Virus record (IMG/VR): IMGVR_UViG_3300036770_007547
Span: 124,001 to 188,000 of that record
DNA length: 64,000 bases
Strand: one strand, 5' to 3'
Shown here: positions 1 to 64,000 of the stretch, piece after piece
How the letters are laid out: every line of letters begins with the position of its first letter
Numbering within the stretch: the first letter of the stretch is position 1
Made by a program: the position numbers and the translations under genes
Notes under the pieces: model-generated
What the model was told of the DNA's origin: nothing
Database searches by the model: none
Seen by the model: the letters and a program-made list of their open reading frames with translations, nothing else

Positions 1-209
1 GTCCAATTGGCTCCTAGATCAGCGCTGTAATATATGGTACCGGTGCCGCCGGGCTCGGCCGATTGTGCCATGGCAAACATGGCACCATCAGAGGTGATGT
101 CTAGTTGCCAACCGCCAGCTGGTGAACTGTTCAATGATCCTACTAGAACAAAGCCGCTGACTATGCCTGTGCCTGGACTATATCCTGCCAAAAGATTATA
201 GATGCTCAT
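1..209 (-). CDS. Partial CDS (runs off the left edge); BNR/Asp-box-containing beta-propeller-like virion protein
   Basis: ATG at 209 overlaps the upstream TAA (TAATG). Manual translation MSIYNLLAGYSPGTG...TIYYSADLGANW is open to the window edge. SxDxGxxW resembles an Asp-box. Confidence 0.6.
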   Translation of the reverse strand, partial: MSIYNLLAGYSPGTGIVSGFVLVGSLNSSPAGGWQLDITSDGAMFAMAQSAEPGGTGTIYYSADLGANW

Positions 210-3200
210 TAACTGAGCCCGCCGCCCGTGATCACAAAAGTGTTGGCGTCGGTACAAAACACTGTGGCCAATCCGTTTTGTGCCAGTGTGCGATTTCCTG
301 AGTTTGTGGTGCCCACTTGATACATGGTCACTCCTGCGTCTGAGATCAACAAAATGTTGCCTTCGCTGCGATTGAATATGGTCACGCTCTGTCCGGCCGA
401 AAACACGCCATTGGGCACCGTGATGTTGGCATTGCTGTTGATGTAGAGACCTGCATCGTTCAAGGTCAAGGTATAATCTTCGTTTTTAGTGGCTGCAGGA
501 ACTGTGCGCAAATCGCCTTTGCTGTCACTGACTGTGTTACCAGTGACTTGCGAGGCTGAAATGTTTCCTGCCGTGATGTTGCTAGTTGCAGCTATGGCAC
601 CTGTTGTGTTGAAGTTGGCAGCGTCTATGTTTCCTGTAAACACACCAATGCCACTGCCAATGTTGCCAATGTTCGCATTACCGGTCACAGTCAGTATACC
701 TGCAGTTGAAACATTGCCAGCAGAGATGTTTGCAGTGGCTTGTATCCCCAAGGTGGTGATCCAAGAGTTGCTGCTGTTGTCAAACAACCAGGTGGCATAT
801 TCTGAGCCCACCGGGCCTACTTTGATTCCTCCGCCGTCGGCCTGGCTGGCGTTGGCTGCATTGTTGGCGAGATTGAAGTCTTTGTCATTGATGGTGACTG
901 TGACTGAATCCACAGTGGTAGTGGTTCCGGTGACCTGCAGATTTCCGGCCACTATCACCAAACCGCTTGACCCTGCTGCGGCTGGATCAATTGTTATGGT
1001 GCCGTCGGCGCTGGTGATGCTGTCACTTGATATAGAGATATTTCCCACTGTGACTGTGTTGGCTTCAACCAAGTTGGCTGCCACATTGGTTGATGTGACA
1101 TTTCCGATCACCGAAGTAAAGTTTCCAAGGTTGGCGTTGACATTGACTGCGATAACAGTGTTTGAGTCAATGGTGGTGGCTTCAATCACTTCGGGCAGTG
1201 CTAGGTTGCCCGAACTGGCATCCAATGTGGTGTTTCCGATTTGTATCACATCGGGCAAAATTAGATTGCCGCCTGAAGCCGAGATGTTGGCCTCGCCCAA
1301 GAAAATTGTAGAATTTGATAGATAGAGATCTCGCCAGCGATTGGTGGCGTTTCCGAGGTCGTAAGTGATATCGCTGCTGGGTATCACATTGCCACTGATG
1401 TTGGCTAGATTGGGCGTTTCTGTGACACTGATACTGGTGGCAGCCTCCATCTCAGCCCATTGATTGGAATCTCCGTCGCTGAAATAGATGAATTGAACAC
1501 CTGTGGCAGTATCAATCCAAATGTCACCCTGACTGGGGCTGGCTGGGGCGGTGCCTGACACAGTGACATTGGCACCAAACTGTATGCCAGTGAGCTGGCT
1601 ACCATTACCAATAAAATAAGACGCGTCAACATTGGCTGTGGTAGTGATGTTGCCAGTGAGGCTGTTGAGATTTCCAGTATACGTGGGTAGATACGCGGCC
1701 ACGTTGGCATTGGAGTAGTTGCTCTCACCACCGCCACCTGCCGAGAATGCCTGGAACGCCTCCATTTCGGCCCATTGGCTCGTGACCCCATCATTGAAAT
1801 AGAGATATTGGATGGCAGTATCACTGTCAATCCATATGTCCCCGATCACAGCATTGGCTGGATATTCGCTCTGCACATAGACGTTGCCTACGTTGATTCC
1901 TGTGAGCTGGCTACCGTTGCCCAGGAAATAGTTGGCAGTGATGTTGCCGGTGGCTGATACCGCACCAAATTCACCGGTAGTGTTTCCTGCACTGTTTCCG
2001 GTGACTATAAACTCGGCGCCCTCGGGCCCGGTGAATGTGATCGAAGTACTGTTGGCCGATATCTGGGCTCCATCTCCCAGATAGATGGTGTTGCCCGAGA
2101 GATAGAGATCTCTCCAACGCAGATTGGTGTTTCCTAGATCATAGGTGATGTCCGCGGCTGGCAACAGATCGCTGCCGACCAAACCAACTTCGATGTTTCC
2201 AGTAACAGTCAGTGTATTGTTGTCAAACGTGAGGTTGGGCGAACTTGCGAGATTGCCCGAAGAGTTGAACTGTATCTCTCCGGTGTTGCCGCTGAGTGTG
2301 GTCTGTATTCCGGTCAGGAAGGCACCGTTGCCCAAAACATAGGCGCCACTGATGTTTCCCGAAGCTGTGATGTGCAAGTTGGCAGTTATGTTGGCGCCGG
2401 CTGTGATACCACCGCGACTCACAAAAAGTCCACCATACGTGGCTATGGGGCCATAATTGATGCTTTCGCCGGCCATCACTGTGATGGTTCCTAGATCTCC
2501 GGTGACATTAGCAGCTTGTGTGACTAGATCATAGTCAACCTCGCTGGGCTCGGCACTGATGATGACCTTGAGATTGGCTGGATCCGAAGAAATGTCAATG
2601 CCTGGTCCGCCCACGAGATTGAGATCGCCGGTGGTGTTGGCCGGCACACTGTTGGCTGTTTCGACATCACCGGGTATTTCTGCACCGGGTATGATGTTGT
2701 TGAAGGCCGAAGTAATGGTGAGACCGGTGAGGAATCTACCATTGGCCAAGATGTATTCGCTGGTGAGATTTCCATTGGCAGTGAGGCCAACTGAATCAAT
2801 GGTCACGATGTTGTTGCCGTTGACGTTGGCTTCGATGTTGCCGTTGGCGTTGACGATGCGCACCAAGCTGTTGCCATTGGCTATCAGCGTGGTGTCAATA
2901 CCGCTGAGGAATCGACCGTTGCCCAGCACAAAGTTGGCAGTGATGTTGCCATCAATTTCTACCAGCTCTGGTGATATGGTCATCACATTGGTGCCGGCCA
3001 CGTTGGCTATGATGTTGCCACCGTTGCTGATCACCTGTACCAAGCTGTTACCGTTGCTGATCAAAGTGGTGTCAATGCCGGTCAAGAGAGCACCGTTGCC
3101 CAAGAAGTAGTCGGCAGACACGTTTCCGGCCACGATGATTTCGTCGGTACTGAGTCCGTCATTGATCTCAACAAACGTGGAATCGTCGGATCTTATGGTG

Positions 3201-4147
3201 TTGACAAAGAGGTTGGTGGCAACAAGATTTCCGGGTGCGTTGGCCGATCCATCGTCGACTATCACCACTTCTTGACCATACAAACGTATGGTGCCATCAT
3301 AGCCCACGTAGTTGTTGGCAGTGACGTTGCCAAATGTGACCAGTCCTGTGGTATTGACTACAACAATGTTGGCTACGCCACCCACCGTGATGTTGGCCAC
3401 ACCGTCTGCTTCGGCCAAAGCCACGTTACTGGTGCCAAACTCGATGCGAGTACCTGCTGCCGCAGCGATGTTTGTGAGGCCGCTACCGTCACCAAAGAAG
3501 AAATTGGCTGTGACGTTGCCGGGGTTGACAAAAACGCCGGTGCCATCGATGTAAGTGAGCTTGCTGCTGGCCGCTAGATTTCCATTGACGTTGTACTGTA
3601 TCTGGCTGTTGCTGCCCGATGCTACCACAGCAATGTCCACGGTCTTGGTGGTGGCATTGCCGGTTATAGAAATGTTGTTGCTGGCCGTGATCGAAAGAGT
3701 GTCGCCCACGGTGTTGGCCAACACTGCGGTGCCATTGGCATAGATGTTGCCAAACGCATAGGCCGAATTCTGTTCAAATATCAGTTCAGTGACGCCCAGG
3801 ATTATGGGGTCGTTGGATACCAGTTTCCACTGCGTGTCTTTGTACACAGTGCCTTCGGTGACCATCACGATCATGCCGGCTTCGATCTCGCCATCCTCGT
3901 TGGCATCCGAACTGCGTACCCAGGTACCATTGCTTCCGGTGCCGGGTATCAGCACACGATAGATACCGTTTTGTTTTTTGTCGGTCTGGCCGTTTACCAG
4001 CACCCGATCGATGTCCAGCAAACTGACACCGTCGACCACCAATGGCGCGCCACCCGATAGGGTGACGTTGGTATCACTCAGGGCTCGTACGCTCTGTTTG
4101 TAGTCCAGATTTAAAATCTGTCCGGCGCGTATCTTGGTAAGACCCAC
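209..4147 (-). CDS. Long tail fibre/appendage-like structural protein (1312 aa)
   Basis: N-terminal KQSVRA...VDGV...DRVLV..Q...QNGIY domain common in phage fibre proteins. Many GNxTAxxFxGNGxxLTGI repeats, plus duplicated YDLGxxxxRWRDLYLS and GDIWIDxxT modules. Confidence 0.7.
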   Translation of the reverse strand: MGLTKIRAGQILNLDYKQSVRALSDTNVTLSGGAPLVVDGVSLLDIDRVLVNGQTDKKQNGIYRVLIPGTGSNGTWVRSSDANEDGEIEAGMIVMVTEGTVYKDTQWKLVSNDPIILGVTELIFEQNSAYAFGNIYANGTAVLANTVGDTLSITASNNISITGNATTKTVDIAVVASGSNSQIQYNVNGNLAASSKLTYIDGTGVFVNPGNVTANFFFGDGSGLTNIAAAAGTRIEFGTSNVALAEADGVANITVGGVANIVVVNTTGLVTFGNVTANNYVGYDGTIRLYGQEVVIVDDGSANAPGNLVATNLFVNTIRSDDSTFVEINDGLSTDEIIVAGNVSADYFLGNGALLTGIDTTLISNGNSLVQVISNGGNIIANVAGTNVMTISPELVEIDGNITANFVLGNGRFLSGIDTTLIANGNSLVRIVNANGNIEANVNGNNIVTIDSVGLTANGNLTSEYILANGRFLTGLTITSAFNNIIPGAEIPGDVETANSVPANTTGDLNLVGGPGIDISSDPANLKVIISAEPSEVDYDLVTQAANVTGDLGTITVMAGESINYGPIATYGGLFVSRGGITAGANITANLHITASGNISGAYVLGNGAFLTGIQTTLSGNTGEIQFNSSGNLASSPNLTFDNNTLTVTGNIEVGLVGSDLLPAADITYDLGNTNLRWRDLYLSGNTIYLGDGAQISANSTSITFTGPEGAEFIVTGNSAGNTTGEFGAVSATGNITANYFLGNGSQLTGINVGNVYVQSEYPANAVIGDIWIDSDTAIQYLYFNDGVTSQWAEMEAFQAFSAGGGGESNYSNANVAAYLPTYTGNLNSLTGNITTTANVDASYFIGNGSQLTGIQFGANVTVSGTAPASPSQGDIWIDTATGVQFIYFSDGDSNQWAEMEAATSISVTETPNLANISGNVIPSSDITYDLGNATNRWRDLYLSNSTIFLGEANISASGGNLILPDVIQIGNTTLDASSGNLALPEVIEATTIDSNTVIAVNVNANLGNFTSVIGNVTSTNVAANLVEANTVTVGNISISSDSITSADGTITIDPAAAGSSGLVIVAGNLQVTGTTTTVDSVTVTINDKDFNLANNAANASQADGGGIKVGPVGSEYATWLFDNSSNSWITTLGIQATANISAGNVSTAGILTVTGNANIGNIGSGIGVFTGNIDAANFNTTGAIAATSNITAGNISASQVTGNTVSDSKGDLRTVPAATKNEDYTLTLNDAGLYINSNANITVPNGVFSAGQSVTIFNRSEGNILLISDAGVTMYQVGTTNSGNRTLAQNGLATVFCTDANTFVITGGGLS

Positions 4148-4152
4148 GGGTG

Positions 4153-7140
4153 TTATCCTATTCTCATGAATTGAATTCTTGTCTTGGTATTTCCTGTACC
4201 GTACACTGTGACCGAGTTGTTGACTTGCCAGGTATAAGTGTCATTGGCCGCGACTGATATGATATCCGTGACGCTGTTCTTGAGCTGAGAGCCATTTGCT
4301 TGATTGTAACGATCGCCAGCCAATCCATTGATACCACCCCAGGCATCGGGATCAGCACTGACATTGTAGGCCACGTTGACTTGATACACACCGGCCTGGC
4401 TGAATGTGAACACACCGGTACCGTCCAAGGTACCAAAACTGCTGCCTTGGCTGAAATAGGGTGTGGTATTAAATGTCACGTTACCGGTACCGGTGACGTC
4501 GCTGTCTTTCTGGAAACCCAGCACACTGAACACAACAGTACCATTGTAGTAGTCGGCAGTGATGTTGCCCTGTGCTATCACATTGCCGGATATGTTGGTG
4601 TACTCGCCGGTGATGTCTACGTTGGCCACCAGTTCATCAACAGCAACGATGGCGTTGGCCGGAGTGTTCGAGATCCTGACCACGTCAGTGGTGGTGGTCA
4701 ACAAACGTGCATCAATGAAATCACTGGCTTCAGGCGGTTCAGTGAATGTCAGCACATTTCCAGACACTGAATAAGCAGTGGTGGGTATTTGTACCACACC
4801 GTTGATAGATACAATCACCGATGCAGTGGTAGCATCTTGGCTCAACACGAATGCCACCGTGGATCCGTCACCGTTGAACGAGTCTGCTGTGACAATGGTG
4901 ATGTCTTCTTTGGTTTGGTTCCAAGAGTCGTTGTCGTAGTATTCTAGGTCGTTGATGGTGGTGTTGAAACGTATCATACCTTGCACAGGACTGGCAGGTC
5001 TCTGTGCAGTGTTGCCCACTGGTAACAACAAAGAATCCGTGGTACCAATCTTTAAACTGGCGCCCGAAGTAACTGTGGCAGATCCAACGATGACTGCATC
5101 ACTGCCAGCATCAACCACCAGCATGTTGGCATTGTTGTCGCTGGCCACGCGGAAATCAACATCAGCACCGGCATTGTTTATGACAACTATGCCGTCGGTG
5201 CTGGTTATGTCATTGCCGCTGATCACGATGTTGCCAATGTTGGCCTGTGTGTTGGCCTGCACTATGTTGCCTATGATGTTGCCGCTGGCATCAATGTCTG
5301 AAGCTGTGACAAAACTGTTGGCATTGACGTTGGCTGCCAATACGTTGCCTGACGCCGTGACTGTGGCTGTGCTCACATCTGATGTGATCACTGCATTGTT
5401 GGCATTGACGTTGGCAGTGGCAGTGAGCGTGGTGGTTGTTACATTTGTGTTGGCATTGACGTTGGCGGCCAGGATATTGCCCGAAGCTGTGACTGTGGCT
5501 GTGCTCACATCTGATGTGATCACTGCATTGTTGGCATTGACGTTGGCAGTGGCAGTGAGCGTGGTGGTTGTTACATTTGTGTTGGCATTGAGATTGGCCA
5601 CCGTGACATTGCCTGACACATTGGCTGTTTCTAACCAAGCGTTGCCAGCTTCCAAAGTTCCATATTCAACGATGGTGACCACATCATTGGCCACCGTGAC
5701 GTTGCTGGCCAACACCATGTTTGCTGAACTGTTGATCCAGCCCATGAATGCTGCTTGTTGCTGCGTGTTGGTTGTGCTGTAATACACCAGTTCGGTGCCG
5801 CGATCTTTGCCATCATTGGTGGTCAAGACATTGCCGTTTGGACCGGTACCCAACATGATGATGGGATCTTCTACTCGCAAGTCATCGATGTTGATGTAGG
5901 TGAGATTGCCTTGTACTGTGAGGTTACCAGAGATCAAAGCATCGCCGGTTATGTCCAGTGTATTTCCGTACAATCCGCTGTTGGCAATCACGTTTGCAGC
6001 CGTGATGTTTCCTGATGCTACCACAGTGGTGGTATCAACCACACCGTTGGCGATGATATTTGCGGCAGTGACATTGCCAGTGGCCGAAACATAGCCCGTG
6101 ACTTCAATACCAGTCTCGCTGACTGCGGCTACCACATTACTGGTGTCGGTGCCACCCACCATGAGTTTGATGTAGGTACCGGTGGTTTCAGGATTGAGGA
6201 TTAGATTTCCACCATGATTGTGTAGGTATGAATCGTGGGCATAAAATCCCGGATAATCTACAGGATCATCGTATGTGCTGCTGTTGATACCAAGATTAAC
6301 ATAATAGTTGTCGTCGTCGCCATCATCAGCCGTAGCCACATAGTCTGTGGATGCTAGATTGCCTGCGTTGATGTTCTGGAAGTTGACTTGGCTGTAAGCG
6401 TTGACATTGCCACTAAACTGTACCACATGATCGCTGCCCAGCGGTGTGTAATTGGCCACACCGGCATAGAGAGCGTTGTTGCCAGTGGGGTCATCGCCCA
6501 AGAAAATACCTGTGAGACCTTGGAAGATAGAGTTGGGAGCGTCGATGTTGCCGCCGATGTAGATGTCGTTGGTGATGTTGGCAGCATTGGCTGTGATCAG
6601 CTCAGTGGCATTGATGTTGTTGCCATCGATGTTGGCGATGGCGATGAGATTGCCAGCAGATAGATTGCCGGTGACCGAAAAGTTTCCAAGTATATTACCA
6701 CTGAAGGTGATGTTGCCGGTGATGTTGGCATCCACTGCTGTGAGATTGGCCACACGGAGATCTGCATAGCTGTTGATGGTGACCGTGGTATTGGTGAGAT
6801 AGTCGGAGGTGTAGATCGTGGCAAATTCAGAATTGCTTTCGTCCCAGACAAACCCTATGTTGAGTTCGGTACCACGTGCACCAATGAATCCAATGTCAAG
6901 GCTGGGCGATCCAACTTGATCTTTGGCCAGGAGAATGATGGGATCTTCTACCACGAGATCGTGGCTGTCGATCGATGTCACATTGCCTTGTACAGTGAGA
7001 TTTCCGCTGACCGTAAGGTCGCTGCCGTACACGAGATTGTTGGCAATTTTCCCGGATGTGATCGAATAATCCAGCAGTTTTGCGGCTGCATTGACCGTCA
7101 GATCAGTGATCTGATTGTTTTTGATACGGGTAACCGCCAT
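4153..7140 (-). CDS. Fibre/appendage-like structural protein (995 aa)
   Basis: N/G/T/V-rich beta-repeat composition. GNLTVQG...VEDPII module occurs twice. C-terminal LPVG..AQRP...GMIRFNT and GDGSTxxF...NGVVQ domains. Confidence 0.65.
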   Translation of the reverse strand: MAVTRIKNNQITDLTVNAAAKLLDYSITSGKIANNLVYGSDLTVSGNLTVQGNVTSIDSHDLVVEDPIILLAKDQVGSPSLDIGFIGARGTELNIGFVWDESNSEFATIYTSDYLTNTTVTINSYADLRVANLTAVDANITGNITFSGNILGNFSVTGNLSAGNLIAIANIDGNNINATELITANAANITNDIYIGGNIDAPNSIFQGLTGIFLGDDPTGNNALYAGVANYTPLGSDHVVQFSGNVNAYSQVNFQNINAGNLASTDYVATADDGDDDNYYVNLGINSSTYDDPVDYPGFYAHDSYLHNHGGNLILNPETTGTYIKLMVGGTDTSNVVAAVSETGIEVTGYVSATGNVTAANIIANGVVDTTTVVASGNITAANVIANSGLYGNTLDITGDALISGNLTVQGNLTYINIDDLRVEDPIIMLGTGPNGNVLTTNDGKDRGTELVYYSTTNTQQQAAFMGWINSSANMVLASNVTVANDVVTIVEYGTLEAGNAWLETANVSGNVTVANLNANTNVTTTTLTATANVNANNAVITSDVSTATVTASGNILAANVNANTNVTTTTLTATANVNANNAVITSDVSTATVTASGNVLAANVNANSFVTASDIDASGNIIGNIVQANTQANIGNIVISGNDITSTDGIVVINNAGADVDFRVASDNNANMLVVDAGSDAVIVGSATVTSGASLKIGTTDSLLLPVGNTAQRPASPVQGMIRFNTTINDLEYYDNDSWNQTKEDITIVTADSFNGDGSTVAFVLSQDATTASVIVSINGVVQIPTTAYSVSGNVLTFTEPPEASDFIDARLLTTTTDVVRISNTPANAIVAVDELVANVDITGEYTNISGNVIAQGNITADYYNGTVVFSVLGFQKDSDVTGTGNVTFNTTPYFSQGSSFGTLDGTGVFTFSQAGVYQVNVAYNVSADPDAWGGINGLAGDRYNQANGSQLKNSVTDIISVAANDTYTWQVNNSVTVYGTGNTKTRIQFMRIG
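5357..5591. repeat. Intragenic tandem duplication, 132-bp period, 103 bp identical
   Basis: 5357-5459 is identical to 5489-5591 and encodes a 44-aa repeat (NANTNVTTTTLTATANVNANNAVITSDVSTATVT). Confidence 0.9.
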
Positions 7141-7163
7141 CCATGTTCTCCTAGTTCTCGGAG

Positions 7164-7170
7164 TATTTAT
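7164..7170 (-). promoter_or_regulatory. T4-like late promoter (ATAAATA)
   Basis: ATAAATA followed by a GGAG Shine-Dalgarno upstream of the ATG at 7140. Confidence 0.7.
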
Positions 7171-7193
7171 TCTTGCACGCTACCAAAAAAGCG

Positions 7194-7937
7194 TTACAAG
7201 AATCGGACGTCAATGATGTCAGTGGATAGCGGTACCTCTGCAAAAGTGATGCTGTTGCCAGTCACTGTATAGGCCACCGTGGGCAACTGCACCACACCGT
7301 TGACTGCCACCAACGTCGCTGCTGATGTGCTGTCACGGTCTAACGTAAACGTGTTTGCTACCCCATCCGGGGTGATAATCTGTCCGGTAACTCCTGATAC
7401 CACACTATCCCACTCGGTGCCATCATAAACTTCTAAACGCACGTCATCGGTGTTGAATCTCACTGTTCCCACCACCGGGGACGCTGGCCTTTGACTGGTA
7501 TCGCCCACGGGCAACACCAATCCCGAAGTGGTGTCTATGAAAACTTCGGAGTTGCTGGTGGGCTGCAAAGTAATATTTGCTGGACTGTATGTGGGGTATA
7601 TGGTGGTGTCATCGATACTGATGTTTCCCAAGCGATTGCCCACTGCACCGGCTTCAAAATCTACATAATATTTTGTGGCTGCATCACTGTTGGCCACTGG
7701 ATCAGACAAGTTGTTGATGTAGACGTTACCGGCATCCACGTTGCCGGAATAATAGATGGTGACATTGCCCGAGCGCACATTGCCAACAACATCAAAATCA
7801 GTGGTGGGAGTGCTGTTGAGTATACCGACGCGATTGTTTTGTACATCAAAATAGATGAGATTGCCCTGCACTGCGAGGTTGTCGCCGCGCACTAGATTGT
7901 CTTGCAGTATGTTGCCCGATATGCGATTGATTGCCAT
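7194..7937 (-). CDS. Virion structural protein, paralogous to the C-terminus of the 995-aa protein
   Basis: LVLPVGDTSQRPASPVVGTVRFNT and NGVVQLPTVAYTVTGNSITF motifs, plus a DAATKYYVD fibre motif. Confidence 0.65.
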   Translation of the reverse strand: MAINRISGNILQDNLVRGDNLAVQGNLIYFDVQNNRVGILNSTPTTDFDVVGNVRSGNVTIYYSGNVDAGNVYINNLSDPVANSDAATKYYVDFEAGAVGNRLGNISIDDTTIYPTYSPANITLQPTSNSEVFIDTTSGLVLPVGDTSQRPASPVVGTVRFNTDDVRLEVYDGTEWDSVVSGVTGQIITPDGVANTFTLDRDSTSAATLVAVNGVVQLPTVAYTVTGNSITFAEVPLSTDIIDVRFL

Positions 7938-7955
7938 GCTGGATCCCTGTCCAGA

Positions 7956-7962
7956 TATTTAT
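7956..7962 (-). promoter_or_regulatory. T4-like late promoter (ATAAATA)
   Basis: Overlaps the upstream TGA and lies 18 nt before the ATG at 7937. Confidence 0.65.
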
Positions 7963-8369
7963 CAGACGTCGATCAAGCGCGAGTGTATCACAGAGATAGG
8001 GTCACCGTCGGGCGGGGCTGAAGTAAACGTGATGTCGTATCCACCGTCCACTGTGTAAGCACTGGTGCTGTCTTGATAGATCGATCCCACAAACACCAAT
8101 ATAGCCGAAGCTGCGCTTTCTTGTATGCTCATGGTAAACACTGTGGTACTACCATCTCCGGTAAAGCTGTCGATGGTGTAAGTGACATCGTTGGCTGTGG
8201 TAATGGGTATAAAACTGGTACCGTTGAAGAATTCCAGCTTGGCTATGTCGGTGTTGAATCTAAACTGCCCAAACACCGGAGCCAACGGTCGCTCGGCAGC
8301 CGATCCACCGGGAACTACCACCGATGTCGAGCCAGATTCAAGTATGCGATTTTTGGTAAAATTGCCCAT
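7962..8369 (-). CDS. Small virion structural protein (same two-domain family)
   Basis: VPGGSAAERP...GQFRFNT and DSFTGDGSTTVF...ITFTSAP motifs. Confidence 0.65.
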   Translation of the reverse strand: MGNFTKNRILESGSTSVVVPGGSAAERPLAPVFGQFRFNTDIAKLEFFNGTSFIPITTANDVTYTIDSFTGDGSTTVFTMSIQESAASAILVFVGSIYQDSTSAYTVDGGYDITFTSAPPDGDPISVIHSRLIDV

Positions 8370-8686
8370 TAGATTGCGATCGAGCTCACTGTGACCGTGA
8401 TAGAGTTGGACACATTTGCTTCCACTTCCATGTAGTCGTCGCTGCCCAGCACCAACTTTTCCGTGTTCATCACATAGGTATCATGTGCTGTGACTTCAAG
8501 ATCGCTGTAAATGGTGTTGAGATCGCTGCCGCCCGAGCTGCCATCATCGGCAATGAGGTACACTTGCACTGTCACTGGATTGGCAGTGGTATTGCAAATG
8601 TACACGGTGGTGATAGCAGTGTCTTCGGCGGCACGGAAAACTTCGGTGCTGTCGGTTGTGGTGAGTCGTGTGTTGGTTATGGCCAT
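8369..8686 (-). CDS. Hypothetical small beta-rich virion protein (105 aa)
   Basis: ORF coupled to both neighbours in the late operon, with an AAGGA SD. Confidence 0.65.
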   Translation of the reverse strand: MAITNTRLTTTDSTEVFRAAEDTAITTVYICNTTANPVTVQVYLIADDGSSGGSDLNTIYSDLEVTAHDTYVMNTEKLVLGSDDYMEVEANVSNSITVTVSSIAI

Positions 8687-8695
8687 CTTGATTCC

Positions 8696-9382
8696 TTACA
8701 GTATGAGGCTGTAAACCACAGCCTTGCGTTTGCTTATCAATTCTTCGTTGCGTGCATCATCCAAAGCATAGAGTCCAGTCTCGCCAGCGCCCACTGTGTT
8801 GTGATACAGTGCCACCGAATTGGCCACAGCCGTGGGTGCTGCTCCTAGATTTCCAAACACAGCATGCCCTTGCAGTGCAAGCTGGTTGATACTCTTGTCA
8901 AACACTAGATTGGCCGATGCATCAAAGTTACCACCAGTGTTGAATTGTACTTGTGTGTTGGATCCCGCAGCGTTCCGTACCACGCTGCCAGTGACTAGAT
9001 TTCCCCAGGATCCACTGTTGCCGTAGACATTGGTGTCAATGCTGATCTGCCATTCGCCTGACAGATTGTCGTATCTCAATCCAGCAAAAGTGGTACTGGT
9101 TTTGTGCGTGAGTATGCCACTGTTGGATGCGTATGTTCCGGTGTTGGAACTGTTGAGCAAAATGAACGGGTCACGGATGTTGAGTTCTTCCACGTTGATG
9201 TACGTGACATTACCGCCAACGTTCAAGTTACCAGCGATGTCGACGTTGCCGATGCCACCATCGTTGGTGTTGATCTCTAGATTACCGCAGTTGATGATGA
9301 CGTTGCCGGTGTAGGTAACACCATCGGGTTCTAGAGTGTTTTCAATGGTGTAATCGCCATCAACTCGCTTGTAAGAAGCCAT
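8696..9382 (-). CDS. Fibre-like structural protein (228 aa)
   Basis: GNLNVGGNVTYINVEELNIRDPFILLN and GSNTQVQFN motifs are shared with the neighbouring fibre proteins. Confidence 0.65.
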   Translation of the reverse strand: MASYKRVDGDYTIENTLEPDGVTYTGNVIINCGNLEINTNDGGIGNVDIAGNLNVGGNVTYINVEELNIRDPFILLNSSNTGTYASNSGILTHKTSTTFAGLRYDNLSGEWQISIDTNVYGNSGSWGNLVTGSVVRNAAGSNTQVQFNTGGNFDASANLVFDKSINQLALQGHAVFGNLGAAPTAVANSVALYHNTVGAGETGLYALDDARNEELISKRKAVVYSLIL

Positions 9383-9967
9383 TTATAGATCCTTTCCAGT
9401 ATTTATACGTTCCAAAAAAGACTCGATTGGCAGATGAGAGATGTTTGATACACGATCCAGATCTAGATGTCGTGCTGTGGTAGGACCTTGCACACGCACA
9501 AATTCTCGATCTGGAAAATCATTGGCCACACGCACCAACTGGCGTATCCAGTTTCCGGTGTAAGTTGGTGCGGCACCTTGTGGTTTGTAGTTGTCGGTAC
9601 CAGCATACAAATTGTTGAACTTGCCGTCTTGGTTGGGCCCAAGATCAAATCCCAAGAGATAGATGCGTCGATGACGATCTTGCGCAGCTATGGCCACAGC
9701 GATGGGGCCTGAACTGAATCCAAAATAGGGTTTTGGCACTGGCTCAGCTCCGAGATCGGGCAAGGGGCGTCGTGTGTAAAATCTATTTTCTCGACTGTAT
9801 CCACTTTCTTGTATGACTCGGGCGATGGGGTGATCTGTGGCTATCAGGGCTGTGACTCGATGTGTGCGATACAAGGCGTTGCACCCATACACCCGGCCAA
9901 GAGTCATGAGATGGTCAATGTCGATGTTTTCACGGCTCACGCCGTTGCCTAACACAAATGCTGTCAT
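9383..9967 (-). CDS. Maf/DUF115-like (GT42/GT29-type Rossmann fold) glycosyltransferase-like protein
   Basis: AFVLGNGxS, YGCNALYR, FSSGPIA and IYLLGFD motifs are typical of this superfamily. Confidence 0.6.
   Translation of the reverse strand: MTAFVLGNGVSRENIDIDHLMTLGRVYGCNALYRTHRVTALIATDHPIARVIQESGYSRENRFYTRRPLPDLGAEPVPKPYFGFSSGPIAVAIAAQDRHRRIYLLGFDLGPNQDGKFNNLYAGTDNYKPQGAAPTYTGNWIRQLVRVANDFPDREFVRVQGPTTARHLDLDRVSNISHLPIESFLERINTGKDL
9400..9407 (-). promoter_or_regulatory. T4 late promoter, perfect TATAAATA
   Basis: Exact consensus 17 nt upstream of the ATG at 9382. Confidence 0.75.
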
Positions 9968-9999
9968 AGAAAATCCTCCCTGTATGTAGCAGGGAGGAT
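9968..9999 (-). terminator. Hairpin terminator / RBS-sequestering stem
   Basis: 10-bp perfect stem ATCCTCCCTG-N7-CAGGGAGGAT followed by TTTCT and then the ATG. Confidence 0.6.
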
Positions 10000-10015
10000 C
10001 CAGAGCACAACAGAA

Positions 10016-10552
10016 TTAACTGCTTTGTTCGACTCGAGCCAGCGTCACTGTGCCGTTGTTGGCAGCACCAGATTTGATGGCTGTTTCACCTTCAACACCC
10101 TGGAAGAAGTTGAGGAACCAACGATTGTTGTTCCAATCAACACCCCATTTGTTGGTGATGCGCTTGAGACGGATCGCGGTAGAATCACCGGTGTAAACAG
10201 TGATGGTCATGCTGCCCGAAGTGAGTGCGCTGTCGGCCTCATCACTGAGTGTGCAGACTCCAGATGCGCCATTAGTGGGATCGTACACCAAGAACTTGCG
10301 GCTGCCTTTGGCACGAAGGATGTATCCATCTTGTTCGTCTTGGCCAGCGATGTAAACTCGAACGCCGATGGTAGGGAAGTTGGAAGTACCGCCATTGGCA
10401 GTAGTGGTAGTGAGCTGGTCACCGCCCACCACACCATAAAACTCGGCCGAATCCAGACCATCTGGTGTCACTGGGTTGGTAAGAGTGCTGACTTGCGGGA
10501 AACCAATGTCTTTGGTTGTGTTTGCTTTTTGGATTTTGAGAGGACGTCCCAT
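10016..10552 (-). CDS. Hypothetical virion protein downstream of the capsid gene (MGRPLKI..., 178 aa)
   Basis: AGGAG SD favours the ATG at 10552 over the ORF-track start at 10579. Confidence 0.7.
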   Translation of the reverse strand: MGRPLKIQKANTTKDIGFPQVSTLTNPVTPDGLDSAEFYGVVGGDQLTTTTANGGTSNFPTIGVRVYIAGQDEQDGYILRAKGSRKFLVYDPTNGASGVCTLSDEADSALTSGSMTITVYTGDSTAIRLKRITNKWGVDWNNNRWFLNFFQGVEGETAIKSGAANNGTVTLARVEQSS

Positions 10553-10560
10553 TTTGTTTT

Positions 10561-10634
10561 CTCCTATAAAGAAGTCCAATGTGGGTTCTAGCCACTACGC
10601 GGCGGGTTAGACCGCATAAGACGCCGATTGCGTC
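10561..10634 (-). ncRNA. Putative structured cis-regulatory 5' leader (four hairpins)
   Basis: Stems GACGC/GCGTC, TATGCGG/CCGCGTA, GTGG/CCAC and CTTCT/AGGAG lie between a late promoter and the start codon. Confidence 0.55.
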
Positions 10635-10639
10635 ACAAG

Positions 10640-10646
10640 TATTTAT
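10640..10646 (-). promoter_or_regulatory. T4-like late promoter (ATAAATA)
   Basis: Lies immediately 5' of the structured leader. Confidence 0.7.
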
Positions 10647-10648
10647 GT

Positions 10649-11248
10649 CTAAGGGGAGATCTGCCAGCTCTTGCTGTAGGTATAGACCCAGACTGGTCGT
10701 GTGATAGTGTTGCTTTGATACAGTCGATTGCTGTTGTCTGTTGATGTGGTTTCGGTCATGTGTGCGTAGAATCTATGACTGGTAAAAGTATCCTGTGCAC
10801 CACCATCAACATCTGCACCTTGTATCACATAGGTAGCACGATTGGTAAAGAATGTACCCCAATAGTCGCGATTGCCAAGATCGGTATGAGTATGGCCTCC
10901 GTAATCAATGCCCGTGCTGTTAAAACTGTTGGAGTTTTGTTGTCGCACGATCTGCCAGTTGCCAGTGATGACGATTCGACAGCGACTGGCAGGGTAGAAA
11001 ACCGAATCTTCGCCCACATAGTCGGTGAGCTGATTTCCAATCACGGCTATGGACCAGTTCGTGGCCTCTACACGCAATGCGCCACCGTCGTCGGGTTTGG
11101 GATGTGTGAGACTTAGTCCAAACGTGGCTTGATCGTTATAGCCTGCCTGGCTGAAATTCCACAGTCCTTGTTCAACAACGGTTAGGCCGTTTGTGACTGT
11201 GAGCTCGGCAGTACCTGATAGGCTGTCTGGTGCAAAGAAACTAGGCAT
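10649..11248 (-). CDS. Hypothetical protein (199 aa), possibly virion-associated
   Basis: Start moved to the ATG at 11248, downstream of the gp23 terminator and 4 nt after TTAAATA. Confidence 0.6.
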   Translation of the reverse strand: MPSFFAPDSLSGTAELTVTNGLTVVEQGLWNFSQAGYNDQATFGLSLTHPKPDDGGALRVEATNWSIAVIGNQLTDYVGEDSVFYPASRCRIVITGNWQIVRQQNSNSFNSTGIDYGGHTHTDLGNRDYWGTFFTNRATYVIQGADVDGGAQDTFTSHRFYAHMTETTSTDNSNRLYQSNTITRPVWVYTYSKSWQISP

Positions 11249-11265
11249 ACTATATTTAAGCCAAC

Positions 11266-11291
11266 AAAAAAGCCCCTTGCGGGGCTTTTTT
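11266..11291 (-). terminator. Rho-independent terminator after the major capsid gene
   Basis: AAAAAAGCCCC-GCAA-GGGGCTTTTTT on the minus strand, with a GNRA loop and symmetric A/T tails. Confidence 0.9.
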
Positions 11292-11312
11292 GATTTGAGT
11301 GTTGCTCTCTGA

Positions 11313-12530
11313 TTAGGAGAACGACAGGTTCGAAACAGCGATCTCACCAACATAGTCGCCTGCGTTACCGAAGGACGAAGCTGTGTTTGTAAGCTCGATG
11401 TAACCGTAGCGAGTCATAAAGCTCACGACGGGTTCGAACGTTGTGGGATCCAGCACAACACCCGAGCTCATCAGGGGGATGTAGGGGCAGTAGAATGCCG
11501 CTGCATCAGCCTCGGACGAACCTTTGTAACCAACCAGCACAGGAGTGCTGTCAGAAGCGTAGGAGTCAACAAACACACGCATAGCGCCGTTCAGTGTTCC
11601 AACGAACTTGGTGTTGGTGGGTGCTTCGAAAGTACCTTCTGTGGTACGAGCGAAAGCAGAAGTTGTTGCGGACTGGAGCACAGTCAGCGAAGCAGGCGAC
11701 ACAACCGCCCAGTTACCAGCACCGCGACGTGTGCGCTGTGCAATCAGGTTGGCAACACGATTGATGAGAACAGCAAGAGCAGCATGCTCGTCACCAACGA
11801 ATGTAGCTGTACCAGAAACGGTAGCTTGGTTGTATGTGAACTCGGTCTGGGCCAGGCTGCGGAGGGACAGGAGGATCTCCTGATCGATTTCAGCAGTGAT
11901 TTCCTGAGCCAGCGCGGCCATGATTTCTGCCTCAACGTCAATGCCGTGCATGGCTTGTGCGTCTTGAGCAGCTTCAAATGTCCAGCGAGCTTGCAGCTTA
12001 CGAGTTTTGGCTTCAACTGCTTGCTTGAGGATCTGCACAGAGATCTGACGACCACCGTTGCCCTCGAGTGTTGCAGTGGGAGAACCAGCATAGCCTTGAG
12101 CAGCAGTCTGGGTCGTGGCAGCGTTAGAAGCACCACGAGCGCCGGCCGAGTAGGCTGTAGCGATCTTGAAGGGGCTGAGTGCCTCTTCACCAGCAACCAC
12201 AGAAGTAGCGGCTGCGGTTTGATCGGTCATTGTAGAAGCATAACGCACACGCAGAGTGTGGATCTGTCCAACAGGACCGGTCATGGGCTGCACACCAACG
12301 ATCTCGTTAGCGATCACAGTGGGCATAACCCGTCGAATCACTGGCAGAATCACACGATTCAGCGTAGCGATATTACCAGACACGGTAGAACCCGAGCTGG
12401 CATTCTCTTTCAGGTACTTACGAGTGTTTTCGAGGATCACACCCATGGTGTTGCGACGGCTTCCTTTGAGGCCTTCCATGAGGGCATCTTTGGTCTCGTC
12501 CCAACGGCTTTCAAGTAGTTCTTGTGACAT
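11313..12530 (-). CDS. gp23: Major capsid protein (T4 gp23 family)
   Basis: VGVQPMTGPVGQI, VEAKTRKLQARWTFEAAQD...HGIDVEAE, FYCPYIPL and FMTRYG motifs. Confidence 0.97.
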   Translation of the reverse strand: MSQELLESRWDETKDALMEGLKGSRRNTMGVILENTRKYLKENASSGSTVSGNIATLNRVILPVIRRVMPTVIANEIVGVQPMTGPVGQIHTLRVRYASTMTDQTAAATSVVAGEEALSPFKIATAYSAGARGASNAATTQTAAQGYAGSPTATLEGNGGRQISVQILKQAVEAKTRKLQARWTFEAAQDAQAMHGIDVEAEIMAALAQEITAEIDQEILLSLRSLAQTEFTYNQATVSGTATFVGDEHAALAVLINRVANLIAQRTRRGAGNWAVVSPASLTVLQSATTSAFARTTEGTFEAPTNTKFVGTLNGAMRVFVDSYASDSTPVLVGYKGSSEADAAAFYCPYIPLMSSGVVLDPTTFEPVVSFMTRYGYIELTNTASSFGNAGDYVGEIAVSNLSFS

Positions 12531-12554
12531 TACTGTCTCCTTTTTACTTTGAAC

Positions 12555-13646
12555 TTATAGACCAGCCAGGCGCTTGATCGCGATCACATTGCTGCGATCA
12601 TCGTCCTGGGGCGCGGCTGGCACGGTTTTATCACCAGTTACTTCTCTAACACTTTCTGAGATCACCTTTCGAGCTTTCACAGAAGTTTCAGCAAGTACGG
12701 CTGGTAGATACTTTTCATATGCGTTCTTGAGACGAGACGTCTGAACGCTTTCCAAGAGATCTTTCATGATCACACGTTTTTCCTCGTTGAGAGGACTCAG
12801 CAATTCTTCCATTACTGCCTGGCGTTGATTGCTTTCGCGGATCTGTTTGATCTCATGTTCTTTGCTCTCGACAAGAGCTTGTTTGCTCTCGGCAAGTTTC
12901 ACGGCTTCTTCAAGTTTCTTGTTCTTTTCCGCAACAAGTTGATTCAGCTCACGGATACGACGATTCTCTTTGAGATGCGTACCGCTGAATTCAGCTGCAA
13001 AAGCTTCAAAGATACGACGACCGAAGTTGTTCTGGCGAGCAGATTCGACGTCTTCTTTGAGTTGAACAAGTTCTTGTTTGAGATGGCTGGTAACGGCCTT
13101 GTTGATCCTTTGGGCACTTTCAGACACAAAACGTGTCTTGAGTGATTCAAGTTTGTCACGGGCTTCGGCAACCAGACGCACTCGTGTTTCCACGAGATCG
13201 CGCTTGTCTTGCTGAAATTCCATGATTTCTTCGGCCAGGGCCTTGACAACGAACTTTTCGAGTTTGGCGATTGATTCGTTGTGTACCTTGCGGTCTTTGC
13301 GGAGCTCTCCGAGCTCTTCGGCCAGTTTTGATACCATGAAGTTGTCAAACTTGCTTGCTGACTCTTTCATGGTTTTCTGGAACCGTACTCGATCTTCGGC
13401 CAGGGCTTTTTTCTCTTCGGCCAGGGCTTGGATCTCGTTGCCGAGACCATCTGTTACCATGCGATCTAGGGCTTCCACCATGACTGCTTTGTCGTGCTCA
13501 TAGCGTTGGGCGAATTCCTCTCGGAGTTCGGCACGCACCTGCTCACGTGCTTCCACCAGCTTTTGTTCCCAAGCTTCGTTGAGTTCTTGGCTGACTTCTT
13601 CAGTGATTAGGCCGCTATCGATTAATGGTTTGATTGCATCAAACAT
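12555..13646 (-). CDS. gp22: Prohead core scaffold protein (gp22-like)
   Basis: Glu/Lys-rich coiled coil between the protease and capsid genes, with an RRIFEAF motif. Confidence 0.85.
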   Translation of the reverse strand: MFDAIKPLIDSGLITEEVSQELNEAWEQKLVEAREQVRAELREEFAQRYEHDKAVMVEALDRMVTDGLGNEIQALAEEKKALAEDRVRFQKTMKESASKFDNFMVSKLAEELGELRKDRKVHNESIAKLEKFVVKALAEEIMEFQQDKRDLVETRVRLVAEARDKLESLKTRFVSESAQRINKAVTSHLKQELVQLKEDVESARQNNFGRRIFEAFAAEFSGTHLKENRRIRELNQLVAEKNKKLEEAVKLAESKQALVESKEHEIKQIRESNQRQAVMEELLSPLNEEKRVIMKDLLESVQTSRLKNAYEKYLPAVLAETSVKARKVISESVREVTGDKTVPAAPQDDDRSNVIAIKRLAGL

Positions 13647-13655
13647 CGATTTCTC

Positions 13656-14276
13656 CTAGATTTTGAGATCGCGAATGAGGCGTTTAACTTCCTCTTTCAC
13701 ATATCTCTGTACTTTGTTGTCCTTGCCTGCGTCCCGAGCCATATCCAAAACACGATGTCCATGACGCATGTTCATGAGACCTTCGTATATGGCTTTTGGA
13801 TAAGCGTTGGGTGCGCTGGGTTGGGCAACCACATCAACAGTGACTATTTCAAAGTCACTGACATGTCCGTTGTCACCTACGTTGCCGCTACCACGACTGC
13901 TGACGCCAAGTTTGACTCCGCTGTCTAGCATGCAACGCACTAAATTTCCCATGGGTGTGGGCAGTATCTTGAGTTTACCAAATCCGTTAGGGCCGTCCAT
14001 CCACATGTTCATGATCATGTGACTCACACGATCAAGATTGATTTTGAGATCATCGGGGTGATCGACTTCGCCCAGGACGCTGTGTCCTGTAGAGATTTGT
14101 TCGTTGAGAGTGTTTACGGCTCGCTCAATTTCATTCACGGGATACACACGCTCGTTGGCGTTTTTGACGCCGCCTTGGATGCATATGCCCTTCATGTAAA
14201 GATCCTTACCTTCGGTGCCTTCCAGTACCATCTGGGCAGCATCAAAGGTAAGGTGTTCTTTTAGGTAAAGAGCCAT
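13656..14276 (-). CDS. gp21: Prohead core protease (gp21)
   Basis: NANERVYP, GEVDHP, LDRVSH, TPMG, LGVSSRGSG and DVVAQPSAPNAY motifs. Confidence 0.95.
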   Translation of the reverse strand: MALYLKEHLTFDAAQMVLEGTEGKDLYMKGICIQGGVKNANERVYPVNEIERAVNTLNEQISTGHSVLGEVDHPDDLKINLDRVSHMIMNMWMDGPNGFGKLKILPTPMGNLVRCMLDSGVKLGVSSRGSGNVGDNGHVSDFEIVTVDVVAQPSAPNAYPKAIYEGLMNMRHGHRVLDMARDAGKDNKVQRYVKEEVKRLIRDLKI

Positions 14277-14287
14277 TTACCCTATCC

Positions 14288-15073
14288 TCACTGCACTACT
14301 GACTTGGTGTTCACACCAGTGGCCTGGGCCAGGTGTGGTTTTACCGCGGGCTTGACGTTGGGCTTGGTGGTACCACCCATGTCTTGAGCCTTGGGCGCAG
14401 GACGACCATTTTCTTCGCCGCCCACTTCTTTCACGGGTTTGGCAACAGCACCGCGACTGCCGCTGTTGGCAGCTACCACGGCCTTTTTGTTGATTCCACC
14501 CTCTTCGCTGGTGACTGGCTTGGGAGCAGATTTGAGATCTACGTTCTCCATCATGCCCTCGGTTTCAAATTCGTCGTCGACCACTTCTTCGCTGTCCATG
14601 TCAACATCGATGTCATCGCCGCCCATGTCTGCGGTGTCATCCATGTCCACTTCGCCGGCATCGCCGCCGCCCATGAGCTCTTCAAATTCGGCCATGAGTT
14701 CGTCCAGCTTGTCTTCGAGATCGACCACACGGTCTTCGAGTTCTTCGTCGCCGCCAACGTCGTCGTGATGATCGTCTTCGTCTTCTTCGGCTTCCATGGA
14801 AATTCCGGTCTCTTCGGCTTCTACATCATCGATGAGATCGTCGGCTTGATCACCACCCATGGCAGTTTCGTCCATGTCGTGCATGCCTTCTTCCATCTTG
14901 TCTTTTTCTTCTTCGTCGTGATCTTCGGCCTCGTCAACTTCTTCGGCTTCTTCTTGCATCATCTCTTCGTAGATCTGACGGCTTTTTTCTACGACGATGT
15001 CATGGAAAAGCTCGCGAGCTTTGGCATCTTCGTCGTTGATCACGTATTCGATCAGTTGTTCAAATTTATTCAT
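14288..15073 (-). CDS. Highly acidic prohead core protein (positional gp67/68 analogue)
   Basis: Asp/Glu-rich ORF between the portal and protease genes. GGAGG SD before the ATG at 15073. Confidence 0.65.
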   Translation of the reverse strand: MNKFEQLIEYVINDEDAKARELFHDIVVEKSRQIYEEMMQEEAEEVDEAEDHDEEEKDKMEEGMHDMDETAMGGDQADDLIDDVEAEETGISMEAEEDEDDHHDDVGGDEELEDRVVDLEDKLDELMAEFEELMGGGDAGEVDMDDTADMGGDDIDVDMDSEEVVDDEFETEGMMENVDLKSAPKPVTSEEGGINKKAVVAANSGSRGAVAKPVKEVGGEENGRPAPKAQDMGGTTKPNVKPAVKPHLAQATGVNTKSVVQ

Positions 15074-15180
15074 GTCTTCCTCCAAAAGGTGAATGGCTCT
15101 GTCAAGATATTTAATATCTTGTCAAAAAAAGCGTGGTTATTGGAGTCTTTTTTGTGATAAATGACGGATTTTTTACGAAA

Positions 15181-15399
15181 TCACGTCATTGGCTGCGCCG
15201 GGGGTGCATACTGTGTCTGCACTTTTTTGAGCTTTTCCTTGAACTCGTACTGCCGCACATCGTTGAGGCGCCGCAATTGATTGATCTGTCTCAGGGTAAG
15301 TTTGGTTTTGCGGAGATCTCCCAGCCGTGGTTGGCTGTTGTCATTTTTGATGTCTTGATAGGCTTTTGGAGGTTTTGAATAAAGCTCGTTGAGTATCAT
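15181..15399 (-). CDS. Small basic head-module protein (72 aa, MILNELY...RKTKLTLRQINQLR)
   Basis: Start placed at ATG 15399, downstream of the portal stop and a TATAAATA. Confidence 0.7.
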   Translation of the reverse strand: MILNELYSKPPKAYQDIKNDNSQPRLGDLRKTKLTLRQINQLRRLNDVRQYEFKEKLKKVQTQYAPPAQPMT

Positions 15400-15406
15400 G
15401 ATCGAG

Positions 15407-15414
15407 TATTTATA
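15407..15414 (-). promoter_or_regulatory. T4 late promoter TATAAATA containing the portal stop codon
   Basis: Exact consensus. The TAA of gp20 lies inside it. Confidence 0.75.
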
Positions 15415-17191
15415 CTGTGGGGGCAGCGCCCGCGGCCGGGGGTGCCGCTGCTCCAGCAGCTGGTTGCTGTCCGGGTGCCATTTCTGCGCCGCCCAGGTCG
15501 GCTCCCAGGTCGGGAGTACCAAGTTCTTGACCGGTGTTGATATCGCTTTCAAGATCCGAAGGTGTTATGCCCACGCTGCGGAGATCGGTGCCTGCCACTG
15601 TGGGTGCATCGGGTTTGGCCCGTTCTTCGTGCCAGAGTTCTTCGTTCTCGCGGATCTCATCTTCGCTGAGTCCAAGATAGCGTTTGAGCAGGAAACGCTT
15701 GCTGAGATAGGGAACTGCATCTAGACTACCAAAAGTGTTGACACGAGTGGTGTCCAGCTCGGCTTCGCGATAGCTGGCAAAGTTTTGTGGAGGATTGAAG
15801 TTGACATTGAACAATCCGGAATCAATGTTGAATCCACGCCAGCGCAGGAACATCTTGAACTCGTCGTCCAACTTTTCTATGATCAATCGCTGCAAACGTT
15901 CACAGTATTGGTTGAATCGGTATTCCTGAATCAGGGCAGTGCCTAGACGTCCATCACTGTAGGTACGGTCGCTGTCGTCGGGCCCGGTGGGTAGATAACT
16001 GGATGGCACACGCAGCGCCCGGATCATCTTGTTGTTGAAGTACTTGAGATCGTCAATCTCACCGAGATTGCTGCCGCCCGGCAACACTTCAACGGATGAC
16101 CCACGCCCATCAGCAGTTTGCGGAAAGAAGTAGTCTTCGTTGATGCTGAGCGGATTGTAGCTGCTGTCCATGATGTTGTTGCCACCGCCGGTGTTGCTGG
16201 GTATGCGACGCTGATGTATCTCGTTTTTCACTCGCTCCACAAAAGCCATGGCCATGTGTGATGGCATGTTGCCCACGTCGATCTTGAACACCCGGCGCTC
16301 TGGAGCACGGGCCACACGATAGATCAACACCGAATCTTCCAAGAGTTCTTTTTGCTTGAACACACGGAATATGGTTTCCAGTATGCTTTGTCCAAACGGC
16401 CAGTAGAAATCCAAACCTTCGGTGAGGCTGAGGTGTACGATGTGTTTGGCATCCAACACAGCCTCGTTCATGGCTGCGGCAAATCTAGTCTGTCCAGTGC
16501 CTACACCACCCGCCGAACTGTTGGGCACAGTGTAGTTCTGTGGTGCGGTATAGCCTAGCGTGGGCGGATTGCTCTGATAGTCGGTGGTGGTCTTGGCAGC
16601 TACCGTGAGATTCTGGAAGTTGGGATTGATGTCGCGGACCACGTATTGCTCGGGACGTTTGCCTTCGCTCTCGTTCACGATCACACGAGCCACTTTGGTC
16701 ATGTCAACCCAGTACAGCTCAAAAGTCTCGGGATCACGCACAAATACCTGATCACCATACTTGAGGGTGTTGCGGAAGATGCGGAAGATGCGCTGATCCA
16801 GCTTGTTGAGTTTGACCCACTGCTGTAATTGTTGTTTGATGATCTTGACTTCGTTGTCAGTAGGATCATCGTTGTAGGTCACACGAAAAGGTACCTGATC
16901 GCCGTCTTCTTTTTGTGTGCTGAATTCGGCCAGGATGTCGAGACAGGCATTGATCTCGCTGTCGCAGTCCATTTGCTCGTATTGATTGTAGCGTTCGATA
17001 CGATTGGGGTGGCCCGAATACACCTCGGGCAAACGGCTGGCATAGTTGCGATAAACGATTTCAGCATGATTGGTTAATGGATCACGCCCATCATTGCGTC
17101 CGTAACCGGGCAGCCCGTCTTCACCGCGACCCGATAGTGGACTGAGTTGACCGCCAGTGTTTGCGACTTTAAAGTATTTTTTCCATGCCAT
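15410..17191 (-). CDS. gp20: Portal vertex protein (gp20)
   Basis: LLEDSVLIYRVARAPERRVFKIDVGNMP, EDYFFP and LPGGSNLGEIDDLKYF motifs. Confidence 0.97.
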   Translation of the reverse strand: MAWKKYFKVANTGGQLSPLSGRGEDGLPGYGRNDGRDPLTNHAEIVYRNYASRLPEVYSGHPNRIERYNQYEQMDCDSEINACLDILAEFSTQKEDGDQVPFRVTYNDDPTDNEVKIIKQQLQQWVKLNKLDQRIFRIFRNTLKYGDQVFVRDPETFELYWVDMTKVARVIVNESEGKRPEQYVVRDINPNFQNLTVAAKTTTDYQSNPPTLGYTAPQNYTVPNSSAGGVGTGQTRFAAAMNEAVLDAKHIVHLSLTEGLDFYWPFGQSILETIFRVFKQKELLEDSVLIYRVARAPERRVFKIDVGNMPSHMAMAFVERVKNEIHQRRIPSNTGGGNNIMDSSYNPLSINEDYFFPQTADGRGSSVEVLPGGSNLGEIDDLKYFNNKMIRALRVPSSYLPTGPDDSDRTYSDGRLGTALIQEYRFNQYCERLQRLIIEKLDDEFKMFLRWRGFNIDSGLFNVNFNPPQNFASYREAELDTTRVNTFGSLDAVPYLSKRFLLKRYLGLSEDEIRENEELWHEERAKPDAPTVAGTDLRSVGITPSDLESDINTGQELGTPDLGADLGGAEMAPGQQPAAGAAAPPAAGAAPTV

Positions 17192-17205
17192 GATCAGTTA
17201 CTTAC

Positions 17206-20200
17206 CTAGTTAGCTTGTGCTTGCAGCAACTTCTCCACGGTGCGATTGTTGTCGCGCTGTAGTCCCACAAGATTTTCCAATTGCCGCACAAGATCGCTCA
17301 TGTTCTGCATCTCGACCGGTATTGGCGATGTGTTGCGTAGATTACCGGCAGGCCCCAACAACGATGAAGGTTCAGTTTCGGGAATTTCGGGTTTATTGGG
17401 TGTAGTTGTGTCGGTGTCCAGGCTTGCGTTCACTGTGGTGATGCGATTTTGTATTTCTGCCATTGCTTGTGGCACAAATTTATCAAAACCTCCAATGCTG
17501 TCACCAAACAAACCCATGCCTGAGATAGCTTCTTGACTTTTCTGATTGAACTGACCCATGCCTGTGCCGAGTCGATCAAATCCAAGACCCATGCCTTTGC
17601 TGAGTTCGGCTATGCCACGCTGCTGTGCTTCGTATTGCTCTCGAGTGGCCTTGCGACCATTCACGGTGTACTCTACTCGTTCAGTGGCAGCTTGTTTTTC
17701 AGCCAATCTCAGTTGATCTATGGCTTTTTTGCTGTCACCAAACAGTGTGTCCCAGATGCGATCAAAGAATCCTGGCTTGGCCGTGGGCGGCTCAGCCTTG
17801 TCAGTGCGCTGACCAAAAGTGGCAAATCCCTGTCCAAGGATACGTTTGAGTTCACCAAAAGGATCGTTGACAAATCTCATGGGTATGGATTTGCCTTGCA
17901 AAGGTATCACAGCTTCGGGACCGGCTTCACCTGCGATGCTGGGGCCTTGGGTGATGCCGCCCTTGGCCATGAAATTTTGGCTCAGTTGTTCTAGAGTTTG
18001 CAAAGGTTTGGCTTGGGTAGCGGCTGCCACATCAAGTCCACGATTCACAGCTTCCTGGGTGGACTGGGACAGGATCTCAGCCATCCGTTGCACTTCGGCA
18101 CGGAAACTTTGGCTGTCATTGCGTGATGTCTCAACGATCTCGCTTCTGGTCAGCAGTTTGAGTGTGCCATCAAGCCGTGAGATCTTTTTGATGAGAGCAT
18201 CATTGTCAAGACCTTTGATGTCCACTGGTATGCGCCGGCCATCAGGCAAGGGCACAAAGGCTTCGTTCTGGCCGGCCTCGGCGGCAGTGACCTGCACACC
18301 GCCTGGGCGGGCTGGTATCACCCCACCGTCACGCATGTAAATGTGCGGTGGATCACCAAAGCTGGCACCCCACTTGAATCCGTACTTGTTCAACAAACCC
18401 GACTGTGCCAGGAACGAAGCTTCGTTGGAATTGATGTCAACCGCCATGCCTTGCTGATGTTTGCTCATGCCAGGTGCAGCACGTGGTCTACCACCCGAGT
18501 TGATTCTCGCTTGTTCTTCCACGCTGCGGTAAGCTGAATTGATGCTGAGCACTCGGCCAGTGAGTTGCTGATACTCCGCGCCCATGTTGATCATGGCCTG
18601 CTGCACCGCGGGATTTAATTTTTCAAAATGGTTTTCGCTGCCGGTTCCAGATCCAAATCGGAACAGATCCTGCACACTTGATCCCACCGAAGGTGCTCCT
18701 CCACCACTGGCTCGCGGTATCTGAGCCTGTCCGCCTTTGGGAGCCGGCACAGCTGGCGCGGTGGCTGATCTTGTGCCCACATTGCCAGTAGCGGGAGCGG
18801 ATCTTTGCATGGCTCCCGCGGCCTGTGCAGGTTTGGCAAAATTCTGTTGGGCTTGTATCGTGGCAGATGCCAGTGCCTGCTGTTTTTCCTGTTCGGTGAC
18901 GCGAGCAAACAGTCCCTTGCTCTGACGCAGTATCTTGAGTTTCTGCTCAAACAGTTCCGTGCGTCTTTCCACGTATTTGCGATAGTTTTCGTTGTCTTTT
19001 TGGGCAAACTCAGCATCGTCAAACACATAGTCAAGGGATTTCTTGATCTCGTCGATCTCTTGCTGGCGGATAGCCGCCAAAGCATCGGCTTGATTTGATC
19101 GTTCGCCGGTCAGTTTTTGCCACCAAGACAAATCTTGGTCCACACGTGTCTGGGCTAGATCGCTGGCATCTTTGGCTGTGCGAGCTTGCTGTTGCTCGTG
19201 TTGAATCTGTATCTTGCGCTGGGCTGCGCCAGCACGATTGGCACGTTCGTAGAACTCGTTCCGTGCCTGTTCCTCGGCGGCCTGCTGGATGCGCATGCGC
19301 TCGAATTGCGCTTGATTCGGGCGCATTTTTTCCAAGCGACCTTGTTCGGTGCGTAGCATCTCCCGGCGAAGTTCGTTGATTCGTGATTGATACTGCTGAA
19401 ACCCTTCGCGATCGTTTTCGGCGAACGTCGCGTTGCTCCAGGTGGCCTCTTCGGTCACGCGAGTGCCACGTGTGATGGCTTTTTGTGATTCCAGTTGCTT
19501 GGCAGCTTGATCCACGGCCTGTGCTGCAAGTCCCGTTTGCTGCTGTTTGTTGCTCCAGAGGCGATCCCACCAAGATGCTTCTTTTTGGGCCTGTTCTATG
19601 GCCTGTTGTGTTGCTTGTTTCCGTGCATCGGTTTGTTTTTTCTCGCTGTCACCGGTGCCGCTCTCTTGCTTGTTGTTGCGTTGTTTTTTGTTGTCGACCA
19701 AGCCATAGTCAATGAGACCAAAGTAGCCGGCTGCGCCGCCCAGGGCCGCACCAATACCAGCACCTATGGCTGTCCCAACACCCGGAATGATGCTGCCTAT
19801 GGCAGCACCGGCTGTGCCCAGTGTGGTGGCCCCGGCTGCTGCGCCAACCTTTCCAGTTAGAGCGCCGGTCTTTTCGTCGGTGATTCCGCCCAGGGTGCCT
19901 GATTTTTGCAACACCGACGCATCGCTCAGCGTGGGTATGTCCATGCCAGTTTCTTTGGCCACGTGGCGTATGAAATCGTTGAGTGCGCCGGTGAATTGAT
20001 TCACAGCCTCAGCGGCTGCTGGCATGGCTGCAAACGCAAATGTATCCATCTGACGTGCCAGCTGATCCATGCTCTTCTGCGCATCCACAGTGCTGTCGGT
20101 CAAAGGATCGGTACCTTTGCGCATCTGAGCTTCTTGCTCGTTGGCCAGTCGCACCTGACCGTCAATGATCCGGGCGTTGACTAGATCGCTTTTCTGTGCA

Positions 20201-21858
20201 TAATTGGTCATGACACCGGCCGAGTCGCCCGTGGCTTTGGCGAGATCTCGGCTGGTCTGCATGTTGCGGGACGTGGCTTCTTGCAGTTCTTTGAAGGCCT
20301 GTATCTGATCAATGTGTCCGGCCTTGAGACGATTCATGATGTCCACCGATGCACCACCGGTGTCCACAAACAGTTTTTGTGCTGCTTCGGTGTTGACAAA
20401 TCCCGCTGCTACATCACGGAATCCTTGCCCCATCTCAGGTGCGGCCTTGCTGACCATGGTCTGGAAGTCCAGCATGGCCTTGGCTTCTTTTTCTCGGCCC
20501 TGGGCCACCATCTCGTCGTACTGAGCACGGAATCTAGCTTCGCCCAATGCAGCATCTTGCTGGGATTGGATTTCTTTGCGCTGCATGCCAGTGAGCTTGC
20601 TGAGTTGATCCAGCTCCTTGGCATACTGCATGGCACCTTGTGTGAGCTGTGCGTTGGTCTTGCGCTGGGAAAGACCCAGTCTGGTCTGTTGTGTTACAAA
20701 AGCACCAGCAGTGTCGCTGATGTCGCTGGCACTGAAGCCCAGGCGACGCAGTTGATCACCAAGATCGCTGCGAGTGATGTCGCCCACAAACTTGGAAAAT
20801 CGTTTGGCGCCCTCGCCCACGGTGCCACCAAATCGTGCCAGGGCCGAGGAATTTTCAGCCACAGCACGCTTGTAATCGTCGAGACTGACACCGCTTTCAA
20901 TGAACTGGCGTTGCAGTTCGGTCATGCCACCTGCGGTCAGCGCACCAACTGAACTGACATCACGGAACGCTTCTGCGGCTTTTTGCAGGCGGTCCAACAC
21001 AAACTTGGAACCTTCGGCGGCCAACTGTAGCGACCCCGAAAGAACAGTGCCCAATATGGGTATGCTTTCCAGCATCTTGCCCAAGGACTGGACCACGCCA
21101 TCGATCACGCCGTTGAACTGTGTGAATCCTTTGGTGCTGTCGCCTATCGACAGCAGGCCTTTGCCCAGGCCAACCATGGTCTTGCTGGCGCTTTCTGCGG
21201 CCGATTGCACACGGAGCATCGCCATCTGCACTGCCATCGCGGTCTGGGCATTCTTGGCCAAGCTCGGGCCCAAACGGCTCTTGATGATCATGTCGCCGAA
21301 ACGACCCAGGCGAGATTCTAAGCTGCTGTACTGGTCGATCTGCTTGATGCGTTCCTTGGCCAGCATCTGGCCATAATTGCGTTCATAGCCGATCTTTTCA
21401 TACTGATCTCTGAGTTCGGCTTGCAGAGCTTTCCAACGTTCGGCCTGTAGCTCTTCGGCCTTGCGCTTTTCATAGGCCGCACGTTCCTCGGCGCTCATGC
21501 GAGCCGTGCGAGCAGCATCTTGCTGGGCCTGTGCTAAAGACGCTGCCGAATCAGCGGCTTCCTGATCGGCTTTGGCTTTTTCGATCGAAGCATCGATCTC
21601 GTCTTTGACAGCGTCTGTGGCACGATCCACGGCCTTGACGAAATCTTGCAGTTCTCGATCGGCTTTGGCGCGTGTGACTGTGTCTTTCTTGATCTGGCTG
21701 CCCAAGCGTGCCAGCGCCTGCACTATGCGTTCGGTGCCACGATCAAATTTGCGAGCCGAGTCCTGGCCCGAGGCACCGGTGGTGCCCATTCTGCGAGCCA
21801 CTTGGACAAATTCTTTGAGCTGTGTTACTAGTTCGTCAATGTCATATTGATCGGCCAT
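17206..21858 (-). CDS. Tape-measure-like protein with a peptidase M15 (Zn D-Ala-D-Ala/L-Ala-D-Glu peptidase-type) domain
   Basis: Long Ala/Gln-rich helical ORF with a Gly-Ala hydrophobic stretch, SAYRS..EQ, SKH..GMAVD and DPPH motifs, and two GG...GEAGPEAVIPL-type motifs. Confidence 0.75.
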   Translation of the reverse strand: MADQYDIDELVTQLKEFVQVARRMGTTGASGQDSARKFDRGTERIVQALARLGSQIKKDTVTRAKADRELQDFVKAVDRATDAVKDEIDASIEKAKADQEAADSAASLAQAQQDAARTARMSAEERAAYEKRKAEELQAERWKALQAELRDQYEKIGYERNYGQMLAKERIKQIDQYSSLESRLGRFGDMIIKSRLGPSLAKNAQTAMAVQMAMLRVQSAAESASKTMVGLGKGLLSIGDSTKGFTQFNGVIDGVVQSLGKMLESIPILGTVLSGSLQLAAEGSKFVLDRLQKAAEAFRDVSSVGALTAGGMTELQRQFIESGVSLDDYKRAVAENSSALARFGGTVGEGAKRFSKFVGDITRSDLGDQLRRLGFSASDISDTAGAFVTQQTRLGLSQRKTNAQLTQGAMQYAKELDQLSKLTGMQRKEIQSQQDAALGEARFRAQYDEMVAQGREKEAKAMLDFQTMVSKAAPEMGQGFRDVAAGFVNTEAAQKLFVDTGGASVDIMNRLKAGHIDQIQAFKELQEATSRNMQTSRDLAKATGDSAGVMTNYAQKSDLVNARIIDGQVRLANEQEAQMRKGTDPLTDSTVDAQKSMDQLARQMDTFAFAAMPAAAEAVNQFTGALNDFIRHVAKETGMDIPTLSDASVLQKSGTLGGITDEKTGALTGKVGAAAGATTLGTAGAAIGSIIPGVGTAIGAGIGAALGGAAGYFGLIDYGLVDNKKQRNNKQESGTGDSEKKQTDARKQATQQAIEQAQKEASWWDRLWSNKQQQTGLAAQAVDQAAKQLESQKAITRGTRVTEEATWSNATFAENDREGFQQYQSRINELRREMLRTEQGRLEKMRPNQAQFERMRIQQAAEEQARNEFYERANRAGAAQRKIQIQHEQQQARTAKDASDLAQTRVDQDLSWWQKLTGERSNQADALAAIRQQEIDEIKKSLDYVFDDAEFAQKDNENYRKYVERRTELFEQKLKILRQSKGLFARVTEQEKQQALASATIQAQQNFAKPAQAAGAMQRSAPATGNVGTRSATAPAVPAPKGGQAQIPRASGGGAPSVGSSVQDLFRFGSGTGSENHFEKLNPAVQQAMINMGAEYQQLTGRVLSINSAYRSVEEQARINSGGRPRAAPGMSKHQQGMAVDINSNEASFLAQSGLLNKYGFKWGASFGDPPHIYMRDGGVIPARPGGVQVTAAEAGQNEAFVPLPDGRRIPVDIKGLDNDALIKKISRLDGTLKLLTRSEIVETSRNDSQSFRAEVQRMAEILSQSTQEAVNRGLDVAAATQAKPLQTLEQLSQNFMAKGGITQGPSIAGEAGPEAVIPLQGKSIPMRFVNDPFGELKRILGQGFATFGQRTDKAEPPTAKPGFFDRIWDTLFGDSKKAIDQLRLAEKQAATERVEYTVNGRKATREQYEAQQRGIAELSKGMGLGFDRLGTGMGQFNQKSQEAISGMGLFGDSIGGFDKFVPQAMAEIQNRITTVNASLDTDTTTPNKPEIPETEPSSLLGPAGNLRNTSPIPVEMQNMSDLVRQLENLVGLQRDNNRTVEKLLQAQAN

Positions 21859-21871
21859 GGTTTTCTGCGCC

Positions 21872-21898
21872 TATAAATAACTGCATCTAGATATTTAT
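21872..21898. promoter_or_regulatory. Face-to-face late promoters serving divergent genes
   Basis: TATAAATA on + at 21872-21879 and ATAAATA on - at 21892-21898. Confidence 0.75.
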
Positions 21899-21911
21899 TA
21901 GCGAGGATCCC

Positions 21912-22748
21912 ATGGAAACCAATCCCTTACGCCAGTATTTCCGGCAACCCGCCATCTATGTAAAATTGCCATCTGGCGGCAAATACTACCCCAAAGACAG
22001 CCTGGAGGTCACCGAAAACGGAGAGTATCCGGTGCTGCCCATGACCACCATGGACGAGATCACTTACCGTACACCAGATGCCTTGTTCAACGGCACTGCT
22101 TCGGTGAATGTGATCCAGAGCTGTGTGCCCAACATCAAAAATGCCTGGCACATGCCCAGCATGGACATTGACACTGTGCTGATAGCCATACGCATAGCCA
22201 GTTATGGTCATGAACTCAAACTGGACACCCAGTGCACCAAGTGTGCCAGCATCAACACGTTTGGCGTGGACTTGCGCACAGTGATGGAACGCATGCGTGC
22301 TCCGGACTACAGCCAGACCCAGACCCTGGGTGACCTCGAAATCTATTTCAAACCCATGGATTATCGGCAGATCAATGACAACAACATGATGCAGTTTGAA
22401 GACCAAAAGATGCTGCAAATGCTACAAGATGCCAACGTCAACGACGAGGACAAGCTGCGTCAAGTCGGTGATGTGCTGCGGAAAATCACCAGCATGACCA
22501 CACGGGCCTTGGCACAAAACATTGCCATGATCAAGACTCCCCAGGCCACAGTGACCGAGATCGAGTGGATCTCCGATTGGCTGGAAAACTGCGATCGTAG
22601 CACGTTTTCCAGCATACGCGATCACATCATCAACACCAAGCAGCAGGGCGAGCTACAGCCGCTGAAGATACAGTGCCCAGACTGCCAGAACGAGTACGAG
22701 CAACCATTCACCTTGGACATGGCAAATTTTTTCGCGGACGCCTCCTGA
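21912..22748 (+). CDS. Baseplate hub/tail assembly chaperone (gp26-like)
   Basis: YVKLPSGG, PMTTMDE, DIDTVLIAIRIASYG, two CxxC motifs and a C-terminal NFF. Confidence 0.8.
   Translation: METNPLRQYFRQPAIYVKLPSGGKYYPKDSLEVTENGEYPVLPMTTMDEITYRTPDALFNGTASVNVIQSCVPNIKNAWHMPSMDIDTVLIAIRIASYGHELKLDTQCTKCASINTFGVDLRTVMERMRAPDYSQTQTLGDLEIYFKPMDYRQINDNNMMQFEDQKMLQMLQDANVNDEDKLRQVGDVLRKITSMTTRALAQNIAMIKTPQATVTEIEWISDWLENCDRSTFSSIRDHIINTKQQGELQPLKIQCPDCQNEYEQPFTLDMANFFADAS
22724..22733 (+). other. Putative -1 ribosomal frameshift slippery site (A AAT TTT / T TTT TTC)
   Basis: Two overlapping in-frame X XXY YYZ heptamers 4-5 codons before the stop. The -1 frame is open to 22963. Confidence 0.7.
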
Positions 22749-22963
22749 CCCTAGATGCTGACCGCATCACCAAATGGATTGATCAGATGGAAAAGGAGGC
22801 CAAGATCATCCGCGCCGAAACTCTCAAAATGTGCTGGCACATGCGTGGTGGTCTCAGCTACACCGAGGCCATGAATCTCAGCCAGGGCGAACGCGACGAG
22901 ATCGCTACCATGATCAAAGATCATCTGGAAACCACCAAGAAAAGCGGATTACCTTACTTTTAA
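22724..22963 (+). CDS. gp51-like C-terminal chaperone module, probably expressed as a frameshift extension
   Basis: -1 frame KFFRGRLL...CWHMRGGLSYTEAMNLSQGER. The TAA overlaps the next ATG. An independent start at ATG 22787 is possible. Confidence 0.65.
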   Translation, partial: KFFRGRLLTLDADRITKWIDQMEKEAKIIRAETLKMCWHMRGGLSYTEAMNLSQGERDEIATMIKDHLETTKKSGLPYF

Positions 22964-23466
22964 TGGATCAAGTGCAGGCCAGAATTGATGTCACGAACTG
23001 GATCACTGGATTCGTGGAAAAACCTTCGCCGTTGTTGAATGGATGGCCGCCGTGTCCCTATGCTCGGCAGGCCCGGCTAGAGAATCGCGTGGATATACGC
23101 ATGGGATCTCACCCCTATCACGATCTCGAGCAGCTGGCAACACAGGGCTTGGGCGATCTAGACGTGGTGGTGCTGGTGTACGATCCCGGTCAATTTGATC
23201 TGCTCACGTTCCGCAAACACTGGCAATCGGCACAGCAACATCTGCATGCCCGTGGCCTTTTGGTGCTGGAAGATCATCCCAGCGAGCCCGAGATGGTGCG
23301 CGGAGTTTGCATGAATCAAGGCACCTGGGCTTTGTTGTTTGTGCAGGACCTCAAGCGGCTCAACGATGCTGCCCAGCAGCTGGCCACCAAAGGTTACTAT
23401 CACAATTGGCCGCGCGAGTATCTCAACGATCTGTTCCAAGGTCGTGCAGATCCAACACAGACTTGA
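22963..23466 (+). CDS. DUF1415-like protein (167 aa)
   Basis: TAATG-coupled start. W..GFVE...PCPYA and EDHP motifs resemble the DUF1415 CPFA/FHP motifs. Confidence 0.5.
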   Translation: MDQVQARIDVTNWITGFVEKPSPLLNGWPPCPYARQARLENRVDIRMGSHPYHDLEQLATQGLGDLDVVVLVYDPGQFDLLTFRKHWQSAQQHLHARGLLVLEDHPSEPEMVRGVCMNQGTWALLFVQDLKRLNDAAQQLATKGYYHNWPREYLNDLFQGRADPTQT

Positions 23467-24109
23467 TACGGCTGTCTCGATCACACAACCACTGGTAGTG
23501 TTCAACGTCGTTGCTCCAGGCCGATCCGGTCCACCATTCAAATCCGGCCACACGACTCTTGTAGCGATTCACACGTTCGTAGCCGGGTCCCATGTACACC
23601 CAACGATAGCCGTGCCGACGAGCCCAGGCCAATTCGTGTTCCAGTGTTCGCAGGCCCAGTTTTAGATCGGGCTCGCGATAGTCCCAGGCAAACAGCACAG
23701 TTTCGATGGACCAAGGCGAATAGGGTCTCAGCTTGCTCCAGGCCACGAGATCGCCGCGCCAATCACGATAACCCATGTACACATCATTGGCCAGATCATC
23801 GTTGACTTCAAAGTACTTGCGGAATCCTCGATGCAGGCAGTAGGCCGAGTAGATGTGATCCAATTCGGTGCGCGGTACTGGATCCAGTATCTCGGCATCC
23901 GGCATGATGTCGTAGGTGATGGCGCTGAGATCACAGCGAGTGCTGCGACTCTGATACCATCGCGGCTGTCCTTGATGAGCAGTGGCCAGCCAGCCTAGAT
24001 TGATGGCCTCTTCGTGTTCGTGTGGTTGTACATCTGTGAGCTCGGCGCGATAGTGATAGACTTCGCCTTTTTCCACCAGACCAAAACTGTGATCAAACGT
24101 GAGATTCAT
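23423..24109 (-). CDS. Aminoacyl-tRNA-protein transferase-like protein (ATE1/Bpt family, GNAT fold)
   Basis: GW near the N-terminus, and LGLRTLEHELAWARRHGYRWVYMG.GY....RYK..V.GFE matches the ATE C-terminal signature LG....E...A...G....YLG......YK. Confidence 0.7.
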   Translation of the reverse strand: MNLTFDHSFGLVEKGEVYHYRAELTDVQPHEHEEAINLGWLATAHQGQPRWYQSRSTRCDLSAITYDIMPDAEILDPVPRTELDHIYSAYCLHRGFRKYFEVNDDLANDVYMGYRDWRGDLVAWSKLRPYSPWSIETVLFAWDYREPDLKLGLRTLEHELAWARRHGYRWVYMGPGYERVNRYKSRVAGFEWWTGSAWSNDVEHYQWLCDRDSRIKSVLDLHDLGTDR

Positions 24110-24146
24110 CGTAAGTAATTATCTATAGACATAAAGGTACAGCAAA

Positions 24147-24479
24147 ATGGACATCTATCATGTATGGGCCGACAAGCAAGAAGGCATCTCTGACACCGAA
24201 TGGGTGACAAACATGCGAGCATTTTTTGATCATCTAGTCAGCGAAGCACGCATGGAAAGCTATCGCATCACACGATGCAAGATGGGATTCCGCAGCATCG
24301 CGGACTTGCCGGAATGGCATATCATGATGGAATTTCGTGACATGGCACAACTCGAGCAGTGCTTTCAACGAGTAGCTCCACGCGAAGGTGAACTCGAAGA
24401 CAAGCATCGCAGTTTCAATCAGTTCGTGTCAGGAAATATCCAGCATGCGTTGTTCCGGGATTGGCCCGATCAGTTATGA
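24147..24479 (+). CDS. DUF6614-like protein (110 aa, probable ferredoxin-like alpha/beta barrel)
   Basis: YHVW, YRITRCKMGF, EWHIMME...QLE..F and LFRDWPD pattern, recalled from this family. Confidence 0.55.
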   Translation: MDIYHVWADKQEGISDTEWVTNMRAFFDHLVSEARMESYRITRCKMGFRSIADLPEWHIMMEFRDMAQLEQCFQRVAPREGELEDKHRSFNQFVSGNIQHALFRDWPDQL

Positions 24480-24553
24480 GATCTACTGCGTAGATCTATC
24501 GATTTCGCTGCGCTCATCGATGTTTTTTTTATTGGACCGAGCGCAGCGAGTTC
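24478..24553. other. ssDNA hairpin cluster with two inverted GAGCGCAGCGA (primosome-assembly-site-like) motifs; may also terminate transcription
   Basis: AGATCTAC-N3-GTAGATCT; ATCGAT-[motif]-ATCGAT on -; GGAC-[motif]-GTTC on +; T8 run between the two copies. Confidence 0.5.
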
Positions 24554-24554
24554 A

Positions 24555-24929
24555 GCGTATCATCCAGATGCAACGGTCACACTTAGCCCGTTGCCGGGCC
24601 AAGAAAAAACTGAGGCATCATCCGAGTGCATCACAGTCACACAGCGTTAGAGCTACGAACAGACTTGTTCACGTAGGCGGTTGTCCGGTACCTACTCACT
24701 CCGTCTTATCACAACGGCAACACAGGTGTCGTACGCTGTCACGACGCATGTGCCTGGGGTTTCGCTCCCCTCATTGGGCCTTTTGTATCCTTTTCAAACA
24801 ACCAAACGGCAGGTCTTTGCCATCGTCATCCCGGGGGGTAGTGGTTGAGTGCCCACTGGTGCGGTGGGTCTTCCATCCCTGCGACTCGGGGTCCAGGTCT
24901 AGGGCACAAGAAATTGGCCTGTGCGAGCC
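24555..24929 (-). ncRNA. Putative large structured non-coding RNA (~370 nt) with a pseudoknot
   Basis: About ten consecutive stems, G-U pairs and a GCAA tetraloop that favour the minus strand, and a 7-bp loop-to-distal complementarity. This is the only long gene-free stretch in the window. Confidence 0.65.
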
Positions 24930-25364
24930 TTAACTACCTAGTTTGCCTTTGATGTGTGATCCATGTACTCGAACCTGTATGTGACCATTGTAGTATTCGT
25001 CTGATTCCAGTACTCGTCGTGCAAATTGTTCGCGTGCTTCGATGTAACTACATTCGGCCTTGGACCTACAGTAGTACAAGATTTCGCGTTGGAAATTTTC
25101 GGTGCCCAGTCGTTCCACGTCTTGATTGAGTTCGTCGTTGCTGCCGTAATAGGTCTGCCAGTCTGAATCGATTTTGTTGCTTATGCGTTTGCGTTTTTTG
25201 TTGCCATTCTTGAGTTTGACCACACGATACGTGGTTTTCTTGAACTTGCTGAGTTTTTTGCCTATGTATTTGCGCCCTGACACTAGATTCGTGATGAGAT
25301 AAACGAAGCCCACATACTCTTCGCCGATGTGTTCCACCACATTTGATTCGAACAGCCAGGTCAT
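24930..25364 (-). CDS. Single-domain GIY-YIG nuclease (T4 endonuclease II-like)
   Basis: GFVYLITN...KYIGKK, YYGS, F.REIL, E and YYN motifs. 144 aa, with no separate DNA-binding domain. Confidence 0.85.
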   Translation of the reverse strand: MTWLFESNVVEHIGEEYVGFVYLITNLVSGRKYIGKKLSKFKKTTYRVVKLKNGNKKRKRISNKIDSDWQTYYGSNDELNQDVERLGTENFQREILYYCRSKAECSYIEAREQFARRVLESDEYYNGHIQVRVHGSHIKGKLGS

Positions 25365-25403
25365 GTTGCGTAGTTAGCTGTGTCACTGATTGATGGTCAA
25401 ATT

Positions 25404-26450
25404 CTACCATTCTGTGGTGTGCTCCTGATCTTTTAATTTTGCTCGTGTGCATTTGCTCCTGCATTCATGGCTGTCAAATTCCAGGAACTCCGTGGACCAA
25501 AACTCGTCGTTTTTGATGTCGGTGAGATTCCTCTGCCAGAGATCAAATCGGCTGGCACGATCATGCCAGACTTGATTGTGATCGTAACGGTTGGCAGTCC
25601 AACAGCAGGGATATATCTGTCCTCGGCTGTTTAAAAACACGCCTTTGTTGCCGATCAAGCAGATGCCCGAATAGGGCGTGTTGCTTTCCAACTGCTGTGC
25701 TCGCTGCCAAAACAATGTTTTTATGTCTTGGCCCGGCCTTGATCTCCGAGTAAGGCGCACATGATTGCGTTCGAATCGATGTCCATCGGGCACTAGGCCC
25801 GGTTGGGTAGGCTCCAGCAGATCTATGCTACCATACTGTTCGGGATATTTACTACCAAATTTGGTGCTACGAGTGAGCTGATAAAGGTCAAACCCCAACT
25901 GCTGTGCCAGGCTTTGCTGCTGGCCCAAATGATATTCATTGAATCTAAATGCGATGCTGTCCCACACTCGATAAGTGCTGGTGTTCACTGATGCAAACGC
26001 TGTGATGCCTGCGATGATGCTGTCCCAGTCCGAGTTCACGCGATATTGCTGATTGCTGTCTTGATCCCAACCATCCAGGCTCCAGTGTACCTCGTCGTGT
26101 TCGCCCAGCACATGCCCCAGATATTGCCACCAGTCTGGTGGTTTGTAACTGCCATTGGTGATGATGGTGATGGCCACTGTGGGATTCAGGGTCTTGAACC
26201 ATACACAGATGTCCACGAGATCGCGACAGTAGATGGGATCTCCGTCGTTGCCGCAGAACGTGATCTTTTTCAGTTCCTGCACATGCTCGGCGCCAAACTG
26301 GCGTTGGAAAAACGCCAAAGTGAGTTGTCGATTCAAGAGACTGTCGGGCAATTCGGCCCTGGGACATCTCGGGCATTTCAATGCGCATATCGAACTGGGT
26401 TCGATATGCCAGTGATCCCATTTCAGCACAGCTTTTCCTCTCGCTGCCAT
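25404..26450 (-). CDS. Radical SAM protein with a Twitch/SPASM-like C-terminal domain
   Basis: CALKCPRC, CGNDGDP, ITNG, SLDG and YPCCW...C...C motifs. The true start may be GTG 26429. Confidence 0.9.
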   Translation of the reverse strand: MAARGKAVLKWDHWHIEPSSICALKCPRCPRAELPDSLLNRQLTLAFFQRQFGAEHVQELKKITFCGNDGDPIYCRDLVDICVWFKTLNPTVAITIITNGSYKPPDWWQYLGHVLGEHDEVHWSLDGWDQDSNQQYRVNSDWDSIIAGITAFASVNTSTYRVWDSIAFRFNEYHLGQQQSLAQQLGFDLYQLTRSTKFGSKYPEQYGSIDLLEPTQPGLVPDGHRFERNHVRLTRRSRPGQDIKTLFWQRAQQLESNTPYSGICLIGNKGVFLNSRGQIYPCCWTANRYDHNQVWHDRASRFDLWQRNLTDIKNDEFWSTEFLEFDSHECRSKCTRAKLKDQEHTTEW

Positions 26451-27319
26451 TGATCTTGGAAAGCAGTGACATCATGATCGGTGCCACAAGTGCTCAAGCA
26501 AGTTGGTTCGGGGCTGTTGGTATTCCACGACGCTTGCACAGCATCAAAGTCTGTGACATAGTTTTTCAGTCGATTGCCCAGCCAGCAACAGGGATGTATG
26601 CGTCCGCGACAATCCATGTAAAGGCTCTGCTCGTTCAAGGCATGGCATCGTATCTGTTTTTTTCCCGAGCGTGGCTGCGCCCAGTTCACCGGAGCTTCAA
26701 GCCCCGACAGCATGGGCCTCCGAGACACCTTGGCTCGGAACCAACTGAACCCCATGAGGCGCGCGAGATCTCGGCATTCATCGACTTGATGTTGATTGTG
26801 CTTGAACACCAGCATGTCCCAATGCGCTCGTCCACCGCCCGAAATAAATGCTTCCACGTTGGCGATCACTCGACGCCATTCCACACCGCGACGATACACA
26901 GCATTGGTGTCGTCCAGTCCGTCGATGCTGAACACCACGTAATCTTGTTCGCGGTTCATGATACGACCCAGCTCGTACCACCAAAACGTGCCTTGCACAC
27001 CACCATTGGTGTTCATGCCCAGCGTGATGGTGGGATTCTTTTGCCGGAACCAACGATAGATGGCCTGCGTGTTCATGCCCGCTGCGGGATCTCCGTAGTT
27101 TCCACACATGAACATCTTGTCCAGACCCGATATGAATTCGTCGTTGAATTGGGCAGCGATCTGTTCCACACGCAGATGATGGTGCCTGCGCCGATCAAAA
27201 TCAGCGTCGGTTTCTCGACTGCATTGAGCACAGCGTGCCTGGCACACGTCGGTGGGCTCGAGGTGCAGTACTCGTATGTTACGTGATGTCCACGTCGGTG
27301 TTGTAGCTGGTGAATCCAC
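26423..27319 (-). CDS. Radical SAM protein with a Twitch/SPASM-like C-terminal domain (paralogue)
   Basis: CQARCAQC, CGNYGDP, NTNG, FSIDG and HPCCW...C...C motifs. Start codon uncertain. Confidence 0.9.
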   Translation of the reverse strand: MDSPATTPTWTSRNIRVLHLEPTDVCQARCAQCSRETDADFDRRRHHHLRVEQIAAQFNDEFISGLDKMFMCGNYGDPAAGMNTQAIYRWFRQKNPTITLGMNTNGGVQGTFWWYELGRIMNREQDYVVFSIDGLDDTNAVYRRGVEWRRVIANVEAFISGGGRAHWDMLVFKHNQHQVDECRDLARLMGFSWFRAKVSRRPMLSGLEAPVNWAQPRSGKKQIRCHALNEQSLYMDCRGRIHPCCWLGNRLKNYVTDFDAVQASWNTNSPEPTCLSTCGTDHDVTAFQDQWQREEKLC

Positions 27320-29042
27320 CTTCTTTGATCACTTTCAAAATGTTTTCCACACGTCCGGCCAGCTCGTCTCGATGACTCACCAACCAAACCGATTTGTTGC
27401 GATCACGCACCATCTTTTTCAAGAGTGCGAGACTGTTTTCCACGCCCTGGGTGTCCATGCCCGAATCAATGAGCTCGTCGATGAACAGCACATTGATGGG
27501 ATGATACAAGCTCTCCCAGACATCGCGAAAGGCCCACGACATTGACAGTATCAATCTGTTGCGTTCACCACGGCTGAGATTGTCAAAGTCTAGGTCACGT
27601 CCCAGTTCAGTGATCTCCACAGTGAGATCGTTCTGGAATATCACTTGATGTGGCAGTCCGATGCGATCTAGGTAATGTGTGAGGCGACTGTTGAGATAAC
27701 TGAGATTCTGTTCAATGATCTTCTTGCGTATGAACGAATCCTTGTTGGTCAGTAGTTTGAGCAAGAAGTCTTGGTGTTCGTGCAATCTAGACAGCTCGTT
27801 GATGACATCGTATGTGACTTCCTGCAGTGCCTGATTTCGCATGTCGTCGATCTGTTCTTGATACGGGTCAACATCGCTCTGCCGACTCACGAGATCTTTG
27901 CGCAAGGTGTCAAGACTGTTTTTGTGATTCAAGGCCTGCTCGATGTCGTCGTAGAACACCGTGGGGGCTGTACCCAACTCGCCCAGGTCATCGATCTCAT
28001 TGAGATGTTCTATTCGCTGTGTTTCGTTGGCCAAGAGTTGTAAGGCGATCTCTTGCAAGTTCTTCTGCTTCTCTGCCAGAATCTCGTCTTGCTTGCTGTC
28101 ATGCAGTTCTTGTCCGCAGGCATGACAACGATGTTCTCGCAGCGCATCTATGTCGCGTTGCAGTTTGCTTTGATCCTTTTCCAACTTTGAGTCATCCTGA
28201 TCGATCTGCCGGATCCACTTCTGGTGCTCGTCGATCTGTTTTTTCTGGCTGTGATAGAGTTCGAGATCTCGGTGCGCCTGCACTTCGGCTTCGATGTCGA
28301 TGTGTTCCAATCCGTCGATGGCCTGGATCAAGGCATCGCAGTCTTCTTGCTGTTTCTTGATCCACAGACTCTGGCGCTTTTCCAAACTGATGATCTGTTC
28401 TTCGATCCTTCGATTGGCTTCTTGCACGGCACGGATGCGCATCTCTTCCTGCGAGATGGCGTCCTTGGTGGCGCGGTTCAACTCTTTGATGCGTTCCGCA
28501 CGCTCGCTCAATAGCGTGATGCCCAAGAGTTGCTCGATGATGGCACGCTGATCGTTGGCCTTGAGGCTGAGGAACGGCTCGGTATAAGTGTTGAGTGCCA
28601 GGATATGTCGGAACATGTCGTGGCTCATGCCCAAGAGAGATTCGATGGCTTCCTGGGTCTCGCGACTGTCGCCCTGTGCGTCATCGGTCACAGACTGCTC
28701 TTGATCATTGACATAGAACTTCAGCACATTGGGTTTGCGACCGCGCTCGACTCGATAGCTCTGTCCGTTGACCGCAAAGTCAAGGCTCACCAACATGTTT
28801 TTGTTGTTGGTCTTGTTGATGAGATTGTCTCTGCGTATGTTTGTCAGCGCCTGTCCGTACAAGGCATAACTGAGAGCATTGATGATGGTGGTCTTACCGG
28901 TGCCGTTACGACTACCGTCGCCGCCGAGGTCGAGATTTTCGCCCAACACAAGAGTGAGGTCGCTGCGATCAAAATCCACGGCCTGTGTGGCATTGCCCAC
29001 GCTCATGAAATTTTTGACAGTGAGTTTGGCTATCTTGATCAT
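27279..29042 (-). CDS. gp46: Recombination endonuclease ATPase subunit (gp46; SbcC/Rad50-like)
   Basis: KNFMSVG, Walker A NGTGKTT, CHAC zinc hook, LSRGE signature, FIDE Walker B and VSH motifs. Confidence 0.95.
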   Translation of the reverse strand: MIKIAKLTVKNFMSVGNATQAVDFDRSDLTLVLGENLDLGGDGSRNGTGKTTIINALSYALYGQALTNIRRDNLINKTNNKNMLVSLDFAVNGQSYRVERGRKPNVLKFYVNDQEQSVTDDAQGDSRETQEAIESLLGMSHDMFRHILALNTYTEPFLSLKANDQRAIIEQLLGITLLSERAERIKELNRATKDAISQEEMRIRAVQEANRRIEEQIISLEKRQSLWIKKQQEDCDALIQAIDGLEHIDIEAEVQAHRDLELYHSQKKQIDEHQKWIRQIDQDDSKLEKDQSKLQRDIDALREHRCHACGQELHDSKQDEILAEKQKNLQEIALQLLANETQRIEHLNEIDDLGELGTAPTVFYDDIEQALNHKNSLDTLRKDLVSRQSDVDPYQEQIDDMRNQALQEVTYDVINELSRLHEHQDFLLKLLTNKDSFIRKKIIEQNLSYLNSRLTHYLDRIGLPHQVIFQNDLTVEITELGRDLDFDNLSRGERNRLILSMSWAFRDVWESLYHPINVLFIDELIDSGMDTQGVENSLALLKKMVRDRNKSVWLVSHRDELAGRVENILKVIKEGGFTSYNTDVDIT

Positions 29043-29086
29043 TGTTTAGTTTAACACGTTTGATGTCAGCATCGCTAGCGATCTGA

Positions 29087-30283
29087 TCAACGCAGTCCCT
29101 GCCGCAGATGATCGCTTTGTTGCTGTTGGAATTTCGAGAAAAAGTGTCGATGATTGTGTTCGATGATGGGTTTCATGTCCTGATAGGCTGCCTGTAGCTG
29201 CTCGGGAGTGCGAGCGGACCAGATCTCCAGCACGTCCATGATTTTTTCGGCTCGAGCCTCGATGTCAGTTTCGAGATCGTAACTTTCGTCCCAGAAGTCA
29301 TGGAAAGTGCGGAATCCAAGATCTCGCAGCATCGAAAGCACTCCGGCACTGCCGAATATCACGAACGGTCTTTGATTGACCACGGGTCGTAGAGTCACAC
29401 GAGTGATGAATGGCCTTGGCAGATTTACCGCGGTCTCAAGCCCCACGTAGATCAATGCGCTGGACATTTCCGGAGAACTCATGTAAGCACTGGCCGCCAC
29501 AGCCTCGGGTGGATCGGGTTGGTGTTCGGGCCATCGATACTGAGACACAGTGCCAAAAGCACGCACACAGCTTTGATGCGCGGGTTCACGTATCACGATC
29601 TCGGGACTGCTGCGAGTGAACGGCGATGCAGTCAAGAAATAACAAGGTGCTGGCTCGATGTCGGCGTCGCGTGTTTGCTGCAGGATCGGACCTTGGTTGC
29701 TGTAACTGATGTATCCGGATCGTTGCAATTGACGAGCATGCAGTCGGCTCATGAAATAGGTACGGTGGAATCTACGCAAACGACTCTGGCAGATAAACGG
29801 CCATTCGATGTTTTGATCCTGCATGGCTATGTTTTTGTAGCCCATGTCGTAGTCCTCGTACCGGTGCCATGGCCGCGGCGGAGTCAAACAGGAGCCCATC
29901 AGCGACGACGAAATCACGGGCATGGGTTGATCACACACCAGCCGCTGAGCCACACGCTCGGCATAGGCATCATAGTCCGGCAAGTTGGTGACCAAGCGCA
30001 CGAAAAAATTGCTGATGTCCAGTTCTCGCAGTATCAATTGGAGATTGTACAAGGTAAACGGCACGGCAGTGTCATCGATCCAGAAATCTAGATCGTCGTG
30101 TTCAAACACCAAACGTTCGTGTGGTTCAAATCTCACAGCATCGCCTTCGAATCGCTGATCTAGATAGTTTTTGAGATCCCAGTACAGCCGTGACATGTCG
30201 CGATCGTAGGATGCCAGGCTGTAGAAACAGCTGATCTTGACATGGTCTCCGGCTAGATGCTGTAGATATTCAAGTGTGAGCAT
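29087..30283 (-). CDS. Hypothetical glycosyltransferase-like protein (398 aa)
   Basis: R..RFHR and ET.......IT..T.RP.....PF...G....L..LR..GF.TF..FWDESYD resemble a GT-B-like C-terminal motif. Confidence 0.5.
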   Translation of the reverse strand: MLTLEYLQHLAGDHVKISCFYSLASYDRDMSRLYWDLKNYLDQRFEGDAVRFEPHERLVFEHDDLDFWIDDTAVPFTLYNLQLILRELDISNFFVRLVTNLPDYDAYAERVAQRLVCDQPMPVISSSLMGSCLTPPRPWHRYEDYDMGYKNIAMQDQNIEWPFICQSRLRRFHRTYFMSRLHARQLQRSGYISYSNQGPILQQTRDADIEPAPCYFLTASPFTRSSPEIVIREPAHQSCVRAFGTVSQYRWPEHQPDPPEAVAASAYMSSPEMSSALIYVGLETAVNLPRPFITRVTLRPVVNQRPFVIFGSAGVLSMLRDLGFRTFHDFWDESYDLETDIEARAEKIMDVLEIWSARTPEQLQAAYQDMKPIIEHNHRHFFSKFQQQQSDHLRQGLR

Positions 30284-30284
30284 G

Positions 30285-31301
30285 CTAGAGTGTTTGGTAG
30301 ATCTTCAACAACAAGTTCTTGTCATAGGAATTGGATTCGATGCGCGAGATCTGATCGGTGACGATTTGATCCACGCTTTCGAATCTCACGTCTCCAGGCG
30401 CGAGATCTTCTTCCAGGGCCGATTGCTTGTTGGGTATCAAGGCCATCTCCCGGAGATTGTATTCGTTCACAAACTTTTCTTTGATGTAGTTGGCTTCCTC
30501 GTAGCTGATCTCGATGTCCAGTTTCACACGCACATGCATTTTTTTGCGCAGCACATCGCTGGCATGATCAATGACATGGCTGAGATCCCAGACATTGTAC
30601 AAGGGTTGGTCAGGCCAGGCATGGAACTCGGGGTCAGATCCCCACTCCAAGATCATCATTCCACGTTGATCATCGCCGGCATCGGCAAAGTTGTGCGGGA
30701 AACAGTTTCCGATATAGTTGATGTTGTTTTTCTTTTGTCGGAGATGGAAGTGTCCGGAAAAAACATCACCAAACCCGGAGAAATGCTCGTTCTTGAGTGC
30801 ACCATGGTCTGGCATCTCCACCATGGCATTCATCTTGAAATGCGGCAGTTCGAAATGACCAAACATGTATCTCGCCGACATCTTCTGTATTTTCTTGTGA
30901 TCATCGCCCACCAGCCACGGAGCAATGATGACATCGCCCGCTTGGAACCAGTCGTTGCAGATGTGTATGTTGGGCAGGTGTCGAGCCCACTCCACGCCAG
31001 TGATGTCGCGTTTGTCTCGATAGTAAAGATCGTGATTGCCAGGGATGAAGTAGAATTGGTCAAACGCCGCTGACAATTTTTCCAGGGCACGCAGCGAAAA
31101 TTGCAGGGTCTGTAGATTGATCGATGCACGATGATTGTGCCAGTCGCCCAGGAACATGCCGGTTTCGCAGTTGTTCTCTTTGGCTGTGGCGATGAACCAA
31201 TCTATGAATTGATCACAGTCCTGATTGTGTAGGATGCTGTTGCTTTTGAGACCCCAGTGTATGTCAGTGCATACCGCGGCACGTTGAAATAGATTGGCCA
31301 T
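30285..31301 (-). CDS. gp47: Recombination endonuclease nuclease subunit (gp47; SbcD/Mre11-like)
   Basis: Metallophosphoesterase motifs DIHWG, LGD, GNHD, GHFE and SGHFH. Confidence 0.95.
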   Translation of the reverse strand: MANLFQRAAVCTDIHWGLKSNSILHNQDCDQFIDWFIATAKENNCETGMFLGDWHNHRASINLQTLQFSLRALEKLSAAFDQFYFIPGNHDLYYRDKRDITGVEWARHLPNIHICNDWFQAGDVIIAPWLVGDDHKKIQKMSARYMFGHFELPHFKMNAMVEMPDHGALKNEHFSGFGDVFSGHFHLRQKKNNINYIGNCFPHNFADAGDDQRGMMILEWGSDPEFHAWPDQPLYNVWDLSHVIDHASDVLRKKMHVRVKLDIEISYEEANYIKEKFVNEYNLREMALIPNKQSALEEDLAPGDVRFESVDQIVTDQISRIESNSYDKNLLLKIYQTL

Positions 31302-31304
31302 TGA

Positions 31305-32183
31305 TCAGTCTTCGCTGGCCGCGACTTGTTGATACTTGCGATCGGCATCGGCGTATTGCCGACTCCAACTGGGGTTGAGTCCGTTCATTTCCAAGATGTC
31401 GTCCCTGATGTTTTGGTTTTTCTTTTCGATGTTGAGTATGCGAGTAAACGAATTGGTTATGGCTGCTGTGTAGTATGCAAATGGATTTTGCGACTTTGAC
31501 TCGTCGAATTGCAAGCCGATCTGGCTAAGTTGCAACAAGGCCTGTCCACGCATTTCTTCGTTGTAGGTGTAACCCCTCCAGTTCGATCGCGTGGCATAGC
31601 GTTCACACAGTTTCATGAACATTTCGGCCAGCCGCCGGGTCATGGCGCCGTGTTCGCGGCAATAGCATCCGGTTTCGAGATCGCCCTGCCAGTGGCTCTT
31701 GCCCACTAGATAAGGAACACGATGTTCGTTGACACGATAGTGGAAAAACGGAGGAAAGTTCACTCGCACATGAGTGGGATCGACCATGATGTCCGGCACC
31801 AGTTCTTCGGCATCGGTGTCCTCTTCTTCTTCGATGCCCAGTATGTTTTCCAGAGTGCGTTTTTTCTGTGCCACTTTGGGCTGTTTTTTTGGTGCTTGTG
31901 GAATGTGTTCCCAGGTCATGATCCGGAACACAAGGTCAGTGTTGGGTATGTTCTTTTCGTTGACCTCGCTTCCGGACTCTTTGGTGAGTCGAGCTGCGCG
32001 ATTCCTGCGAGCTTCGGCTATGGTCCTCTGGTTGATCTTGGTCACTGCGGGCAATATGATATCGTATTGATGATCTCGCGCAGGATCAAGGAAACTACAG
32101 TAGGTATTCTTGCTTAGGTGTATTTCGCGTAGTATGTCGCGATTGTTGAGATAGTTGACTTTGGTTGTGGTTGGTAAGGACAA
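31305..32183 (-). CDS. gp55: Late transcription sigma factor (gp55)
   Basis: NYLNN, NWRGYTY.EEM and FD..KS.NPFAYYT motifs. TTG start with an AGGAG SD. Sits upstream of gp47/gp46 as in T4. Confidence 0.88.
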   Translation of the reverse strand: MSLPTTTKVNYLNNRDILREIHLSKNTYCSFLDPARDHQYDIILPAVTKINQRTIAEARRNRAARLTKESGSEVNEKNIPNTDLVFRIMTWEHIPQAPKKQPKVAQKKRTLENILGIEEEEDTDAEELVPDIMVDPTHVRVNFPPFFHYRVNEHRVPYLVGKSHWQGDLETGCYCREHGAMTRRLAEMFMKLCERYATRSNWRGYTYNEEMRGQALLQLSQIGLQFDESKSQNPFAYYTAAITNSFTRILNIEKKNQNIRDDILEMNGLNPSWSRQYADADRKYQQVAASED

Positions 32184-32201
32184 GCTGGTTCTCCTGTTGT
32201 A

Positions 32202-32234
32202 TATTTATTTTAACACAGATCTTGGGTTTGTCAA
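32202..32234 (-). promoter_or_regulatory. Sigma70-type promoter overlapping a late promoter for gp55
   Basis: TTGACA-N16-TAAAAT with an extended TG, running directly into ATAAATA. Confidence 0.6.
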
Positions 32235-32263
32235 CCTGATAAACTGTGCCGTTTTTGGGTACC

Positions 32264-32270
32264 ATAAATA
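32264..32270 (+). promoter_or_regulatory. Late promoter for the baseplate operon
   Basis: ATAAATA followed by an AGGA SD and the ATG at 32288. Confidence 0.7.
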
Positions 32271-32287
32271 ACATATAGGAAATCATC

Positions 32288-34237
32288 ATGGCCACGTTGC
32301 TCGAACAACTCATAGAACGCCAAAAACGCGAGATCGCCGAACTAGAAGCCCGGGTAACTGTTCTCGACGGTCGTGCCAACCAAGCCGGTGCTGCCTATCG
32401 CGAAGCACGGCGCAGATACAACGAGGCCGCGGCCAATCCCAGCACCACCCCCGAGCAGCTCCGGGTCCTGGCCGCCACGCGAGATCGGCTTGACCAGGAA
32501 CGCCAAGATGCCTATGCCGAGCAAGAAGCTGCGGTAGATCGACTGGAACGTCTGCGAGACGCCCTGCGCAACAACGAACTACAACTGCAGAATGACACCG
32601 GCGTTGCCACACAGCCCATAGCACCTCCAAGCGGAAGTGTACCAGCTAGTCAGTCACCCCTAGTGGGCGATGACGGCATCAATGACACTCCCACAACAGC
32701 ACCGGTCACTGCCACGAGCACAGTGGTCGTGAGCACAGTTACCGAAACACCGCCACCGGTGATCGGCGATCCCGATGTGCGAGACACCACTACGGTGCTG
32801 CCACCAGACACGCAAGTCACAGACCAACCCGCTGCGATAGCAACAACAACATCGGAAACAGTGACAGGACCAGCACGGACATCAGCGACCCCTCCTGGCG
32901 GAGATTATGCCGAGGCATTTGACGCAGAAACAGGTACCTACGGTGTGTATGATGTCAACACCAACGAATTCGTCGCGACCGGACTGACCAAACAAGAAGC
33001 CACTGCACAGGCCGAAGCTGCCAGTCAAGGCGACCCCGTGGCACGCGAACCTGAATTGACTGGCAGCATCGACACACCAGCCACTTCCGGCACTGAAGTA
33101 GTGGATTCTTACGAAAGCCGCTACGACACCGAATCGGGCACATACGGTGTCTATGATTCCAAGACCGGTCAATTCGTGGAAACCGGACTCACTCGCGAGG
33201 ATGCCGAACAACAAGCAGCACTGGACAACGATGCAGCACTGGGCTTTGAAAACGATCCTTTTGCTGCCGACGAAGAAGATCTAGAACTGGTGTACGAACC
33301 CGATGCTGTGGACGAGGATGACCCGGCTGCAGTGGCGCAGGTCGATCCCGACCTGGAAAGCGATGGCGGTGATGTGTTTGACGAGGATGATCCCGACGGC
33401 AGCGCAGTGATACAAGCCCTCAAAGACAACGCACAGCAGCAGGCATCCATCAACGAAGACATCGGCCAACAGCAAAACACCGACTGGCGTGTGCGGCTCA
33501 GCCTGGCCCAGGGCGCAGACTATCTGTACCGCGATCCCGACATCAATTCATCGGGCATACTCTGGCCACTGAGAAAAACCAATGGTGTGATATTCCCTTA
33601 CACTCCCACCATCACCACCGAATATGGTGCCAATTACAGCAATTATGATCTTACCCACAGCAATTTCCGTGGTTATTTTTATCAGAGCAGCTATGTTGAT
33701 GCAGTGACCATCACGGCCAAGTTCACGGCCCAGGACACCAACGAAGCCAACTATCTCTTGGCCGTGATACATTTTTTCCGTTCAGTGACAAAGATGTTCT
33801 ATGGACAAGACACCAATCGTGGCGTACCGCCTCCCTTGGTGTTCCTGCACGGCTTCGGTGAATTCCAATTCAACAATGCACCTTGTGTGGTCAAGAGTTT
33901 TGCCTACAATCTGCCCGATGATGTGGATTATATCCGAGCCCGCACTGTGAATCAAGCCAATGCAGTGAATCTGGTGTCGCGACGCGATCAAAGCTATCTT
34001 CCTGTGAACTCGGCTGAATTCATCAATGCCAGGCTCACTGGTTCCGGACTGCCGGTGGGCGGCGAAGTATACAGACCGGCACCACCCAATCTTGGTACCT
34101 CTACTCCCACCTATGTTCCCACCAAGATCGACTTTACCATCACGTTGTTGCCGGTGCAGTCGCGAGCCCAGGTCAGTCAGCAGTTCAGTCTCAAAGAATA
34201 CGCCAACGGTGATCTCATACGCAAAGGATTCTGGTAA
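32288..34237 (+). CDS. Tail-tube-like baseplate protein (gp48/gp54-like) with a long N-terminal extension
   Basis: C-terminal domain FPYTP...ITAKF..Q...HFFRS.TK...PPPLVFL.G.G....N.PCVVKSF. First gene of the baseplate operon. Confidence 0.65.
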   Translation: MATLLEQLIERQKREIAELEARVTVLDGRANQAGAAYREARRRYNEAAANPSTTPEQLRVLAATRDRLDQERQDAYAEQEAAVDRLERLRDALRNNELQLQNDTGVATQPIAPPSGSVPASQSPLVGDDGINDTPTTAPVTATSTVVVSTVTETPPPVIGDPDVRDTTTVLPPDTQVTDQPAAIATTTSETVTGPARTSATPPGGDYAEAFDAETGTYGVYDVNTNEFVATGLTKQEATAQAEAASQGDPVAREPELTGSIDTPATSGTEVVDSYESRYDTESGTYGVYDSKTGQFVETGLTREDAEQQAALDNDAALGFENDPFAADEEDLELVYEPDAVDEDDPAAVAQVDPDLESDGGDVFDEDDPDGSAVIQALKDNAQQQASINEDIGQQQNTDWRVRLSLAQGADYLYRDPDINSSGILWPLRKTNGVIFPYTPTITTEYGANYSNYDLTHSNFRGYFYQSSYVDAVTITAKFTAQDTNEANYLLAVIHFFRSVTKMFYGQDTNRGVPPPLVFLHGFGEFQFNNAPCVVKSFAYNLPDDVDYIRARTVNQANAVNLVSRRDQSYLPVNSAEFINARLTGSGLPVGGEVYRPAPPNLGTSTPTYVPTKIDFTITLLPVQSRAQVSQQFSLKEYANGDLIRKGFW

Positions 34238-34536
34238 TGGCAAATTACACCAGCATCAGCCCCTATTTTACCACCAACTACAGCCAGTTTTATCTTGATG
34301 TCATGGCCAATCGTGCCATACCCAGGGAATCCGACGATGTCTATTTTGAAATAACACAAACCTATCGATATCGTCCCGATCTCCTGGCGTTTGACCTCTA
34401 TCAACAGCCTGGTCTGTGGTGGGTGTTTTACCAGCGCAATCCCAATACCTTGATGACTCCGCCCTGGGATTTTGACGTGGGAGTCAGTATCTACCTGCCA
34501 AAGATAAGCACACTAAGATCGAGTCTGGGGTTTTAA
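34237..34536 (+). CDS. gp53: Baseplate wedge subunit (gp53-like, LysM-like)
   Basis: YRPDLLAFDLY....LWWVF...N motif and position. Confidence 0.8.
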   Translation: MANYTSISPYFTTNYSQFYLDVMANRAIPRESDDVYFEITQTYRYRPDLLAFDLYQQPGLWWVFYQRNPNTLMTPPWDFDVGVSIYLPKISTLRSSLGF

Positions 34537-34539
34537 CAC

Positions 34540-37092
34540 ATGGCTGATGTTTCCAAACTCAGCGCCCGACGAGCGCAGCTCATTGACCAGATATCAAATC
34601 TCGCAGCCGAAATCGAAAGCCTGCGGCGAGCCCTGCGTGATTTACAGAGCCGCTTGTCTGTAACACCAGACGAAACCAATCGCCAGCGCATACAACGCAC
34701 CATCAACGACATCAATGCTCGTTTACAGGAACGCACGGCCCAAGAATCGAGATTGAAGCAAGAACTGGATTCGGTGAATCAACAAATTTCAGTGGCAGCC
34801 AAATCCACACAAGGTCCAGTGGTCAGTGCTGGTACTGTGGTGCGCGAGGGACAGGCAGCTCGCGACGACGGGGCTGGCATCGCAAATCCATCACCCACGG
34901 TGGCCTCGGCCGCCGGTCCCGGCATCAGCAACGCCCAACCGTTCCAACCCAATCCCACCGAAGGCATCAATGCACAGACGCGCCCCATCTCTGCCACGCA
35001 GCAGATACCACCGCCTACCGCGCCTGATCCCATACCCAGCCAATGGGAGGCCGAGGGATTTGATGACCCCACAGCCACATCAGTTGATGCCAATCAAACA
35101 CCGCAGAGACCAACCCCAACACAGCAGCGCGGCACCGGTAGTCCAAGCGACGATGCAGTGCAACCGGCCACGCCCACATCCACAGTGGATTCTGCCGGAT
35201 CCAGTTTGGTCAGTCGGTTTGATCGTGCCATCGTACCACAAGACAATGTGCTAGACAAATATGCCAGTTACACCTATAGCCTCAGCATCTACATCATGAG
35301 TCCTCAAGCCTATTCACAAATGCTGAGTAGCAAGCGTAAAACACTGAATGGGTCCAACCTATTGATACAAAGCGGTGGTGCTCCCATCACAGGACGCAAT
35401 CAAGAATTTCCCCTGGACTTTTACATCGATGACATGGAAATGGAACAAGTCATGCCCGGACGCGGCACACACATGGCTCACAATGTCACCAAAATGAAGT
35501 TTCGTATATTTGAGCCCAATGGCATTTCATTGCTGCCTAGGCTGTATGCCGCTGCCAAAAAATACGTGGCCAACACAGCCACCACTGGTCAGACCGATCC
35601 CGGAGAAAATCCCTCCACAGTGAAATCCAGCAATGCCAATCAAAACTATGCCGCGCAAAACTATCTCATGGTGATACGTTTTTATGGCTACGATGATCAA
35701 GGCAACATCATAACCGATCCCACTAGCTACGATGCAGCGCAACGCACCGATGCCAATGCCATCGTGGAAAAGTTCATACCATTCCAATTCACCAACATAC
35801 GATTCAAGATCGCCAACAAGATCACCGAGTACGATTGTGAATGCGTGTGTCCGCAAAATCAAGTGGCCATGGGACAAGGTCGCGGCGTGATCCCTTTCAA
35901 CATCGAGCTCACGGCCACCACATTGAAAAATCTATTGGGAGCCACGGTGCTCAACAATTCGGCACAGGATCCCGGAGCCAACGCACGCGATCAAAACACC
36001 ACTGCTGGTGCTCCCGAGAAAGCCAACTCAGCACCAAGTCCCACGTTGGTGACTGGCCTGGCCGAGGCATTGAATCGATTCCAAGACGAATTGGTGGCCA
36101 AGGGTGTGTACACCAAACCGGATCGATACAAGTTCGTGATCAGTCATTCCGAACTGGCCGAGTCATCGGTGGTGCCGCCCGGTCCCGTCGACAAGAAACT
36201 CACACCCAACGTGACCCCAAACACCGCGGGACAAGCCAAAGACCCCGACCAACAAAGCGTGAACAACAATGCCAAAACATCGTCGAGCACGGCTGGACAA
36301 AGCATCATGCAGTTCCTCAACATGGCAGTGCAAAGAACCGAGTTCATAACCAATCAGCAAACCAAACTCAAGACCAAGGACGAAAATGGCAATCCCAAAG
36401 AGCTGCCAGCAGCATCGGCATCGTCGGCCATGGCCTGGTTTCGCGTGGGCGTGCAAGCCAAGCCCATTGGTGATGTCATAGATCCCAAGCGCGGTGACTA
36501 TCCCTACGAGATCACATACGAGATCGCGCCGTTTGGAATCAATGACATGAAAAGCGAATATTTTCCGGGTGGAAAATTCCGAGGCACACAAAAACGCTAT
36601 GCCTATTGGTTTTCGGGAGAAAACACACAGATATTGGATTTTGAACAGGATTTCAACTATCTCTACTACATCACTGTGACCGGCAGCCAGAAAGATCCTT
36701 CACAAAACACTGCCAGTTATCGCGAAGTCGAGCGCAGGATCTATGCAGCAGCCAGCCCGGAATCCACGCAAGGTGCTGAAAATGGTGTGTTTGATCCCGT
36801 GGCCACTGCCGCTGACTATCTCTACAGTCCCAGTGACTTTGCCAAAACACGCATGACCATACTGGGAGATCCGGCTTGGATCGCCCAAGGCGAAGTATGG
36901 TCGGGCATACGTGGACTCACCAACAACAGTTCGTCATCGGGACAAGATGCCTACTTTGATGCATTCTTGTCGGATGGCACCATAAATTTTGACAGCCAGG
37001 AAGCACTGTTTGAGCTCAGCTGGAATCTGCCCGAAGACTACAATCTGTACACCGGTCTCATGGGCATACAAGGTGACAGGACCAATCGATAA
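34540..37092 (+). CDS. Baseplate hub protein (gp27-like), N-terminal/major part
   Basis: Lies between gp53 and gp5. NVLDKYASYTY, FEPNG.SL, K.Y.YWFSGEN..ILDF and ILGDP.WI motifs. Confidence 0.6.
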   Translation: MADVSKLSARRAQLIDQISNLAAEIESLRRALRDLQSRLSVTPDETNRQRIQRTINDINARLQERTAQESRLKQELDSVNQQISVAAKSTQGPVVSAGTVVREGQAARDDGAGIANPSPTVASAAGPGISNAQPFQPNPTEGINAQTRPISATQQIPPPTAPDPIPSQWEAEGFDDPTATSVDANQTPQRPTPTQQRGTGSPSDDAVQPATPTSTVDSAGSSLVSRFDRAIVPQDNVLDKYASYTYSLSIYIMSPQAYSQMLSSKRKTLNGSNLLIQSGGAPITGRNQEFPLDFYIDDMEMEQVMPGRGTHMAHNVTKMKFRIFEPNGISLLPRLYAAAKKYVANTATTGQTDPGENPSTVKSSNANQNYAAQNYLMVIRFYGYDDQGNIITDPTSYDAAQRTDANAIVEKFIPFQFTNIRFKIANKITEYDCECVCPQNQVAMGQGRGVIPFNIELTATTLKNLLGATVLNNSAQDPGANARDQNTTAGAPEKANSAPSPTLVTGLAEALNRFQDELVAKGVYTKPDRYKFVISHSELAESSVVPPGPVDKKLTPNVTPNTAGQAKDPDQQSVNNNAKTSSSTAGQSIMQFLNMAVQRTEFITNQQTKLKTKDENGNPKELPAASASSAMAWFRVGVQAKPIGDVIDPKRGDYPYEITYEIAPFGINDMKSEYFPGGKFRGTQKRYAYWFSGENTQILDFEQDFNYLYYITVTGSQKDPSQNTASYREVERRIYAAASPESTQGAENGVFDPVATAADYLYSPSDFAKTRMTILGDPAWIAQGEVWSGIRGLTNNSSSSGQDAYFDAFLSDGTINFDSQEALFELSWNLPEDYNLYTGLMGIQGDRTNR

Positions 37093-38552
37093 TGTCGGTC
37101 AATGAATTATTGATAGAGATAAGGAAACTGCAAGACCAAAAGCAGACACTGTCTGCCGAAGTCAATTCGGCCACCCAAGCTGCATTGGAGGCCTATGATC
37201 GTGTCAAGGCATCCTACAACGATCGCAACGATCCACCTTACAACGCCGACGGACAAAACTTCGCTGACAAGCAAGCCTACACCAATTATCTGCGCTCGCG
37301 TTACAACACGGCCATGTATCAACGACGGGTGTTGCAGAATCAACTCAATGATGTGACACGACAGATATCGCAGCTAGAACAACAGATCAACGAGACCCGT
37401 ACCGATCAAGGCACCGGGGTCACTGCGTTGACTCTCAGAAACGGTGACGTGGTGGCAGTGTCCAGCCAAAGCCAGATCGAAAATCTCCTGGATCAAGGTC
37501 GTATCAGTGAGGCTCAGGCCGAAACCGCGAGATCGGCATTGACCGAGTCCCAACGCGGCCAACCCGTGGCCAAGGCCCGCGCCGATCAAGGACCGGGCAC
37601 AGTGTCAGCTGGCGAGATCGTGCTCGAAGATTCGCGAGCACGCGGAGAAAGTGCCACATATCAGGCTCCACCATTGCCGCAAGGATCGTCACAGCCCATA
37701 AACGAGGAAACGCTGGGAGAAAGCAATGCTGTTCCCAGCGTGTTGCCCCAGCCAACTCCGTTGTCTCCGCCAGCTGCATTGCCACCAGGCGGAGATCCTG
37801 ATCTAGCGGCCCAGGCCAGACCCGAACCTTCGGTGACCACCAGCTCGGGTGTGGACAGCCTAGAAACTTACTTGCCATCAAGCACCACAGTCAACTACAT
37901 TTACAAGGCCACGCTGTGTGTGAGCAAATTCAGCAAAGGGCGATTCACGCAGGATCTAGAAGGCGTGTTGTTGACTTTTCCCGGACAAGACATCGGCAAA
38001 GACACCGGTACTTTCCAGACTTCGGCCACGGTCGACTCTGCAAGAGAGTCACAAACACCCAATGCCACGAACAATCGTGCGGGCACTGGCACACAGGCCA
38101 ATCCTCAGACCACCAGCGTGGGTTCCAGCAACGGTATCAGCTATCAAGGCACGCCCACGGGTACCACCCAAGGCGTGGTCAAACCAGCCGCTGTGGATGC
38201 GTCGCAGAGCGGCGATCCAACTGCCACTCGTGGATCGATCAACCCACGCACGCTGGCCCCAGCAGCCACAGCCACACCGCCCACCAGTGACAGCCAACCC
38301 GTGGGCTTACAAGCACCACCGGCGGTGGGCACCAACAGCGCCGATGTGTCTATACAGGTATTCTTGACCAACGGCAGCGTGAGAACCGCGACCACGGAAG
38401 CACAGATACAAGAACTTTTTATACAAGGTCAGATAACTGCCCTCGAGCGAACACAGGCCATAAATGGCCTGCAGATCAAACAACGATCGGCGCAGAGTTC
38501 CAGCACAAACACAGTACCACAACGAATAGTAAAGGACGACAATGGCGGATAA
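37092..38552 (+). CDS. Baseplate-associated protein carrying the probable terminal strands of the hub domain
   Basis: TAATG-coupled. Coiled-coil N-terminus, low-complexity body and an internal YKAT..VSKFSKGRFTQDLEG motif. Confidence 0.55.
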   Translation: MSVNELLIEIRKLQDQKQTLSAEVNSATQAALEAYDRVKASYNDRNDPPYNADGQNFADKQAYTNYLRSRYNTAMYQRRVLQNQLNDVTRQISQLEQQINETRTDQGTGVTALTLRNGDVVAVSSQSQIENLLDQGRISEAQAETARSALTESQRGQPVAKARADQGPGTVSAGEIVLEDSRARGESATYQAPPLPQGSSQPINEETLGESNAVPSVLPQPTPLSPPAALPPGGDPDLAAQARPEPSVTTSSGVDSLETYLPSSTTVNYIYKATLCVSKFSKGRFTQDLEGVLLTFPGQDIGKDTGTFQTSATVDSARESQTPNATNNRAGTGTQANPQTTSVGSSNGISYQGTPTGTTQGVVKPAAVDASQSGDPTATRGSINPRTLAPAATATPPTSDSQPVGLQAPPAVGTNSADVSIQVFLTNGSVRTATTEAQIQELFIQGQITALERTQAINGLQIKQRSAQSSSTNTVPQRIVKDDNGG

Positions 38553-41244
38553 CATCATTCGCACCAAAGGACGTGGTGCCAGTTACAAGTTTGACAAAGG
38601 CGGTGTTCCCGCCGAATTTGGTCCCTATATTGGTGTGATCAAAAACAACATCGATCCCACGAGATCGGGTCGTTTGCAGGTGTACATCGAACAATTGGGC
38701 GGCAACAATCCTGATGATCCCAGTCTGTGGAGAACCGTGAGCTATTGCCCGCCTTTCTATGGTGTGACTCCCAGGAACAACGCCACAGGCAGTGCTGGTA
38801 CCGGTACCTACAAAGGCAATCAGCAGAGTTACGGCATGTGGTTCACTCCGCCCGACCTCGGCGTGCAAGTGATATGCTTTTTCGTGGCCGGAGATCCCAA
38901 TCAAGGCTATTGGTTGGCCTGTGTGCCTGATCCAGGTGTCACCCACATGATCCCGGCCATTGGTGCCAGCCGTAACTATATCACCAAAAACAGTCAGCAA
39001 GAAACTGAGATATCTGCTGCCGATGCAAAACAAATGCCGGTGGTAGAAATCAATCAGGACAATCCGGGTCTTGAAGAGAGTCCAAGATTTTTTGATCAAG
39101 AAAAACCCATACACGATTATGTTTACACAGTGTTGTTGAACCAAGGGTTGTTGGGTGACTATATCCGTGGTCCCATATCAAGCTCGGCACAACGCGAAAG
39201 TCCCAGCTCGGTGTTTGGGATGAGCAGTCCCGGACGACCCATCTACCAAGGTGTGAGCGGCATACAAAGCGAAGAAGAAGTGCTGGCCAAGGTGCAGTCG
39301 GGTGCCATCAAGATCGAAGATGTCAAGATTGAAGGACGACGTGGTGGACACAGCATCATCATGGACGATGGTGATCTGCGCGGTCGCGACAATCTCATAC
39401 GCATACGCACAGCCAAGGGACATCAGATCACCATGAGCGATGAAGCTGATTGTCTCTACATCATCGCAGCCAATGGTCAGACCTGGATCGAGCTGGGCAG
39501 CGAGGGAACTGTGGACGTGTATTCCACCAATTCAGTGAACGTGCGCAGCCAAGGTGAGATCAATCTCCATGCTGACAAAAACATCAACATCAATGCCGGT
39601 GAAAATCTCAACATCCGTGCCAAAAACATGCAGGTTGAGACCAAAGAAACATTGAACATGTCGGCCAGCACCGATTTCACTCTTTACAGCAAAACCAAAC
39701 TGGGCGTCAAAAGCGATGGTGGCATCAACCTGGATGCCAAGACCGGTGGCTGGAAAGCATCGGGTGGTCTCAAACTGCGCGGCAGCCGTATCGACCTCAA
39801 TGGAGGCAGCGCACCGGAATCTGTGACTGCTCCCAAGGTGTTGGTGGAATACAAGTTGGACGACACCAAGTTTGTGGCCGGCACCGGATGGCAAAAACAA
39901 GAAGGCACACTGGAAACCATAGTTCCGCGTGCGCCCACACACGAACCTTATCCCTATCACAATCGCGGCGTGCCCGTGGAAGTTGACCTGTCAGCATCGG
40001 CAAGTTCGCCACCGTCGCCGAGTGTGAGCCAGGCCCTGGGCACAGCATCTTCACAGGTACCATCGACCACGATCAATGCCGCAGATGTTCTCAGCACACC
40101 ACCGGCCAGTGTTGGTATCGGCAGCTTGGACAAATCACAAGTGAGTGGGCTGTTGGCCCAATCCAAGGCCATCACCAATCAAAACAGCAGTGTGTTCAGC
40201 ATCGACAAAGGCATCGGCGAATATGGACTGCAACCCGTGCAACTGGAATCCGCGGGCTATCTCAAACCCGGCACCATGCAACAGGCCTTGGCTGCAGTAC
40301 CATCGGCACCCACAGCCGCTGACATAGCCGAAGCCAATCGTCTCACCGGACTGGGACTCAATTATACCCCACAACAAGTGGCACAACAGCGCACGGTGCA
40401 GGAAATATTGTCTGCTCCCACGTCCTGGACTGGAAAGAGCGGAGTCAGCAGCTTCTCGTCGTTGTTGGGCGACAGCAATCTACAAAATCAAGTACAGCAA
40501 GGTCTATTGCAAAACAGCCTCTCTGGTCTGCAAACATCGGGCTTGGCCAAGGGCACAGAAAGTGCATCGGTGCTGGCACCATTGTTGGCAGTGGCATCAA
40601 AATTTGGAATAGCAAACACATCGTCGTTTGTGAAGGGTGTGGCCGCTCCAGACATCAACAGTGCCATGTCATCGTTGACTCGCAACTCTCAGTTTACCAC
40701 TTCTTTTATCACAGACAAGTTGGGCGCATTCACATCTTTGAGTCGGCGAGCAGCATCGGTGACCAATACTGTGAACCGAGCAGCGGTGGACTCAGCATTG
40801 ACAGCCAGCCTAGGCGATCCAAAAATCCCGGCTCCCAGTTACAAACCACAGGTACGCAAGGAAGATCAGCCGTCTCAGTTCCAAGATCAACGCGACTCGT
40901 TCCAAGACAAAGTAGATGAAGCATCGATATTTTTCAGCGGAGTCAAGACTCAGCTAGATGCTCTCTATGATTCGGCACAGGCCCTTAGATCCAGCGACAA
41001 CATCAGTGCATCCCAAGTCGACGCACTTGAAAGCCGTCTCACCTCAGTGCGCAATCTTTACAACAACAACCGGGAAAAATATCTGCAGCCCATACAAGAC
41101 GCAGTGAATTCGGCCCCCATCGAACTCCGCGATGAATTCAACAGCCAATATCTCGGTTACACGCGGCAAATACGCATATTACAGGGATTGGTGGCCAGCG
41201 TGCGCGAGATCATAGCTGAACTACGGGCAAGACAGACCACATAA
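38542..41244 (+). CDS. gp5: Baseplate central spike (gp5/VgrG-like)
   Basis: OB-fold DPTRSGRLQV...W...PPDLGVQV.C.F, GH.I.MDD / RTAKGH beta-helix repeats and PTHEPY..H motif. Confidence 0.85.
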   Translation: MADNIIRTKGRGASYKFDKGGVPAEFGPYIGVIKNNIDPTRSGRLQVYIEQLGGNNPDDPSLWRTVSYCPPFYGVTPRNNATGSAGTGTYKGNQQSYGMWFTPPDLGVQVICFFVAGDPNQGYWLACVPDPGVTHMIPAIGASRNYITKNSQQETEISAADAKQMPVVEINQDNPGLEESPRFFDQEKPIHDYVYTVLLNQGLLGDYIRGPISSSAQRESPSSVFGMSSPGRPIYQGVSGIQSEEEVLAKVQSGAIKIEDVKIEGRRGGHSIIMDDGDLRGRDNLIRIRTAKGHQITMSDEADCLYIIAANGQTWIELGSEGTVDVYSTNSVNVRSQGEINLHADKNININAGENLNIRAKNMQVETKETLNMSASTDFTLYSKTKLGVKSDGGINLDAKTGGWKASGGLKLRGSRIDLNGGSAPESVTAPKVLVEYKLDDTKFVAGTGWQKQEGTLETIVPRAPTHEPYPYHNRGVPVEVDLSASASSPPSPSVSQALGTASSQVPSTTINAADVLSTPPASVGIGSLDKSQVSGLLAQSKAITNQNSSVFSIDKGIGEYGLQPVQLESAGYLKPGTMQQALAAVPSAPTAADIAEANRLTGLGLNYTPQQVAQQRTVQEILSAPTSWTGKSGVSSFSSLLGDSNLQNQVQQGLLQNSLSGLQTSGLAKGTESASVLAPLLAVASKFGIANTSSFVKGVAAPDINSAMSSLTRNSQFTTSFITDKLGAFTSLSRRAASVTNTVNRAAVDSALTASLGDPKIPAPSYKPQVRKEDQPSQFQDQRDSFQDKVDEASIFFSGVKTQLDALYDSAQALRSSDNISASQVDALESRLTSVRNLYNNNREKYLQPIQDAVNSAPIELRDEFNSQYLGYTRQIRILQGLVASVREIIAELRARQTT

Positions 41245-41247
41245 ATA
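41241..41247 (+). promoter_or_regulatory. Late promoter containing the gp5 stop codon
   Basis: ATAAATA lies 4 nt before the gp25 ATG. Confidence 0.65.
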
Positions 41248-41251
41248 GTGC

Positions 41252-41626
41252 ATGCCTACGTTTATCGGTTTCAACACCATCAATCAATACAAAAAATTCA
41301 CGCTCACTGACTTTGACTTGGTCAAGAGAGATCTTTCCAACGCTTTGAACATACAGCAAGGTGAGATTCCCGGGAGACCGCAATACGGCACCACCATATG
41401 GAGCTACATTTTTGAAAACCAAAGTCCCGAGACCAATCAAGCCATACTGCAAGAATTGCAACGAGTGATCGAGCTTGATCCTCGCATCTTTGTCAGCAAC
41501 GCTCGGGTATATCCTCAGCAAAATGGGGTGCTAATCGAACTCGAAGTCACAGTGGCACCCACGACCACACCACAACTGTTGCAACTGTTTTTTGATCAGC
41601 AGACACGACAAGCCATCGCTATCTAA
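41252..41626 (+). CDS. gp25: Baseplate wedge subunit (gp25)
   Basis: LVKRDL.N....GE...P.YG......IFE...DPR motif. Confidence 0.9.
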   Translation: MPTFIGFNTINQYKKFTLTDFDLVKRDLSNALNIQQGEIPGRPQYGTTIWSYIFENQSPETNQAILQELQRVIELDPRIFVSNARVYPQQNGVLIELEVTVAPTTTPQLLQLFFDQQTRQAIAI

Positions 41627-41648
41627 AACTGTGTAGTTTATAGCGTCG

Positions 41649-41655
41649 ATAAATA
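41649..41655 (+). promoter_or_regulatory. Late promoter upstream of gp6
   Basis: ATAAATA lies 20 nt before the ATG. Confidence 0.65.
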
Positions 41656-41675
41656 TCGGATACACAGGTAAAGAC

Positions 41676-44600
41676 ATGGCCAAGACCACAAGACAGACCG
41701 CGATATTTGGTGTAGAGGATTGGAAAAGACTCTACCAGACCTATCGCGAAGCCGATTTCCAGAGCTACGATTTCGAGACTCTGCGCAAGAGCTTCGTTGA
41801 TTATCTGCGTTTGTACTATCCCGAAAGCTTCAACGACTACATCGAAAGCAGCGAATTCATTGCCTTGCTGGATGTGATGGCGTTCATGGGACAGGCCCTG
41901 GCCTTCCGCAACGATCTCAATGCACGTGAAAACTTCCTAGACACCGCCGAGCGCCGAGACAGCGTGGTGAGACTGGCCAATCTCGTGGGTTATACACCCA
42001 AGCGCAACGTGCCAGCCGAAGGCTACATCAAGATCATGAGTGTGAGCACCTCGGAAAGCATCACCGATTTCAACGGAGTCAATCTCAGCAACGTGACCAT
42101 AGACTGGGATGATCCTGCCAACCCCAATTGGCTTGAACAGTTTACTACGGTGGTAAACGCGGCCCTGGTGGACAGTCAAAAGTACGGGCGTCCCGGAAAT
42201 CGCCAAACCATACAGGGCGTGGACACCGATGAATACACCATCAATCTGGTCCCGGGATTCTTGCCAGTGATCCCTTATGTGTCCATCGTTGACGGTGTCA
42301 GCATGCCATTTGAAGTGGTCAGTGCCACCAGTACCGGAAAAAATTTCATTTACGAGCCTGCACCACAACCGTCAGGCGCATTCAACATGCTGTATCGCAA
42401 CGACGGCCAAGGGTTTGGCAGCAACGACACTGGGTTCTTCTTTTTGTTCAAGCAAGGCGTGTTGCAAAATCAAGACTTCAATCTCGCCGAAGCTTTGCCC
42501 AACCGAGTGGTCAACATCAACATCGAAGGTTGTAATCAAAACGATCATTGGCTGTTCAAGCTCGATGATGTGGGCAGCATTGAAAGCGAATGGCAGTACG
42601 TGGACAATGTTTTTGCTGGTGCCACCGAACAGCTGGCGCCGGATCAGCGCAAATTCTACACCATCACCAGCCGCACCAATGATCAGATCTCGCTGAGATT
42701 CGGTGACGGTGTGTTCAGCAGCATACCCGTGGGTATCTTCCGTGCCTATGTGCGTGCATCAAATGGATTGGAATACATCATCAATCCCGAAGAGATGCAA
42801 AACATACTGTTGCCCATCAGCTACATCAGTCGTCGTGGTCGCTTGGAAACCATTACATTCACTTGCAGCGTGATGTCGCCGGTCACAAATGCTCAAGCCC
42901 GCGAAAGCATCGCTGAAATCAAGCAGCGTGCCCCGGCCCGTTACTACACGCAGAATCGTATGGTCAACGGCGAGGACTACAACAATTTTCCATTTACACA
43001 ATTCAACTCGATCATCAAGAGCAAGGCTGTGGCTCGCAGTTCTATTGGAACCAGCCGCTACGTAGATCTCACCGACATCACTGGCAAATATTCCAGCACC
43101 AATATATTTGGCAGTGATGGCATGATCTATCGAGAAAATACACTGCCTTCAGTGGAGTTTACCTGGCTCAATCGCAACGACATCGTTGACACCATCAAGA
43201 ATTCTGTGGAACCGTTGATCAGCAGCCGAGGCATGCTGCAATTTTACTATCAGAATTTCCCAAGACCTTCTCTGTCTGTGCTCAATGCCGGGTGGCAGCA
43301 AAGCACCACATTGGTGAACGAGACCACGGGATTTTTCTATCAAGGCAACAGCACGAGACCGCTGCCTATAGGTCCTTACACCAGCAACAATGCGCAATAC
43401 GTGACTGTGGGCAGTCTAGTAAAGTTTGTTCCGCCTTCGGGCTACTTCTTTGATGCCAACAATCGACTGCGTGCTGGAACACCCACACGTGCCGATGAAA
43501 AATTGGTGGTCTGGGCCACAGTGACCAACGTGGTGCTTGAAGGGACCAATCAAGGTCTGGGCAACCTACCCAATGGTGTAGGTCCAGTCACGCTCAACAA
43601 CTTTGTGCCCACGGGCGCTCTAGCCGAATTGGTGATTCCCAAGTTCTCCATAGATCTTCCCGACAGCCTCGAGCAACAGATGATCCAACAGATCGAACTG
43701 TATCGTAATTTTGCCATTGGATACGACAATCTCAACAGCACTTGGTATCTCATCATTTCCAGCAATCTCAACGAAAATGCTGTGTTCAGCCGTACCTATG
43801 CAAAAAACACCCAGGGTCTCAATCTAGATGCATCCTGGTTGGTGCAATTTACCACCGACGGTGTCACATACACTGTGAACAGTCGCAGCCTTGACTACAA
43901 ATTTGCCTCGGTGTTGCAGACACGATTCTTCTACGCAGGATCCGGACAAGTCTATGACAACAAGACCGGCAGCGTGATCAACGATTTCGTCAATGTGCTC
44001 AAGGTCAATGCCCTGCCCGACAGCAATCTCCCATTGCCCACCGACATCGTCATGGACATCATTGGACAGCCGTTGCAAAGCGATGGTTTTGTCAACGACT
44101 ACGAAGTGGTGATCAGCTACAAAGACAGTGACGCAGATGGTGTGGCCGACGATCCTGATTTCTTTGAAACCATAGTGGCTCCCAATGTCAGTCCGGCCAA
44201 CAAACTGGTGTTCTTCCAGCAGGTCACTGACTTTGACAATCTCGAACGCTACCTGCCTTTGACTCCCGGCGAAGTCAACAGCGGATTTGACACTGTGCAA
44301 GACATTGAGCTGGTAAAGGCCGAGTTCATCAACGGGCAAATATTTTATGCACGCACCCAAAACACGTTCTGGGAACTCAAGATCGAACTGATCAATGGAT
44401 TGATCACACGCACTTTGGTACCTCGTTTGGATTTCCTGGCACGCATTGGGCGCGGCGATCTCGCTTTCCAATACCGCCACAACAGTCCATTGACCAATGT
44501 GATTGATCCCGGAACCACGAACATCATTGATCTTTACTTGGTCACCGACAGCTACTACACACAGTATCAAAACTACATCAAAGACACCACTGGTTCCGTG

Positions 44601-45191
44601 CCCGAGCCAGCACCGCCCACCATCTCGGACCTTACTGCGGCCTACAACACACTCAACGAATACAAGATGGTGTCAGACAACATCGTTCTCAATTCAGTGA
44701 CGTTCAAGCCTTTGTTTGGTGCCAAGGCAGCCACCGAGCTGCGCGGTATCATCAAAGTGGTGCGTGCCCAAAACACCGTGGCTTCGGACAGTGAAATCAA
44801 GAGCCAGGTCATATCAAACATCAACAACTATTTCACCATCGACAAATGGGACTTTGGCGACAGCTTTTTCTTCTCGGAACTGGCAGCATATTTGCACGAG
44901 CGCCTGGGCTCCATCATCAGTTCAGTGGTGCTGGTGCCATTGAATCCGCTCAAAACTTTTGGAGACTTGTACGAAATACGTTCAGCGCCCAACGAAATTT
45001 TCGTCAGCGCAGCCACAGTCAGCGATGTGGAAGTCATTGATGCTCTCACACAAACCAACATCCGTAGTCAGACCAGCGTGGCTGGTTTGTATCCGGTAAG
45101 TACATTGGGATCACCGTCACAGACGGTGGGTCAAGCTGGAACCACACCGTTGGTGACTGGTAACAGCGGAACAGATTACGGGACTATTTGA
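41676..45191 (+). CDS. gp6: Baseplate wedge subunit (gp6)
   Basis: DFETLR, ENFLDTAERRDSV..LA...GY.P, FGDG.F and ESI.EIK..AP.....QNR.V..EDY motifs. Confidence 0.9.
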   Translation: MAKTTRQTAIFGVEDWKRLYQTYREADFQSYDFETLRKSFVDYLRLYYPESFNDYIESSEFIALLDVMAFMGQALAFRNDLNARENFLDTAERRDSVVRLANLVGYTPKRNVPAEGYIKIMSVSTSESITDFNGVNLSNVTIDWDDPANPNWLEQFTTVVNAALVDSQKYGRPGNRQTIQGVDTDEYTINLVPGFLPVIPYVSIVDGVSMPFEVVSATSTGKNFIYEPAPQPSGAFNMLYRNDGQGFGSNDTGFFFLFKQGVLQNQDFNLAEALPNRVVNINIEGCNQNDHWLFKLDDVGSIESEWQYVDNVFAGATEQLAPDQRKFYTITSRTNDQISLRFGDGVFSSIPVGIFRAYVRASNGLEYIINPEEMQNILLPISYISRRGRLETITFTCSVMSPVTNAQARESIAEIKQRAPARYYTQNRMVNGEDYNNFPFTQFNSIIKSKAVARSSIGTSRYVDLTDITGKYSSTNIFGSDGMIYRENTLPSVEFTWLNRNDIVDTIKNSVEPLISSRGMLQFYYQNFPRPSLSVLNAGWQQSTTLVNETTGFFYQGNSTRPLPIGPYTSNNAQYVTVGSLVKFVPPSGYFFDANNRLRAGTPTRADEKLVVWATVTNVVLEGTNQGLGNLPNGVGPVTLNNFVPTGALAELVIPKFSIDLPDSLEQQMIQQIELYRNFAIGYDNLNSTWYLIISSNLNENAVFSRTYAKNTQGLNLDASWLVQFTTDGVTYTVNSRSLDYKFASVLQTRFFYAGSGQVYDNKTGSVINDFVNVLKVNALPDSNLPLPTDIVMDIIGQPLQSDGFVNDYEVVISYKDSDADGVADDPDFFETIVAPNVSPANKLVFFQQVTDFDNLERYLPLTPGEVNSGFDTVQDIELVKAEFINGQIFYARTQNTFWELKIELINGLITRTLVPRLDFLARIGRGDLAFQYRHNSPLTNVIDPGTTNIIDLYLVTDSYYTQYQNYIKDTTGSVPEPAPPTISDLTAAYNTLNEYKMVSDNIVLNSVTFKPLFGAKAATELRGIIKVVRAQNTVASDSEIKSQVISNINNYFTIDKWDFGDSFFFSELAAYLHERLGSIISSVVLVPLNPLKTFGDLYEIRSAPNEIFVSAATVSDVEVIDALTQTNIRSQTSVAGLYPVSTLGSPSQTVGQAGTTPLVTGNSGTDYGTI

Positions 45192-48100
45192 TGGCCAAGC
45201 GCAGGACCATAGACTTACTTCCTGAGATTTTCCAGACAGACACCAATCGTCAGTTCCTGTCGGCCACCTTGGATCAGATGATCCAAGAGCCCAGCGTACA
45301 ACGAATACAAGGTTATGTGGGACGTCGCATCGGTCCAGGAGTGATACCCAGCGATCCATATGTCAACGAGCCCACCAAATCTCGCACCGATTACCAGCTC
45401 GAGCCCGGTGTCATATTCCTCAAACCCGACACCTCCACTGCCACTGACACCATCACCTATCCCGGCATGTTGGATGCTCTGCGATTGGACAACGGAATCA
45501 CGGTTCGCCAGGATCGCATGTTCGAGAATCAGTACTACGCCTATGATCCCTTTGTAGATCTCGACAAGTTCAGCAACTACAGCCAGTACTTTTGGTTGAG
45601 CGAAGGGCCCGATGCGGTCGATGTCAGCAGCACTGCCATCCCCATCACCGATGATTTCACAGTCACACGCGGCAGCAACGACTACACTTTTTCAGGAGTG
45701 GCCGGCGAAAATCCCATATTGACCCTGGCACGTGGCGGAACCTATAATTTTGCGGTAAATCAAAACGGTCACAACTTTTGGATCCAAACAGCACCGGGAG
45801 TGAACGGTGTGAATCCCGACTTCCCCAATCTCAGTACTCGAGATGTGCTGGGCGTGATCAACAACGGCGAAGACAACGGCACAGTGCAGTTCAACGTGCC
45901 CTACAAAGACGCACAGAATTTCTACTATGGTCTCAACACCATGGAGCCTGTGGATCTCTTGGGTCAGGGATTCAAGTTCAACGAGATCAACAACATCTAT
46001 GTCAACGATTTCTTGGCCAAGCATCCCCAGGGCATCGACGGTATCACCGAACTCAACGGACTCACCATTGTTTTCCCCAGTCGCATCGGCGATGCCGATG
46101 ATGGCGGTTGGCGCATAGACACACAGTTTGATCCACTGGTGCGTACCACGCCCGATCGTATTGGCACCTACTTCAGCTATGATCTAGTCACGAGAACCGT
46201 GGCCGATCGCACGTCAGAGACTCGCAGCTTTGACTTGGTCACACGCACCGTGCCCAATCAAGTGGTGCAAGAAGTGGGATTCGATGCCACAGTGCTACCG
46301 TTTGACGAGCAGCCATTTGGAGCCACCACCAATGTCGAGACCGGCGTACCTGATCCCTTGGATGGCACACCCGGCACATTTGACTTTGATCCCGAGGACA
46401 GCAGCACCGATGATTGGGGCTTTGACGCTCCTGAAATCGAAGTCACTGCCGGTCCCACCGATCCCTTGGATGGCACACCGGGCACGTTTGACGTCAGTGG
46501 ATTTGAAGAGCCCCAGGTCCTGTCAGTATCGGGTCCACCCGATCCACTGGACGGTGCCGACGGTAGCTATGACAGCCTACCCTATGATCAAGACACCGAC
46601 ATCGTGTTGCGAGCACAGCGTTACAGCGTGTGGCAGATACAGTATGTCGAGGATGCCGACGGCGAATACTACATGACACTGCGCAGCGTGGCACAGATAC
46701 CCAATCTGTCGCGTTTCCGCATCAGCTACGGTGCCGAATACAGCAGCACCGAATGGTGGAAAGATGGTTCAGGATTCTTGGATCGTGTTCCGCCCTTGAG
46801 TGCCGTGCTAGATGAGCTGTGGTATCAGGATTCCACCAATCCCGATATTTTTGGATTGATACGCTTGGTGGATGTGGCCGATGCCAACCCCATCAATGTC
46901 GACGACATAGTGGGGCAGACCAAATACACCAGTCCCAATGGTGTGATATTCACCAATGGACTCAAGATTAAGTTTCGAGGTCCCACCAATCCAGTTGAAT
47001 ATCAAAATCAAGAATTCTATGTAGAAGGTGTGGGCACTGGTCCAGGCAACGAACTCAAAGTGGGATTCGTTGATGGCGAAGCCTACTTTGGGCCGTTCCA
47101 TGTGTTTGAGAATCGACGCATGACCGGTGCCGAACACAGCGACGAGGTGTTGCAGCAGTACATCTATGACACGCTGGAGGAAAGCATAGCCGCCGCTGGA
47201 TCGGCTGGTCCGTTGTTGGCCACCCTAGGAACCGATCCCCAGCCCGGAGTGATCAAGAACAACGGCATCAAATTGATACCGGTCACAGACATGGTCACTC
47301 CTGAGACTTACACTCTCAACGAACCCGTGCCCTACAGCGACTTTGGATTTGATGTTGGCAACTTTGATGCCACGCTGAATGCTCCGTTGTTGCCTGACTA
47401 TATCACCATGAGTCGAGCAAGTCCGGATCAGAACCCCTGGAGTCGCAGCAATCGATGGTTCCACAAAGATGTGATCGCTTACAGCGCCGAGCTCAACAAT
47501 TCAGTACCAGTCTATGACAACGAGTATCGAGCGCAACGTCCCATTATCGAATTCCGTGCCGGACTCAAGCTCTGGAATTTTGGTTCGCAGTCACAGGGAC
47601 AAGTCAATGTGATCGATTTCCTGGAAACTGATGCTCTCAGCAACATCAATGGGCAGATCGGTTATGGCTATGATGGATACGAATTCGTGGAAGGCACCCG
47701 TGTGGTGTTTGCGTCGGACCGAGATCGAGAAGTTCGCAATCGGATCTATCGTGTCACGTTTGTTGACAGCAACGATGACGGCAATTCTCTGATAAGGCTG
47801 GTGGCCGAACCCAATGGCATAGCACAAGCCAATCAAACTTTGGTGTGTTTGAACGGTGTCCAACAACAAGGACAGGCATTCTGGTTTGACGGAAACAATT
47901 GGATACTGGGGCAACAAAAAACATCCATCAACCAGTCTCTGTTGTTTGATGTGTTTGATTCCGACGGTATCAGTTTTGGAAATCAAACTCGTTATCCCAG
48001 CAACACGTTTGTGGGCAATCGACTGTTTGGATATCGGCGCGACGAAACTGCCACAGTGGACTCGGTGCTGGGCTTTGGACTGACCTATCAAAACATCGAA

Positions 48101-51100
48101 AACATCGGCGACATCGTGTTTGAAAATTTCCTGTACACAGAAAATTTCCTCTACATCGAAGACAACGCCAGTATTGAAAAATCCGTGGGCGATGGCTATG
48201 TGCGGCAGTACCTAGATCGTGTGAGTTTCCTCAATCAGATCGGATGGCAACCTGCCCAGGCCGAAAGCCGCAGCCGCCAGGTGTTTAGATTCAATTTCAC
48301 TGGTGCTGATCTCGTGTTGGATGTGCCGGTGTTGTTGGATTACACATATTCTTCCACGCAGATGTTCGTGGAAGGTGTGTTCTATGACACTGATCGATAC
48401 ACAGTATCGATACAAGGTGAAACCACACGCATCAGCTTTGTGGATGCACCTCCCGTGGGCAGCTTGATCGAACTCCAGGTCATCAGTGATTTTGCCAGCG
48501 AGTTGGCATACTATCAAATCCCAATCAATCTCGAAAACAACCCGCTCAATCTCGACAGCACTCGGTTTACCTTGGGCGGATTGCGCAATCACTACGACAG
48601 CATCGGGCAGAATCTCAGGGATCTAGAAGGACCGATCAACGGTGCCAACAACAGTCGCGACCTCGGCAACATACTTCGATATGGTACCAGCATCGTTCAG
48701 ATGAGCGCACCCATGATACTCCCCGGCGTGTTTTTGCGCAAGCCCGAGTATGATGTGTTTGCATCCATCGAATACAACAGCCGCGAGTACATCAAGTACA
48801 AGACACAGTTGCTGGATCTCGCAGCCAAAGGGGATTATGTCAATCTCACTCCCACTGAGATACTAGACAACGCAGTCGAAGAAATCACGCTGGGAAAGAC
48901 CGAATCCTTCCCGTTCTACTGGAGTGACATGTTGCCGTCGGGCGATACCTTCACTCGTTTGCTTTATACAGTGTCGCCCATTACCACCAATGTGTTTGAT
49001 ACCACAAGAATTTTTGACTTGAACAGCTCCAACTTCCAAGGCGTTCTTGTGTTCTTGAACGGGCGCATACTCACACGCAACTACGATTATCTAGTGCCCA
49101 ACGATCGTGCAGTGGTCGAACTCTTGATCCCATTGGCCATCGGTGATGTCATTGAGATACGCGAGTATGACACCACTTATGGCAGCTATGTACCAAACAC
49201 GCCCACCAAGATGGGTTTGTATCCAGCCTTCAAGCCCGAGATATTCATAGACACCAGTTATGCCGAACCAACTGCTATGATACGCGGTCACGACGGTTCA
49301 TTGACTGTGGCATTTGGTGATTTTCGTGACGATGTCTTGTTGCAGTTTGAAACCAGGATTTTCAACAACATCAAGATCAATACTCCGGTTCCGCTAAAAG
49401 ATGTTGATGTGATCCCCGGACAGTTCCGGGACACCGGATACAGCCTGGCCGAAATCAATTCTATATTGCTGCCTGACTTTTTGTCATGGGTGGGGTACAA
49501 CGGTCTCAATGCCAACGAACAAACATACATCGGCACCGATGAGTTTACCTACAATTACAGTCAATCCGGCAATCGACTCACTGGTGAACCATTGCTGGGT
49601 GCCTGGCGAGGAATCTATGATTATTTCTTTGATACCTCGGCGCCCACCACACGTCCTTGGGAAATGCTGGGATTCAGCCAACGACCCGACTGGTGGGAAT
49701 CGGTTTACGGCCCTGCGCCCTATACCTCGGGCAACTTGGTGTTGTGGCGAGATCTCGAACGAGGATACATCGCCGATCCCAACGATCCAAGATTTGATGC
49801 TCGCTATGCCCGACCCGGTTTGACATCGGTGATACCAGCCGGCACCGAGGGACAACTCTTGAGTCCTTTGGGCAGCGTGGTTGGAAAATTTGACAAAAAC
49901 AGTTTCCGACGCAGTTGGGTGTTTGGAGACAACGGCCCGGTGGAATATGCTTGGCGTACCAGCTCGAGCTGGCCGTTCGCTGTGATGCGCTTGCTGGCGC
50001 TCACCAAACCAGCCAAGTTTTTTGGACTGTTTGTGGATCGCGATCGTTATGCCTATGACAGCAATCTCGAACAGTATCTTTGGAACGAAAGATATCGTCT
50101 CGATCCCGCAGACATAGCACCGTTGTACGGCAACGGAGTCAGTCGTGCCAGCTACATCAACTGGATCATTGACTACAATCAACAGACTGGTGCAGACAGC
50201 ACCACCAATCTCACAGTAGATCTCGCCAACTTGGATGTGAGATTGTGTTGGAGGTTGGCTGGATTCACATCCAAGACTCTGCTCAAAGTGTTTACAGAGC
50301 GCTCCACTCCGCGCGGTGACAACCGTAGCTTGATGCTACCAGACGAAAGCTATCAACTGTTGCTGTATCAGAACGAAACCACCGAAGAAGTGGCCTACAG
50401 CAGCGTGATGGTACAGGTGTCCGATCAGGGCTGGACCGTGCTGGGCTACAATTTGCAAAAATCTTATTTTGAAATTCTCACCAGCAATCCAGCCGGTACG
50501 TTCCGGACCATAGAAGCTGCCGGCACTACGGTGCGTGTGCCCGATGAATACACCGACATCGTGACACGAGTACCTTACGGATATACATTCACTAGTCGTG
50601 CTGCGGTGTGTGATTTCTTGTTGAGTTATGGTAGATTCTTGGGTGATCGAGGATTCCGATTCACCACCCAAGAAAATGGCTATACCATGGATTGGTTCCA
50701 GATGGCCAACGAATTCTTGTACTGGAGCAACCAAGGATGGGGCACCGGCAGCGTGATCAATCTCAACCCTGGTGCCAACCTCCTGGAGTTCCAGCGCAGC
50801 GGCGAAGTAGTAGAAAGCGTCACTCCGTTCCGTCCCTACAGCATCGTACTGAATCAAGCACGACAGCCCATGGCAGCGTCTGACTTGGTGTTTGATCGCA
50901 TCGAAGATCAATTCCGTATACGGAATCTCAGCGCAGTCAGCACCATAAACTTTGCCAATGTGCGACTGACCACTTACGAGCACATGATCGTGCTCAACAA
51001 CACCAGCATATTTGACGAATTGATCTACGATCCCAGCACCGGCAATCGTCAGAGTCGCATCCTGGTTTCGGGTTACAAGAGCGCCGACTGGGACGGCACT

Positions 51101-54100
51101 GTGAATGCTCCTGGATTTGTGTTCAACATCAGCAACGTGCCCGAATGGCAGAGCAATCGCAAGTACACCAAAGGTGAGATCGTGCTGTTCAAAGACGAGT
51201 ACTGGTCTGCTTCGACTATAATACAGCCCACCGAGACCTTTGACTACAGCAAATGGATCAAGAGCGACTATGCCGAGATCCAACGCGGGCTGTTGCCCAA
51301 TGCTGCTTTGAGCAGCGACGAACTGTCCAACTCTTATGACATTTATTCAGCGAATCTAGAACAAGAAGTTGACTTGTTCAGCTACGGACTCATTGGATTC
51401 AGACCACGTGCTTACATGCAGTTCTTGGATCTCAATGATGTCAGCCAGGTCAATCTCTATCGACAGTTCCTTGACAGCAAAGGCACACGCATCAGCACTG
51501 GTGTGTTCAACGAAGCTGACCTTGGTAAAGAAATAGCTCGCTACGACATCTATGAATACTGGGCCATGCTCCGCAACAGCTACGGGGCCACTGCCAATCG
51601 CAGCTACTTTGAACTCTTGTTGAACGAAGGCAATCTGCAAAGCAATCCCAGCACCATACAAGTGGTACAGACAGTGGTCACTGACAGCGTGGCTGATCAG
51701 ATAGTGACTGTGGATTCAATATGGAAAAGCAGCTACAAAATCACATCGCCGTCGATATTGCCCACCACGCTTTCTGCAGTTCGTCCCGACCAAGCACTGC
51801 CCAGCGCAGGATATGTCAATCTCGAAGACGTGGACATCACAGTGTTCAGCCTCGAAAACAATGTAGATCCTGACATCATCAATCAAATCAACGTGGGCAC
51901 CACGGTATGGGTAGCCAATGTCAATGTCTATGATTGGAACATCTATCGCACAGAAAAAGTAGATGCAGCAGTGACACGAGTGTCTGACAATCTAAACGGC
52001 ACCAGCACAGTGACGTTTGATCGAGCTCACGATCTCGAGGTTGGCGACACACTGATCATCAAGTATTTCAACGACGATGTCAATGGTTTCTATGTGGTAC
52101 GAGGCACTCCGACATTGACCACTCTCACCATTGATTATGCATTTGATGGCAATGTTACCACGCTGACTGGAACCGGTCTTGGGCTGACCTTGTCAAGCTC
52201 GCGGGTGTCAGAACCCAGTCGTATCGCCCAGCTGCCCTATGCCACTCAGTTGTTTCCAGGAGTGCGAGCCTGGGTTGACACCAATCGTGACAATCGTTGG
52301 ACAGTGTTGCAAAAGACCGAGCCCTTTACAGCGCAGGTGCCCCTCGCCCCCAGCGTGCCGGTGCGATACGAAAACTTTGGAGCATCGATCAGCCAGGGAC
52401 TTTACAATCTCAGTGCGTTGATCGGGGCTCCGGGATACAATCCTCTTGATCTAGCCGCAGCACCGGGTGCAGTCTACAACTATGTTCGCAACGAAGAAGA
52501 CGAATTCGAACAGCGCAGCGTCACCGAGCTCAATGCCATTGGTGTGCAAGGTTACGGAAACGCCATCGATGTGGGCAATCAGAACTGGGCCGTGGCCGGA
52601 GCCAGCGCCAGCAACAACAACATGGGCTATGTGACCACGGTGTATGTGGCACCTGGCACCGAAGATTTCCGACTCAAACAACTGTTGGTACCGCCCGATC
52701 AAGATTTTGGTGATCTAGAGTTTGGATACTCGGTGACCATGAGTCTCGACGAACAGTGGGTTTACATCGGTGCCCCGGGAAAAAACAAAGTTTATGCCTA
52801 CACTCGAGTGGATCAACAGCCGCAGACTGTGAGCTACAACACCGACGGCGCTGCTAAAACGTTCAATTACAGCAACCATCTCGTGGTCAACAGCAATGAT
52901 CCTAGACAGATCGTTGTGTTGTACAATGACCAAGAGCTGGAGTACGCAACCAGTTGGACCGTGGACAGCAGCAATGTGATCCTCACGTTCACACCACCGG
53001 CCGGACATGTTGTAACACTGAGCCGGCGAACCATACAACAGCTGGATCGAGCAGTATCTACCGATCTAATCCCCACCAATATCGTGGGTTCGGGTTCGGG
53101 TGCTAGATTCACATGTGTGACCCAGCGTGGTGAATATCAAATCACTGCCACATCTGCAGGCATCGGATATGCAGTTGGTGATGTTCTCAGCATCGATCAA
53201 GACGACATCGACACCCGGGACGCACCAGCACCGGCCGCAGTGACCACAGCCTACACCGGAGGTAGTGGCACAACAGTGAATGTCACCAGCACCACCGGCA
53301 TTGGCGTGGGCATGACCATCAGCGGCACAGGATTTGAAAGCGCACAGTATGTCACCGAAGTGGTGGACTCGACCACCATCACGACAAATCTAGCCCCAGA
53401 TAGCACACCGTCAGGCAATCTAGTGTTTAGCCACAATGCATTGTTGGTGATCACTGCCGTGGGACAAGAAACCTATGAAGGTGACGGCAGCACAACAACA
53501 TTCAGTATACTAGGTCGTTATACCACCACAACCGAAGTGTACGTGAACTCGGTGCAACAGACATTGGGCGTGGACTACAACTTCAGCGACGACTATTCCA
53601 GCGTGATTTTTGTCACCGCACCGCTGTACGGTGATGCCATTGTGATCGACTTTGGCACACTAGAATCATTTACCACCAACGGACACGGTGTGGCCGACCA
53701 AGCCAATTTCTCCATCGATGACTACTTGGCCACAGCCACTGACCTCTACAGTTTCTTGATCACAGTCAATGATCAAGTCTATCGGCCACATCTAGACTAC
53801 GATCTCAACACAGACAGCTCGTTGGATCCTCCCGAACTGATATTCAACACTGTACCGGCCATAGGATCCAGTATCACTGTGAGCACCGACAGCCATTTCA
53901 AATACGTGAACACTATCTCTGTGTCTGGTTTGGATGAGAACGCACGATTTGGTCACAGTGTGACCTGCAACACCAATGGATCGGTGTTGATAGTCGGTGC
54001 GCCTAACCAAAGCGCTGATCAAGGGCGTGCCTACATATTCGATCGATCGGTACAGAGGTTCCTGGTCACCGATCCCACCGATCAAGTGTTTAGCACTGTG

Positions 54101-57100
54101 CGTGATCTAGAAGTTCCAGGCAACATCAGTGTCAGTGTCAATGGTAGATTTTTGTTGCCTGATACATTGAACATTGGCGGTCAGTTTTCGGTTGATGTGT
54201 CAAATCCTGCCAACCAAACCGTGACTTTGGATTACACACTCAATCTCGGTGACACAGTCGAGATCAACACCAATCAATTTGTGTTGGTAGAAACCGTGTC
54301 AGCCACACAATCAGCTGAAAAACCACAGTATGGATATCTAGTGGATCAGTGTATCAACGATTGCAGTCTTTACATCAGTGCACCACGAGACAGCTACGAG
54401 ATCAGCAATGGTGGCAGCGTTGAATTCTTGCGCAACCAAGCCCGCATATACGGTACCATCACCACAGATGTAGCCAATCCAGTTCTCACCATCGGCGATT
54501 ACATACGCATCAACAATTATTTTGTGGAAGTCACTGGTGCCACAGTGAGCGATCTCGCCGATGACATCAATGCTGCTGCCATACCCAATGCAGTGGCCGC
54601 TGTCACACCGGATCTAGAATTTGCCGGCGATGGCGGTACCAAGATATTCAGCATAGGCAGCATTTATTCTGATGCCACCAGTTACACCACCGTGGTATAT
54701 CTCGACGATGTTTTGCAAACCGAAGGCGTAGACTACACCTACGATGCCGACAACGAAAACATAGTGTTTGTGGTGGCTCCCATCATCACTTCGACTGTGC
54801 GTGTGGTGTCCGGGCGACTGACAATATCGGCCAAAAATATATCAGCAGCGCCCGAGTTAGACAAACTCAAGGTGTCACCGGGCACAGGATCTGTGTTCAC
54901 AGATCTTGGAATAGAAACTTATGTGTATCAACAAACTGTGCGGCCACCGGTCAAGCAAGCATTTGCTGGATTCGGTGAAAGTATGTTTGTCAGCGACGAC
55001 ACCAGCACGCTGATCATTGGTGCTCCCAACGGTAGCACCATACTTGACACCAACTTTGATGATGGCAACACAGTGTTTGACAGCGACGGTACCAACTTTA
55101 TCGATCCCATCGAGCAGAGTGGTGCTGTTTATTCCTACGATTTCTTGGACTCGGCTAACCCATCCATCACCAACCCAGGTCAACTGATTTTTGGGCAACA
55201 GTTCGTGATAGAAGGTCTACAGTCACTGGATCGTTTTGGAGCATCGGTGGACCTGACCACGGGCACACTGTTGATCGGCGCCCCGGGCTACGATCTCGAG
55301 GACAGCGCATTGAGCGATTTTGGCCGTATAGCCCAGTTCCGCAACCTAGAAGATCAGCCGGCCTGGTTCCCGTTGAGACAGCAACAGCCCGTGGTCGATG
55401 TCAATCTCTTGAACACCATATTCATGTACGATCGTGCCAGTGGACAGCCCAGACAATACTTTGATTTCTTGGATCCCTTGCAAGGACGTTTGCTGGGTGC
55501 CGTGCAACAAAACATCGACTACATTGGTGCTGTGGATCCGGCTTTCTACAACCAAGGTGCTGTCAACAATCAAGGCAGCCGCTGGGGACAACAGCAAGTG
55601 GGACGGGTATGGTGGAACACTGCAAACGCTAGATTCATCGATCCCAACCAAGACGATATCATATATGCCAGCCGACGCTGGGCCCAGCTCTTCCCGGGCA
55701 GCACAGTGGATGTTTATCAATGGGTAGTTAGTCCGGTGCCTCCCGCGCAGTATGCTGGAACCGGCACAGTGTTCAGCACACAGAGTTATGTGGTCAGCTC
55801 GTCTATCAACGAACAGGGATTCCTGCAGACACAGTACTACTTCTGGGTCACTGGTATCAGCACCATCGATCGAGATGCCGGAAAGACCTTGAGCATCGAC
55901 ACTGTGCGACGCTACATTGAAAATCCAAGAGCCAGCGGCATCAGTTACATCGCTCCGTTGTCGGCATCGACCCTGGCCATCTACAACGGCAAAAACTATA
56001 TTTCTGCCGAAGACACTGTGTTGCACGTCGAGTTCGACAAAGAACTCAACAACAGTGTGGTACACCAAGAATATCATCTGATCGCTGAAGATCGCAGCGA
56101 TGGCTTCTTGACACCGGTGTTGTACCGCAAGTTCCTGGACAGCATAAGCGGTGCCGACACGTTTGGTAATCAAGTTCCAGATCCTTTCTTGAGCCCCAGT
56201 GAAAGATACGGCATACAGTTCCGTCCGAGACAGAGCTTTTTTGCCAACCGCTTCCTGGCACTGAAAAACTATATCACTCAGACCAACTCGGTGTTGGCAC
56301 GAGTGCCCGTTGCCGAACAACGACGTTTTAGGCTGCTTGCCAGTTTTGATCCCACTCCGCCCGCTAGTTCGGGGCTGTGGAACCTAGAAGTGGCCACATA
56401 CGATGAATTGCTGTATCAGGATCTACGCCAGGTATCCATGGGATATCGTTATCTAGTGGACACTGATCGCACCAACAATGGTCTCTGGACCATATACGAA
56501 GTGGTACCGGGACTGACGCCCAGCGGCAAAGACCTGCAGATCAAGTTGGTGCAAAACTATGACACACGCAAATACTGGACTCGAGTGCCCTGGTATCGTC
56601 CCGGTTACGATCCATTGAGTCGTATCTTTACCACTGTGCCCAATGTGGCCAGCCTGGATACCCTCACAGTGCCCGAAGGCACCAGCGTCAAAGTCGAAGC
56701 CAACCTCGATGCCAAGTGGGAGATCTATCTCCTAGAATCTGGCAGTTGGAACCGCGTGGCCGTGGAAGACGGTACCATACAGATCAGCAACAGTCTATGG
56801 AACTATGGCATTGGAAACTTTGGTTTTGACCGTGAAGTGTTTGATGCACAGTACTTTGACCAGGCTCCGTTGATTGAAACACGCAATGTGATAGAAGGAA
56901 TCAACCAAGAACTGTTCATAGACGATCTTGCCATCGAGCGCAATCGTCTCTTGATCATGATCTTCAATTTCATCCTCAGCGAGCAAGAAGCTCCCGAGTG
57001 GCTCACCAAGACCAGTCTCATCGACGTGGATCACATCGTGCGAGATCTCGTACCGTTCCAGAACTATCGCCGAGACAATCAAGACTTTATCCAGGACTAC

Positions 57101-60100
57101 ATCGAAGAAGTCAAGCCCTATCACACACAGATCAAAGAATTCAATCTCAAGTATCAGGGCGCAGATGTCTATCAAGGCACCACCACAGACTTTGATGTAC
57201 CGGCCTACTGGGATCAGACCGAACAGTTGTTCGTGAGTCCGGTGTTGGACAATACCGGAACACTGAGCCCCACCAGCAGCACTCCCAGCACCAGTGAGAT
57301 ATGGCAAACATCGCCTTGGGATCAATGGTATTCAAATTATCTACTCGGCATCGAAGAAGTCACTGTGCTGGATGGAGGATCTGGATACAACCTAGCCCCC
57401 GAGGTCATAGTCACCGGAGATTGCCAACGACAGGCTGTGATGCGTGCTCGCATCAACAGTGCTGGTCGAGTGGTCGATGTTGTTGTCCTGGATCCAGGCC
57501 AAGGATATCTCACCACAGCGACCATCACGTTCACGGGTGGCAATGGATCTGGCGCCAAAGCTGTGGCCTTGATGAACAACAGCATGGTGCGAGGTATAAC
57601 CACAAACATCAAGTACGATCGCTACGAATATCAGACATCGATACTGACATGGACCGCAGGCGTCACTTATGCACCGGGCAGCCGAGTTCGCTACGATGAT
57701 CGTGTATGGACCAATTCTACCACAATCACCAGCTCTGAGTTTGATCCCACGCAGTGGACCTTGGTGGCAGCAGCTGATCTCAGTGGTGTGGATCGCACCA
57801 TGGGATTCTATGTCCCAACCCCGACCACTCCGGGACTTGATCTTGCTCAGCTGATCACCGGAGTCGAGTATCCTGGCGTGCAAGTGGATGCTCCCGATTT
57901 CGATCAAGACACTGGTTTTGACCGTGGTAGATTTGACATCAATCCCTATGACAACATCAGCATCGACGAGACCGGACAAACCACGTATGATGTGGCCATA
58001 CTTGATGCCATCTATGAAAGCCAGTTTGATGATCCCTTCTTGGGCACACGCCCGTCGGACATCAACGTGGACGGCGGTGCATTCGTTGACACATACTCCA
58101 GTCATGCACCCGAAGAACTTGTGCCCGGCGCCAGTTTCGACACTCTAGACATGCGAGTGTATACCACTGCTGGTGATGATTGGGCCCAGGACGGTCATGG
58201 ATTCCCCATCGCCAGTCGCAATTTTATATTTGACAGCACCGAAGTCGAACTGTCGTTCTCGGGCGCTCTGCCATACCCTGTGGGTGTAGCAGTCTACAAC
58301 GCCACCAAGCGAGTCCAACTCAATCAAGGATTTGATTACACAGTTGATTGGGCCAACTTTACTGTGACCATACTTGACAACGCCGATGACAACAACATTT
58401 TGACCATCAATGTGTACGGTATTGGCGGTGGCAATCAGATACTCACCGAATCCTATCTTGGAACCGACAGTGGTGGCACACTGATATTCCCGGTCCAGAC
58501 CAGCGTGATCGATGAACTTGTTGTGTTCGTCAACGGCGACAATGTCACTGATTTCACCTACGAGCAGTTCAATGTGGCTGACACCAAGATCATATTCAAT
58601 GACAGCACTCTTTATGGTCCCAACGACCGCATCATAGTTTGTGCTCTTGGTGTATCTCCTTTGCGTGTTGGCACATCCTGGAGCACACCAGTAACCGAAT
58701 ATGTGGTATCAGATGGCAGCATTGGATTCACACTCAGCGAGAGCATGTCTGGTACCAATCCAGCCAACCTCATAGTCAACAAAAACGGCGTGCGTGCCCG
58801 CCCACCACAGTCGGCCCGATACATCGGCGACAATACCACAGTCACTTACGATCTGCCACCGCCCGAAGGCTACAGCCAGATCGCTATGGCCGACAACGAT
58901 GTCAGTGTTTATGTAGACAATCAACCATTGATACTGGGCGTGGATTTCGTGCTAGATCCACTAGACGACAGCACCCTATTGCGTACTGTGACCCTGACTG
59001 ATGTGCCCGCAGCCGGTGCACAGATATTGATATCTGTGCGCACTGCCGCACAATACTGGGTGGTTGGAAACACCATCACGTTCCAATCCCGACAAGGTCT
59101 GGTGCCCGTCGAGGGCGACATCATCAGCATAACTTCGTTCAACGACACTGCTTATCAAGACATACTCACACAGGTATTTGTGGGCCCGGTAACACAGTCG
59201 TTTGGATTGGCACAGGCATTTGATGAGCGGCCATTCGACGAGGGCAACATCACCGATGATCCGGGATCTTATGATTATTCATCGGGCAGTGATATATTGA
59301 GCAATCGATTCCCGTTGGGATTTGACATCACAGATTCCAATCGTTTGATAGTCACTTTGGACGGACGTTATCTGCAGCCCGATCGTGGTTACACCATCGA
59401 CGGACAGGTTTTGGTGATTTCTGGACCCACCATCAACGCATCACAGACTGTTACTTGCACCAGCTTTACCATGAAGACTGTGCCCGCTCCGGTGGCATTC
59501 CGTATCTTCCAAGACATGCGTGGTGCACAACGGTTTTATCGCATAACCCCCAGTGCCAGCACCCGGCTCGCTCAGCCGCTCACAGCCACAGCTGATGTGA
59601 TCTATGTGGACGATGTTACCAAACTCGATGACACCAATCCAGTTCGTGGTGTCCTAGGCACCATAACCATCAACGGTGAGCGCTTGCTGTATCGTTACAG
59701 AAATGTGGAAACCAACTCTGTGAGCGGACTGCGTCGAGGAACAGCTGGTACCGGAGCAGCCAATCATGCAGTTGACAGCTGGGTCTATGACATAGGTCGG
59801 GGCAATCTGCTCCCGGCTTTCTATCAAGACACCATATTCCAGCAAGATTTCCTGGCCAACGGCACCAATCGAAGATTTGTCACAGAAGGCATCAATCTCA
59901 ATAGCCTGACTCCCGAGTTTTTCGACCAGGCCGTGCAGATTTATGTGGGCGGATTCTTGCAGACATCGGGCTACTATTTCTTGAGCCAGAGTCCCATCGC
60001 AGTGGAATTTGATGTTGCGCCCCCAGCGGGCTATCAAGTCACTGTGATCGTGAGACAAGGACAAGAATTCTACGAACCCGGACTAGAAAGCACCCTGCAA

Positions 60101-60148
60101 GATTCGGGATCTCTGGCCTCGGTGTTTTTGGCCAGCAATCGCACGTGA
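45191..60148 (+). CDS. Giant baseplate wedge/structural protein (~4985 aa; positional gp7 analogue)
   Basis: Follows gp6 with a TGATG overlap. N-terminal LLPEIFQT, FG-GAP-like propeller repeats (FGxSV...IGAP), GDGxTxxF domains, EVKPYHT and GGSGY..AP repeats. Confidence 0.75.
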   Translation: MAKRRTIDLLPEIFQTDTNRQFLSATLDQMIQEPSVQRIQGYVGRRIGPGVIPSDPYVNEPTKSRTDYQLEPGVIFLKPDTSTATDTITYPGMLDALRLDNGITVRQDRMFENQYYAYDPFVDLDKFSNYSQYFWLSEGPDAVDVSSTAIPITDDFTVTRGSNDYTFSGVAGENPILTLARGGTYNFAVNQNGHNFWIQTAPGVNGVNPDFPNLSTRDVLGVINNGEDNGTVQFNVPYKDAQNFYYGLNTMEPVDLLGQGFKFNEINNIYVNDFLAKHPQGIDGITELNGLTIVFPSRIGDADDGGWRIDTQFDPLVRTTPDRIGTYFSYDLVTRTVADRTSETRSFDLVTRTVPNQVVQEVGFDATVLPFDEQPFGATTNVETGVPDPLDGTPGTFDFDPEDSSTDDWGFDAPEIEVTAGPTDPLDGTPGTFDVSGFEEPQVLSVSGPPDPLDGADGSYDSLPYDQDTDIVLRAQRYSVWQIQYVEDADGEYYMTLRSVAQIPNLSRFRISYGAEYSSTEWWKDGSGFLDRVPPLSAVLDELWYQDSTNPDIFGLIRLVDVADANPINVDDIVGQTKYTSPNGVIFTNGLKIKFRGPTNPVEYQNQEFYVEGVGTGPGNELKVGFVDGEAYFGPFHVFENRRMTGAEHSDEVLQQYIYDTLEESIAAAGSAGPLLATLGTDPQPGVIKNNGIKLIPVTDMVTPETYTLNEPVPYSDFGFDVGNFDATLNAPLLPDYITMSRASPDQNPWSRSNRWFHKDVIAYSAELNNSVPVYDNEYRAQRPIIEFRAGLKLWNFGSQSQGQVNVIDFLETDALSNINGQIGYGYDGYEFVEGTRVVFASDRDREVRNRIYRVTFVDSNDDGNSLIRLVAEPNGIAQANQTLVCLNGVQQQGQAFWFDGNNWILGQQKTSINQSLLFDVFDSDGISFGNQTRYPSNTFVGNRLFGYRRDETATVDSVLGFGLTYQNIENIGDIVFENFLYTENFLYIEDNASIEKSVGDGYVRQYLDRVSFLNQIGWQPAQAESRSRQVFRFNFTGADLVLDVPVLLDYTYSSTQMFVEGVFYDTDRYTVSIQGETTRISFVDAPPVGSLIELQVISDFASELAYYQIPINLENNPLNLDSTRFTLGGLRNHYDSIGQNLRDLEGPINGANNSRDLGNILRYGTSIVQMSAPMILPGVFLRKPEYDVFASIEYNSREYIKYKTQLLDLAAKGDYVNLTPTEILDNAVEEITLGKTESFPFYWSDMLPSGDTFTRLLYTVSPITTNVFDTTRIFDLNSSNFQGVLVFLNGRILTRNYDYLVPNDRAVVELLIPLAIGDVIEIREYDTTYGSYVPNTPTKMGLYPAFKPEIFIDTSYAEPTAMIRGHDGSLTVAFGDFRDDVLLQFETRIFNNIKINTPVPLKDVDVIPGQFRDTGYSLAEINSILLPDFLSWVGYNGLNANEQTYIGTDEFTYNYSQSGNRLTGEPLLGAWRGIYDYFFDTSAPTTRPWEMLGFSQRPDWWESVYGPAPYTSGNLVLWRDLERGYIADPNDPRFDARYARPGLTSVIPAGTEGQLLSPLGSVVGKFDKNSFRRSWVFGDNGPVEYAWRTSSSWPFAVMRLLALTKPAKFFGLFVDRDRYAYDSNLEQYLWNERYRLDPADIAPLYGNGVSRASYINWIIDYNQQTGADSTTNLTVDLANLDVRLCWRLAGFTSKTLLKVFTERSTPRGDNRSLMLPDESYQLLLYQNETTEEVAYSSVMVQVSDQGWTVLGYNLQKSYFEILTSNPAGTFRTIEAAGTTVRVPDEYTDIVTRVPYGYTFTSRAAVCDFLLSYGRFLGDRGFRFTTQENGYTMDWFQMANEFLYWSNQGWGTGSVINLNPGANLLEFQRSGEVVESVTPFRPYSIVLNQARQPMAASDLVFDRIEDQFRIRNLSAVSTINFANVRLTTYEHMIVLNNTSIFDELIYDPSTGNRQSRILVSGYKSADWDGTVNAPGFVFNISNVPEWQSNRKYTKGEIVLFKDEYWSASTIIQPTETFDYSKWIKSDYAEIQRGLLPNAALSSDELSNSYDIYSANLEQEVDLFSYGLIGFRPRAYMQFLDLNDVSQVNLYRQFLDSKGTRISTGVFNEADLGKEIARYDIYEYWAMLRNSYGATANRSYFELLLNEGNLQSNPSTIQVVQTVVTDSVADQIVTVDSIWKSSYKITSPSILPTTLSAVRPDQALPSAGYVNLEDVDITVFSLENNVDPDIINQINVGTTVWVANVNVYDWNIYRTEKVDAAVTRVSDNLNGTSTVTFDRAHDLEVGDTLIIKYFNDDVNGFYVVRGTPTLTTLTIDYAFDGNVTTLTGTGLGLTLSSSRVSEPSRIAQLPYATQLFPGVRAWVDTNRDNRWTVLQKTEPFTAQVPLAPSVPVRYENFGASISQGLYNLSALIGAPGYNPLDLAAAPGAVYNYVRNEEDEFEQRSVTELNAIGVQGYGNAIDVGNQNWAVAGASASNNNMGYVTTVYVAPGTEDFRLKQLLVPPDQDFGDLEFGYSVTMSLDEQWVYIGAPGKNKVYAYTRVDQQPQTVSYNTDGAAKTFNYSNHLVVNSNDPRQIVVLYNDQELEYATSWTVDSSNVILTFTPPAGHVVTLSRRTIQQLDRAVSTDLIPTNIVGSGSGARFTCVTQRGEYQITATSAGIGYAVGDVLSIDQDDIDTRDAPAPAAVTTAYTGGSGTTVNVTSTTGIGVGMTISGTGFESAQYVTEVVDSTTITTNLAPDSTPSGNLVFSHNALLVITAVGQETYEGDGSTTTFSILGRYTTTTEVYVNSVQQTLGVDYNFSDDYSSVIFVTAPLYGDAIVIDFGTLESFTTNGHGVADQANFSIDDYLATATDLYSFLITVNDQVYRPHLDYDLNTDSSLDPPELIFNTVPAIGSSITVSTDSHFKYVNTISVSGLDENARFGHSVTCNTNGSVLIVGAPNQSADQGRAYIFDRSVQRFLVTDPTDQVFSTVRDLEVPGNISVSVNGRFLLPDTLNIGGQFSVDVSNPANQTVTLDYTLNLGDTVEINTNQFVLVETVSATQSAEKPQYGYLVDQCINDCSLYISAPRDSYEISNGGSVEFLRNQARIYGTITTDVANPVLTIGDYIRINNYFVEVTGATVSDLADDINAAAIPNAVAAVTPDLEFAGDGGTKIFSIGSIYSDATSYTTVVYLDDVLQTEGVDYTYDADNENIVFVVAPIITSTVRVVSGRLTISAKNISAAPELDKLKVSPGTGSVFTDLGIETYVYQQTVRPPVKQAFAGFGESMFVSDDTSTLIIGAPNGSTILDTNFDDGNTVFDSDGTNFIDPIEQSGAVYSYDFLDSANPSITNPGQLIFGQQFVIEGLQSLDRFGASVDLTTGTLLIGAPGYDLEDSALSDFGRIAQFRNLEDQPAWFPLRQQQPVVDVNLLNTIFMYDRASGQPRQYFDFLDPLQGRLLGAVQQNIDYIGAVDPAFYNQGAVNNQGSRWGQQQVGRVWWNTANARFIDPNQDDIIYASRRWAQLFPGSTVDVYQWVVSPVPPAQYAGTGTVFSTQSYVVSSSINEQGFLQTQYYFWVTGISTIDRDAGKTLSIDTVRRYIENPRASGISYIAPLSASTLAIYNGKNYISAEDTVLHVEFDKELNNSVVHQEYHLIAEDRSDGFLTPVLYRKFLDSISGADTFGNQVPDPFLSPSERYGIQFRPRQSFFANRFLALKNYITQTNSVLARVPVAEQRRFRLLASFDPTPPASSGLWNLEVATYDELLYQDLRQVSMGYRYLVDTDRTNNGLWTIYEVVPGLTPSGKDLQIKLVQNYDTRKYWTRVPWYRPGYDPLSRIFTTVPNVASLDTLTVPEGTSVKVEANLDAKWEIYLLESGSWNRVAVEDGTIQISNSLWNYGIGNFGFDREVFDAQYFDQAPLIETRNVIEGINQELFIDDLAIERNRLLIMIFNFILSEQEAPEWLTKTSLIDVDHIVRDLVPFQNYRRDNQDFIQDYIEEVKPYHTQIKEFNLKYQGADVYQGTTTDFDVPAYWDQTEQLFVSPVLDNTGTLSPTSSTPSTSEIWQTSPWDQWYSNYLLGIEEVTVLDGGSGYNLAPEVIVTGDCQRQAVMRARINSAGRVVDVVVLDPGQGYLTTATITFTGGNGSGAKAVALMNNSMVRGITTNIKYDRYEYQTSILTWTAGVTYAPGSRVRYDDRVWTNSTTITSSEFDPTQWTLVAAADLSGVDRTMGFYVPTPTTPGLDLAQLITGVEYPGVQVDAPDFDQDTGFDRGRFDINPYDNISIDETGQTTYDVAILDAIYESQFDDPFLGTRPSDINVDGGAFVDTYSSHAPEELVPGASFDTLDMRVYTTAGDDWAQDGHGFPIASRNFIFDSTEVELSFSGALPYPVGVAVYNATKRVQLNQGFDYTVDWANFTVTILDNADDNNILTINVYGIGGGNQILTESYLGTDSGGTLIFPVQTSVIDELVVFVNGDNVTDFTYEQFNVADTKIIFNDSTLYGPNDRIIVCALGVSPLRVGTSWSTPVTEYVVSDGSIGFTLSESMSGTNPANLIVNKNGVRARPPQSARYIGDNTTVTYDLPPPEGYSQIAMADNDVSVYVDNQPLILGVDFVLDPLDDSTLLRTVTLTDVPAAGAQILISVRTAAQYWVVGNTITFQSRQGLVPVEGDIISITSFNDTAYQDILTQVFVGPVTQSFGLAQAFDERPFDEGNITDDPGSYDYSSGSDILSNRFPLGFDITDSNRLIVTLDGRYLQPDRGYTIDGQVLVISGPTINASQTVTCTSFTMKTVPAPVAFRIFQDMRGAQRFYRITPSASTRLAQPLTATADVIYVDDVTKLDDTNPVRGVLGTITINGERLLYRYRNVETNSVSGLRRGTAGTGAANHAVDSWVYDIGRGNLLPAFYQDTIFQQDFLANGTNRRFVTEGINLNSLTPEFFDQAVQIYVGGFLQTSGYYFLSQSPIAVEFDVAPPAGYQVTVIVRQGQEFYEPGLESTLQDSGSLASVFLASNRT

Positions 60149-60155
60149 TAAATAG

Positions 60156-60326
60156 ATGATGCAAAATGAAACCAAAGATACCAAGCCCGAGCCGGTTGCC
60201 CAGCAATCTCAGCCAAAGACTGTGCGTCCCGGGCGCCCCGATGACTGGGGAGCCATACACATCGATGGCGTGGTACGCATTTTCGATCCGAACACACAAG
60301 AAACCATAGTGAAGACACGCACATGA
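60156..60326 (+). CDS. Small protein (56 aa) resembling the N-terminus of the next gene
   Basis: Manual translation MMQNETK...IHIDGVVRIFDPNTQETIVKTRT. Preceded by ATAAATA (60148-60154) and has an ATGA overlap with the next gene. Confidence 0.7.
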   Translation: MMQNETKDTKPEPVAQQSQPKTVRPGRPDDWGAIHIDGVVRIFDPNTQETIVKTRT

Positions 60327-60925
60327 TTACCATGCCTGTATCAGTCGAGGGGTTTTTAAAGATATACGACCCCAACAATCGCGAAGTCTTTGTAGACAAG
60401 CGCAATGCCATACATTACGAAAACATGAGTATCGCGCTGGCACAGAGCTTGGCCAATAAAAATCTCGGCTACATCTATGCCATGGCCTTTGGTAACGGCG
60501 GCAGTGCCGTGGATCAGACCGGCGTGATCACATATCTCCCGCCCAACACAGTGGGGCAGAACGCCAATCTCTACAACCAGACATACCTCAAAGTGGTAGA
60601 TGACAACAGCTCGGCCAACACCGATCCGAGTCGCAACAAACTCACTGTGTTGCACACAGCAGGAACAGTGTACACGGACATTTTGGTAAGTTGTTTGCTT
60701 GATTACGGTGAACCCGCAGGACAGCAGGCATTTGATAATAGCACCAATTTCAATGGTGAATTCGTTTTTGACGAGTTGGGGTTGAAAGGCTGGGAAGGGT
60801 CGTCCAGTGAGCTTTTGTTGCTCACGCACGTGATTTTCCACCCGGTACAGAAGAGCTTAAACCGTCAGATACAGATTGACTACACAGTGCGCATTCAAAC
60901 TCTAACGAACTTGAGTGCGACATAA
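60323..60925 (+). CDS. Baseplate/virion structural protein (200 aa)
   Basis: MAFGNGG and FDELGL...LLTHVIF.PV.K...R.I.I.Y motifs are typical of fibre-attachment domains. Confidence 0.65.
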   Translation: MITMPVSVEGFLKIYDPNNREVFVDKRNAIHYENMSIALAQSLANKNLGYIYAMAFGNGGSAVDQTGVITYLPPNTVGQNANLYNQTYLKVVDDNSSANTDPSRNKLTVLHTAGTVYTDILVSCLLDYGEPAGQQAFDNSTNFNGEFVFDELGLKGWEGSSSELLLLTHVIFHPVQKSLNRQIQIDYTVRIQTLTNLSAT

Positions 60926-60980
60926 ATATGTGTAGTTAAACTGATGGTAAATATCTTTTACAAGGTAAGGTGACACAAGC

Positions 60981-62684
60981 ATGGCATATACGATTAACTT
61001 AACAGATGGCAGTATTTTTGCTACCATCGCCGACGGTACAATCAATACCAGCTCAAGCATGGTGCTTGTTGGTAAGAACTACGCTGGATACGGCGAGTTC
61101 CTCGACGAGAACTTTATACATCTGCTAGAGAATGGTGCTAACACCACTCCCCCTGGAGCTCCGCTCACTGGACAGTTGTGGTGGGACAAAACCAACAACG
61201 TGATGAAGGTCTATAACGGCACCACGTTCAAGGTTATTTCAGCGTCAACTGCTGCGGCCACACAGCCTACTTCAAACGTGGCTGGTGACCTTTGGTTTGA
61301 CACCGTCAATCAACAGCTCAAAGTCTACAACGGCGCCAACTTTATCCTGGTAGGACCAGCCAGCTCGGCCGGTGAGGGAACGTCAGGTGCGATCGTCACC
61401 ACAATCACTGACAACCTCGCAGTCGATCACGTGGTGATCCAGCTGTATGTGCAGAACGTGTTGGTGGGTTTGATCAGCAAAGACCCCACATTTACACCGG
61501 TTCCCGCTATCTCGGGTTTTGCCACAGTGAGTCCTGGAATCCAGTTGTCGACCACTGTTTCCAGCGTGTTGTTCCGCGGAACTGCCACCAATAGCCAGAC
61601 CTTGGACAGCCTAAACAGCACACAATTTTTGCGCAGCGACACCAACGATACCACGTCAGGCACCCTGGGCATTCTCAACGACACTGGTTTCACAGTGGGT
61701 CTAGACCAAGATGCCAAGATATCGGTCAACACCATTACTTCTGAAATCACATTACAGAACCAAACACAAGATGCCAACCTCAGCCTCAAGGTCAATGACG
61801 GTGGTGCAGTGACCACAGTGTTTTTTGCCAATGGCGCCACTGGTGAGGTCAGCATCCCCACCACAGTCACAGCCACCGGCAACGTCACCGCACCTTACTT
61901 TATTGGTAACGTGATCGGTGGTATTTCGGGCAACATCGGTGCTCCAGGTAACACCACACAAGTGATCTACAATGACACCGGGCTCCTGGCAGCTTCGTCG
62001 AGCTTCACGTTCAACAGCAGCACCAATGCTCTCACAGTGGCCGGCAATATTTCCGGCGGCAACCTTTATGCGTCTGGTGGTATCACCAGCACAGAGAGCT
62101 TGGTCAAAATCGGTGGCAACGGTGTTGGAAACATTGGTCAGAGCACCAACACGTTCAACACAGTGTTTTCGGCCAATGGTGTGTTTACCGCAGCTTCGGT
62201 TGAATCCATCACCAAGACCGGTGCCAACGGTATCGGAAACATCGGATCTAGTACCAGCGTGTTCAACACAGTGTTCGCTAAAGCTACTTCAGCACAGTAC
62301 GCTGACGTGGCCGAGCGTTTTGCTGCCGACGAAGTGTTGGAAGCTGGAACCGTGGTCGAGCTTGGTGGTCCAGCAGAGATCACTCGCTCCACCGAAGAAC
62401 TCAGTGAAAGCGTGTTTGGCGTGATATCAACTCGTGCGGCCTATCTCATGAACTCGGCAGCAGGCGACGATGAAACCCACCCACCAGTGGCTATGACAGG
62501 TCGAGTACCGGTCAAAGTCAAAGGCACGGTGCAAAAAGGTGATCGCTTGGTGTCAGCCGGCGAGGGTATGGCTCGAGCAGCTAAACGCGGCGAAGCCACA
62601 CCGTTTAACACGATTGGTCGAGCTCTTGAAGACAAAACCACAAACGATATCGGAATGGTAGAGGCCATCGTTACTATAAAATAA
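60981..62684 (+). CDS. Baseplate-anchored fibre protein with a C-terminal intramolecular chaperone/autocleavage domain
   Basis: LVGKNYAGYGE..ENF, GQLW.D and GDLW.D repeats. C-terminal YADVAE...GTVV...GVIS...GRVPVKV.G...KGD (peptidase G2/S74-like). Confidence 0.75.
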   Translation: MAYTINLTDGSIFATIADGTINTSSSMVLVGKNYAGYGEFLDENFIHLLENGANTTPPGAPLTGQLWWDKTNNVMKVYNGTTFKVISASTAAATQPTSNVAGDLWFDTVNQQLKVYNGANFILVGPASSAGEGTSGAIVTTITDNLAVDHVVIQLYVQNVLVGLISKDPTFTPVPAISGFATVSPGIQLSTTVSSVLFRGTATNSQTLDSLNSTQFLRSDTNDTTSGTLGILNDTGFTVGLDQDAKISVNTITSEITLQNQTQDANLSLKVNDGGAVTTVFFANGATGEVSIPTTVTATGNVTAPYFIGNVIGGISGNIGAPGNTTQVIYNDTGLLAASSSFTFNSSTNALTVAGNISGGNLYASGGITSTESLVKIGGNGVGNIGQSTNTFNTVFSANGVFTAASVESITKTGANGIGNIGSSTSVFNTVFAKATSAQYADVAERFAADEVLEAGTVVELGGPAEITRSTEELSESVFGVISTRAAYLMNSAAGDDETHPPVAMTGRVPVKVKGTVQKGDRLVSAGEGMARAAKRGEATPFNTIGRALEDKTTNDIGMVEAIVTIK

Positions 62685-62699
62685 TTAGGACAAAGTAGC

Positions 62700-63683
62700 A
62701 TGACTTATTCTAGCCAGCAGTTAATTGAAGCCGCAGACTACAACGGATTTGTGTCCACCAACGCACAGAACATGAATGGGTTGTTGGGCACAGGTTCTAG
62801 TGATCGTGGTCTTGGACAGACCACATTGAGCACGGTAGCGGCCGAAGAACTAGTCACTGCTACACAATGGGCCACTCTCGTGAACTCTGTAGACAATCTT
62901 GCAGCACATCAGGGCACCACGATAACTGCCAGATCCGCACCGGTAACTGGTAACACCATTGAAATCTTGGCCAACCTAGGTACCGACATCACCAGTCTAG
63001 ACACCAATCGTGGCTGGGCCAACGTGGTTGGTACCACCATCAACACTTTCAGTGGCACCACTTCAAAAACCACCGACACTGGTTCCGGTACATCTGCTTG
63101 GACCATAACCTTTACACACACCATCACTTTTGCCAGTGCCAATGCTGCTAGATACTTTTTCAACGCTGGTGGTCGCATCAAATGGGAAACGTCCAAGACA
63201 TCCACGGGGCAGCAAGCTGACACCGAGTGGAATGATCTAGCCAATACCCTGGTGGGCGACATTTACATCACAGGTGGTGTCACTACACAGAACATCGTTG
63301 GTACCAACTATACTGGCACCACCAAAGTTGGCGGAACCGGCACACCCAACGTGTTGTTGACTGGCACGGGATGGTACGATCTCACCACCAGTGACACACT
63401 GATCTATCGCCAATATGCTGATACTGCCCCCTATACCGGTCAGTACATAGCCATCAATGCCAAAACAGCAGCATCGGGCACTCAATTGGTGTTGACCACT
63501 ACTTGGGTGGATCCGGGCGGTGGCACCTTCAACACCAGCGTGATAACTGGCGGTACAGCCACCAGCAGTCCGTTTACTACATTTGGTACTGCTCCAGCCA
63601 CAGTGGTTACCGTGATTCCTGCTGGCACCACTTATATCACCAATACTTGGGGTACACCCAGCATAGCAGCCTCGGTGGCCTGA
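62700..63683 (+). CDS. Thr/Gly-rich virion structural protein (327 aa)
   Basis: I.A.DYN, G.GQ and ARYFFNAGG motifs, with an AGGA SD. Confidence 0.65.
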   Translation: MTYSSQQLIEAADYNGFVSTNAQNMNGLLGTGSSDRGLGQTTLSTVAAEELVTATQWATLVNSVDNLAAHQGTTITARSAPVTGNTIEILANLGTDITSLDTNRGWANVVGTTINTFSGTTSKTTDTGSGTSAWTITFTHTITFASANAARYFFNAGGRIKWETSKTSTGQQADTEWNDLANTLVGDIYITGGVTTQNIVGTNYTGTTKVGGTGTPNVLLTGTGWYDLTTSDTLIYRQYADTAPYTGQYIAINAKTAASGTQLVLTTTWVDPGGGTFNTSVITGGTATSSPFTTFGTAPATVVTVIPAGTTYITNTWGTPSIAASVA

Positions 63684-63688
63684 TTGGC

Positions 63689-63718
63689 TTGACAATCTGC
63701 CCCGGCATCTAGTACAAT
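63689..63718 (+). promoter_or_regulatory. Sigma70-type early promoter
   Basis: TTGACA-N18-TACAAT, with the ATG 6 nt downstream. Confidence 0.7.
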
Positions 63719-63724
63719 AACTAG

Positions 63725-64000
63725 ATGAATCCCGAAGACATCGTTGCTTTATCCCGCAGCAGATTCGATCATGAATCTGCTCGCCGGGTGCTCAAAGAAA
63801 AATATCAAGCCAAACTTGTGTTTGCACATGCCGGCGGTATGTGGCAAGCTGGTCCAGAATTGCAGACCACTTTGCTGACTTGTCCAGAACCCGAAGCCGT
63901 GATACTAGATCTCTATGAAACACCGGTAAAAATCAATGTCCAGGATCTTATGACCAAAAGCCAAGAGCGTTGGCAAGAACAAATGACGGCTTGGCTGATC
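63725..64000 (+). CDS. Partial hypothetical protein (MNPEDIVALSRSRFDHE...)
   Basis: Frame is open from ATG 63725 to the window end. Confidence 0.7.
   Translation, partial: MNPEDIVALSRSRFDHESARRVLKEKYQAKLVFAHAGGMWQAGPELQTTLLTCPEPEAVILDLYETPVKINVQDLMTKSQERWQEQMTAWLI

What the first reader, a model, noticed from the sequence alone, without database searches (positions are those of the whole stretch)
22719..22963. Lambda G/GT-style -1 frameshift joining gp26-like and gp51-like chaperones
Seen: ATG GCA AAT TTT TTC GCG GAC GCC TCC TGA contains two overlapping, correctly phased slippery heptamers (A AAT TTT and T TTT TTC). The -1 frame continues for ~78 codons into the conserved-looking W.MRGG.SY.EAMNLS..ER module, and there is no obvious SD before its first ATG. 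The gene is adjacent (divergent) to the tape-measure gene. Established: long-tailed phages make two tail-assembly chaperones by frameshifting next to the tape measure gene, but T4 itself is not a textbook case. Inference: 278-aa and ~350-aa products, making this pair the G/GT equivalent in this phage group.
Basis: partly seen in the sequence, partly recalled or inferred. Interest (0 to 1): 0.7.

Follow-up and report, generated by a model that had tools for sequence, protein, structure and literature searches.

The report
Frameshift makes long hub chaperone
This jumbo phage has one T4 gp26/gp51-type baseplate-hub chaperone gene that almost certainly makes a short and a long protein through a conserved -1 ribosomal frameshift, where T4 uses two separate genes; the evidence is strong, but the principle was published for T4-like phages in 2022.

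Summary
ORF 21912-22748 (278 aa, Pfam PF12322, the family of both T4 gp26 and gp51) ends ...GCA AAT TTT TTC GCG GAC GCC TCC TGA. The -1 frame stays open for 76 more codons, to 22963.

In 50 related loci (39 distinct sequences, 20 lineages, including PA5oct, the Rak2-like phage CBB, Atu_ph07 and XacN1), every one has:
- an in-phase T_TTT_TTY heptamer 1-11 codons before the stop;
- a -1 frame extension of 70-79 codons, alignable from the first residue after the slip.

Only the second heptamer, T_TTT_TTC (22727-22733), is conserved; A_AAT_TTT is not. Several orthologues have no usable start codon for the extension, and PA5oct has none at all.

Sister lineages encode the same long form as one uninterrupted 319-351 aa protein, next to a separate short gene. 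T4 does the same with gp26 (short) and gp51 (long). A predicted helix begins 4-7 nt after the heptamer and shows compensatory changes in a sister group.

The best reading is a programmed -1 frameshift giving 278-aa and 350-aa hub/tail assembly chaperones. Tape-measure adjacency is plausible but unproven, and no fold link to lambda-type chaperones was found. Vladimirov et al. 2022 already described this logic for T4-like phages, so this is a new, unannotated member of a known kind.

The parts
21912..22748 (+). 0-frame ORF, the short form (278 aa): gp26/gp51-family hub assembly chaperone domain, ending ...MANFFADAS*
   Evidence: Pfam PF12322 at 56.2 bits (cut-off 24.5) and phrog_150 'baseplate hub'. 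AlphaFold2 model with mean pLDDT 88.5. It is the only PF12322 gene in the 222,775-nt record.
22727..22733 (+). Conserved slippery heptamer T_TTT_TTC (U_UUU_UUC): tandem Phe codons preceded by a wobble T
   Evidence: Present and in phase in 50 of 50 orthologous loci (48 TTTTTTC, 2 TTTTTTT). Codon-usage test.
22724..22730 (+). Overlapping heptamer A_AAT_TTT, in phase here but not conserved. A slip here would give the same protein.
   Evidence: Orthologues have AGT, ACT, CAT, GCT or TCT before the T run.
22733..22963 (+). -1 frame extension: 76 codons (RGRLLTLDADR...WHMRGG...ER...LPYF) plus TAA. With residues 1-274 it gives a 350-aa long form.
   Evidence: Aligns almost without gaps from its first residue across 18-19 lineages. 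Natural uninterrupted long forms match the conceptual fusion end to end. The match to the gp51 C-terminal extension has E 1.8e-4 to 3.2e-4.
22746..22748 (+). 0-frame stop (TGA), four codons after the heptamer
   Evidence: 0-frame tails after the heptamer are 1-11 codons long and not conserved across lineages.
22740..22746 (+). 5' arm (GCCUCCU) of the predicted stimulatory helix, 6 nt after the heptamer
   Evidence: Minimum-free-energy and centroid folds. It is the best duplex partner within +/-500 nt. Invariant in 9 of 9 distinct sequences of the window's subgroup.
22794..22800 (+). 3' arm (AGGAGGC) of the predicted helix, closing a 47-nt loop
   Evidence: The equivalent 16-bp helix in a sister group has 4 pairs with compensatory changes. 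It is 95.5% paired, against 30-56% in slid controls.
17206..21858 (-). Divergent neighbour: 1550-aa protein rich in Ala, Gln and Gly, with a VanY/M15 peptidase domain. Candidate tape measure or hub protein, unproven.
   Evidence: Pfam VanY and a weak hit to a tape-measure phrog. Syntenic homologues in relatives, with weak similarity to CBB_251, a virion protein by mass spectrometry. No similarity to T4 gp29.
22963..23466 (+). Next gene (167 aa, unknown function). Its ATG overlaps the TAA of the extension frame (TAATG).
   Evidence: phrog_28122, phrog_10325. The protein start MDQVQ... is conserved in relatives.

Best explanation
One gene gives two hub/tail assembly chaperones. Most ribosomes read 21912-22748 and release a 278-aa protein equivalent to T4 gp26. 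A fraction slips back one base on U_UUU_UUC (22727-22733), with tRNA-Phe in both the P and A sites. These ribosomes continue in the -1 frame for 76 codons and make a 350-aa protein (residues 1-274 plus RGRLL...PYF), equivalent to T4 gp51.

The slip is probably stimulated by an mRNA helix (22740-22746 pairing with 22794-22800) that starts 6 nt after the heptamer.

Shown by sequence comparison: the conserved heptamer, the frame relationship, the conserved extension without its own start, and the natural fused and split versions. Inferred: the ribosomal mechanism, the efficiency, and the roles of the two forms. By analogy with lambda G/GT and T4 genetics, both forms would act in hub, tape-measure and tube assembly and would be absent from virions.
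For: 1. 50 of 50 loci (39 distinct sequences, 20 lineages) have an in-phase T_TTT_TTY, a -1 offset and a 70-79 codon extension.
2. The -1 frame is conserved from the first residue after the slip (FF|R.RLL..PEEI). The 0-frame tails vary in length and sequence.
3. The PA5oct extension has no ATG, GTG or TTG at all. The first candidates lie at codon 31 in L004 and L005 (codon 33 in L006) and at codon 37 in L053. Gene callers start the small ORF at many different positions.
4. The wobble T plus TTT is kept against codon usage.
5. Complete genomes of Atu_ph07, PA5oct, XacN1 and CBB each have one PF12322 gene, while T4 has two.
6. About 19 of the 150 best matches to the extension profile are uninterrupted 319-351 aa proteins with the extension at their C-terminus. 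They align end to end with the conceptual fusion (E 1e-81). In the two cases looked up, each sits directly after a separate short PF12322 gene.
7. The fusion profile is colinear with the gp51 family to its C-terminus (E 8.6e-9). The gp26 family always ends three residues after the FF.
8. A downstream helix is predicted. In 17 of 26 lineages the best partner of the 22 nt after the heptamer lies 28-67 nt downstream. A sister group shows compensatory changes.
9. The source-sample contig is identical, and relatives' contigs show no indels at the T run.
10. The XacN1 and RaK2 homologues were not detected in virions. Leiman et al. 2010 list T4 gp26 and gp51 as hub assembly chaperones.
Against: There is no direct evidence for the product: no proteomics, ribosome profiling or reporter data for this or any related phage could be examined.

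The window's own helix is short (7 bp) and its z-score is modest (-1.4). Its arms are invariant in the subgroup, so it shows no covariation of its own. The helix register differs between lineages, and the Rak2-like phages gave no clear long-range partner.

In Atu_ph07 and Phosso an ATG overlaps the stop (ATGA), so reinitiation is possible there.

The extension-only match to gp51 is modest (E about 2-3e-4, probability 39-48%). No fold similarity to solved chaperones was found.
Confidence: 0.85

Rival explanations
1. Transcriptional slippage: RNA polymerase adds one U in the U6/U7 run. A subset of mRNAs then encodes the long form in one frame, giving the same protein as ribosomal frameshifting.
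For: The conserved element is a homopolymer run (T6, or T7 in XacN1 and Xoo-sp13). Selection for run length would also preserve the wobble T. The protein product would be identical, so sequence data cannot separate the two.
Against: Six or seven residues is short for efficient polymerase slippage (established knowledge). The run ends in C in 48 of 50 loci rather than being lengthened. A downstream helix with the 4-7 nt spacing typical of ribosomal -1 sites is predicted and covaries.
Confidence: 0.08
2. Two independent genes: the 278-aa protein plus a small protein (about 59 aa from ATG 22787, or 96 aa from GTG 22673) translated from its own start. The -1 offset would be a by-product of gene overlap.
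For: Gene callers and GenBank records annotate small separate ORFs in several relatives. The window has an ATG at 22787.
Against: Amino-acid conservation extends 18 codons upstream of ATG 22787, right to the slip site. PA5oct has no start codon in the 73-codon ORF, and L053 has none before codon 37. No Shine-Dalgarno sequence precedes 22787 or 22673. Called starts are inconsistent. Natural fused long forms exist.
Confidence: 0.04
3. Termination-reinitiation coupling at the 0-frame stop (ATGA-type overlap), producing a separate extension polypeptide.
For: Atu_ph07 and Phosso have ATG overlapping TGA, directly after the heptamer. The window has CTGA at the same place.
Against: Most lineages have no start codon at or near the stop. 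The conserved FFR.RLL residues lie upstream of the stop in the window and in many others.
Confidence: 0.02
4. Assembly or sequencing error in a homopolymer, or a decaying gene.
For: Homopolymer runs are error-prone.
Against: The same arrangement occurs in 50 loci from isolates and metagenomes sequenced independently. An independent assembly of the source run is identical, and relatives' contigs show no indel at the run.
Confidence: 0.01

Closest known systems
T4 gp26 / gp51 hub assembly chaperones (PF12322), proposed as the tail assembly chaperone pair of T4-like phages by Vladimirov, Gautam & Davidson, Virology 2022, 566:9-15. The paper is not held in the library and is known here through citing papers.
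   Same: Same protein family. The short form ends just after the conserved FF, as gp26 does. The long form is colinear with gp51, including its C-terminal extension. Homologues were not found in virions, and T4 gp26 and gp51 are listed as chaperones.
   Different: T4 encodes the two forms in two divergent genes without a slippery site (gp26 has TTC TTT). Here one gene plus a -1 frameshift does the job. The extension is 76 aa, against about 48 aa in gp51. Sequence identity to T4 is very low (about 15-19% over the profile alignments).
Lambda gpG/gpGT and the conserved -1 frameshift of tail assembly chaperones (Levin et al. 1993; Xu, Hendrix & Duda 2004; cited from established knowledge)
   Same: Two products share an N-terminus. 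The long one is made by a -1 slip on an X_XXY_YYZ heptamer near the end of the short ORF. The role is in tail assembly, and the products are expected to be absent from virions.
   Different: No sequence or fold similarity was detected. The gene is not directly upstream of, or co-oriented with, a proven tape measure gene. It is divergent from a candidate. The heptamer is U_UUU_UUC rather than lambda's G_GGA_AAG.
Tandem short + long PF12322 genes in uncultured relatives (L054, L055)
   Same: Same family, same synteny (portal, large protein, then the chaperone genes), and the same extension, joined at the same residue.
   Different: There is no frameshift. The long form is one ORF with a single F at the junction (..S.F-R.K[IL]). 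The short copy has lost the Cys pairs. One short copy keeps a T_TTT_TTC whose -1 frame stops after three codons.
E. coli dnaX -1 frameshift (A_AAA_AAG with a downstream stem-loop)
   Same: A bacterial-type -1 site with a homopolymeric heptamer and a downstream helix at a short spacing.
   Different: dnaX frameshifting shortens the product and also uses an upstream Shine-Dalgarno-like stimulator. No such upstream element is evident here.

Membership tests
Pfam PF12322 T4_baseplate (T4 gp26/gp51 family) | Profile match above the curated cut-off | tested here: met
   56.2 bits against a cut-off of 24.5, residues 55-274 on profile positions 38-218 of 219. T4 gp26 and gp51 both match the same model.
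Pfam PF12322 T4_baseplate (T4 gp26/gp51 family) | Conserved C-terminal FF motif after the second Cys pair | tested here: met
   F273 and F274 are invariant, and C108/C111 and C255/C258 are nearly invariant. The gp26 family ends EFFKLL*.
Pfam PF12322 T4_baseplate (T4 gp26/gp51 family) | Assembly factor that is not part of the virion | not testable with these tools
   Literature only. The XacN1 ORF317 and RaK2 homologues were not detected by virion MS/MS. T4 gp26 and gp51 are listed as hub assembly chaperones.
T4 gp51 (long paralogue) | C-terminal extension beyond the PF12322 domain, homologous to that of gp51 | tested here: inconclusive
   Extension profile against the gp51 family: E 1.8e-4 to 3.2e-4, probability 39-48%, C-terminus aligned to C-terminus. 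The fusion profile is colinear to the end of gp51 (E 8.6e-9) and its score rises from 47 to 67 when the extension is added. The extension shows no match to the gp26 family.
Programmed -1 ribosomal frameshift site | In-phase X_XXY_YYZ heptamer conserved in orthologues | tested here: met
   T_TTT_TTY in 50 of 50 loci. Codon-usage test about 10^-11.
Programmed -1 ribosomal frameshift site | Conserved -1 ORF that lacks its own initiation signal and is conserved up to the slip site | tested here: met
Programmed -1 ribosomal frameshift site | Stimulatory RNA structure 5-9 nt downstream | tested here: inconclusive
   A helix is predicted at a 6-nt spacing in the window. Covariation supports a 16-bp helix in a sister group. 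The register is not conserved family-wide, and the Rak2-like phages are unclear.
Programmed -1 ribosomal frameshift site | Trans-frame protein detected | not testable with these tools
   No proteomic or ribosome profiling data could be examined. Only DNA metagenome runs hold the window.
Lambda G/GT-type tail assembly chaperones | Short and long products sharing an N-terminus through a -1 frameshift | tested here: met
   Inferred from sequence as above. Both forms also exist as separate genes in sister lineages and in T4.
Lambda G/GT-type tail assembly chaperones | Located immediately upstream of, and co-oriented with, the tape measure gene | tested here: not met
   The neighbouring gene is divergent, and its tape-measure identity is unproven.
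Lambda G/GT-type tail assembly chaperones | Sequence or fold similarity to known tail assembly chaperones | tested here: not met
   No PDB sequence match. Foldseek and VIA-align gave only generic helical-hairpin matches. A missing match does not prove that the folds differ.
Lambda G/GT-type tail assembly chaperones | Binds the tape measure (short part) and the tube protein (extension) | not tested
   No complex prediction was run. The tape measure partner is not identified with confidence.

The most novel reading that the evidence does not exclude
The -1 frameshift is the ancestral and still dominant way of expressing the gp26/gp51-type hub chaperones across the large clade of Rak2-, PA5oct-, Atu_ph07- and XacN1-like jumbo phages and their many uncultured relatives. 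It is missed in every public annotation inspected. It was replaced at least twice independently by gene duplication (tandem in some lineages, divergent in T4). It uses a lineage-specific long-range helix that constrains the protein sequence of the extension. If the 2022 paper did not cover these phages or the RNA element, this would be the first family-wide description of a recoding event that turns into a gene duplication.
Probability: 0.3. Interest if true: 0.6.

Novelty: new member of a known kind. Interest (0 to 1): 0.45.

Why it matters
It explains how jumbo phages with a T4-type baseplate get both hub/tail chaperone forms from a single gene.

It also corrects annotation in many genomes. 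None of the nine related GenBank phage records inspected carries a joined CDS; the extension is either unannotated or called as a small hypothetical ORF.

It gives a clean natural series for studying how programmed frameshifting and gene duplication replace each other: frameshift, then tandem genes, then divergent genes.

Cultured phages (PA5oct, CBB, Atu_ph07, XacN1) make it directly testable. Its value is limited because the gp26/gp51 chaperone logic, and poly-T slippery sites in 'TAC-N' genes of T4-like phages, are already in the literature.

Tried and rejected
- A megablast of the region against phage genomes found nothing. The phage is known only from a subsurface metagenome.
- Pfam, PHROGs and NCBIfam gave no family for the extension alone. 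Rfam gave nothing for 22500-23100.
- hhalign of the extension profile against the single T4 gp51 sequence gave nothing. Only the comparison with a gp51 family profile did.
- The search for related loci with a 13-sequence alignment failed for lack of conserved stretches.
- The A_AAT_TTT heptamer was rejected as the conserved site.
- ATGA-type reinitiation was rejected as a general explanation. It is possible only in Atu_ph07 and Phosso.
- An upstream Shine-Dalgarno-like stimulator was looked for by eye and not seen.
- The AGGAGG in the 3' arm was considered as a ribosome binding site. It was rejected because no start codon follows within about 30 nt.
- Structure searches (Foldseek on PDB for both models, VIA-align wide for the window model) gave no informative match. 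Fold-level kinship to lambda-type chaperones remains unsupported.
- T4 gp29 shows no similarity to the 1550-aa neighbour.
- No complex prediction was attempted, because the tape measure partner is uncertain.

Full report
**The sequence.** Two heptamers are in phase: A_AAT_TTT (22724-22730) and T_TTT_TTC (22727-22733). The -1 frame is open from 22601 to TAA at 22961-22963. After a slip on the Phe-Phe codons it encodes 76 residues (RGRLLTLDADR...WHMRGG...ER...LPYF). The products would be 278 aa and 274 + 76 = 350 aa. A slip on either heptamer gives the same protein.

**The protein family.** The ORF matches Pfam PF12322 (T4_baseplate, 56 bits, cut-off 24.5) and phrog_150 'baseplate hub'. T4 gp26 (208 aa) and T4 gp51 (249 aa) both match PF12322 over their first ~200 residues. 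gp51 carries about 48 extra C-terminal residues. Leiman et al. 2010 (PMC3004832) list both as hub assembly chaperones.

**The genome.** The window lies in a 222,775-nt viral record from a subsurface metagenome, estimated 64% complete, with a single PF12322 gene. Its relatives are jumbo myoviruses: Atu_ph07, Phosso, PA5oct, XacN1 and the Rak2-like phages.

**Comparative test.** I collected 50 loci, giving 39 distinct sequences in 20 lineages at 70% identity of the extension:
- nine isolates (Atu_ph07, Phosso, Xoo-sp13, PA5oct, Serratia BF, XacN1, Salmonella 7t3, Escherichia BF17, CBB);
- IMG/VR and metagenome contigs.

Every locus has an in-phase T_TTT_TTC (48 loci) or T_TTT_TTT (2 loci), 1-11 codons before the 0-frame stop. 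Every locus also has a -1 frame extension of 70-79 codons, 76 in most.
- The codon before the T run varies (AAT, AGT, ACT, CAT, GCT, TCT), so A_AAT_TTT is not conserved, but its third base is always T.
- Against each gene's own codon usage, the naive probability of that pattern is about 10^-11 over 19 representatives. This overstates independence.
- T4 gp26 keeps the FF residues but encodes them as TTC TTT.
- 0-frame tails are variable (A, E, V, RES, EQSF, ADAS, VQGFSSQNQKK and others). The -1 frame aligns almost without gaps from its first residue (FF|R.RLL..PEEI...).

**No independent start.**
- The PA5oct extension (73 codons) contains no ATG, GTG or TTG.
- In L004 and L005 the first candidate start is codon 31 (codon 33 in L006), and in L053 it is codon 37.
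- In the window, 18 conserved codons precede ATG 22787, and no Shine-Dalgarno sequence precedes it.
- A profile of the extension found 658 database proteins. The small ones start at many different profile positions, which is what gene callers produce when there is no real start.
- None of the nine GenBank records inspected annotates a joined CDS.

**Natural fused and split versions.** About 19 of the top 150 hits are 319-351 aa proteins with the extension at the extreme C-terminus. Their junction reads ..S.F-R.K[IL]. Their profile aligns end to end with the conceptual frameshift product (E 1e-81, 333 columns). In both contigs looked up, the long gene directly follows a separate short PF12322 gene (294 or 296 aa) that ends two residues after FF. 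One contig shows the same synteny as the window: portal, large protein, then the chaperone genes. Complete genomes of Atu_ph07, PA5oct, XacN1 and CBB each have one PF12322 gene, while T4 has two.

The family therefore shows three architectures:
- a single gene plus a frameshift;
- tandem short and long genes;
- T4's divergent genes 26 and 51.

This argues that both forms are needed.

**Relation to gp51.**
- The fusion profile is colinear with the gp51 family up to its C-terminus (probability 95.7%, E 8.6e-9).
- The short form alone scores lower against gp51 and aligns over only 88 columns.
- The extension alone matches the gp51 C-terminus at E 1.8e-4 to 3.2e-4, and matches nothing in gp26.
- The gp26 family always stops three residues after FF.
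- gp26 and gp51 are much closer to each other (E 1.9e-19) than either is to the jumbo-phage protein. This fits a duplication within the T4 lineage.

**RNA.** In the window, GCCUCCU (22740-22746, 6 nt after the heptamer) pairs with AGGAGGC (22794-22800).
- Both arms are invariant in 9 of 9 distinct subgroup sequences, while the spacer varies.
- In a sister group a 16-bp helix at the same place has 4 pairs with compensatory changes and 95.5% of cells paired, against 30-56% when the partner is slid.
- In 17 of 26 lineages the best duplex partner, within +/-500 nt, of the 22 nt after the heptamer lies 28-67 nt downstream.
- The register differs between lineages, and the Rak2-like phages are unclear. 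The stimulator is therefore supported but not proven for the window.

**Checks against artefact.** An independent assembly of the source run matches 22400-23100 without any difference. Contigs of relatives in four metagenomes pile up on 22688-22759 with no indel at the T run.

**Function.**
- The XacN1 and RaK2 homologues were not detected in virions.
- The CBB mass-spectrometry list includes CBB_251, the divergent neighbour, but not the chaperone gene.
- The window's divergent neighbour (1550 aa, rich in Ala, Gln and Gly, with a VanY domain) is syntenic in relatives and weakly similar to CBB_251. It shows only a weak hit to a tape-measure phrog and no similarity to T4 gp29. 'Next to the tape measure' is therefore plausible but unproven.
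- AlphaFold2 models of the short form (pLDDT 88.5) and of a gp51-like protein (pLDDT 91.1) have no informative PDB neighbour. The link to lambda G/GT rests on genetic logic, not on fold.

**Prior knowledge.** PRFect (PMC10885494) and the phage Adele paper (PMC12846349) both cite Vladimirov, Gautam & Davidson 2022. According to the first, some T4-like phages carry one short and one long fused chaperone gene instead of frameshifting. According to the second, poly-T slippery sequences occur in 'TAC-N' genes of T4-like phages. I could not read the paper itself. No paper in the library links jumbo phages, baseplate hub genes and frameshifting.

**Verdict.** It is a new, unannotated member of a known kind.

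Noticed in passing
window 45188-60148 (+): A single ORF of 4986 aa, matching phrog_10938 'virion structural protein' over residues 1100-1979. It directly follows a gp6-like baseplate wedge gene (41676-45191) and lies about 4 kb downstream of a gp5-like hub/lysozyme gene (38542-41244).
   Followed up: partly
window 17206-21858 (-): A 1550-aa protein rich in Ala, Gln and Gly, with a VanY/M15 D-Ala-D-Ala carboxypeptidase domain (residues about 1080-1175). It lies directly upstream of the portal gene and divergent from the chaperone gene. It could be a tape measure or hub protein with a cell-wall hydrolase.
   Followed up: partly
window 22961-22965: The ATG of the next gene (22963-23466, unknown function) overlaps the TAA of the -1 frame extension (TAATG). 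Its start is therefore positioned relative to the frameshifted frame, not the 0 frame.
   Followed up: no
L055:1-2709: In a related uncultured phage the T4-type portal gene carries Pfam hits for an intein (Intein_splicing) and, faintly, an HNH endonuclease.
   Followed up: no
L054:1680-1704: The short gene of a tandem short + long pair still ends TCT TTT TTC AAT GAC TAA. This is a T_TTT_TTC whose -1 frame stops after three codons, possibly a relic of the frameshift site.
   Followed up: partly
window 22688-22759 and 22832-22879: In four metagenomes, contigs of related phages at 80% identity or more align almost only to these two short stretches (the slip region and the W.MRGG codons). These are the most nucleotide-conserved parts of the locus.
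   Followed up: partly
window 22740-22746 / 22794-22800: The two helix arms are an anti-Shine-Dalgarno-like CCUCCU and a perfect Shine-Dalgarno AGGAGG. No start codon follows the AGGAGG within about 30 nt. Whether this resemblance matters is unknown.
   Followed up: no

Follow-up and report, generated by a model that had tools for sequence, protein, structure and literature searches.

The three genes examined here lie side by side within a 64,000-nt stretch (hereafter, the window) of the IMG/VR virus record IMGVR_UViG_3300036770_007547 (positions 124,001 to 188,000 of that record), which belongs to a giant T4-like phage. Gene A (22963-23466, plus strand) encodes a protein of 167 aa, and its ATG overlaps the TAA of the preceding gene; gene B (23423-24109, minus strand) encodes a protein of 228 aa; and gene C (24147-24479, plus strand) encodes a protein of 110 aa. 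No alternative genetic code was needed to read them. The 3' ends of A and B overlap convergently by 44 bp (23423-23466), and similar overlaps of 32-62 bp are found in related loci, whereas B and C diverge from a 37-bp AT-rich spacer (24110-24146). The sequence facts in an earlier note on this region, namely the tail-to-tail overlap, the divergent spacer with its overlapping GTAAGTA (24111-24117, plus strand) and ATAATTA (the minus-strand reading of 24116-24122), and the motifs CPYA (residues 31-34) and DHP (104-106) in A and RCKMGF (43-48) and EWH (56-58) in C, were all confirmed.

Genomic context and regulatory signals

On the A side, the cassette is flanked by a gp26-like baseplate hub gene (21912-22748, plus strand; T4_baseplate, 56.2 bits), the constant neighbour of the cassette, with the same flank family found in 88 of the 98 related loci that have a flank on that side. 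Between this gene and A lies a conserved gene of 58 aa (22787-22963, plus strand), with genes of 58-70 aa at the same place in related loci; it stays with gp26 rather than with the cassette, and in one related locus, L005, two nucleotide-metabolism genes separate it from A. A match to the T4 late-promoter consensus, TATAAATA (21872-21879, plus strand), lies 33 nt before the ATG of the gp26-like gene and is one of three exact matches in the window, against 0.25 expected. It is inferred to be the likely start of a late transcript that also carries gene A.

The spacer between B and C holds a palindromic TAATTA(T) element 7 nt from the ATG of B and an AAGG ribosome-binding site before C. The TAANTA motif itself is at chance level, occurring 33 times in the window against 33.4 expected. 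However, an AT-rich ATAATTAT-type element next to the start codon of B and an AAGGA Shine-Dalgarno sequence before C recur in the 31-45 bp spacers of 22 related loci. No sigma-70-type promoter was found in the spacer, and the hairpins after C are no better than those of shuffled sequences (z -0.57). Given that A sits behind a putative late promoter together with the gp26-like gene, that B is on the other strand and that no RNA data were found for the region, co-regulation of the three genes, as proposed in the note, is not supported on present evidence.

Gene A is predicted to encode a small sandwich-fold protein distantly related to thiolate-heme hydroxylases

The product of A has no Pfam hit of its own. 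Its AlphaFold model is confident (pLDDT 95.6) and shows a central four-stranded sheet flanked by helices, six in all. The best solved match is the thiolate-heme N-hydroxylase AglA (9ub3; Z 7.3, rmsd 4.0, 153 of 167 residues aligned), followed by a match at Z 4.5 only, although a Z score of 7.3 is within the range considered middling by the comparison tool. The model also matches a DUF1415/DUF6875 Atlas cluster with a TM score of 0.80. By contrast, a Foldseek search against the PDB alone returned nothing at E <= 0.001, and sequence searches of the PDB with the A profile or with a divergent member gave only chance hits.

At the sequence level, 20 of 27 relatives of A match DUF6875 (cytochrome P422; PF21780) at E <= 10 (best E 9.7e-7, 29.5 bits against a cut-off of 24.5), albeit with only one of them above the curated cut-off and only over the first 45-60 residues, which span the N-terminal helix and the Cys motif. 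The note had labelled A as DUF1415-like, but the DUF1415 model (PF07209) finds nothing in the whole phage record at E <= 10, and only 6 of 27 relatives give weak hits (best E 1.1e-4, below the cut-off of 26 bits), so that this label reflects a remote resemblance only and DUF6875 is closer. Residues C31, P32, A34, D104, E110, G120, Y146, W149 and R161 are invariant in 27 sequences, and divergent members read VCP at the Cys-Pro motif, as in P422. The remaining P422 signatures are not kept: position -5 from the Cys, which is Arg in the RxGxVCP motif (the propionate-binding residue), is Asn or Gly, there is no Rx(M/L)x3Dx2F or Dx2(Q/H)x3K, and M117-x2-G120-x-W/Y only resembles MxGxF (bioRxiv 10.64898/2025.12.11.692455).

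Gene B is a divergent homologue of Ate1/Bpt aminoacyl-tRNA transferases

The B protein alone matches ATE_C (PF04377) at only 18 bits, below the cut-off of 25, but 23 of 28 relatives hit this GNAT domain (best E 2.8e-9), the family profile finds structures of the arginyltransferase Ate1 at E 2e-4, and the predicted fold aligns with the leucyltransferase Bpt, both enzymes of N-degron pathways, over residues 1-212 (TM 0.71 to Bpt clusters). E159 and Y183-K184, invariant in 28 sequences, align with Glu277 of the aminoacyl pocket and Tyr303-Lys304 of the active site of klAte1, residues shown by mutation to matter (PMC9351520). Other hallmarks of the family are missing. Neither B nor its relatives hit ATE_N (PF04376), and following the conserved G39-W40, a position inferred rather than aligned to be equivalent to the GxRRSG motif (Arg80) that reads an acidic protein N-terminus, the sequence is L-A-T-A, with no conserved Arg. 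Similarly, no cysteine is found among the invariant or nearly invariant columns of the alignment, indicating that the Cys4 zinc or iron-sulfur site is lacking. The family has its own WYQSRSTR and EWWTG motifs.

Gene C is a DUF6614 protein with a predicted dimeric alpha+beta-barrel fold

C is a clear member of DUF6614 (PF20319; 82.2 bits, cut-off 25), aligned over residues 1-109 to profile positions 1-107 of 116, and is the most conserved of the three proteins: of its 998 relatives, at least 120 are 74-85% identical. The model (pLDDT 78.9) displays the ferredoxin-like beta-alpha-beta-beta-alpha-beta fold of the dimeric alpha+beta-barrel (DABB) superfamily, with dimerization being inferred from the fold alone. 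There are 49 PDB matches at E <= 1e-3 (TM up to 0.67), those inspected all being DABB-fold or related small ferredoxin-like proteins, including several small-molecule enzymes (OAC cyclase, YgiN, LsrG and methylmuconolactone isomerase) alongside proteins of unknown function.

The cassette is tightly linked in uncultured phages but not in bacteria

The note's reading would have been refuted by an independent distribution of the three genes, and we found that, in phages, they are not independently distributed. In a locus scan anchored on a narrow alignment of A, all 80 viral loci carry a B-type gene and most also carry C; conversely, 73 of 74 C-anchored viral loci with enough flank carry both A and B, so that the module as a unit is far beyond chance. 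The adjacency of A and B persists in four arrangements, namely convergent overlap, A followed by a truncated B (B') and C, B followed by A, and divergent orientation. The full-length, inverted B of the window is the minority form, whereas most phages have a co-directional operon with a B' of 144 aa, reduced to the GNAT core, in which the genes abut or overlap by a few bases; in those phages no full-length copy of B exists elsewhere, including in two complete genomes. The flank on the C side is highly variable, with at least 12 families, while the cassette stays intact. In another related locus, L004, the three genes lie together in a different neighbourhood, with no gp26-like gene in the 12.7-kb locus.

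The cassette occurs in hundreds of uncultured aquatic phage contigs (295 B, 546 A and at least 563 C relatives in IMG/VR), including complete genomes of 344-364 kb. The B relatives were recovered from IMG/VR only with an alignment, a scan with the single protein having found nothing. Among the cultured phages of the collection searched, a megablast search with positions 22000-26500 gave no match and tblastn searches found no relative of B or C, the only hit of A being a distant relative in the podovirus HMO-2011 (26% identity), which carries the A-like gene alone. A full-text literature search found no description of the cassette.

Outside this lineage, the genes separate. B occurs alone in more distant phages, and 0 of 76 bacterial DUF6614 loci carry A or B; nor do the latter have a conserved partner, given that SDR, acyl-CoA dehydrogenase, GFA, amidase, asparaginase and a peptide ABC ATPase each appear in at most 12 of the 76 loci. 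Searches for possible companion genes in the phages were also negative: tryptophan halogenase, seen near the cassette in L004, and 2Fe-2S ferredoxin were each found in 0 of 6 genomes, and a PADLOC search for defence genes gave no match. A test of an A-C complex with heme included scored 0.00, which is not evidence either way.

Possible functions of the cassette

What the analysis establishes are the gene models, the family and fold assignments (the latter from predicted structures) and the tight linkage of the three genes in a lineage of aquatic T4-like jumbo phages, whereas heme binding, oxygenase activity, aminoacyl-tRNA-dependent transfer, the order of the steps and the substrate are all inferred. 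The interpretation offered in the note, a co-regulated, protein- or tRNA-dependent modification pathway in which, for example, an oxidation step primes a substrate for aminoacyl transfer, is thus partly supported: the unit is real in phages and the coupling of oxidation to aminoacyl transfer gains support from the relatedness of A to thiolate-heme hydroxylases and of B to Ate1/Bpt, but neither the co-regulation nor the extension of the linkage to bacteria or to HMO-2011 is.

We tentatively favour a scenario in which A binds heme through Cys31 and, using host electron donors, hydroxylates a nitrogen or carbon of an amino-acid-type substrate, as do AglA and the P422 enzymes; B would use an aminoacyl-tRNA, possibly carrying a basic amino acid, because the Ate1-type Glu is kept, to add an amino acid to the same substrate, before or after the oxidation; and C would act as an accessory or tailoring partner of the oxygenase. 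In this view, the substrate is a small molecule (a free amino acid or short aminoacyl compound) rather than a protein, and the product would be a modified amino-acid derivative made during infection. This preference rests on the fact that all characterized relatives of A act on free amino acids or dipeptides, on the small-molecule enzymes among the structural matches of C, and on the lack of the RRSG motif in B and its reduction to the GNAT core in most phages. There is a precedent in AglA, which works on a substrate made with AglC and tRNA, and the valanimycin pathway likewise pairs an N-hydroxylase with a tRNA-dependent transferase. Nevertheless, heme binding by A is inferred from fold and one motif, in the absence of biochemical data for any of the three proteins, the nearest characterized relatives of B modify proteins rather than small molecules, and no phage ferredoxin was found.

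The alternatives are less likely, but one of them remains a live rival. B might be a protein N-terminal aminoacyl transferase that adds a destabilizing residue to proteins, perhaps after A oxidizes the N-terminal residue, marking them for ClpS-guided degradation by phage or host Clp proteases. Its closest characterized homologues by sequence and predicted structure, Ate1 and Bpt, and the invariant Glu are consistent with this possibility, as is the presence in the same phage record of ClpS (83.7 bits), a ClpX-like ATPase, Hsp20 and two ClpP; ClpS is also present in 5 of 9 related large records, including both complete genomes, and phage ClpS and ClpP are known in jumbo phages (PMC7824862). However, ClpS lies about 123 kb away and is equally present with both forms of B, and hence may be only a lineage trait, A appears to be a late gene, whereas host take-over would be expected early, and the absence of the GxRRSG motif and the Cys4 site, the prevalence of the mini form of B and the small-molecule substrates of all known relatives of A make this reading doubtful. 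Its most elaborate version, and an unlikely one, although not excluded, is a phage-encoded N-degron writing system, whereby A oxidizes the N-terminal residue of selected proteins, B or its mini form adds the destabilizing residue from an aminoacyl-tRNA, and the phage ClpS with ClpXP, or the host ClpAP, destroys the marked proteins, as a bacterial-virus counterpart of the oxidise-then-arginylate branch of the eukaryotic Arg/N-degron pathway, in which cysteine oxidation precedes arginylation.

About as doubtful is the possibility that the three are unrelated accessory genes with separate functions, neighbours only by descent at the edge of the conserved baseplate module. The near-constant gp26-like flank, which means that part of the synteny could be inheritance, the existence of each family alone elsewhere, and the opposite strand of B without an evident shared promoter are compatible with it. 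Against it, the linkage survives inversion and truncation of B, relocation of A to either side of B, and insertions, the three genes are rarely split despite the free turnover just beyond C, the common form is operon-like, and in L004 they lie together without the gp26-like gene. Least likely is that B is a Fem/MprF-type transferase aminoacylating a cell-envelope component (a peptidoglycan precursor or lipid), with A and C as unrelated redox helpers: two relatives of B also hit Acetyltransf_6, the Atlas neighbours include bacterial ATE_C+Acetyltransf_6 clusters, and the GNAT fold is shared with FemX and the aminoacyl-phosphatidylglycerol synthases (PMC9351520), but ATE_C is by far the dominant match, there is no membrane domain, and the strict pairing with A would remain unexplained.

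The cassette joins two enzyme types that were characterized only recently, non-P450 thiolate-heme hydroxylases and tRNA-dependent aminoacyl transferases, here in minimal form (167 and 144-228 aa). If the small-molecule reading holds, phages make a modified amino-acid derivative during infection; if the protein reading holds, phages rewrite protein N-termini for degradation. Either way, DUF6614 and the DUF6875/DUF1415-like phage proteins gain a testable context, and the proteins offer very small scaffolds for biocatalysis.

Relationship to known systems

Among the closest parallels is AglA with the tRNA-dependent ligase AglC, from the argolaphos pathway of Streptomyces monomycini, along with the YqcI/YcgG heme N-hydroxylases, to which A is also distantly related. 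AglA, an Arg-dipeptide hydroxylase in which Cys44 is the heme ligand (PMC12866846), shares with A the four-stranded sandwich and an N-terminal Cys, and both are paired with a GNAT enzyme that uses, or in the case of B is inferred to use, aminoacyl-tRNA. However, A is much shorter (167 against 243 aa), lacks the C-terminal loop that shapes the substrate pocket of AglA and has no sequence-level match to it, the transferase is of the Ate1/Bpt type, there is a third, DABB partner, and the setting is a phage rather than an actinomycete gene cluster. The P422 enzymes, Cys-ligated heme hydroxylases of Trp with the same sandwich fold, are the closest Pfam family to the relatives of A, but are 180-300 aa long and encoded next to tryptophan-metabolism genes, not transferases (bioRxiv 10.64898/2025.12.11.692455). 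With regard to C, the DABB superfamily also includes stress-response Dabb proteins and EthD, a P450 helper. The function of DUF6614 is unknown, but C shares D2, Y4, H5, R40, R43, K45, E56, H58, H87 and N91 with its bacterial homologues, and the conservation of the phage copies is unusually high.

Genomic context and gene models

The window covers bases 124001-188000 of a 222,775-bp IMG/VR virus record judged to be 64% complete, and the region is T4-like. It contains a gp20 portal gene at 15410-17191 (-), a 1550-aa gene at 17206-21858 (-), the sequence of which is repeat-rich and coiled-coil-like, a gp26-like baseplate hub gene at 21912-22748 (+), a 58-aa gene, the three genes considered here, a SegE-type GIY-YIG endonuclease gene at 24930-25364 (-), two radical-SAM genes, and gp46- and gp47-like recombination nuclease genes. 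The two adjacent radical-SAM genes, at 25404-26450 (-) and 26423-27319 (-), lie between SegE and the gp46-like gene, have Cys-rich C-terminal parts and recur near the cassette in related loci. Among the sequencing runs searched, the only one containing most of the stretch is a subsurface metagenome, whereas small shares occur in lagoon and lake samples and no RNA run contains it.

The arrangement described in the earlier note proved to be exact. Gene A is located at 22963-23466 (+) and encodes 167 aa, gene B at 23423-24109 (-) encodes 228 aa and gene C at 24147-24479 (+) encodes 110 aa, with no alternative genetic code involved. As the note had stated, A and B overlap tail-to-tail by 44 bp, and B and C share a 37-bp divergent spacer. 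GTAAGTA lies at 24111-24117 and the palindromic TAATTA at 24116-24121. The peptide motifs CPYA and DHP are present in A, and RCKMGF and EWH in C. However, as a pattern, TAANTA is no more common in the window than in shuffled sequences (33 occurrences against 33.4), and no sigma-70-type promoter was found in the spacer. Nevertheless, the layout of the spacer is conserved: in 22 distinct related spacers of 31-45 bp, an ATAATTAT or TTAAATA-type element abuts the start codon of B and an AAGGA ribosome site precedes C. Three exact copies of the T4 late promoter, TATAAATA, occur in the window, at 9400-9407 (-), 15407-15414 (-) and 21872-21879 (+), against 0.25 expected, and at least the third lies just upstream of a gene start, that of the gp26-like gene. 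Given that the ATG of A overlaps the stop codon of the preceding gene, A is inferred to be, most likely, a late gene co-transcribed with baseplate genes.

Gene A, a predicted thiolate-heme-like protein

The product of gene A has no Pfam or NCBIfam hit and matches only two PHROGs of unknown function. The earlier note labelled it DUF1415-like, but the DUF1415 model finds nothing in the whole record at E <= 10. A word search yielded 396 relatives, none of which has a Pfam domain on record, and an alignment of 27 of them contains invariant C31, P32, A34, D104, E110, G120, Y146, W149 and R161. The AlphaFold model is very confident (pLDDT 95.6) and has four strands and six helices. Foldseek found no solved relative, whereas an exhaustive structural aligner placed AglA (9ub3) first, at Z 7.3 with 153 of the 167 residues aligned, the next chain scoring 4.5. 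Because best scores of Z 7-8 are common, this match on its own is only a lead, but it is supported by three further results. Of the 27 relatives, 20 match DUF6875 and 6 match DUF1415; one passes the DUF6875 cut-off, and the matches always cover the N-terminal helix and the Cys motif. The ESM Atlas places a DUF1415/DUF6875 cluster at TM 0.80 over 161 residues. Finally, the same architecture has been described for both relatives: AglA is a heme enzyme with a four-stranded-sheet sandwich fold and Cys44 as the axial ligand (PMC12866846), whereas DUF6875, renamed cytochrome P422, is a Cys-ligated heme family with a VCP motif that hydroxylates tryptophan using ferredoxin and its reductase (bioRxiv 10.64898/2025.12.11.692455). 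Thus, A is best described as a minimal, divergent member of this thiolate-heme superfamily, which lacks the P422 arginine and the P422 substrate motifs. Heme binding by A is inferred, and the equivalence of Cys31 to the heme ligand rests on the motif, on a partial Pfam alignment and on a fold match taken as a whole rather than residue by residue.

Gene B, an Ate1/Bpt-like transferase homologue

Taken alone, the product of gene B is a sub-threshold ATE_C hit, but the evidence from the family is clear. We identified 69 relatives, several with ATE_C on record; 23 of 28 aligned members match ATE_C; the family profile finds Ate1 structures at E 2e-4; and the Atlas model of B aligns with Bpt clusters carrying ATE_N+ATE_C at TM 0.71 over residues 1-212. 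In the alignment of the family profile with the Ate1 structures, invariant E159 and Y183-K184 correspond to klAte1 Glu277 and Tyr303-Lys304, when the 4-residue tag of chain 7wfx is allowed for in the numbering. Glu277 binds the arginine of Arg-tRNA and is Gln in the leucine-specific Bpt, whereas Lys304 is an active-site residue (PMC9351520), which hints, by inference, at a basic donor amino acid. By contrast, B has no ATE_N match or RRSG motif and no conserved cysteines, two respects in which it departs from Ate1 and Bpt. Its acceptor is therefore unlikely to be the acidic protein N-terminus of the classical enzymes.

Gene C, a DUF6614 protein

C is a full-length DUF6614 protein (82.2 bits) and the most conserved of the three, with 998 relatives, at least 120 of which are 74-85% identical. 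Its model (pLDDT 78.9) has the ferredoxin-like order of strands and helices and matches 49 solved chains at E <= 1e-3, which include DABB-fold or related small ferredoxin-like proteins, for instance, At3g17210, YgiN, LsrG, olivetolic acid cyclase and methylmuconolactone isomerase. Bacterial homologues of 36-49% identity exist in many Proteobacteria and other phyla and share D2, Y4, H5, R40, R43, K45, E56, H58, H87 and N91 with the phage protein.

Linkage of the three genes

Independent distribution of the three genes across genomes had been named beforehand as the observation that would count against a common pathway. The neighbourhoods of B homologues from the protein database already showed DUF6614, B and a convergent 157-184 aa gene together, and systematic scans of IMG/VR yielded 295 B, 546 A and at least 563 C relatives. 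The fetched loci were searched with profiles built from the three proteins; these were the best 80 per scan rather than random samples, and many are close relatives. Among the 80 best B loci, A is adjacent in most of those where B is about 35% or more identical to the B of the window, and C is adjacent in the closer ones, whereas the most distant B genes (33% identity or less) stand alone. Each of the 80 best A loci has a B-type gene, and nearly all have C. Among 74 C-anchored loci with enough flank, 73 have both A and B, and the exception has them a few kb away on the same contig.

Two main architectures exist. The common one, found in most related phages (among loci L090-L169 and L255-L334), is a co-directional, tightly packed A -> B' -> C arrangement, in which B' (for example, at 4498-4932 (+) of locus L133) is a 144-aa protein covering only positions 57-191 of B, that is, the GNAT core with the Glu and Tyr-Lys, but without the N-terminal domain and the EWWTG end. 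In five B'-type records, two of which are complete genomes with terminal repeats, B' is the only B-family gene. The form found in the window, with full-length B inverted between A and C, is the minority and accounts for 5 of 73 loci in the C-anchored sample. Two further arrangements occur, namely, co-directional B->A, and A and B divergent. The flank beyond A is almost always the gp26-like gene, whereas the flank beyond C belongs to at least 12 different families. In L004, a 359,566-bp metagenome contig, the three genes lie together with no gp26-like gene in the 12.7-kb locus; here, at 2670-10606, the cassette is flanked by genes for Fe-S assembly, Fe-superoxide dismutase, an eIF-1a-like protein, a sugar nucleotidyltransferase and a tryptophan halogenase, the last being absent from six other genomes of the group.

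Outside this lineage, the genes separate. None of 76 bacterial DUF6614 loci has A or B within 5 kb, and these loci have no strongly conserved neighbour at all. Four contigs filed in bacterial MAGs (L175, L176, L177 and L178), binned as Haliscomenobacter, Legionella and Bacteroidales, carry phage-like (68-79% identical) copies of C; the two long Haliscomenobacter contigs carry the full A-B'-C set and the Legionella contig carries B and C, but these are probably phage contigs mis-binned into those genomes. The cultured podovirus Puniceispirillum phage HMO-2011 (NC_021864.1) encodes a hypothetical protein, gp66 (3483-4010 of locus L335), that belongs to the A family (profile E 1.7e-28, CPYA kept), with no detectable B or C beside it and a 111-aa gene of unknown family directly upstream. 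Thus, the genes are strongly linked within a phage lineage, across rearrangements, but the families are not universally interdependent.

Possible function of the cassette

The fold and family of each protein, as obtained from models and profile comparisons, and the linkage of the genes are what the analysis demonstrates, whereas everything concerning the mechanism, including heme binding and catalysis, is inferred without experimental or transcript data, and a complex prediction spoke neither for nor against it. The earlier note suggested a co-regulated modification pathway, for example, with an oxidation step before aminoacyl transfer, and this interpretation is supported only in part. We tentatively favour a coupled oxidation and aminoacyl transfer on a small amino-acid-type substrate, without assigning an order to the two steps. 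Every characterised relative of A acts on a free amino acid or dipeptide, several characterised DABB proteins among the PDB matches of C are small-molecule enzymes, and B lacks the motif that reads a protein N-terminus and is usually reduced to a bare GNAT core. A heme N-hydroxylase working with a tRNA-dependent GNAT ligase has a precedent in argolaphos, an N-hydroxylase is followed by a tRNA-dependent transferase in valanimycin, and the DABB protein EthD is needed by a P450 system.

The main alternative, although unlikely on present evidence, is a role in an N-degron pathway, given that the nearest characterised kin of B are Ate1 and Bpt and that the same phage record, outside the window, encodes ClpS (83.7 bits), an Hsp20, a ClpX-like ATPase with the ClpX zinc finger and two adjacent ClpP paralogues (record coordinates 24158-24472 (-), 24514-24987 (-), 25506-26702 (-) and 10202-11404 (-)). 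ClpS recurs in 5 of 9 related large records, including both complete genomes; however, it is far from the cassette and is present with both forms of B. Neighbourhood by descent alone appears about equally unlikely, being weakened by the rearrangements and by the variable C-side flank, whereas an envelope-directed, Fem/MprF-like role has little support and is the least likely of these possibilities.

No B or C relative was found in the cultured-phage collection searched, and A found only a distant one. A full-text literature search returned no paper naming ATE_C or PF04377, and no paper on DUF6614, DUF6875 or DUF1415 that describes such a cassette, the only mention of DUF6614 being an anti-Druantia gene of a coliphage with a predicted DUF6614 annotation. 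Nevertheless, the parts belong to known superfamilies and the pairing has precedents in actinomycete pathways; the N-degron reading would be far more striking but is improbable.

Additional features of the phage genome

A strong match to the orphan Rfam family RF01718, Polynucleobacter-1 RNA (111.3 bits, gathering score 37), is located at 24796-24929 (-), directly 3' of the SegE-like GIY-YIG gene, between that gene and C. A cmscan search found it in 2 of 15 related loci, whereas nhmmer with the copy from the window found it in 52 of the fetched loci (some of them the same contig fetched twice), mostly abutting or within a few bases of the stop codon of the SegE-like gene. It may belong to the homing-endonuclease element or hint at the host. 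Elsewhere in the window, a single open reading frame of 4986 aa (45188-60148 (+)) is preceded by ORFs of 1171, 900, 486 and 850 aa on the same strand. The window contains no tRNA genes, but a cluster of seven (Leu, Pro, Thr, Met, Arg-TCT, Lys-TTT and Ile) is located at the end of the phage record, at 220144-222574 (-).

What the first reader, a model, noticed from the sequence alone, without database searches (positions are those of the whole stretch)
23423..24109. Phage-encoded aminoacyl-tRNA-protein transferase (N-degron writer)
Seen: an ATE/Bpt-like C-terminal signature in a compact 228-aa protein that lacks the usual N-terminal Cys cluster, preceded by a late-like ATAATTA. Established: Bpt and ATE1 add Leu or Arg from charged tRNA to N-terminal Asp/Glu and route proteins to N-degron proteolysis. 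Inference: the phage may redirect host ClpS/ClpAP against host or defence proteins, clear acidic scaffold fragments released by gp21, or aminoacylate a non-protein substrate.
Basis: partly seen in the sequence, partly recalled or inferred. Interest (0 to 1): 0.7.

Follow-up and report, generated by a model that had tools for sequence, protein, structure and literature searches.

The report
Phage ATE/Bpt-like aminoacyl transferase
An uncultured giant T4-like phage carries a stripped-down relative of the enzymes that tag protein N-termini with an amino acid taken from charged tRNA; it is always paired with a heme-oxygenase-like gene, and the phage also encodes its own ClpS/ClpP degradation parts, so it may write a new kind of degradation tag or make a modified amino-acid product.

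Summary
The 228-aa ORF (23423-24109, minus strand) is real and belongs to the ATE1/Bpt superfamily. Alone it is weak against Pfam ATE_C (E 0.0045, below cut-off). However, 49 of 61 homologues hit ATE_C, the family profile finds solved ATE1 and canonical Bpt, and a confident model (pLDDT 91) aligns over its whole length with Bpt and ATE1.

It is a phage-specific branch: 346 IMG/VR stretches, almost none in prokaryote genomes or cultured phages.

- **Kept:** the ATE1 active-site Tyr-Lys, the Trp, and an invariant Glu159 at the position where ATE1's Glu277 reads arginine (Bpt has Gln).
- **Lost:** the four-Cys metal site, the RRSG arginine that reads acidic N-termini (here Leu41), and, in this clade, the basic tRNA-groove helix.

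The gene is convergently paired with a DUF6875 ("cytochrome P422")-like protein in 81 of 88 loci, and with DUF6614 in 63. The same phage encodes ClpS, two ClpP and a ClpX-like ATPase.

Best reading: an aminoacyl-tRNA-dependent transferase, probably for a basic residue, acting on a non-canonical acceptor. The classical "Asp/Glu N-degron writer" is only partly supported. The ATAATTA is at chance level. It is a new variant of a known kind.

The parts
23423..24109 (-). ATE/Bpt-like transferase gene ('ATEL'), 228 aa. It has an N-terminal beta-rich domain (about residues 1-60, no Cys), a GNAT core, and a conserved C-terminal GFEWWTG..WS / Y..LC.RDS tail.
   Evidence: ORF. Pfam ATE_C, weak. Family-level ATE_C hits. 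Profile against PDB ATE1. hhalign against Bpt. AF2 model with pLDDT 91. Fold matches. Conserved residues.
22963..23466 (+). Conserved convergent partner gene ('p168'), 167 aa, DUF6875/DUF1415 ('cytochrome P422')-like. Cys31-Pro32, Asp104-His105-Pro106 and Glu110 are invariant. Its start overlaps the stop of the upstream gene in the gp26-like baseplate operon.
   Evidence: Adjacent and convergent to ATEL in 81 of 88 loci. 20 of 24 family members hit Pfam DUF6875, best 9.7e-7. Atlas and AFDB fold matches to DUF1415/DUF6875 with TM 0.55-0.80. AF2 pLDDT 95.8. No solved fold found in this PDB copy. The P422 chemistry is taken from bioRxiv 10.64898/2025.12.11.692455.
23423..23466 (.). 44-bp overlap of the 3' ends of the two convergent genes. 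The same tail-to-tail overlap recurs in the related loci.
   Evidence: Coordinates. Partner offsets of +646 to +661 from the ATEL start, for ATEL genes of about 680 nt.
24147..24479 (+). Divergent neighbour gene, 110 aa, Pfam DUF6614 (function unknown). By language-model features it is near the DUF4286 / DUF6974 / HapK-like small alpha+beta proteins.
   Evidence: Pfam E 3.5e-23. Divergent neighbour of ATEL in 63 of 88 loci. Atlas features, a lead only.
24110..24146 (.). 37-bp divergent intergenic region between ATEL and DUF6614. It holds ATAATTA (24116-24122, -) and TATAGATA (24120-24127, -, one mismatch to the late motif). No sigma-70-like site was scored here.
   Evidence: Sequence. Motif counts against shuffles. 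Promoter scan.
21872..21879 (+). Exact T4-type late promoter motif TATAAATA ahead of the co-directional run gp26-like baseplate gene (21912-22748), a conserved ~96-aa ORF (22673-22963), and p168. The partner gene is therefore probably expressed late (inference).
   Evidence: 3 exact matches against 0.25 expected, all before structural genes. Gene order.

Best explanation
The gene encodes a phage-specific, zinc-free, compact branch of the ATE1/Bpt superfamily of aminoacyl-tRNA transferases. It most likely takes an amino acid from a charged tRNA and puts it on a free alpha-amino group.

Shown:
- Homology and whole-length fold similarity to Bpt/ATE1.
- Strict conservation of the ATE1 active-site Tyr-Lys (Y183-K184), W142 and Y90, and of a Glu (E159) at the position of ATE1's arginine-binding Glu277.
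- Loss of the Cys4 metal site, of the acidic-N-terminus-reading Arg, and (in this clade) of the basic tRNA-groove helix.
- A strongly conserved tail-to-tail pairing with a P422-like (DUF6875) gene.

Inferred:
- The donor is a basic residue (Arg or Lys), because the pocket is Thr/Ser-Ser/Thr-Glu as in ATE1, not Ala-Ala-Gln as in Bpt.
- The acceptor is not a classical Asp/Glu N-terminus. A Leu plus aromatic residues (W40, L41, W51, Y52) and two invariant arginines (R55, R58) line the place of the RRSG pocket.
- The enzyme acts together with the neighbouring heme-thiolate oxygenase-like protein.

Acceptor: I slightly favour a protein or peptide N-terminus. In that case a new N-terminal basic residue could be passed by host Aat to the phage's own ClpS and on to Clp proteolysis. 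A small-molecule or amino-acid acceptor is the alternative. This last choice is open.
For: - Sequence: (ATE_C, solved ATE1, canonical Bpt).
- Fold: Bpt, TM 0.58-0.66 by query, over model residues 2-199 in most rows and up to 228 in a few; ATE1 Z 12.6-14.3 over residues 1-228 with 206-211 aligned, against Z 11-12.7 over the core only for MprF/FemX.
- Residue map: HMMER alignment to klAte1, hhalign to Bpt and Bpt-to-human-ATE1 alignment, read with the mutagenesis data of PMC9351520. E277A/K is dead and E277D active; R80E is dead; the penta-Glu alpha3 mutant is dead; Bpt has A/A/Q/L in the donor pocket.
- Conservation: E159, Y183, K184, R55 and R58 are invariant in 61 homologues. Among 96 sequences (P0001 plus 95 50%-cluster representatives), E159 is kept in 79, K184 in 95, R58 in 91 and R55 in 90.
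- Distribution: 346 IMG/VR stretches, 550 representatives at E<=1e-3, only 4 hits on short MAG contigs among the 185,579 species genomes of genome contigs, and none in 50,697 cultured-phage records.
- Partner.
- Clp parts in the same phage. ClpS is also in 4 of 10 other ATEL-bearing records, including the most complete one.
Against: - No biochemical datum exists.
- The single sequence is below the Pfam and NCBIfam cut-offs.
- The helix that ATE1 inserts into the tRNA acceptor-stem groove is missing. Residues 59-79 hold 0 Lys/Arg and 5 Asp/Glu. The family is acidic (median pI 5.6, against 8.3 for Bpt). tRNA may therefore be bound differently or not at all.
- The N-terminal part of the alignment to Bpt has low per-column confidence, so the 'Leu41 replaces R80' assignment rests on the GW/GF anchor and the secondary-structure order.
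- Fold Z-scores for acyl-CoA GNATs (10.5-11.8) are not far below ATE1.
- ClpS is never adjacent to the gene, and it occurs in relatives without it.
- Many of the 88 loci are near-identical copies, so the pairing count overstates independence.
- The fold-based complex test with the partner gave no answer (see Tried and rejected).
Confidence: 0.5

Rival explanations
1. Canonical N-degron writer. It adds Leu or Arg to N-terminal Asp/Glu of host, defence or scaffold-derived proteins and so sends them to ClpS/ClpAP.
For: All characterised ATE1/Bpt members do this (PMC9351520). The whole-length fold match includes the substrate-binding N-domain. The phage encodes ClpS, ClpP x2 and a ClpX-like ATPase. 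Phage ClpS has been proposed to feed host ClpAP (PMC7824862).
Against: The Arg essential for reading the acidic side chain (klAte1 R80; RRSG is kept in Bpt and human ATE1) is Leu/Ala in all 61 homologues, and never Arg in 96 sequences. The donor pocket is not Bpt-like. There is no linkage to ClpS. No Aat and no ClpA N-domain were found in the 64%-complete record.
Confidence: 0.15
2. Small-molecule pathway enzyme. Together with the P422-like heme-thiolate oxygenase (and perhaps DUF6614), it ligates an amino acid from aminoacyl-tRNA to a free, possibly oxidised, amino acid such as a tryptophan derivative. This would make a modified dipeptide-like metabolite during infection.
For: - The pair is kept in 81 of 88 loci, including at least eight different neighbourhoods where the rest of the synteny is lost (L003, L058, L062, L064, L075/76, L080, L081, L082/83).
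- Characterised DUF6875/P422 enzymes hydroxylate free L-Trp or form C-S bonds.
- In L003 a Trp-halogenase gene lies 2.3 kb away. P422 ThnD/ThdM are also clustered with a Trp halogenase.
- The acceptor pocket has turned hydrophobic/aromatic.
- Aminoacyl-tRNA-dependent GNAT-fold ligases of small molecules exist and are among the fold hits (Sba18/Sbb17, Z about 11). GNAT ligases sit beside heme amino-acid hydroxylases in the argolaphos cluster.
Against: ATE1/Bpt, not the small-molecule ligases, are the closest relatives over the whole length. The two genes are convergent, not co-transcribed. The window's own partner protein does not itself reach any Pfam hit, and its substrate motifs differ from the published Trp-binding motifs (sequence). 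No metabolite is known.
Confidence: 0.25
3. It is not an aminoacyl-tRNA enzyme. It is either an acyl-CoA-dependent GNAT acyltransferase, or a non-catalytic ATE-fold protein (for example a binder or decoy of N-termini or of tRNA ends).
For: Loss of the tRNA-groove helix and an acidic pI. Acyl-CoA GNATs (VipF, NMT) score Z 10.5-11.8. Two of 61 homologues also touch Acetyltransf_6.
Against: The strongest and only whole-length matches are ATE1/Bpt. The cleft residues that ATE1 uses for the tRNA 3' end and the aminoacyl moiety are invariant, which argues for retained catalysis. The segment at the GNAT pyrophosphate-binding loop reads K-L-G-L-R-T, the reduced form also seen in ATE1, not Q/R-x-x-G-x-G/A (sequence).
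Confidence: 0.1

Closest known systems
Bacterial Bpt (aspartate/glutamate leucyltransferase; Pfam ATE_N + ATE_C)
   Same: Same size class (about 230-250 aa) and the same two-domain fold over the whole length (TM 0.58-0.66). hhalign E 7e-7. Shared G-W/F anchor, the Arg of the V-R strand (R58), the Y-K pair, and the P/F-x-E..G..W tail.
   Different: - No Cys4 site (Bpt has 4 Cys).
- RRSG becomes L-A/x.
- Donor pocket is T/S, S/T, E, V/F instead of A, A, Q, L (PMC9351520).
- The basic helix (4-7 K/R in Bpt) is replaced by an acidic loop.
- pI 5.6 against 8.3.
- Extra conserved C-terminal helix.
- Phage-only distribution.
- NCBIfam equivalog score 14 against a cut-off of 170.
Eukaryotic ATE1 arginyltransferase (PDB 7WFX/7WG1, 8E3S, 7TIF, 8TZV)
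   Same: Top solved-structure match (Z 12.6-14.3, 206-211 residues aligned, 18-19% identity to klAte1). The profile hit covers the catalytic core. Glu277, Trp260, Ser255/Ser273 (as Thr/Ser) and Tyr303-Lys304 equivalents are conserved.
   Different: Less than half the length. It lacks the variable domain, the Cys4 zinc (or Fe-S) site, R80, His178 (not conserved) and the alpha3/alpha-f tRNA helix.
Cys-less ATE_C proteins of candidate-phyla-radiation bacteria (e.g. P0215, annotated 'N-end rule aminoacyl transferase C-terminal domain-containing protein')
   Same: Retrieved by the same profile (E about 1e-15). They also lack the Cys cluster and share the ...RS.R... strand and the YK...GFE motif. 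ATE_C is above the cut-off.
   Different: They keep the S-x-ENRR basic helix motif and have a hydrophobic residue where the phage family has Glu159 (sequence). They are cellular, not viral.
Other aminoacyl-tRNA-dependent GNAT-fold transferases: FemX, MprF synthase domain, Sba18/Sbb17 peptide synthases
   Same: Shared GNAT core and cleft (Z 10.5-12.7). They show that this fold can aminoacylate lipids, cell-wall precursors or small molecules.
   Different: Only the core (about residues 30-195) aligns. They are tandem-GNAT proteins without the ATE-type N-domain.
Cytochrome P422 / DUF6875 (for the partner gene)
   Same: Pfam DUF6875 hits in 20 of 24 family members. Fold TM 0.55-0.8. Invariant Cys-Pro at the place of the published RxGxVCP heme-ligand motif.
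   Different: Shorter (about 167 aa against 180-300). The Gly spacing in the motif differs by one residue. The published Trp-binding motifs are not evident. Heme binding is untested.

Membership tests
ATE1/Bpt aminoacyl-tRNA-protein transferases (Pfam ATE_C PF04377) | ATE_C sequence signature at or above the curated cut-off | tested here: inconclusive
   The window protein scores 18 bits against a cut-off of 25. 49 of 61 homologues hit at E<=0.01, some above the cut-off (P0070 27.2, P0069 29.7 bits). Family profile against solved ATE1 gives E 2.5e-4. hhalign against Bpt gives E 7e-7.
ATE1/Bpt aminoacyl-tRNA-protein transferases | Two-domain architecture: an ATE-type N-terminal substrate domain packed on a GNAT core | tested here: met
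   Model pLDDT 91. Bpt models align mostly over residues 2-199, TM 0.58-0.66. ATE1 aligns over residues 1-228, Z up to 14.3. No Pfam ATE_N sequence hit.
ATE1/Bpt aminoacyl-tRNA-protein transferases | Four-Cys metal (Zn or Fe-S) site in the N-domain (CxxC ... CC / CxxCxxC) | tested here: not met
   No Cys in residues 1-58. The positions are occupied by H7/F9 and W51/S54. Nine Bpt have 4 Cys each.
ATE1/Bpt aminoacyl-tRNA-protein transferases | Arg of the G-W/F-R-R-S-G motif (klAte1 R80) that reads the acidic N-terminal residue | tested here: not met
   Position 41 is Leu in 55 of 61 and position 42 is hydrophobic. No Arg at either position in 96 sequences. The motif is kept in Bpt and human ATE1. 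Caveat: column confidence in this part of the alignment is low.
ATE1/Bpt aminoacyl-tRNA-protein transferases | Basic helix (klAte1 alpha3 / scATE1 alpha-f) that enters the tRNA acceptor-stem major groove | tested here: not met
   Residues 59-79 hold 0 K/R and 5 D/E, with only a 3-residue helix in the model. Bpt have 4-7 K/R here. More distant phage clades keep 6-8 K/R.
ATE1/Bpt aminoacyl-tRNA-protein transferases | Cleft residues for the tRNA 3' end and catalysis (klAte1 Y173, W260, Y303, K304) | tested here: met
   Y90 (56 of 61), W142 (49 of 61) and Y183-K184 (61 of 61). K184 is kept in 95 of 96 sequences.
ATE1 (arginyl) versus Bpt (leucyl) donor pocket | ATE1: Ser255, Ser273, Glu277, Tyr289. 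Bpt: Ala, Ala, Gln, Leu. | tested here: met
   Met for the ATE1-type pocket: T/S137, S/T155, E159 (61 of 61) and V/F171. The Bpt-type pocket is not met. Which amino acid is actually used cannot be tested here.
ATE1/Bpt aminoacyl-tRNA-protein transferases | Aminoacyl-tRNA-dependent transfer to a protein N-terminus | not testable with these tools
   Needs an in vitro assay. No RNA or protein data were found.
Bpt equivalog (NCBIfam NF002346) | Whole-protein score above the curated cut-off | tested here: not met
   14.4 bits against a cut-off of 170.
Leu/Phe-tRNA-protein transferase Aat (PF03588) | Leu_Phe_trans domain | tested here: not met
   No hit for the protein or anywhere in the phage record.
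Acyl-CoA-dependent GNAT acetyltransferases | Motif A pyrophosphate loop Q/R-x-x-G-x-G/A, and best fold matches to CoA-bound GNATs | tested here: not met
   The loop reads K-L-G-L-R-T, as in ATE1. CoA GNATs rank below ATE1, MprF and FemX and cover the core only.
Cytochrome P422 / DUF6875 (partner gene 22963-23466) | DUF6875 profile match and the Cys-Pro heme-ligand motif | tested here: inconclusive
   The window copy has no Pfam hit, but 20 of 24 orthologues hit DUF6875 (best 9.7e-7). C31-P32 is invariant. Fold TM is 0.55-0.8. Heme binding is not testable here.

The most novel reading that the evidence does not exclude
The transferase, the P422-like heme-thiolate protein and DUF6614 form a phage-borne 'oxidise, then aminoacylate from tRNA' module. 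There are two possible forms. (a) A viral, oxygen- or heme-dependent N-degron branch. It would be analogous to the eukaryotic Cys-oxidation then ATE1 arginylation route, and would hand substrates to the phage's own ClpS. (b) A tRNA-dependent synthesis of a modified (for example hydroxy-tryptophan-containing) dipeptide metabolite by a virus.
Probability: 0.2. Interest if true: 0.85.

Novelty: new variant of a known kind. Interest (0 to 1): 0.66.

Why it matters
Phage-encoded ClpS and ClpP have been noted in jumbo phages (PMC7824862, PMC6102473). In the full-text library searched I found no report of a viral N-terminal aminoacyl transferase.

If the enzyme is active, it would be the first viral member of the ATE1/Bpt class. 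It would also be a natural minimal version that works without the metal site, the acidic-residue reader and the tRNA-groove helix. That bears on how these enzymes pick their donor and acceptor.

An Arg/Lys-type donor pocket in a bacterial virus, in a host group that normally has Aat, Bpt and ClpS, would define a new 'tertiary' destabilising step that is directly testable.

The tight pairing with a member of the newly described P422 heme family instead points to tRNA-dependent metabolite chemistry in a virus. Either outcome would be new biology for a family with hundreds of environmental members.

Tried and rejected
- **Complex prediction.** ATEL with the P422-like neighbour: no answer (score 0.15, mark 0.32). 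This is not evidence either way.
- **Single-sequence searches.** PHROGs, PDB by phmmer and tblastn against 50,697 cultured-phage records found nothing.
- **Late-promoter claim.** ATAATTA is at chance level. The sigma-70 and terminator scan of 22700-24600 gave nothing above shuffles.
- **Expression data.** Only DNA runs hold the locus (best: a subsurface metagenome, probably the source). No RNA run was listed.
- **Solved fold for the partner protein.** No match with E<=0.001 in the PDB copy. The published P422 structure (9X39) was apparently not in the library, or was not matched.
- **Genome-level link between ATEL and ClpS.** The two are never adjacent (17-123 kb apart in five records). ClpS also occurs in PA5oct-, Phosso- and Atu_ph07-like phages that lack ATEL. 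Co-occurrence is therefore consistent but not discriminating.
- **Other recurrent neighbours.** A roughly 370-450-aa ORF lies directly upstream of ATEL in five rearranged loci, and a 164-aa ORF lies downstream in the most divergent clade. Neither has a Pfam hit, and neither matches the partner-family HMM.
- **Polynucleobacter-1 RNA.** I considered it as part of the module and rejected this: it is absent from 10 related loci.
- **Unpublished genome.** One genome in the Bpt survey (G042) is unpublished.
Full report
**What is there**

The window is part of a 222,775-bp IMG/VR virus record (window = bases 124001-188000; CheckV completeness 64%). It is a large T4-like phage.
- It has a T4-type portal (Pfam 1.9e-102), a gp26-like baseplate protein and a gp46-like SbcC.
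- The portal is 51-53% identical to those of the jumbo phages Phosso, PA5oct and Atu_ph07.
- The finding's coordinates hold a 228-aa ORF on the minus strand, 23423-24109, starting at ATG, with a stop three codons upstream.

**Is the ATE/Bpt signature real?**

For the single sequence it is marginal.
- Pfam ATE_C: E 0.0045, 18 bits against a cut-off of 25, residues 107-174.
- NCBIfam arginyltransferase: 14 bits against 170.
- No PHROG hit and no PDB hit by phmmer.

At the family level it is solid.
- A word-index search gave 69 homologues of 221-295 aa, nearly all unnamed metagenomic proteins.
- 49 of the 61 I aligned (alignment A1) hit ATE_C, best 2.8e-9.
- The A1 profile finds solved ATE1 structures (7WFX/7WG1 at E 2.5e-4; 8E3S and 7TIF at 8e-4).
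- hhalign of A1 against nine canonical Bpt taken from gammaproteobacterial genomes aligns the full length (E 7e-7, probability 85%).
- An AlphaFold2 model is confident (pLDDT 91, pTM 0.87).
- Its best matches among reviewed proteins are all Bpt, mostly over model residues 2-199 (TM 0.58-0.66).
- Among solved structures ATE1 is first by Foldseek and by VIA-align (Z 12.6-14.3, residues 1-228, 206-211 aligned, 18-19% identity to klAte1).
- The other aminoacyl-tRNA-dependent GNATs follow (MprF, FemX, Sba18/Sbb17; Z 10.5-12.7, core only), then acyl-CoA GNATs (Z 10.5-11.8).

**Which defining features are kept?**

I mapped the published klAte1 residues (PMC9351520) through three alignments: the HMMER alignment to 7WFX (chain numbering = native + 4), the hhalign alignment to Bpt, and a Bpt-to-human-ATE1 alignment.

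Kept:
- Y183-K184 (= Y303-K304) in 61 of 61 homologues.
- W142 (= W260) and Y90 (= Y173).
- The donor pocket T/S137, S/T155, E159 (61 of 61) and V/F171. ATE1 has S255, S273, E277 and Y289; Bpt has Ala, Ala, Gln and Leu.
- In klAte1, E277A/K kills activity and E277D keeps it, which is read as binding of the arginine side chain. An invariant Glu here is my basis for inferring a basic donor. It is an inference.

Lost:
- The four-Cys metal site. There is no Cys in residues 1-58, while the nine Bpt have four each.
- The first Arg of G-W/F-R-R-S-G (klAte1 R80; R80E is dead, and the motif is also conserved in Bpt). It is Leu in 55 of 61 homologues, and never Arg among 96 sequences.
- The basic helix that ATE1 puts into the acceptor-stem groove (the penta-Glu mutant is dead; the cryo-EM complex is described in PMC10115844).
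  - In the window's clade the segment is 21 residues with 0 K/R and 5 D/E.
  - More distant phage clades keep 32 residues with 6-8 K/R, and Bpt have 4-7.
- The family is acidic (median pI 5.6) whereas Bpt is basic (8.3).

New family hallmarks are Q53-x-R55-S-T-R58 and the G-F-E-W-W-T-G...W-S tail.

**Distribution**

The family is viral.
- 346 stretches in IMG/VR encode a relative.
- There are 550 50%-identity representatives at E<=1e-3.
- Only four hits were found among the 185,579 species genomes of genome contigs, all on short MAG contigs.
- None were found in 50,697 cultured-phage records.
- The nearest cellular relatives retrieved are Cys-less ATE_C proteins of candidate-phyla-radiation bacteria. 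These keep the basic helix motif and lack the Glu.
- A few phage members have been auto-labelled "arginyl-tRNA--protein-N-Asp/Glu arginylyltransferase" by IMG.
- I found no paper on a phage ATE/Bpt. The jumbo-phage survey that discusses phage ClpS and ClpP does not mention one.

**Neighbourhood**

tblastn of the window's neighbours against all 88 loci then held shows two recurrent partners.
- A 167-aa gene (22963-23466, +) lies tail-to-tail with the transferase, overlapping by about 30-45 nt, in 81 loci.
  - The pair persists where the transferase is only 31-40% identical.
  - It also persists where the T4-core synteny (baseplate, portal, gp46) is gone: L003, L058, L062, L064, L075/76, L080, L081 and L082/83.
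- A DUF6614 gene (24147-24479, +; Pfam 3.5e-23) lies head-to-head in 63 loci.
- Many loci are near-duplicates, so the independent count is lower.

The 167-aa protein is DUF6875/DUF1415-like.
- 20 of 24 orthologues hit DUF6875, best 9.7e-7.
- Atlas and AFDB fold matches have TM 0.55-0.80. The model has pLDDT 95.8. No solved match was found in the PDB copy.
- A 2025 preprint renames DUF6875 "cytochrome P422". These are Cys-ligated b-heme enzymes that hydroxylate free L-Trp at N1, C6 or C7 or form a C-S bond. They carry an essential Cys in an RxGxVCP motif, and some are clustered with Trp halogenases.
- The phage family has an invariant C31-P32 in L-x-G-W-P-P-C-P-Y-A, plus invariant D104-H105-P106 and E110.
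- In L003 a Trp-halogenase gene lies 2.3 kb from the pair.
- The partner gene follows the gp26-like gene and a small conserved ORF on the same strand, behind an exact TATAAATA (21872-21879). It is therefore probably late.
- The transferase has only TATAGATA, one mismatch.

**Proteolysis genes in the same phage**

Outside the window, the record encodes several proteolysis-related genes.
- ClpS: PF02617, E 1.5e-24, 104 aa.
- Two adjacent ClpP genes: 5.3e-80 and 1.1e-28.
- A ClpX-like AAA_2 protein.
- No Clp_N and no Aat were found.
- A permuted betaproteobacterial-type tmRNA is also present (ARAGORN tag ANDEVFALAA; Rfam beta_tmRNA 116 bits).

ClpS is found in 4 of 10 other ATEL-bearing records, including the 86%-complete one. 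The records without it are 27-49% complete. ClpS also occurs in cultured relatives without the transferase, and it is never adjacent to the transferase. This makes an N-degron role more plausible but does not single it out.

**Mechanism**

I commit to an aminoacyl-tRNA-dependent aminoacyl transferase of the ATE1/Bpt type (about 0.5).
- The donor is probably Arg or Lys.
- The acceptor is not the classical Asp/Glu N-terminus.
- It works together with the P422-like protein.

For the acceptor, family precedent and the phage's ClpS slightly favour a protein N-terminus. In a betaproteobacterial-type host, a new N-terminal Arg or Lys could be extended by Aat and then read by ClpS. That pathway is established for E. 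coli-type Leu/N-degron systems; its application here is inference. The tight pairing with an enzyme family that acts on free tryptophan keeps a metabolite-forming role nearly as likely.

Rivals, tests and refuters are listed in their own sections. The complex prediction gave no answer. No expression data exist.

**Novelty**

This is a new variant of a known kind: a large, virus-only, metal-free, helix-less ATE/Bpt branch with an ATE1-like donor pocket and a conserved heme-protein partner.

Noticed in passing
window 24796-24929 (-): Strong match to Rfam RF01718 'Polynucleobacter-1 RNA' (111 bits, cut-off 37, E 3e-24). It starts one base after the stop of the segE-like GIY-YIG gene, in the 450-nt gap before DUF6614. 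It is absent from 10 related loci, so it is not part of the transferase module. Together with the tmRNA type, it hints at a Polynucleobacter-like betaproteobacterial host.
   Followed up: partly
G000:C1:24158-24472 (-) = L102:1477-1791; G000:C1:10214-11332; G000:C1:25812-26393 (same phage record, outside the window): The phage encodes its own ClpS (104 aa), two adjacent ClpP paralogues and a ClpX-like ATPase. An Hsp20-like gene and a ribosomal-protein-bS21-like gene lie next to ClpS (identified by reading the ORF translations, not by a family search). No ClpA N-domain and no Aat were found in the 64%-complete record.
   Followed up: partly
G000:C1:215689-216081 (-) and 220144-222574 (= L111): A phage-borne two-piece (permuted) tmRNA of the betaproteobacterial type, tag ANDEVFALAA (ARAGORN; Rfam beta_tmRNA 116 bits, tmRNA_permuted 123 bits). 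A cluster of seven tRNAs follows: Leu-CAA, Pro, Thr, Met, Arg-UCU, Lys-UUU, Ile.
   Followed up: partly
window 9400-9407, 15407-15414, 21872-21879 and about ten NATAAATA sites: The T4-type late promoter core TATAAATA occurs 3 times against 0.25 expected. One-mismatch NATAAATA sites sit directly upstream of most structural genes (24 against 13.9 expected). This phage therefore appears to use T4-like late transcription.
   Followed up: partly
window 45188-60148 (+): A single open reading frame of 4,986 codons, preceded by ORFs of 1,171, 900 and 850 codons on the same strand. Not analysed.
   Followed up: no
window 25404-26450 (-) and 26423-27319 (-): Two tandem, overlapping radical-SAM-like genes (phrog_21308; Pfam Radical_SAM 3.6e-8 and 2.2e-4) lie between the segE-like gene and gp46. 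They are present in only 24 of 88 related loci, so they form a variable accessory cassette.
   Followed up: no
window 24930-25364 (-): A SegE-type GIY-YIG homing-endonuclease-like gene (Pfam 3.9e-32). Its distance and orientation relative to the transferase vary between related loci, as expected for a mobile gene.
   Followed up: no
L003:4670-12606 (359,566-bp JGI contig): In a very large contig the DUF6614-transferase-P422-like trio sits in a different setting. Its neighbours are a Trp-halogenase-like gene, Fe-superoxide dismutase, an Fe-S biosynthesis protein, an IF1-like protein and, further on, a porin-like gene.
   Followed up: no
L058:4874-5977, L062:4796-5977, L080:4790-6001, L081:4766-5968, L086:4358-5704: In five rearranged loci a homologous 370-450-aa ORF without any Pfam match lies immediately upstream of the transferase. 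In L080 it is co-directional and abuts the start codon. It may be a further module component.
   Followed up: partly
window 17206-21858 (-): A 1,550-aa ORF next to the portal gene, behind an AATAAATA site at 21892-21899. It is Gln/Ala-rich and coiled-coil-like. Read by eye, its C-terminal third has a cell-wall-peptidase-like stretch, so it is presumably a tail-length or hub protein. Not tested with tools.
   Followed up: no
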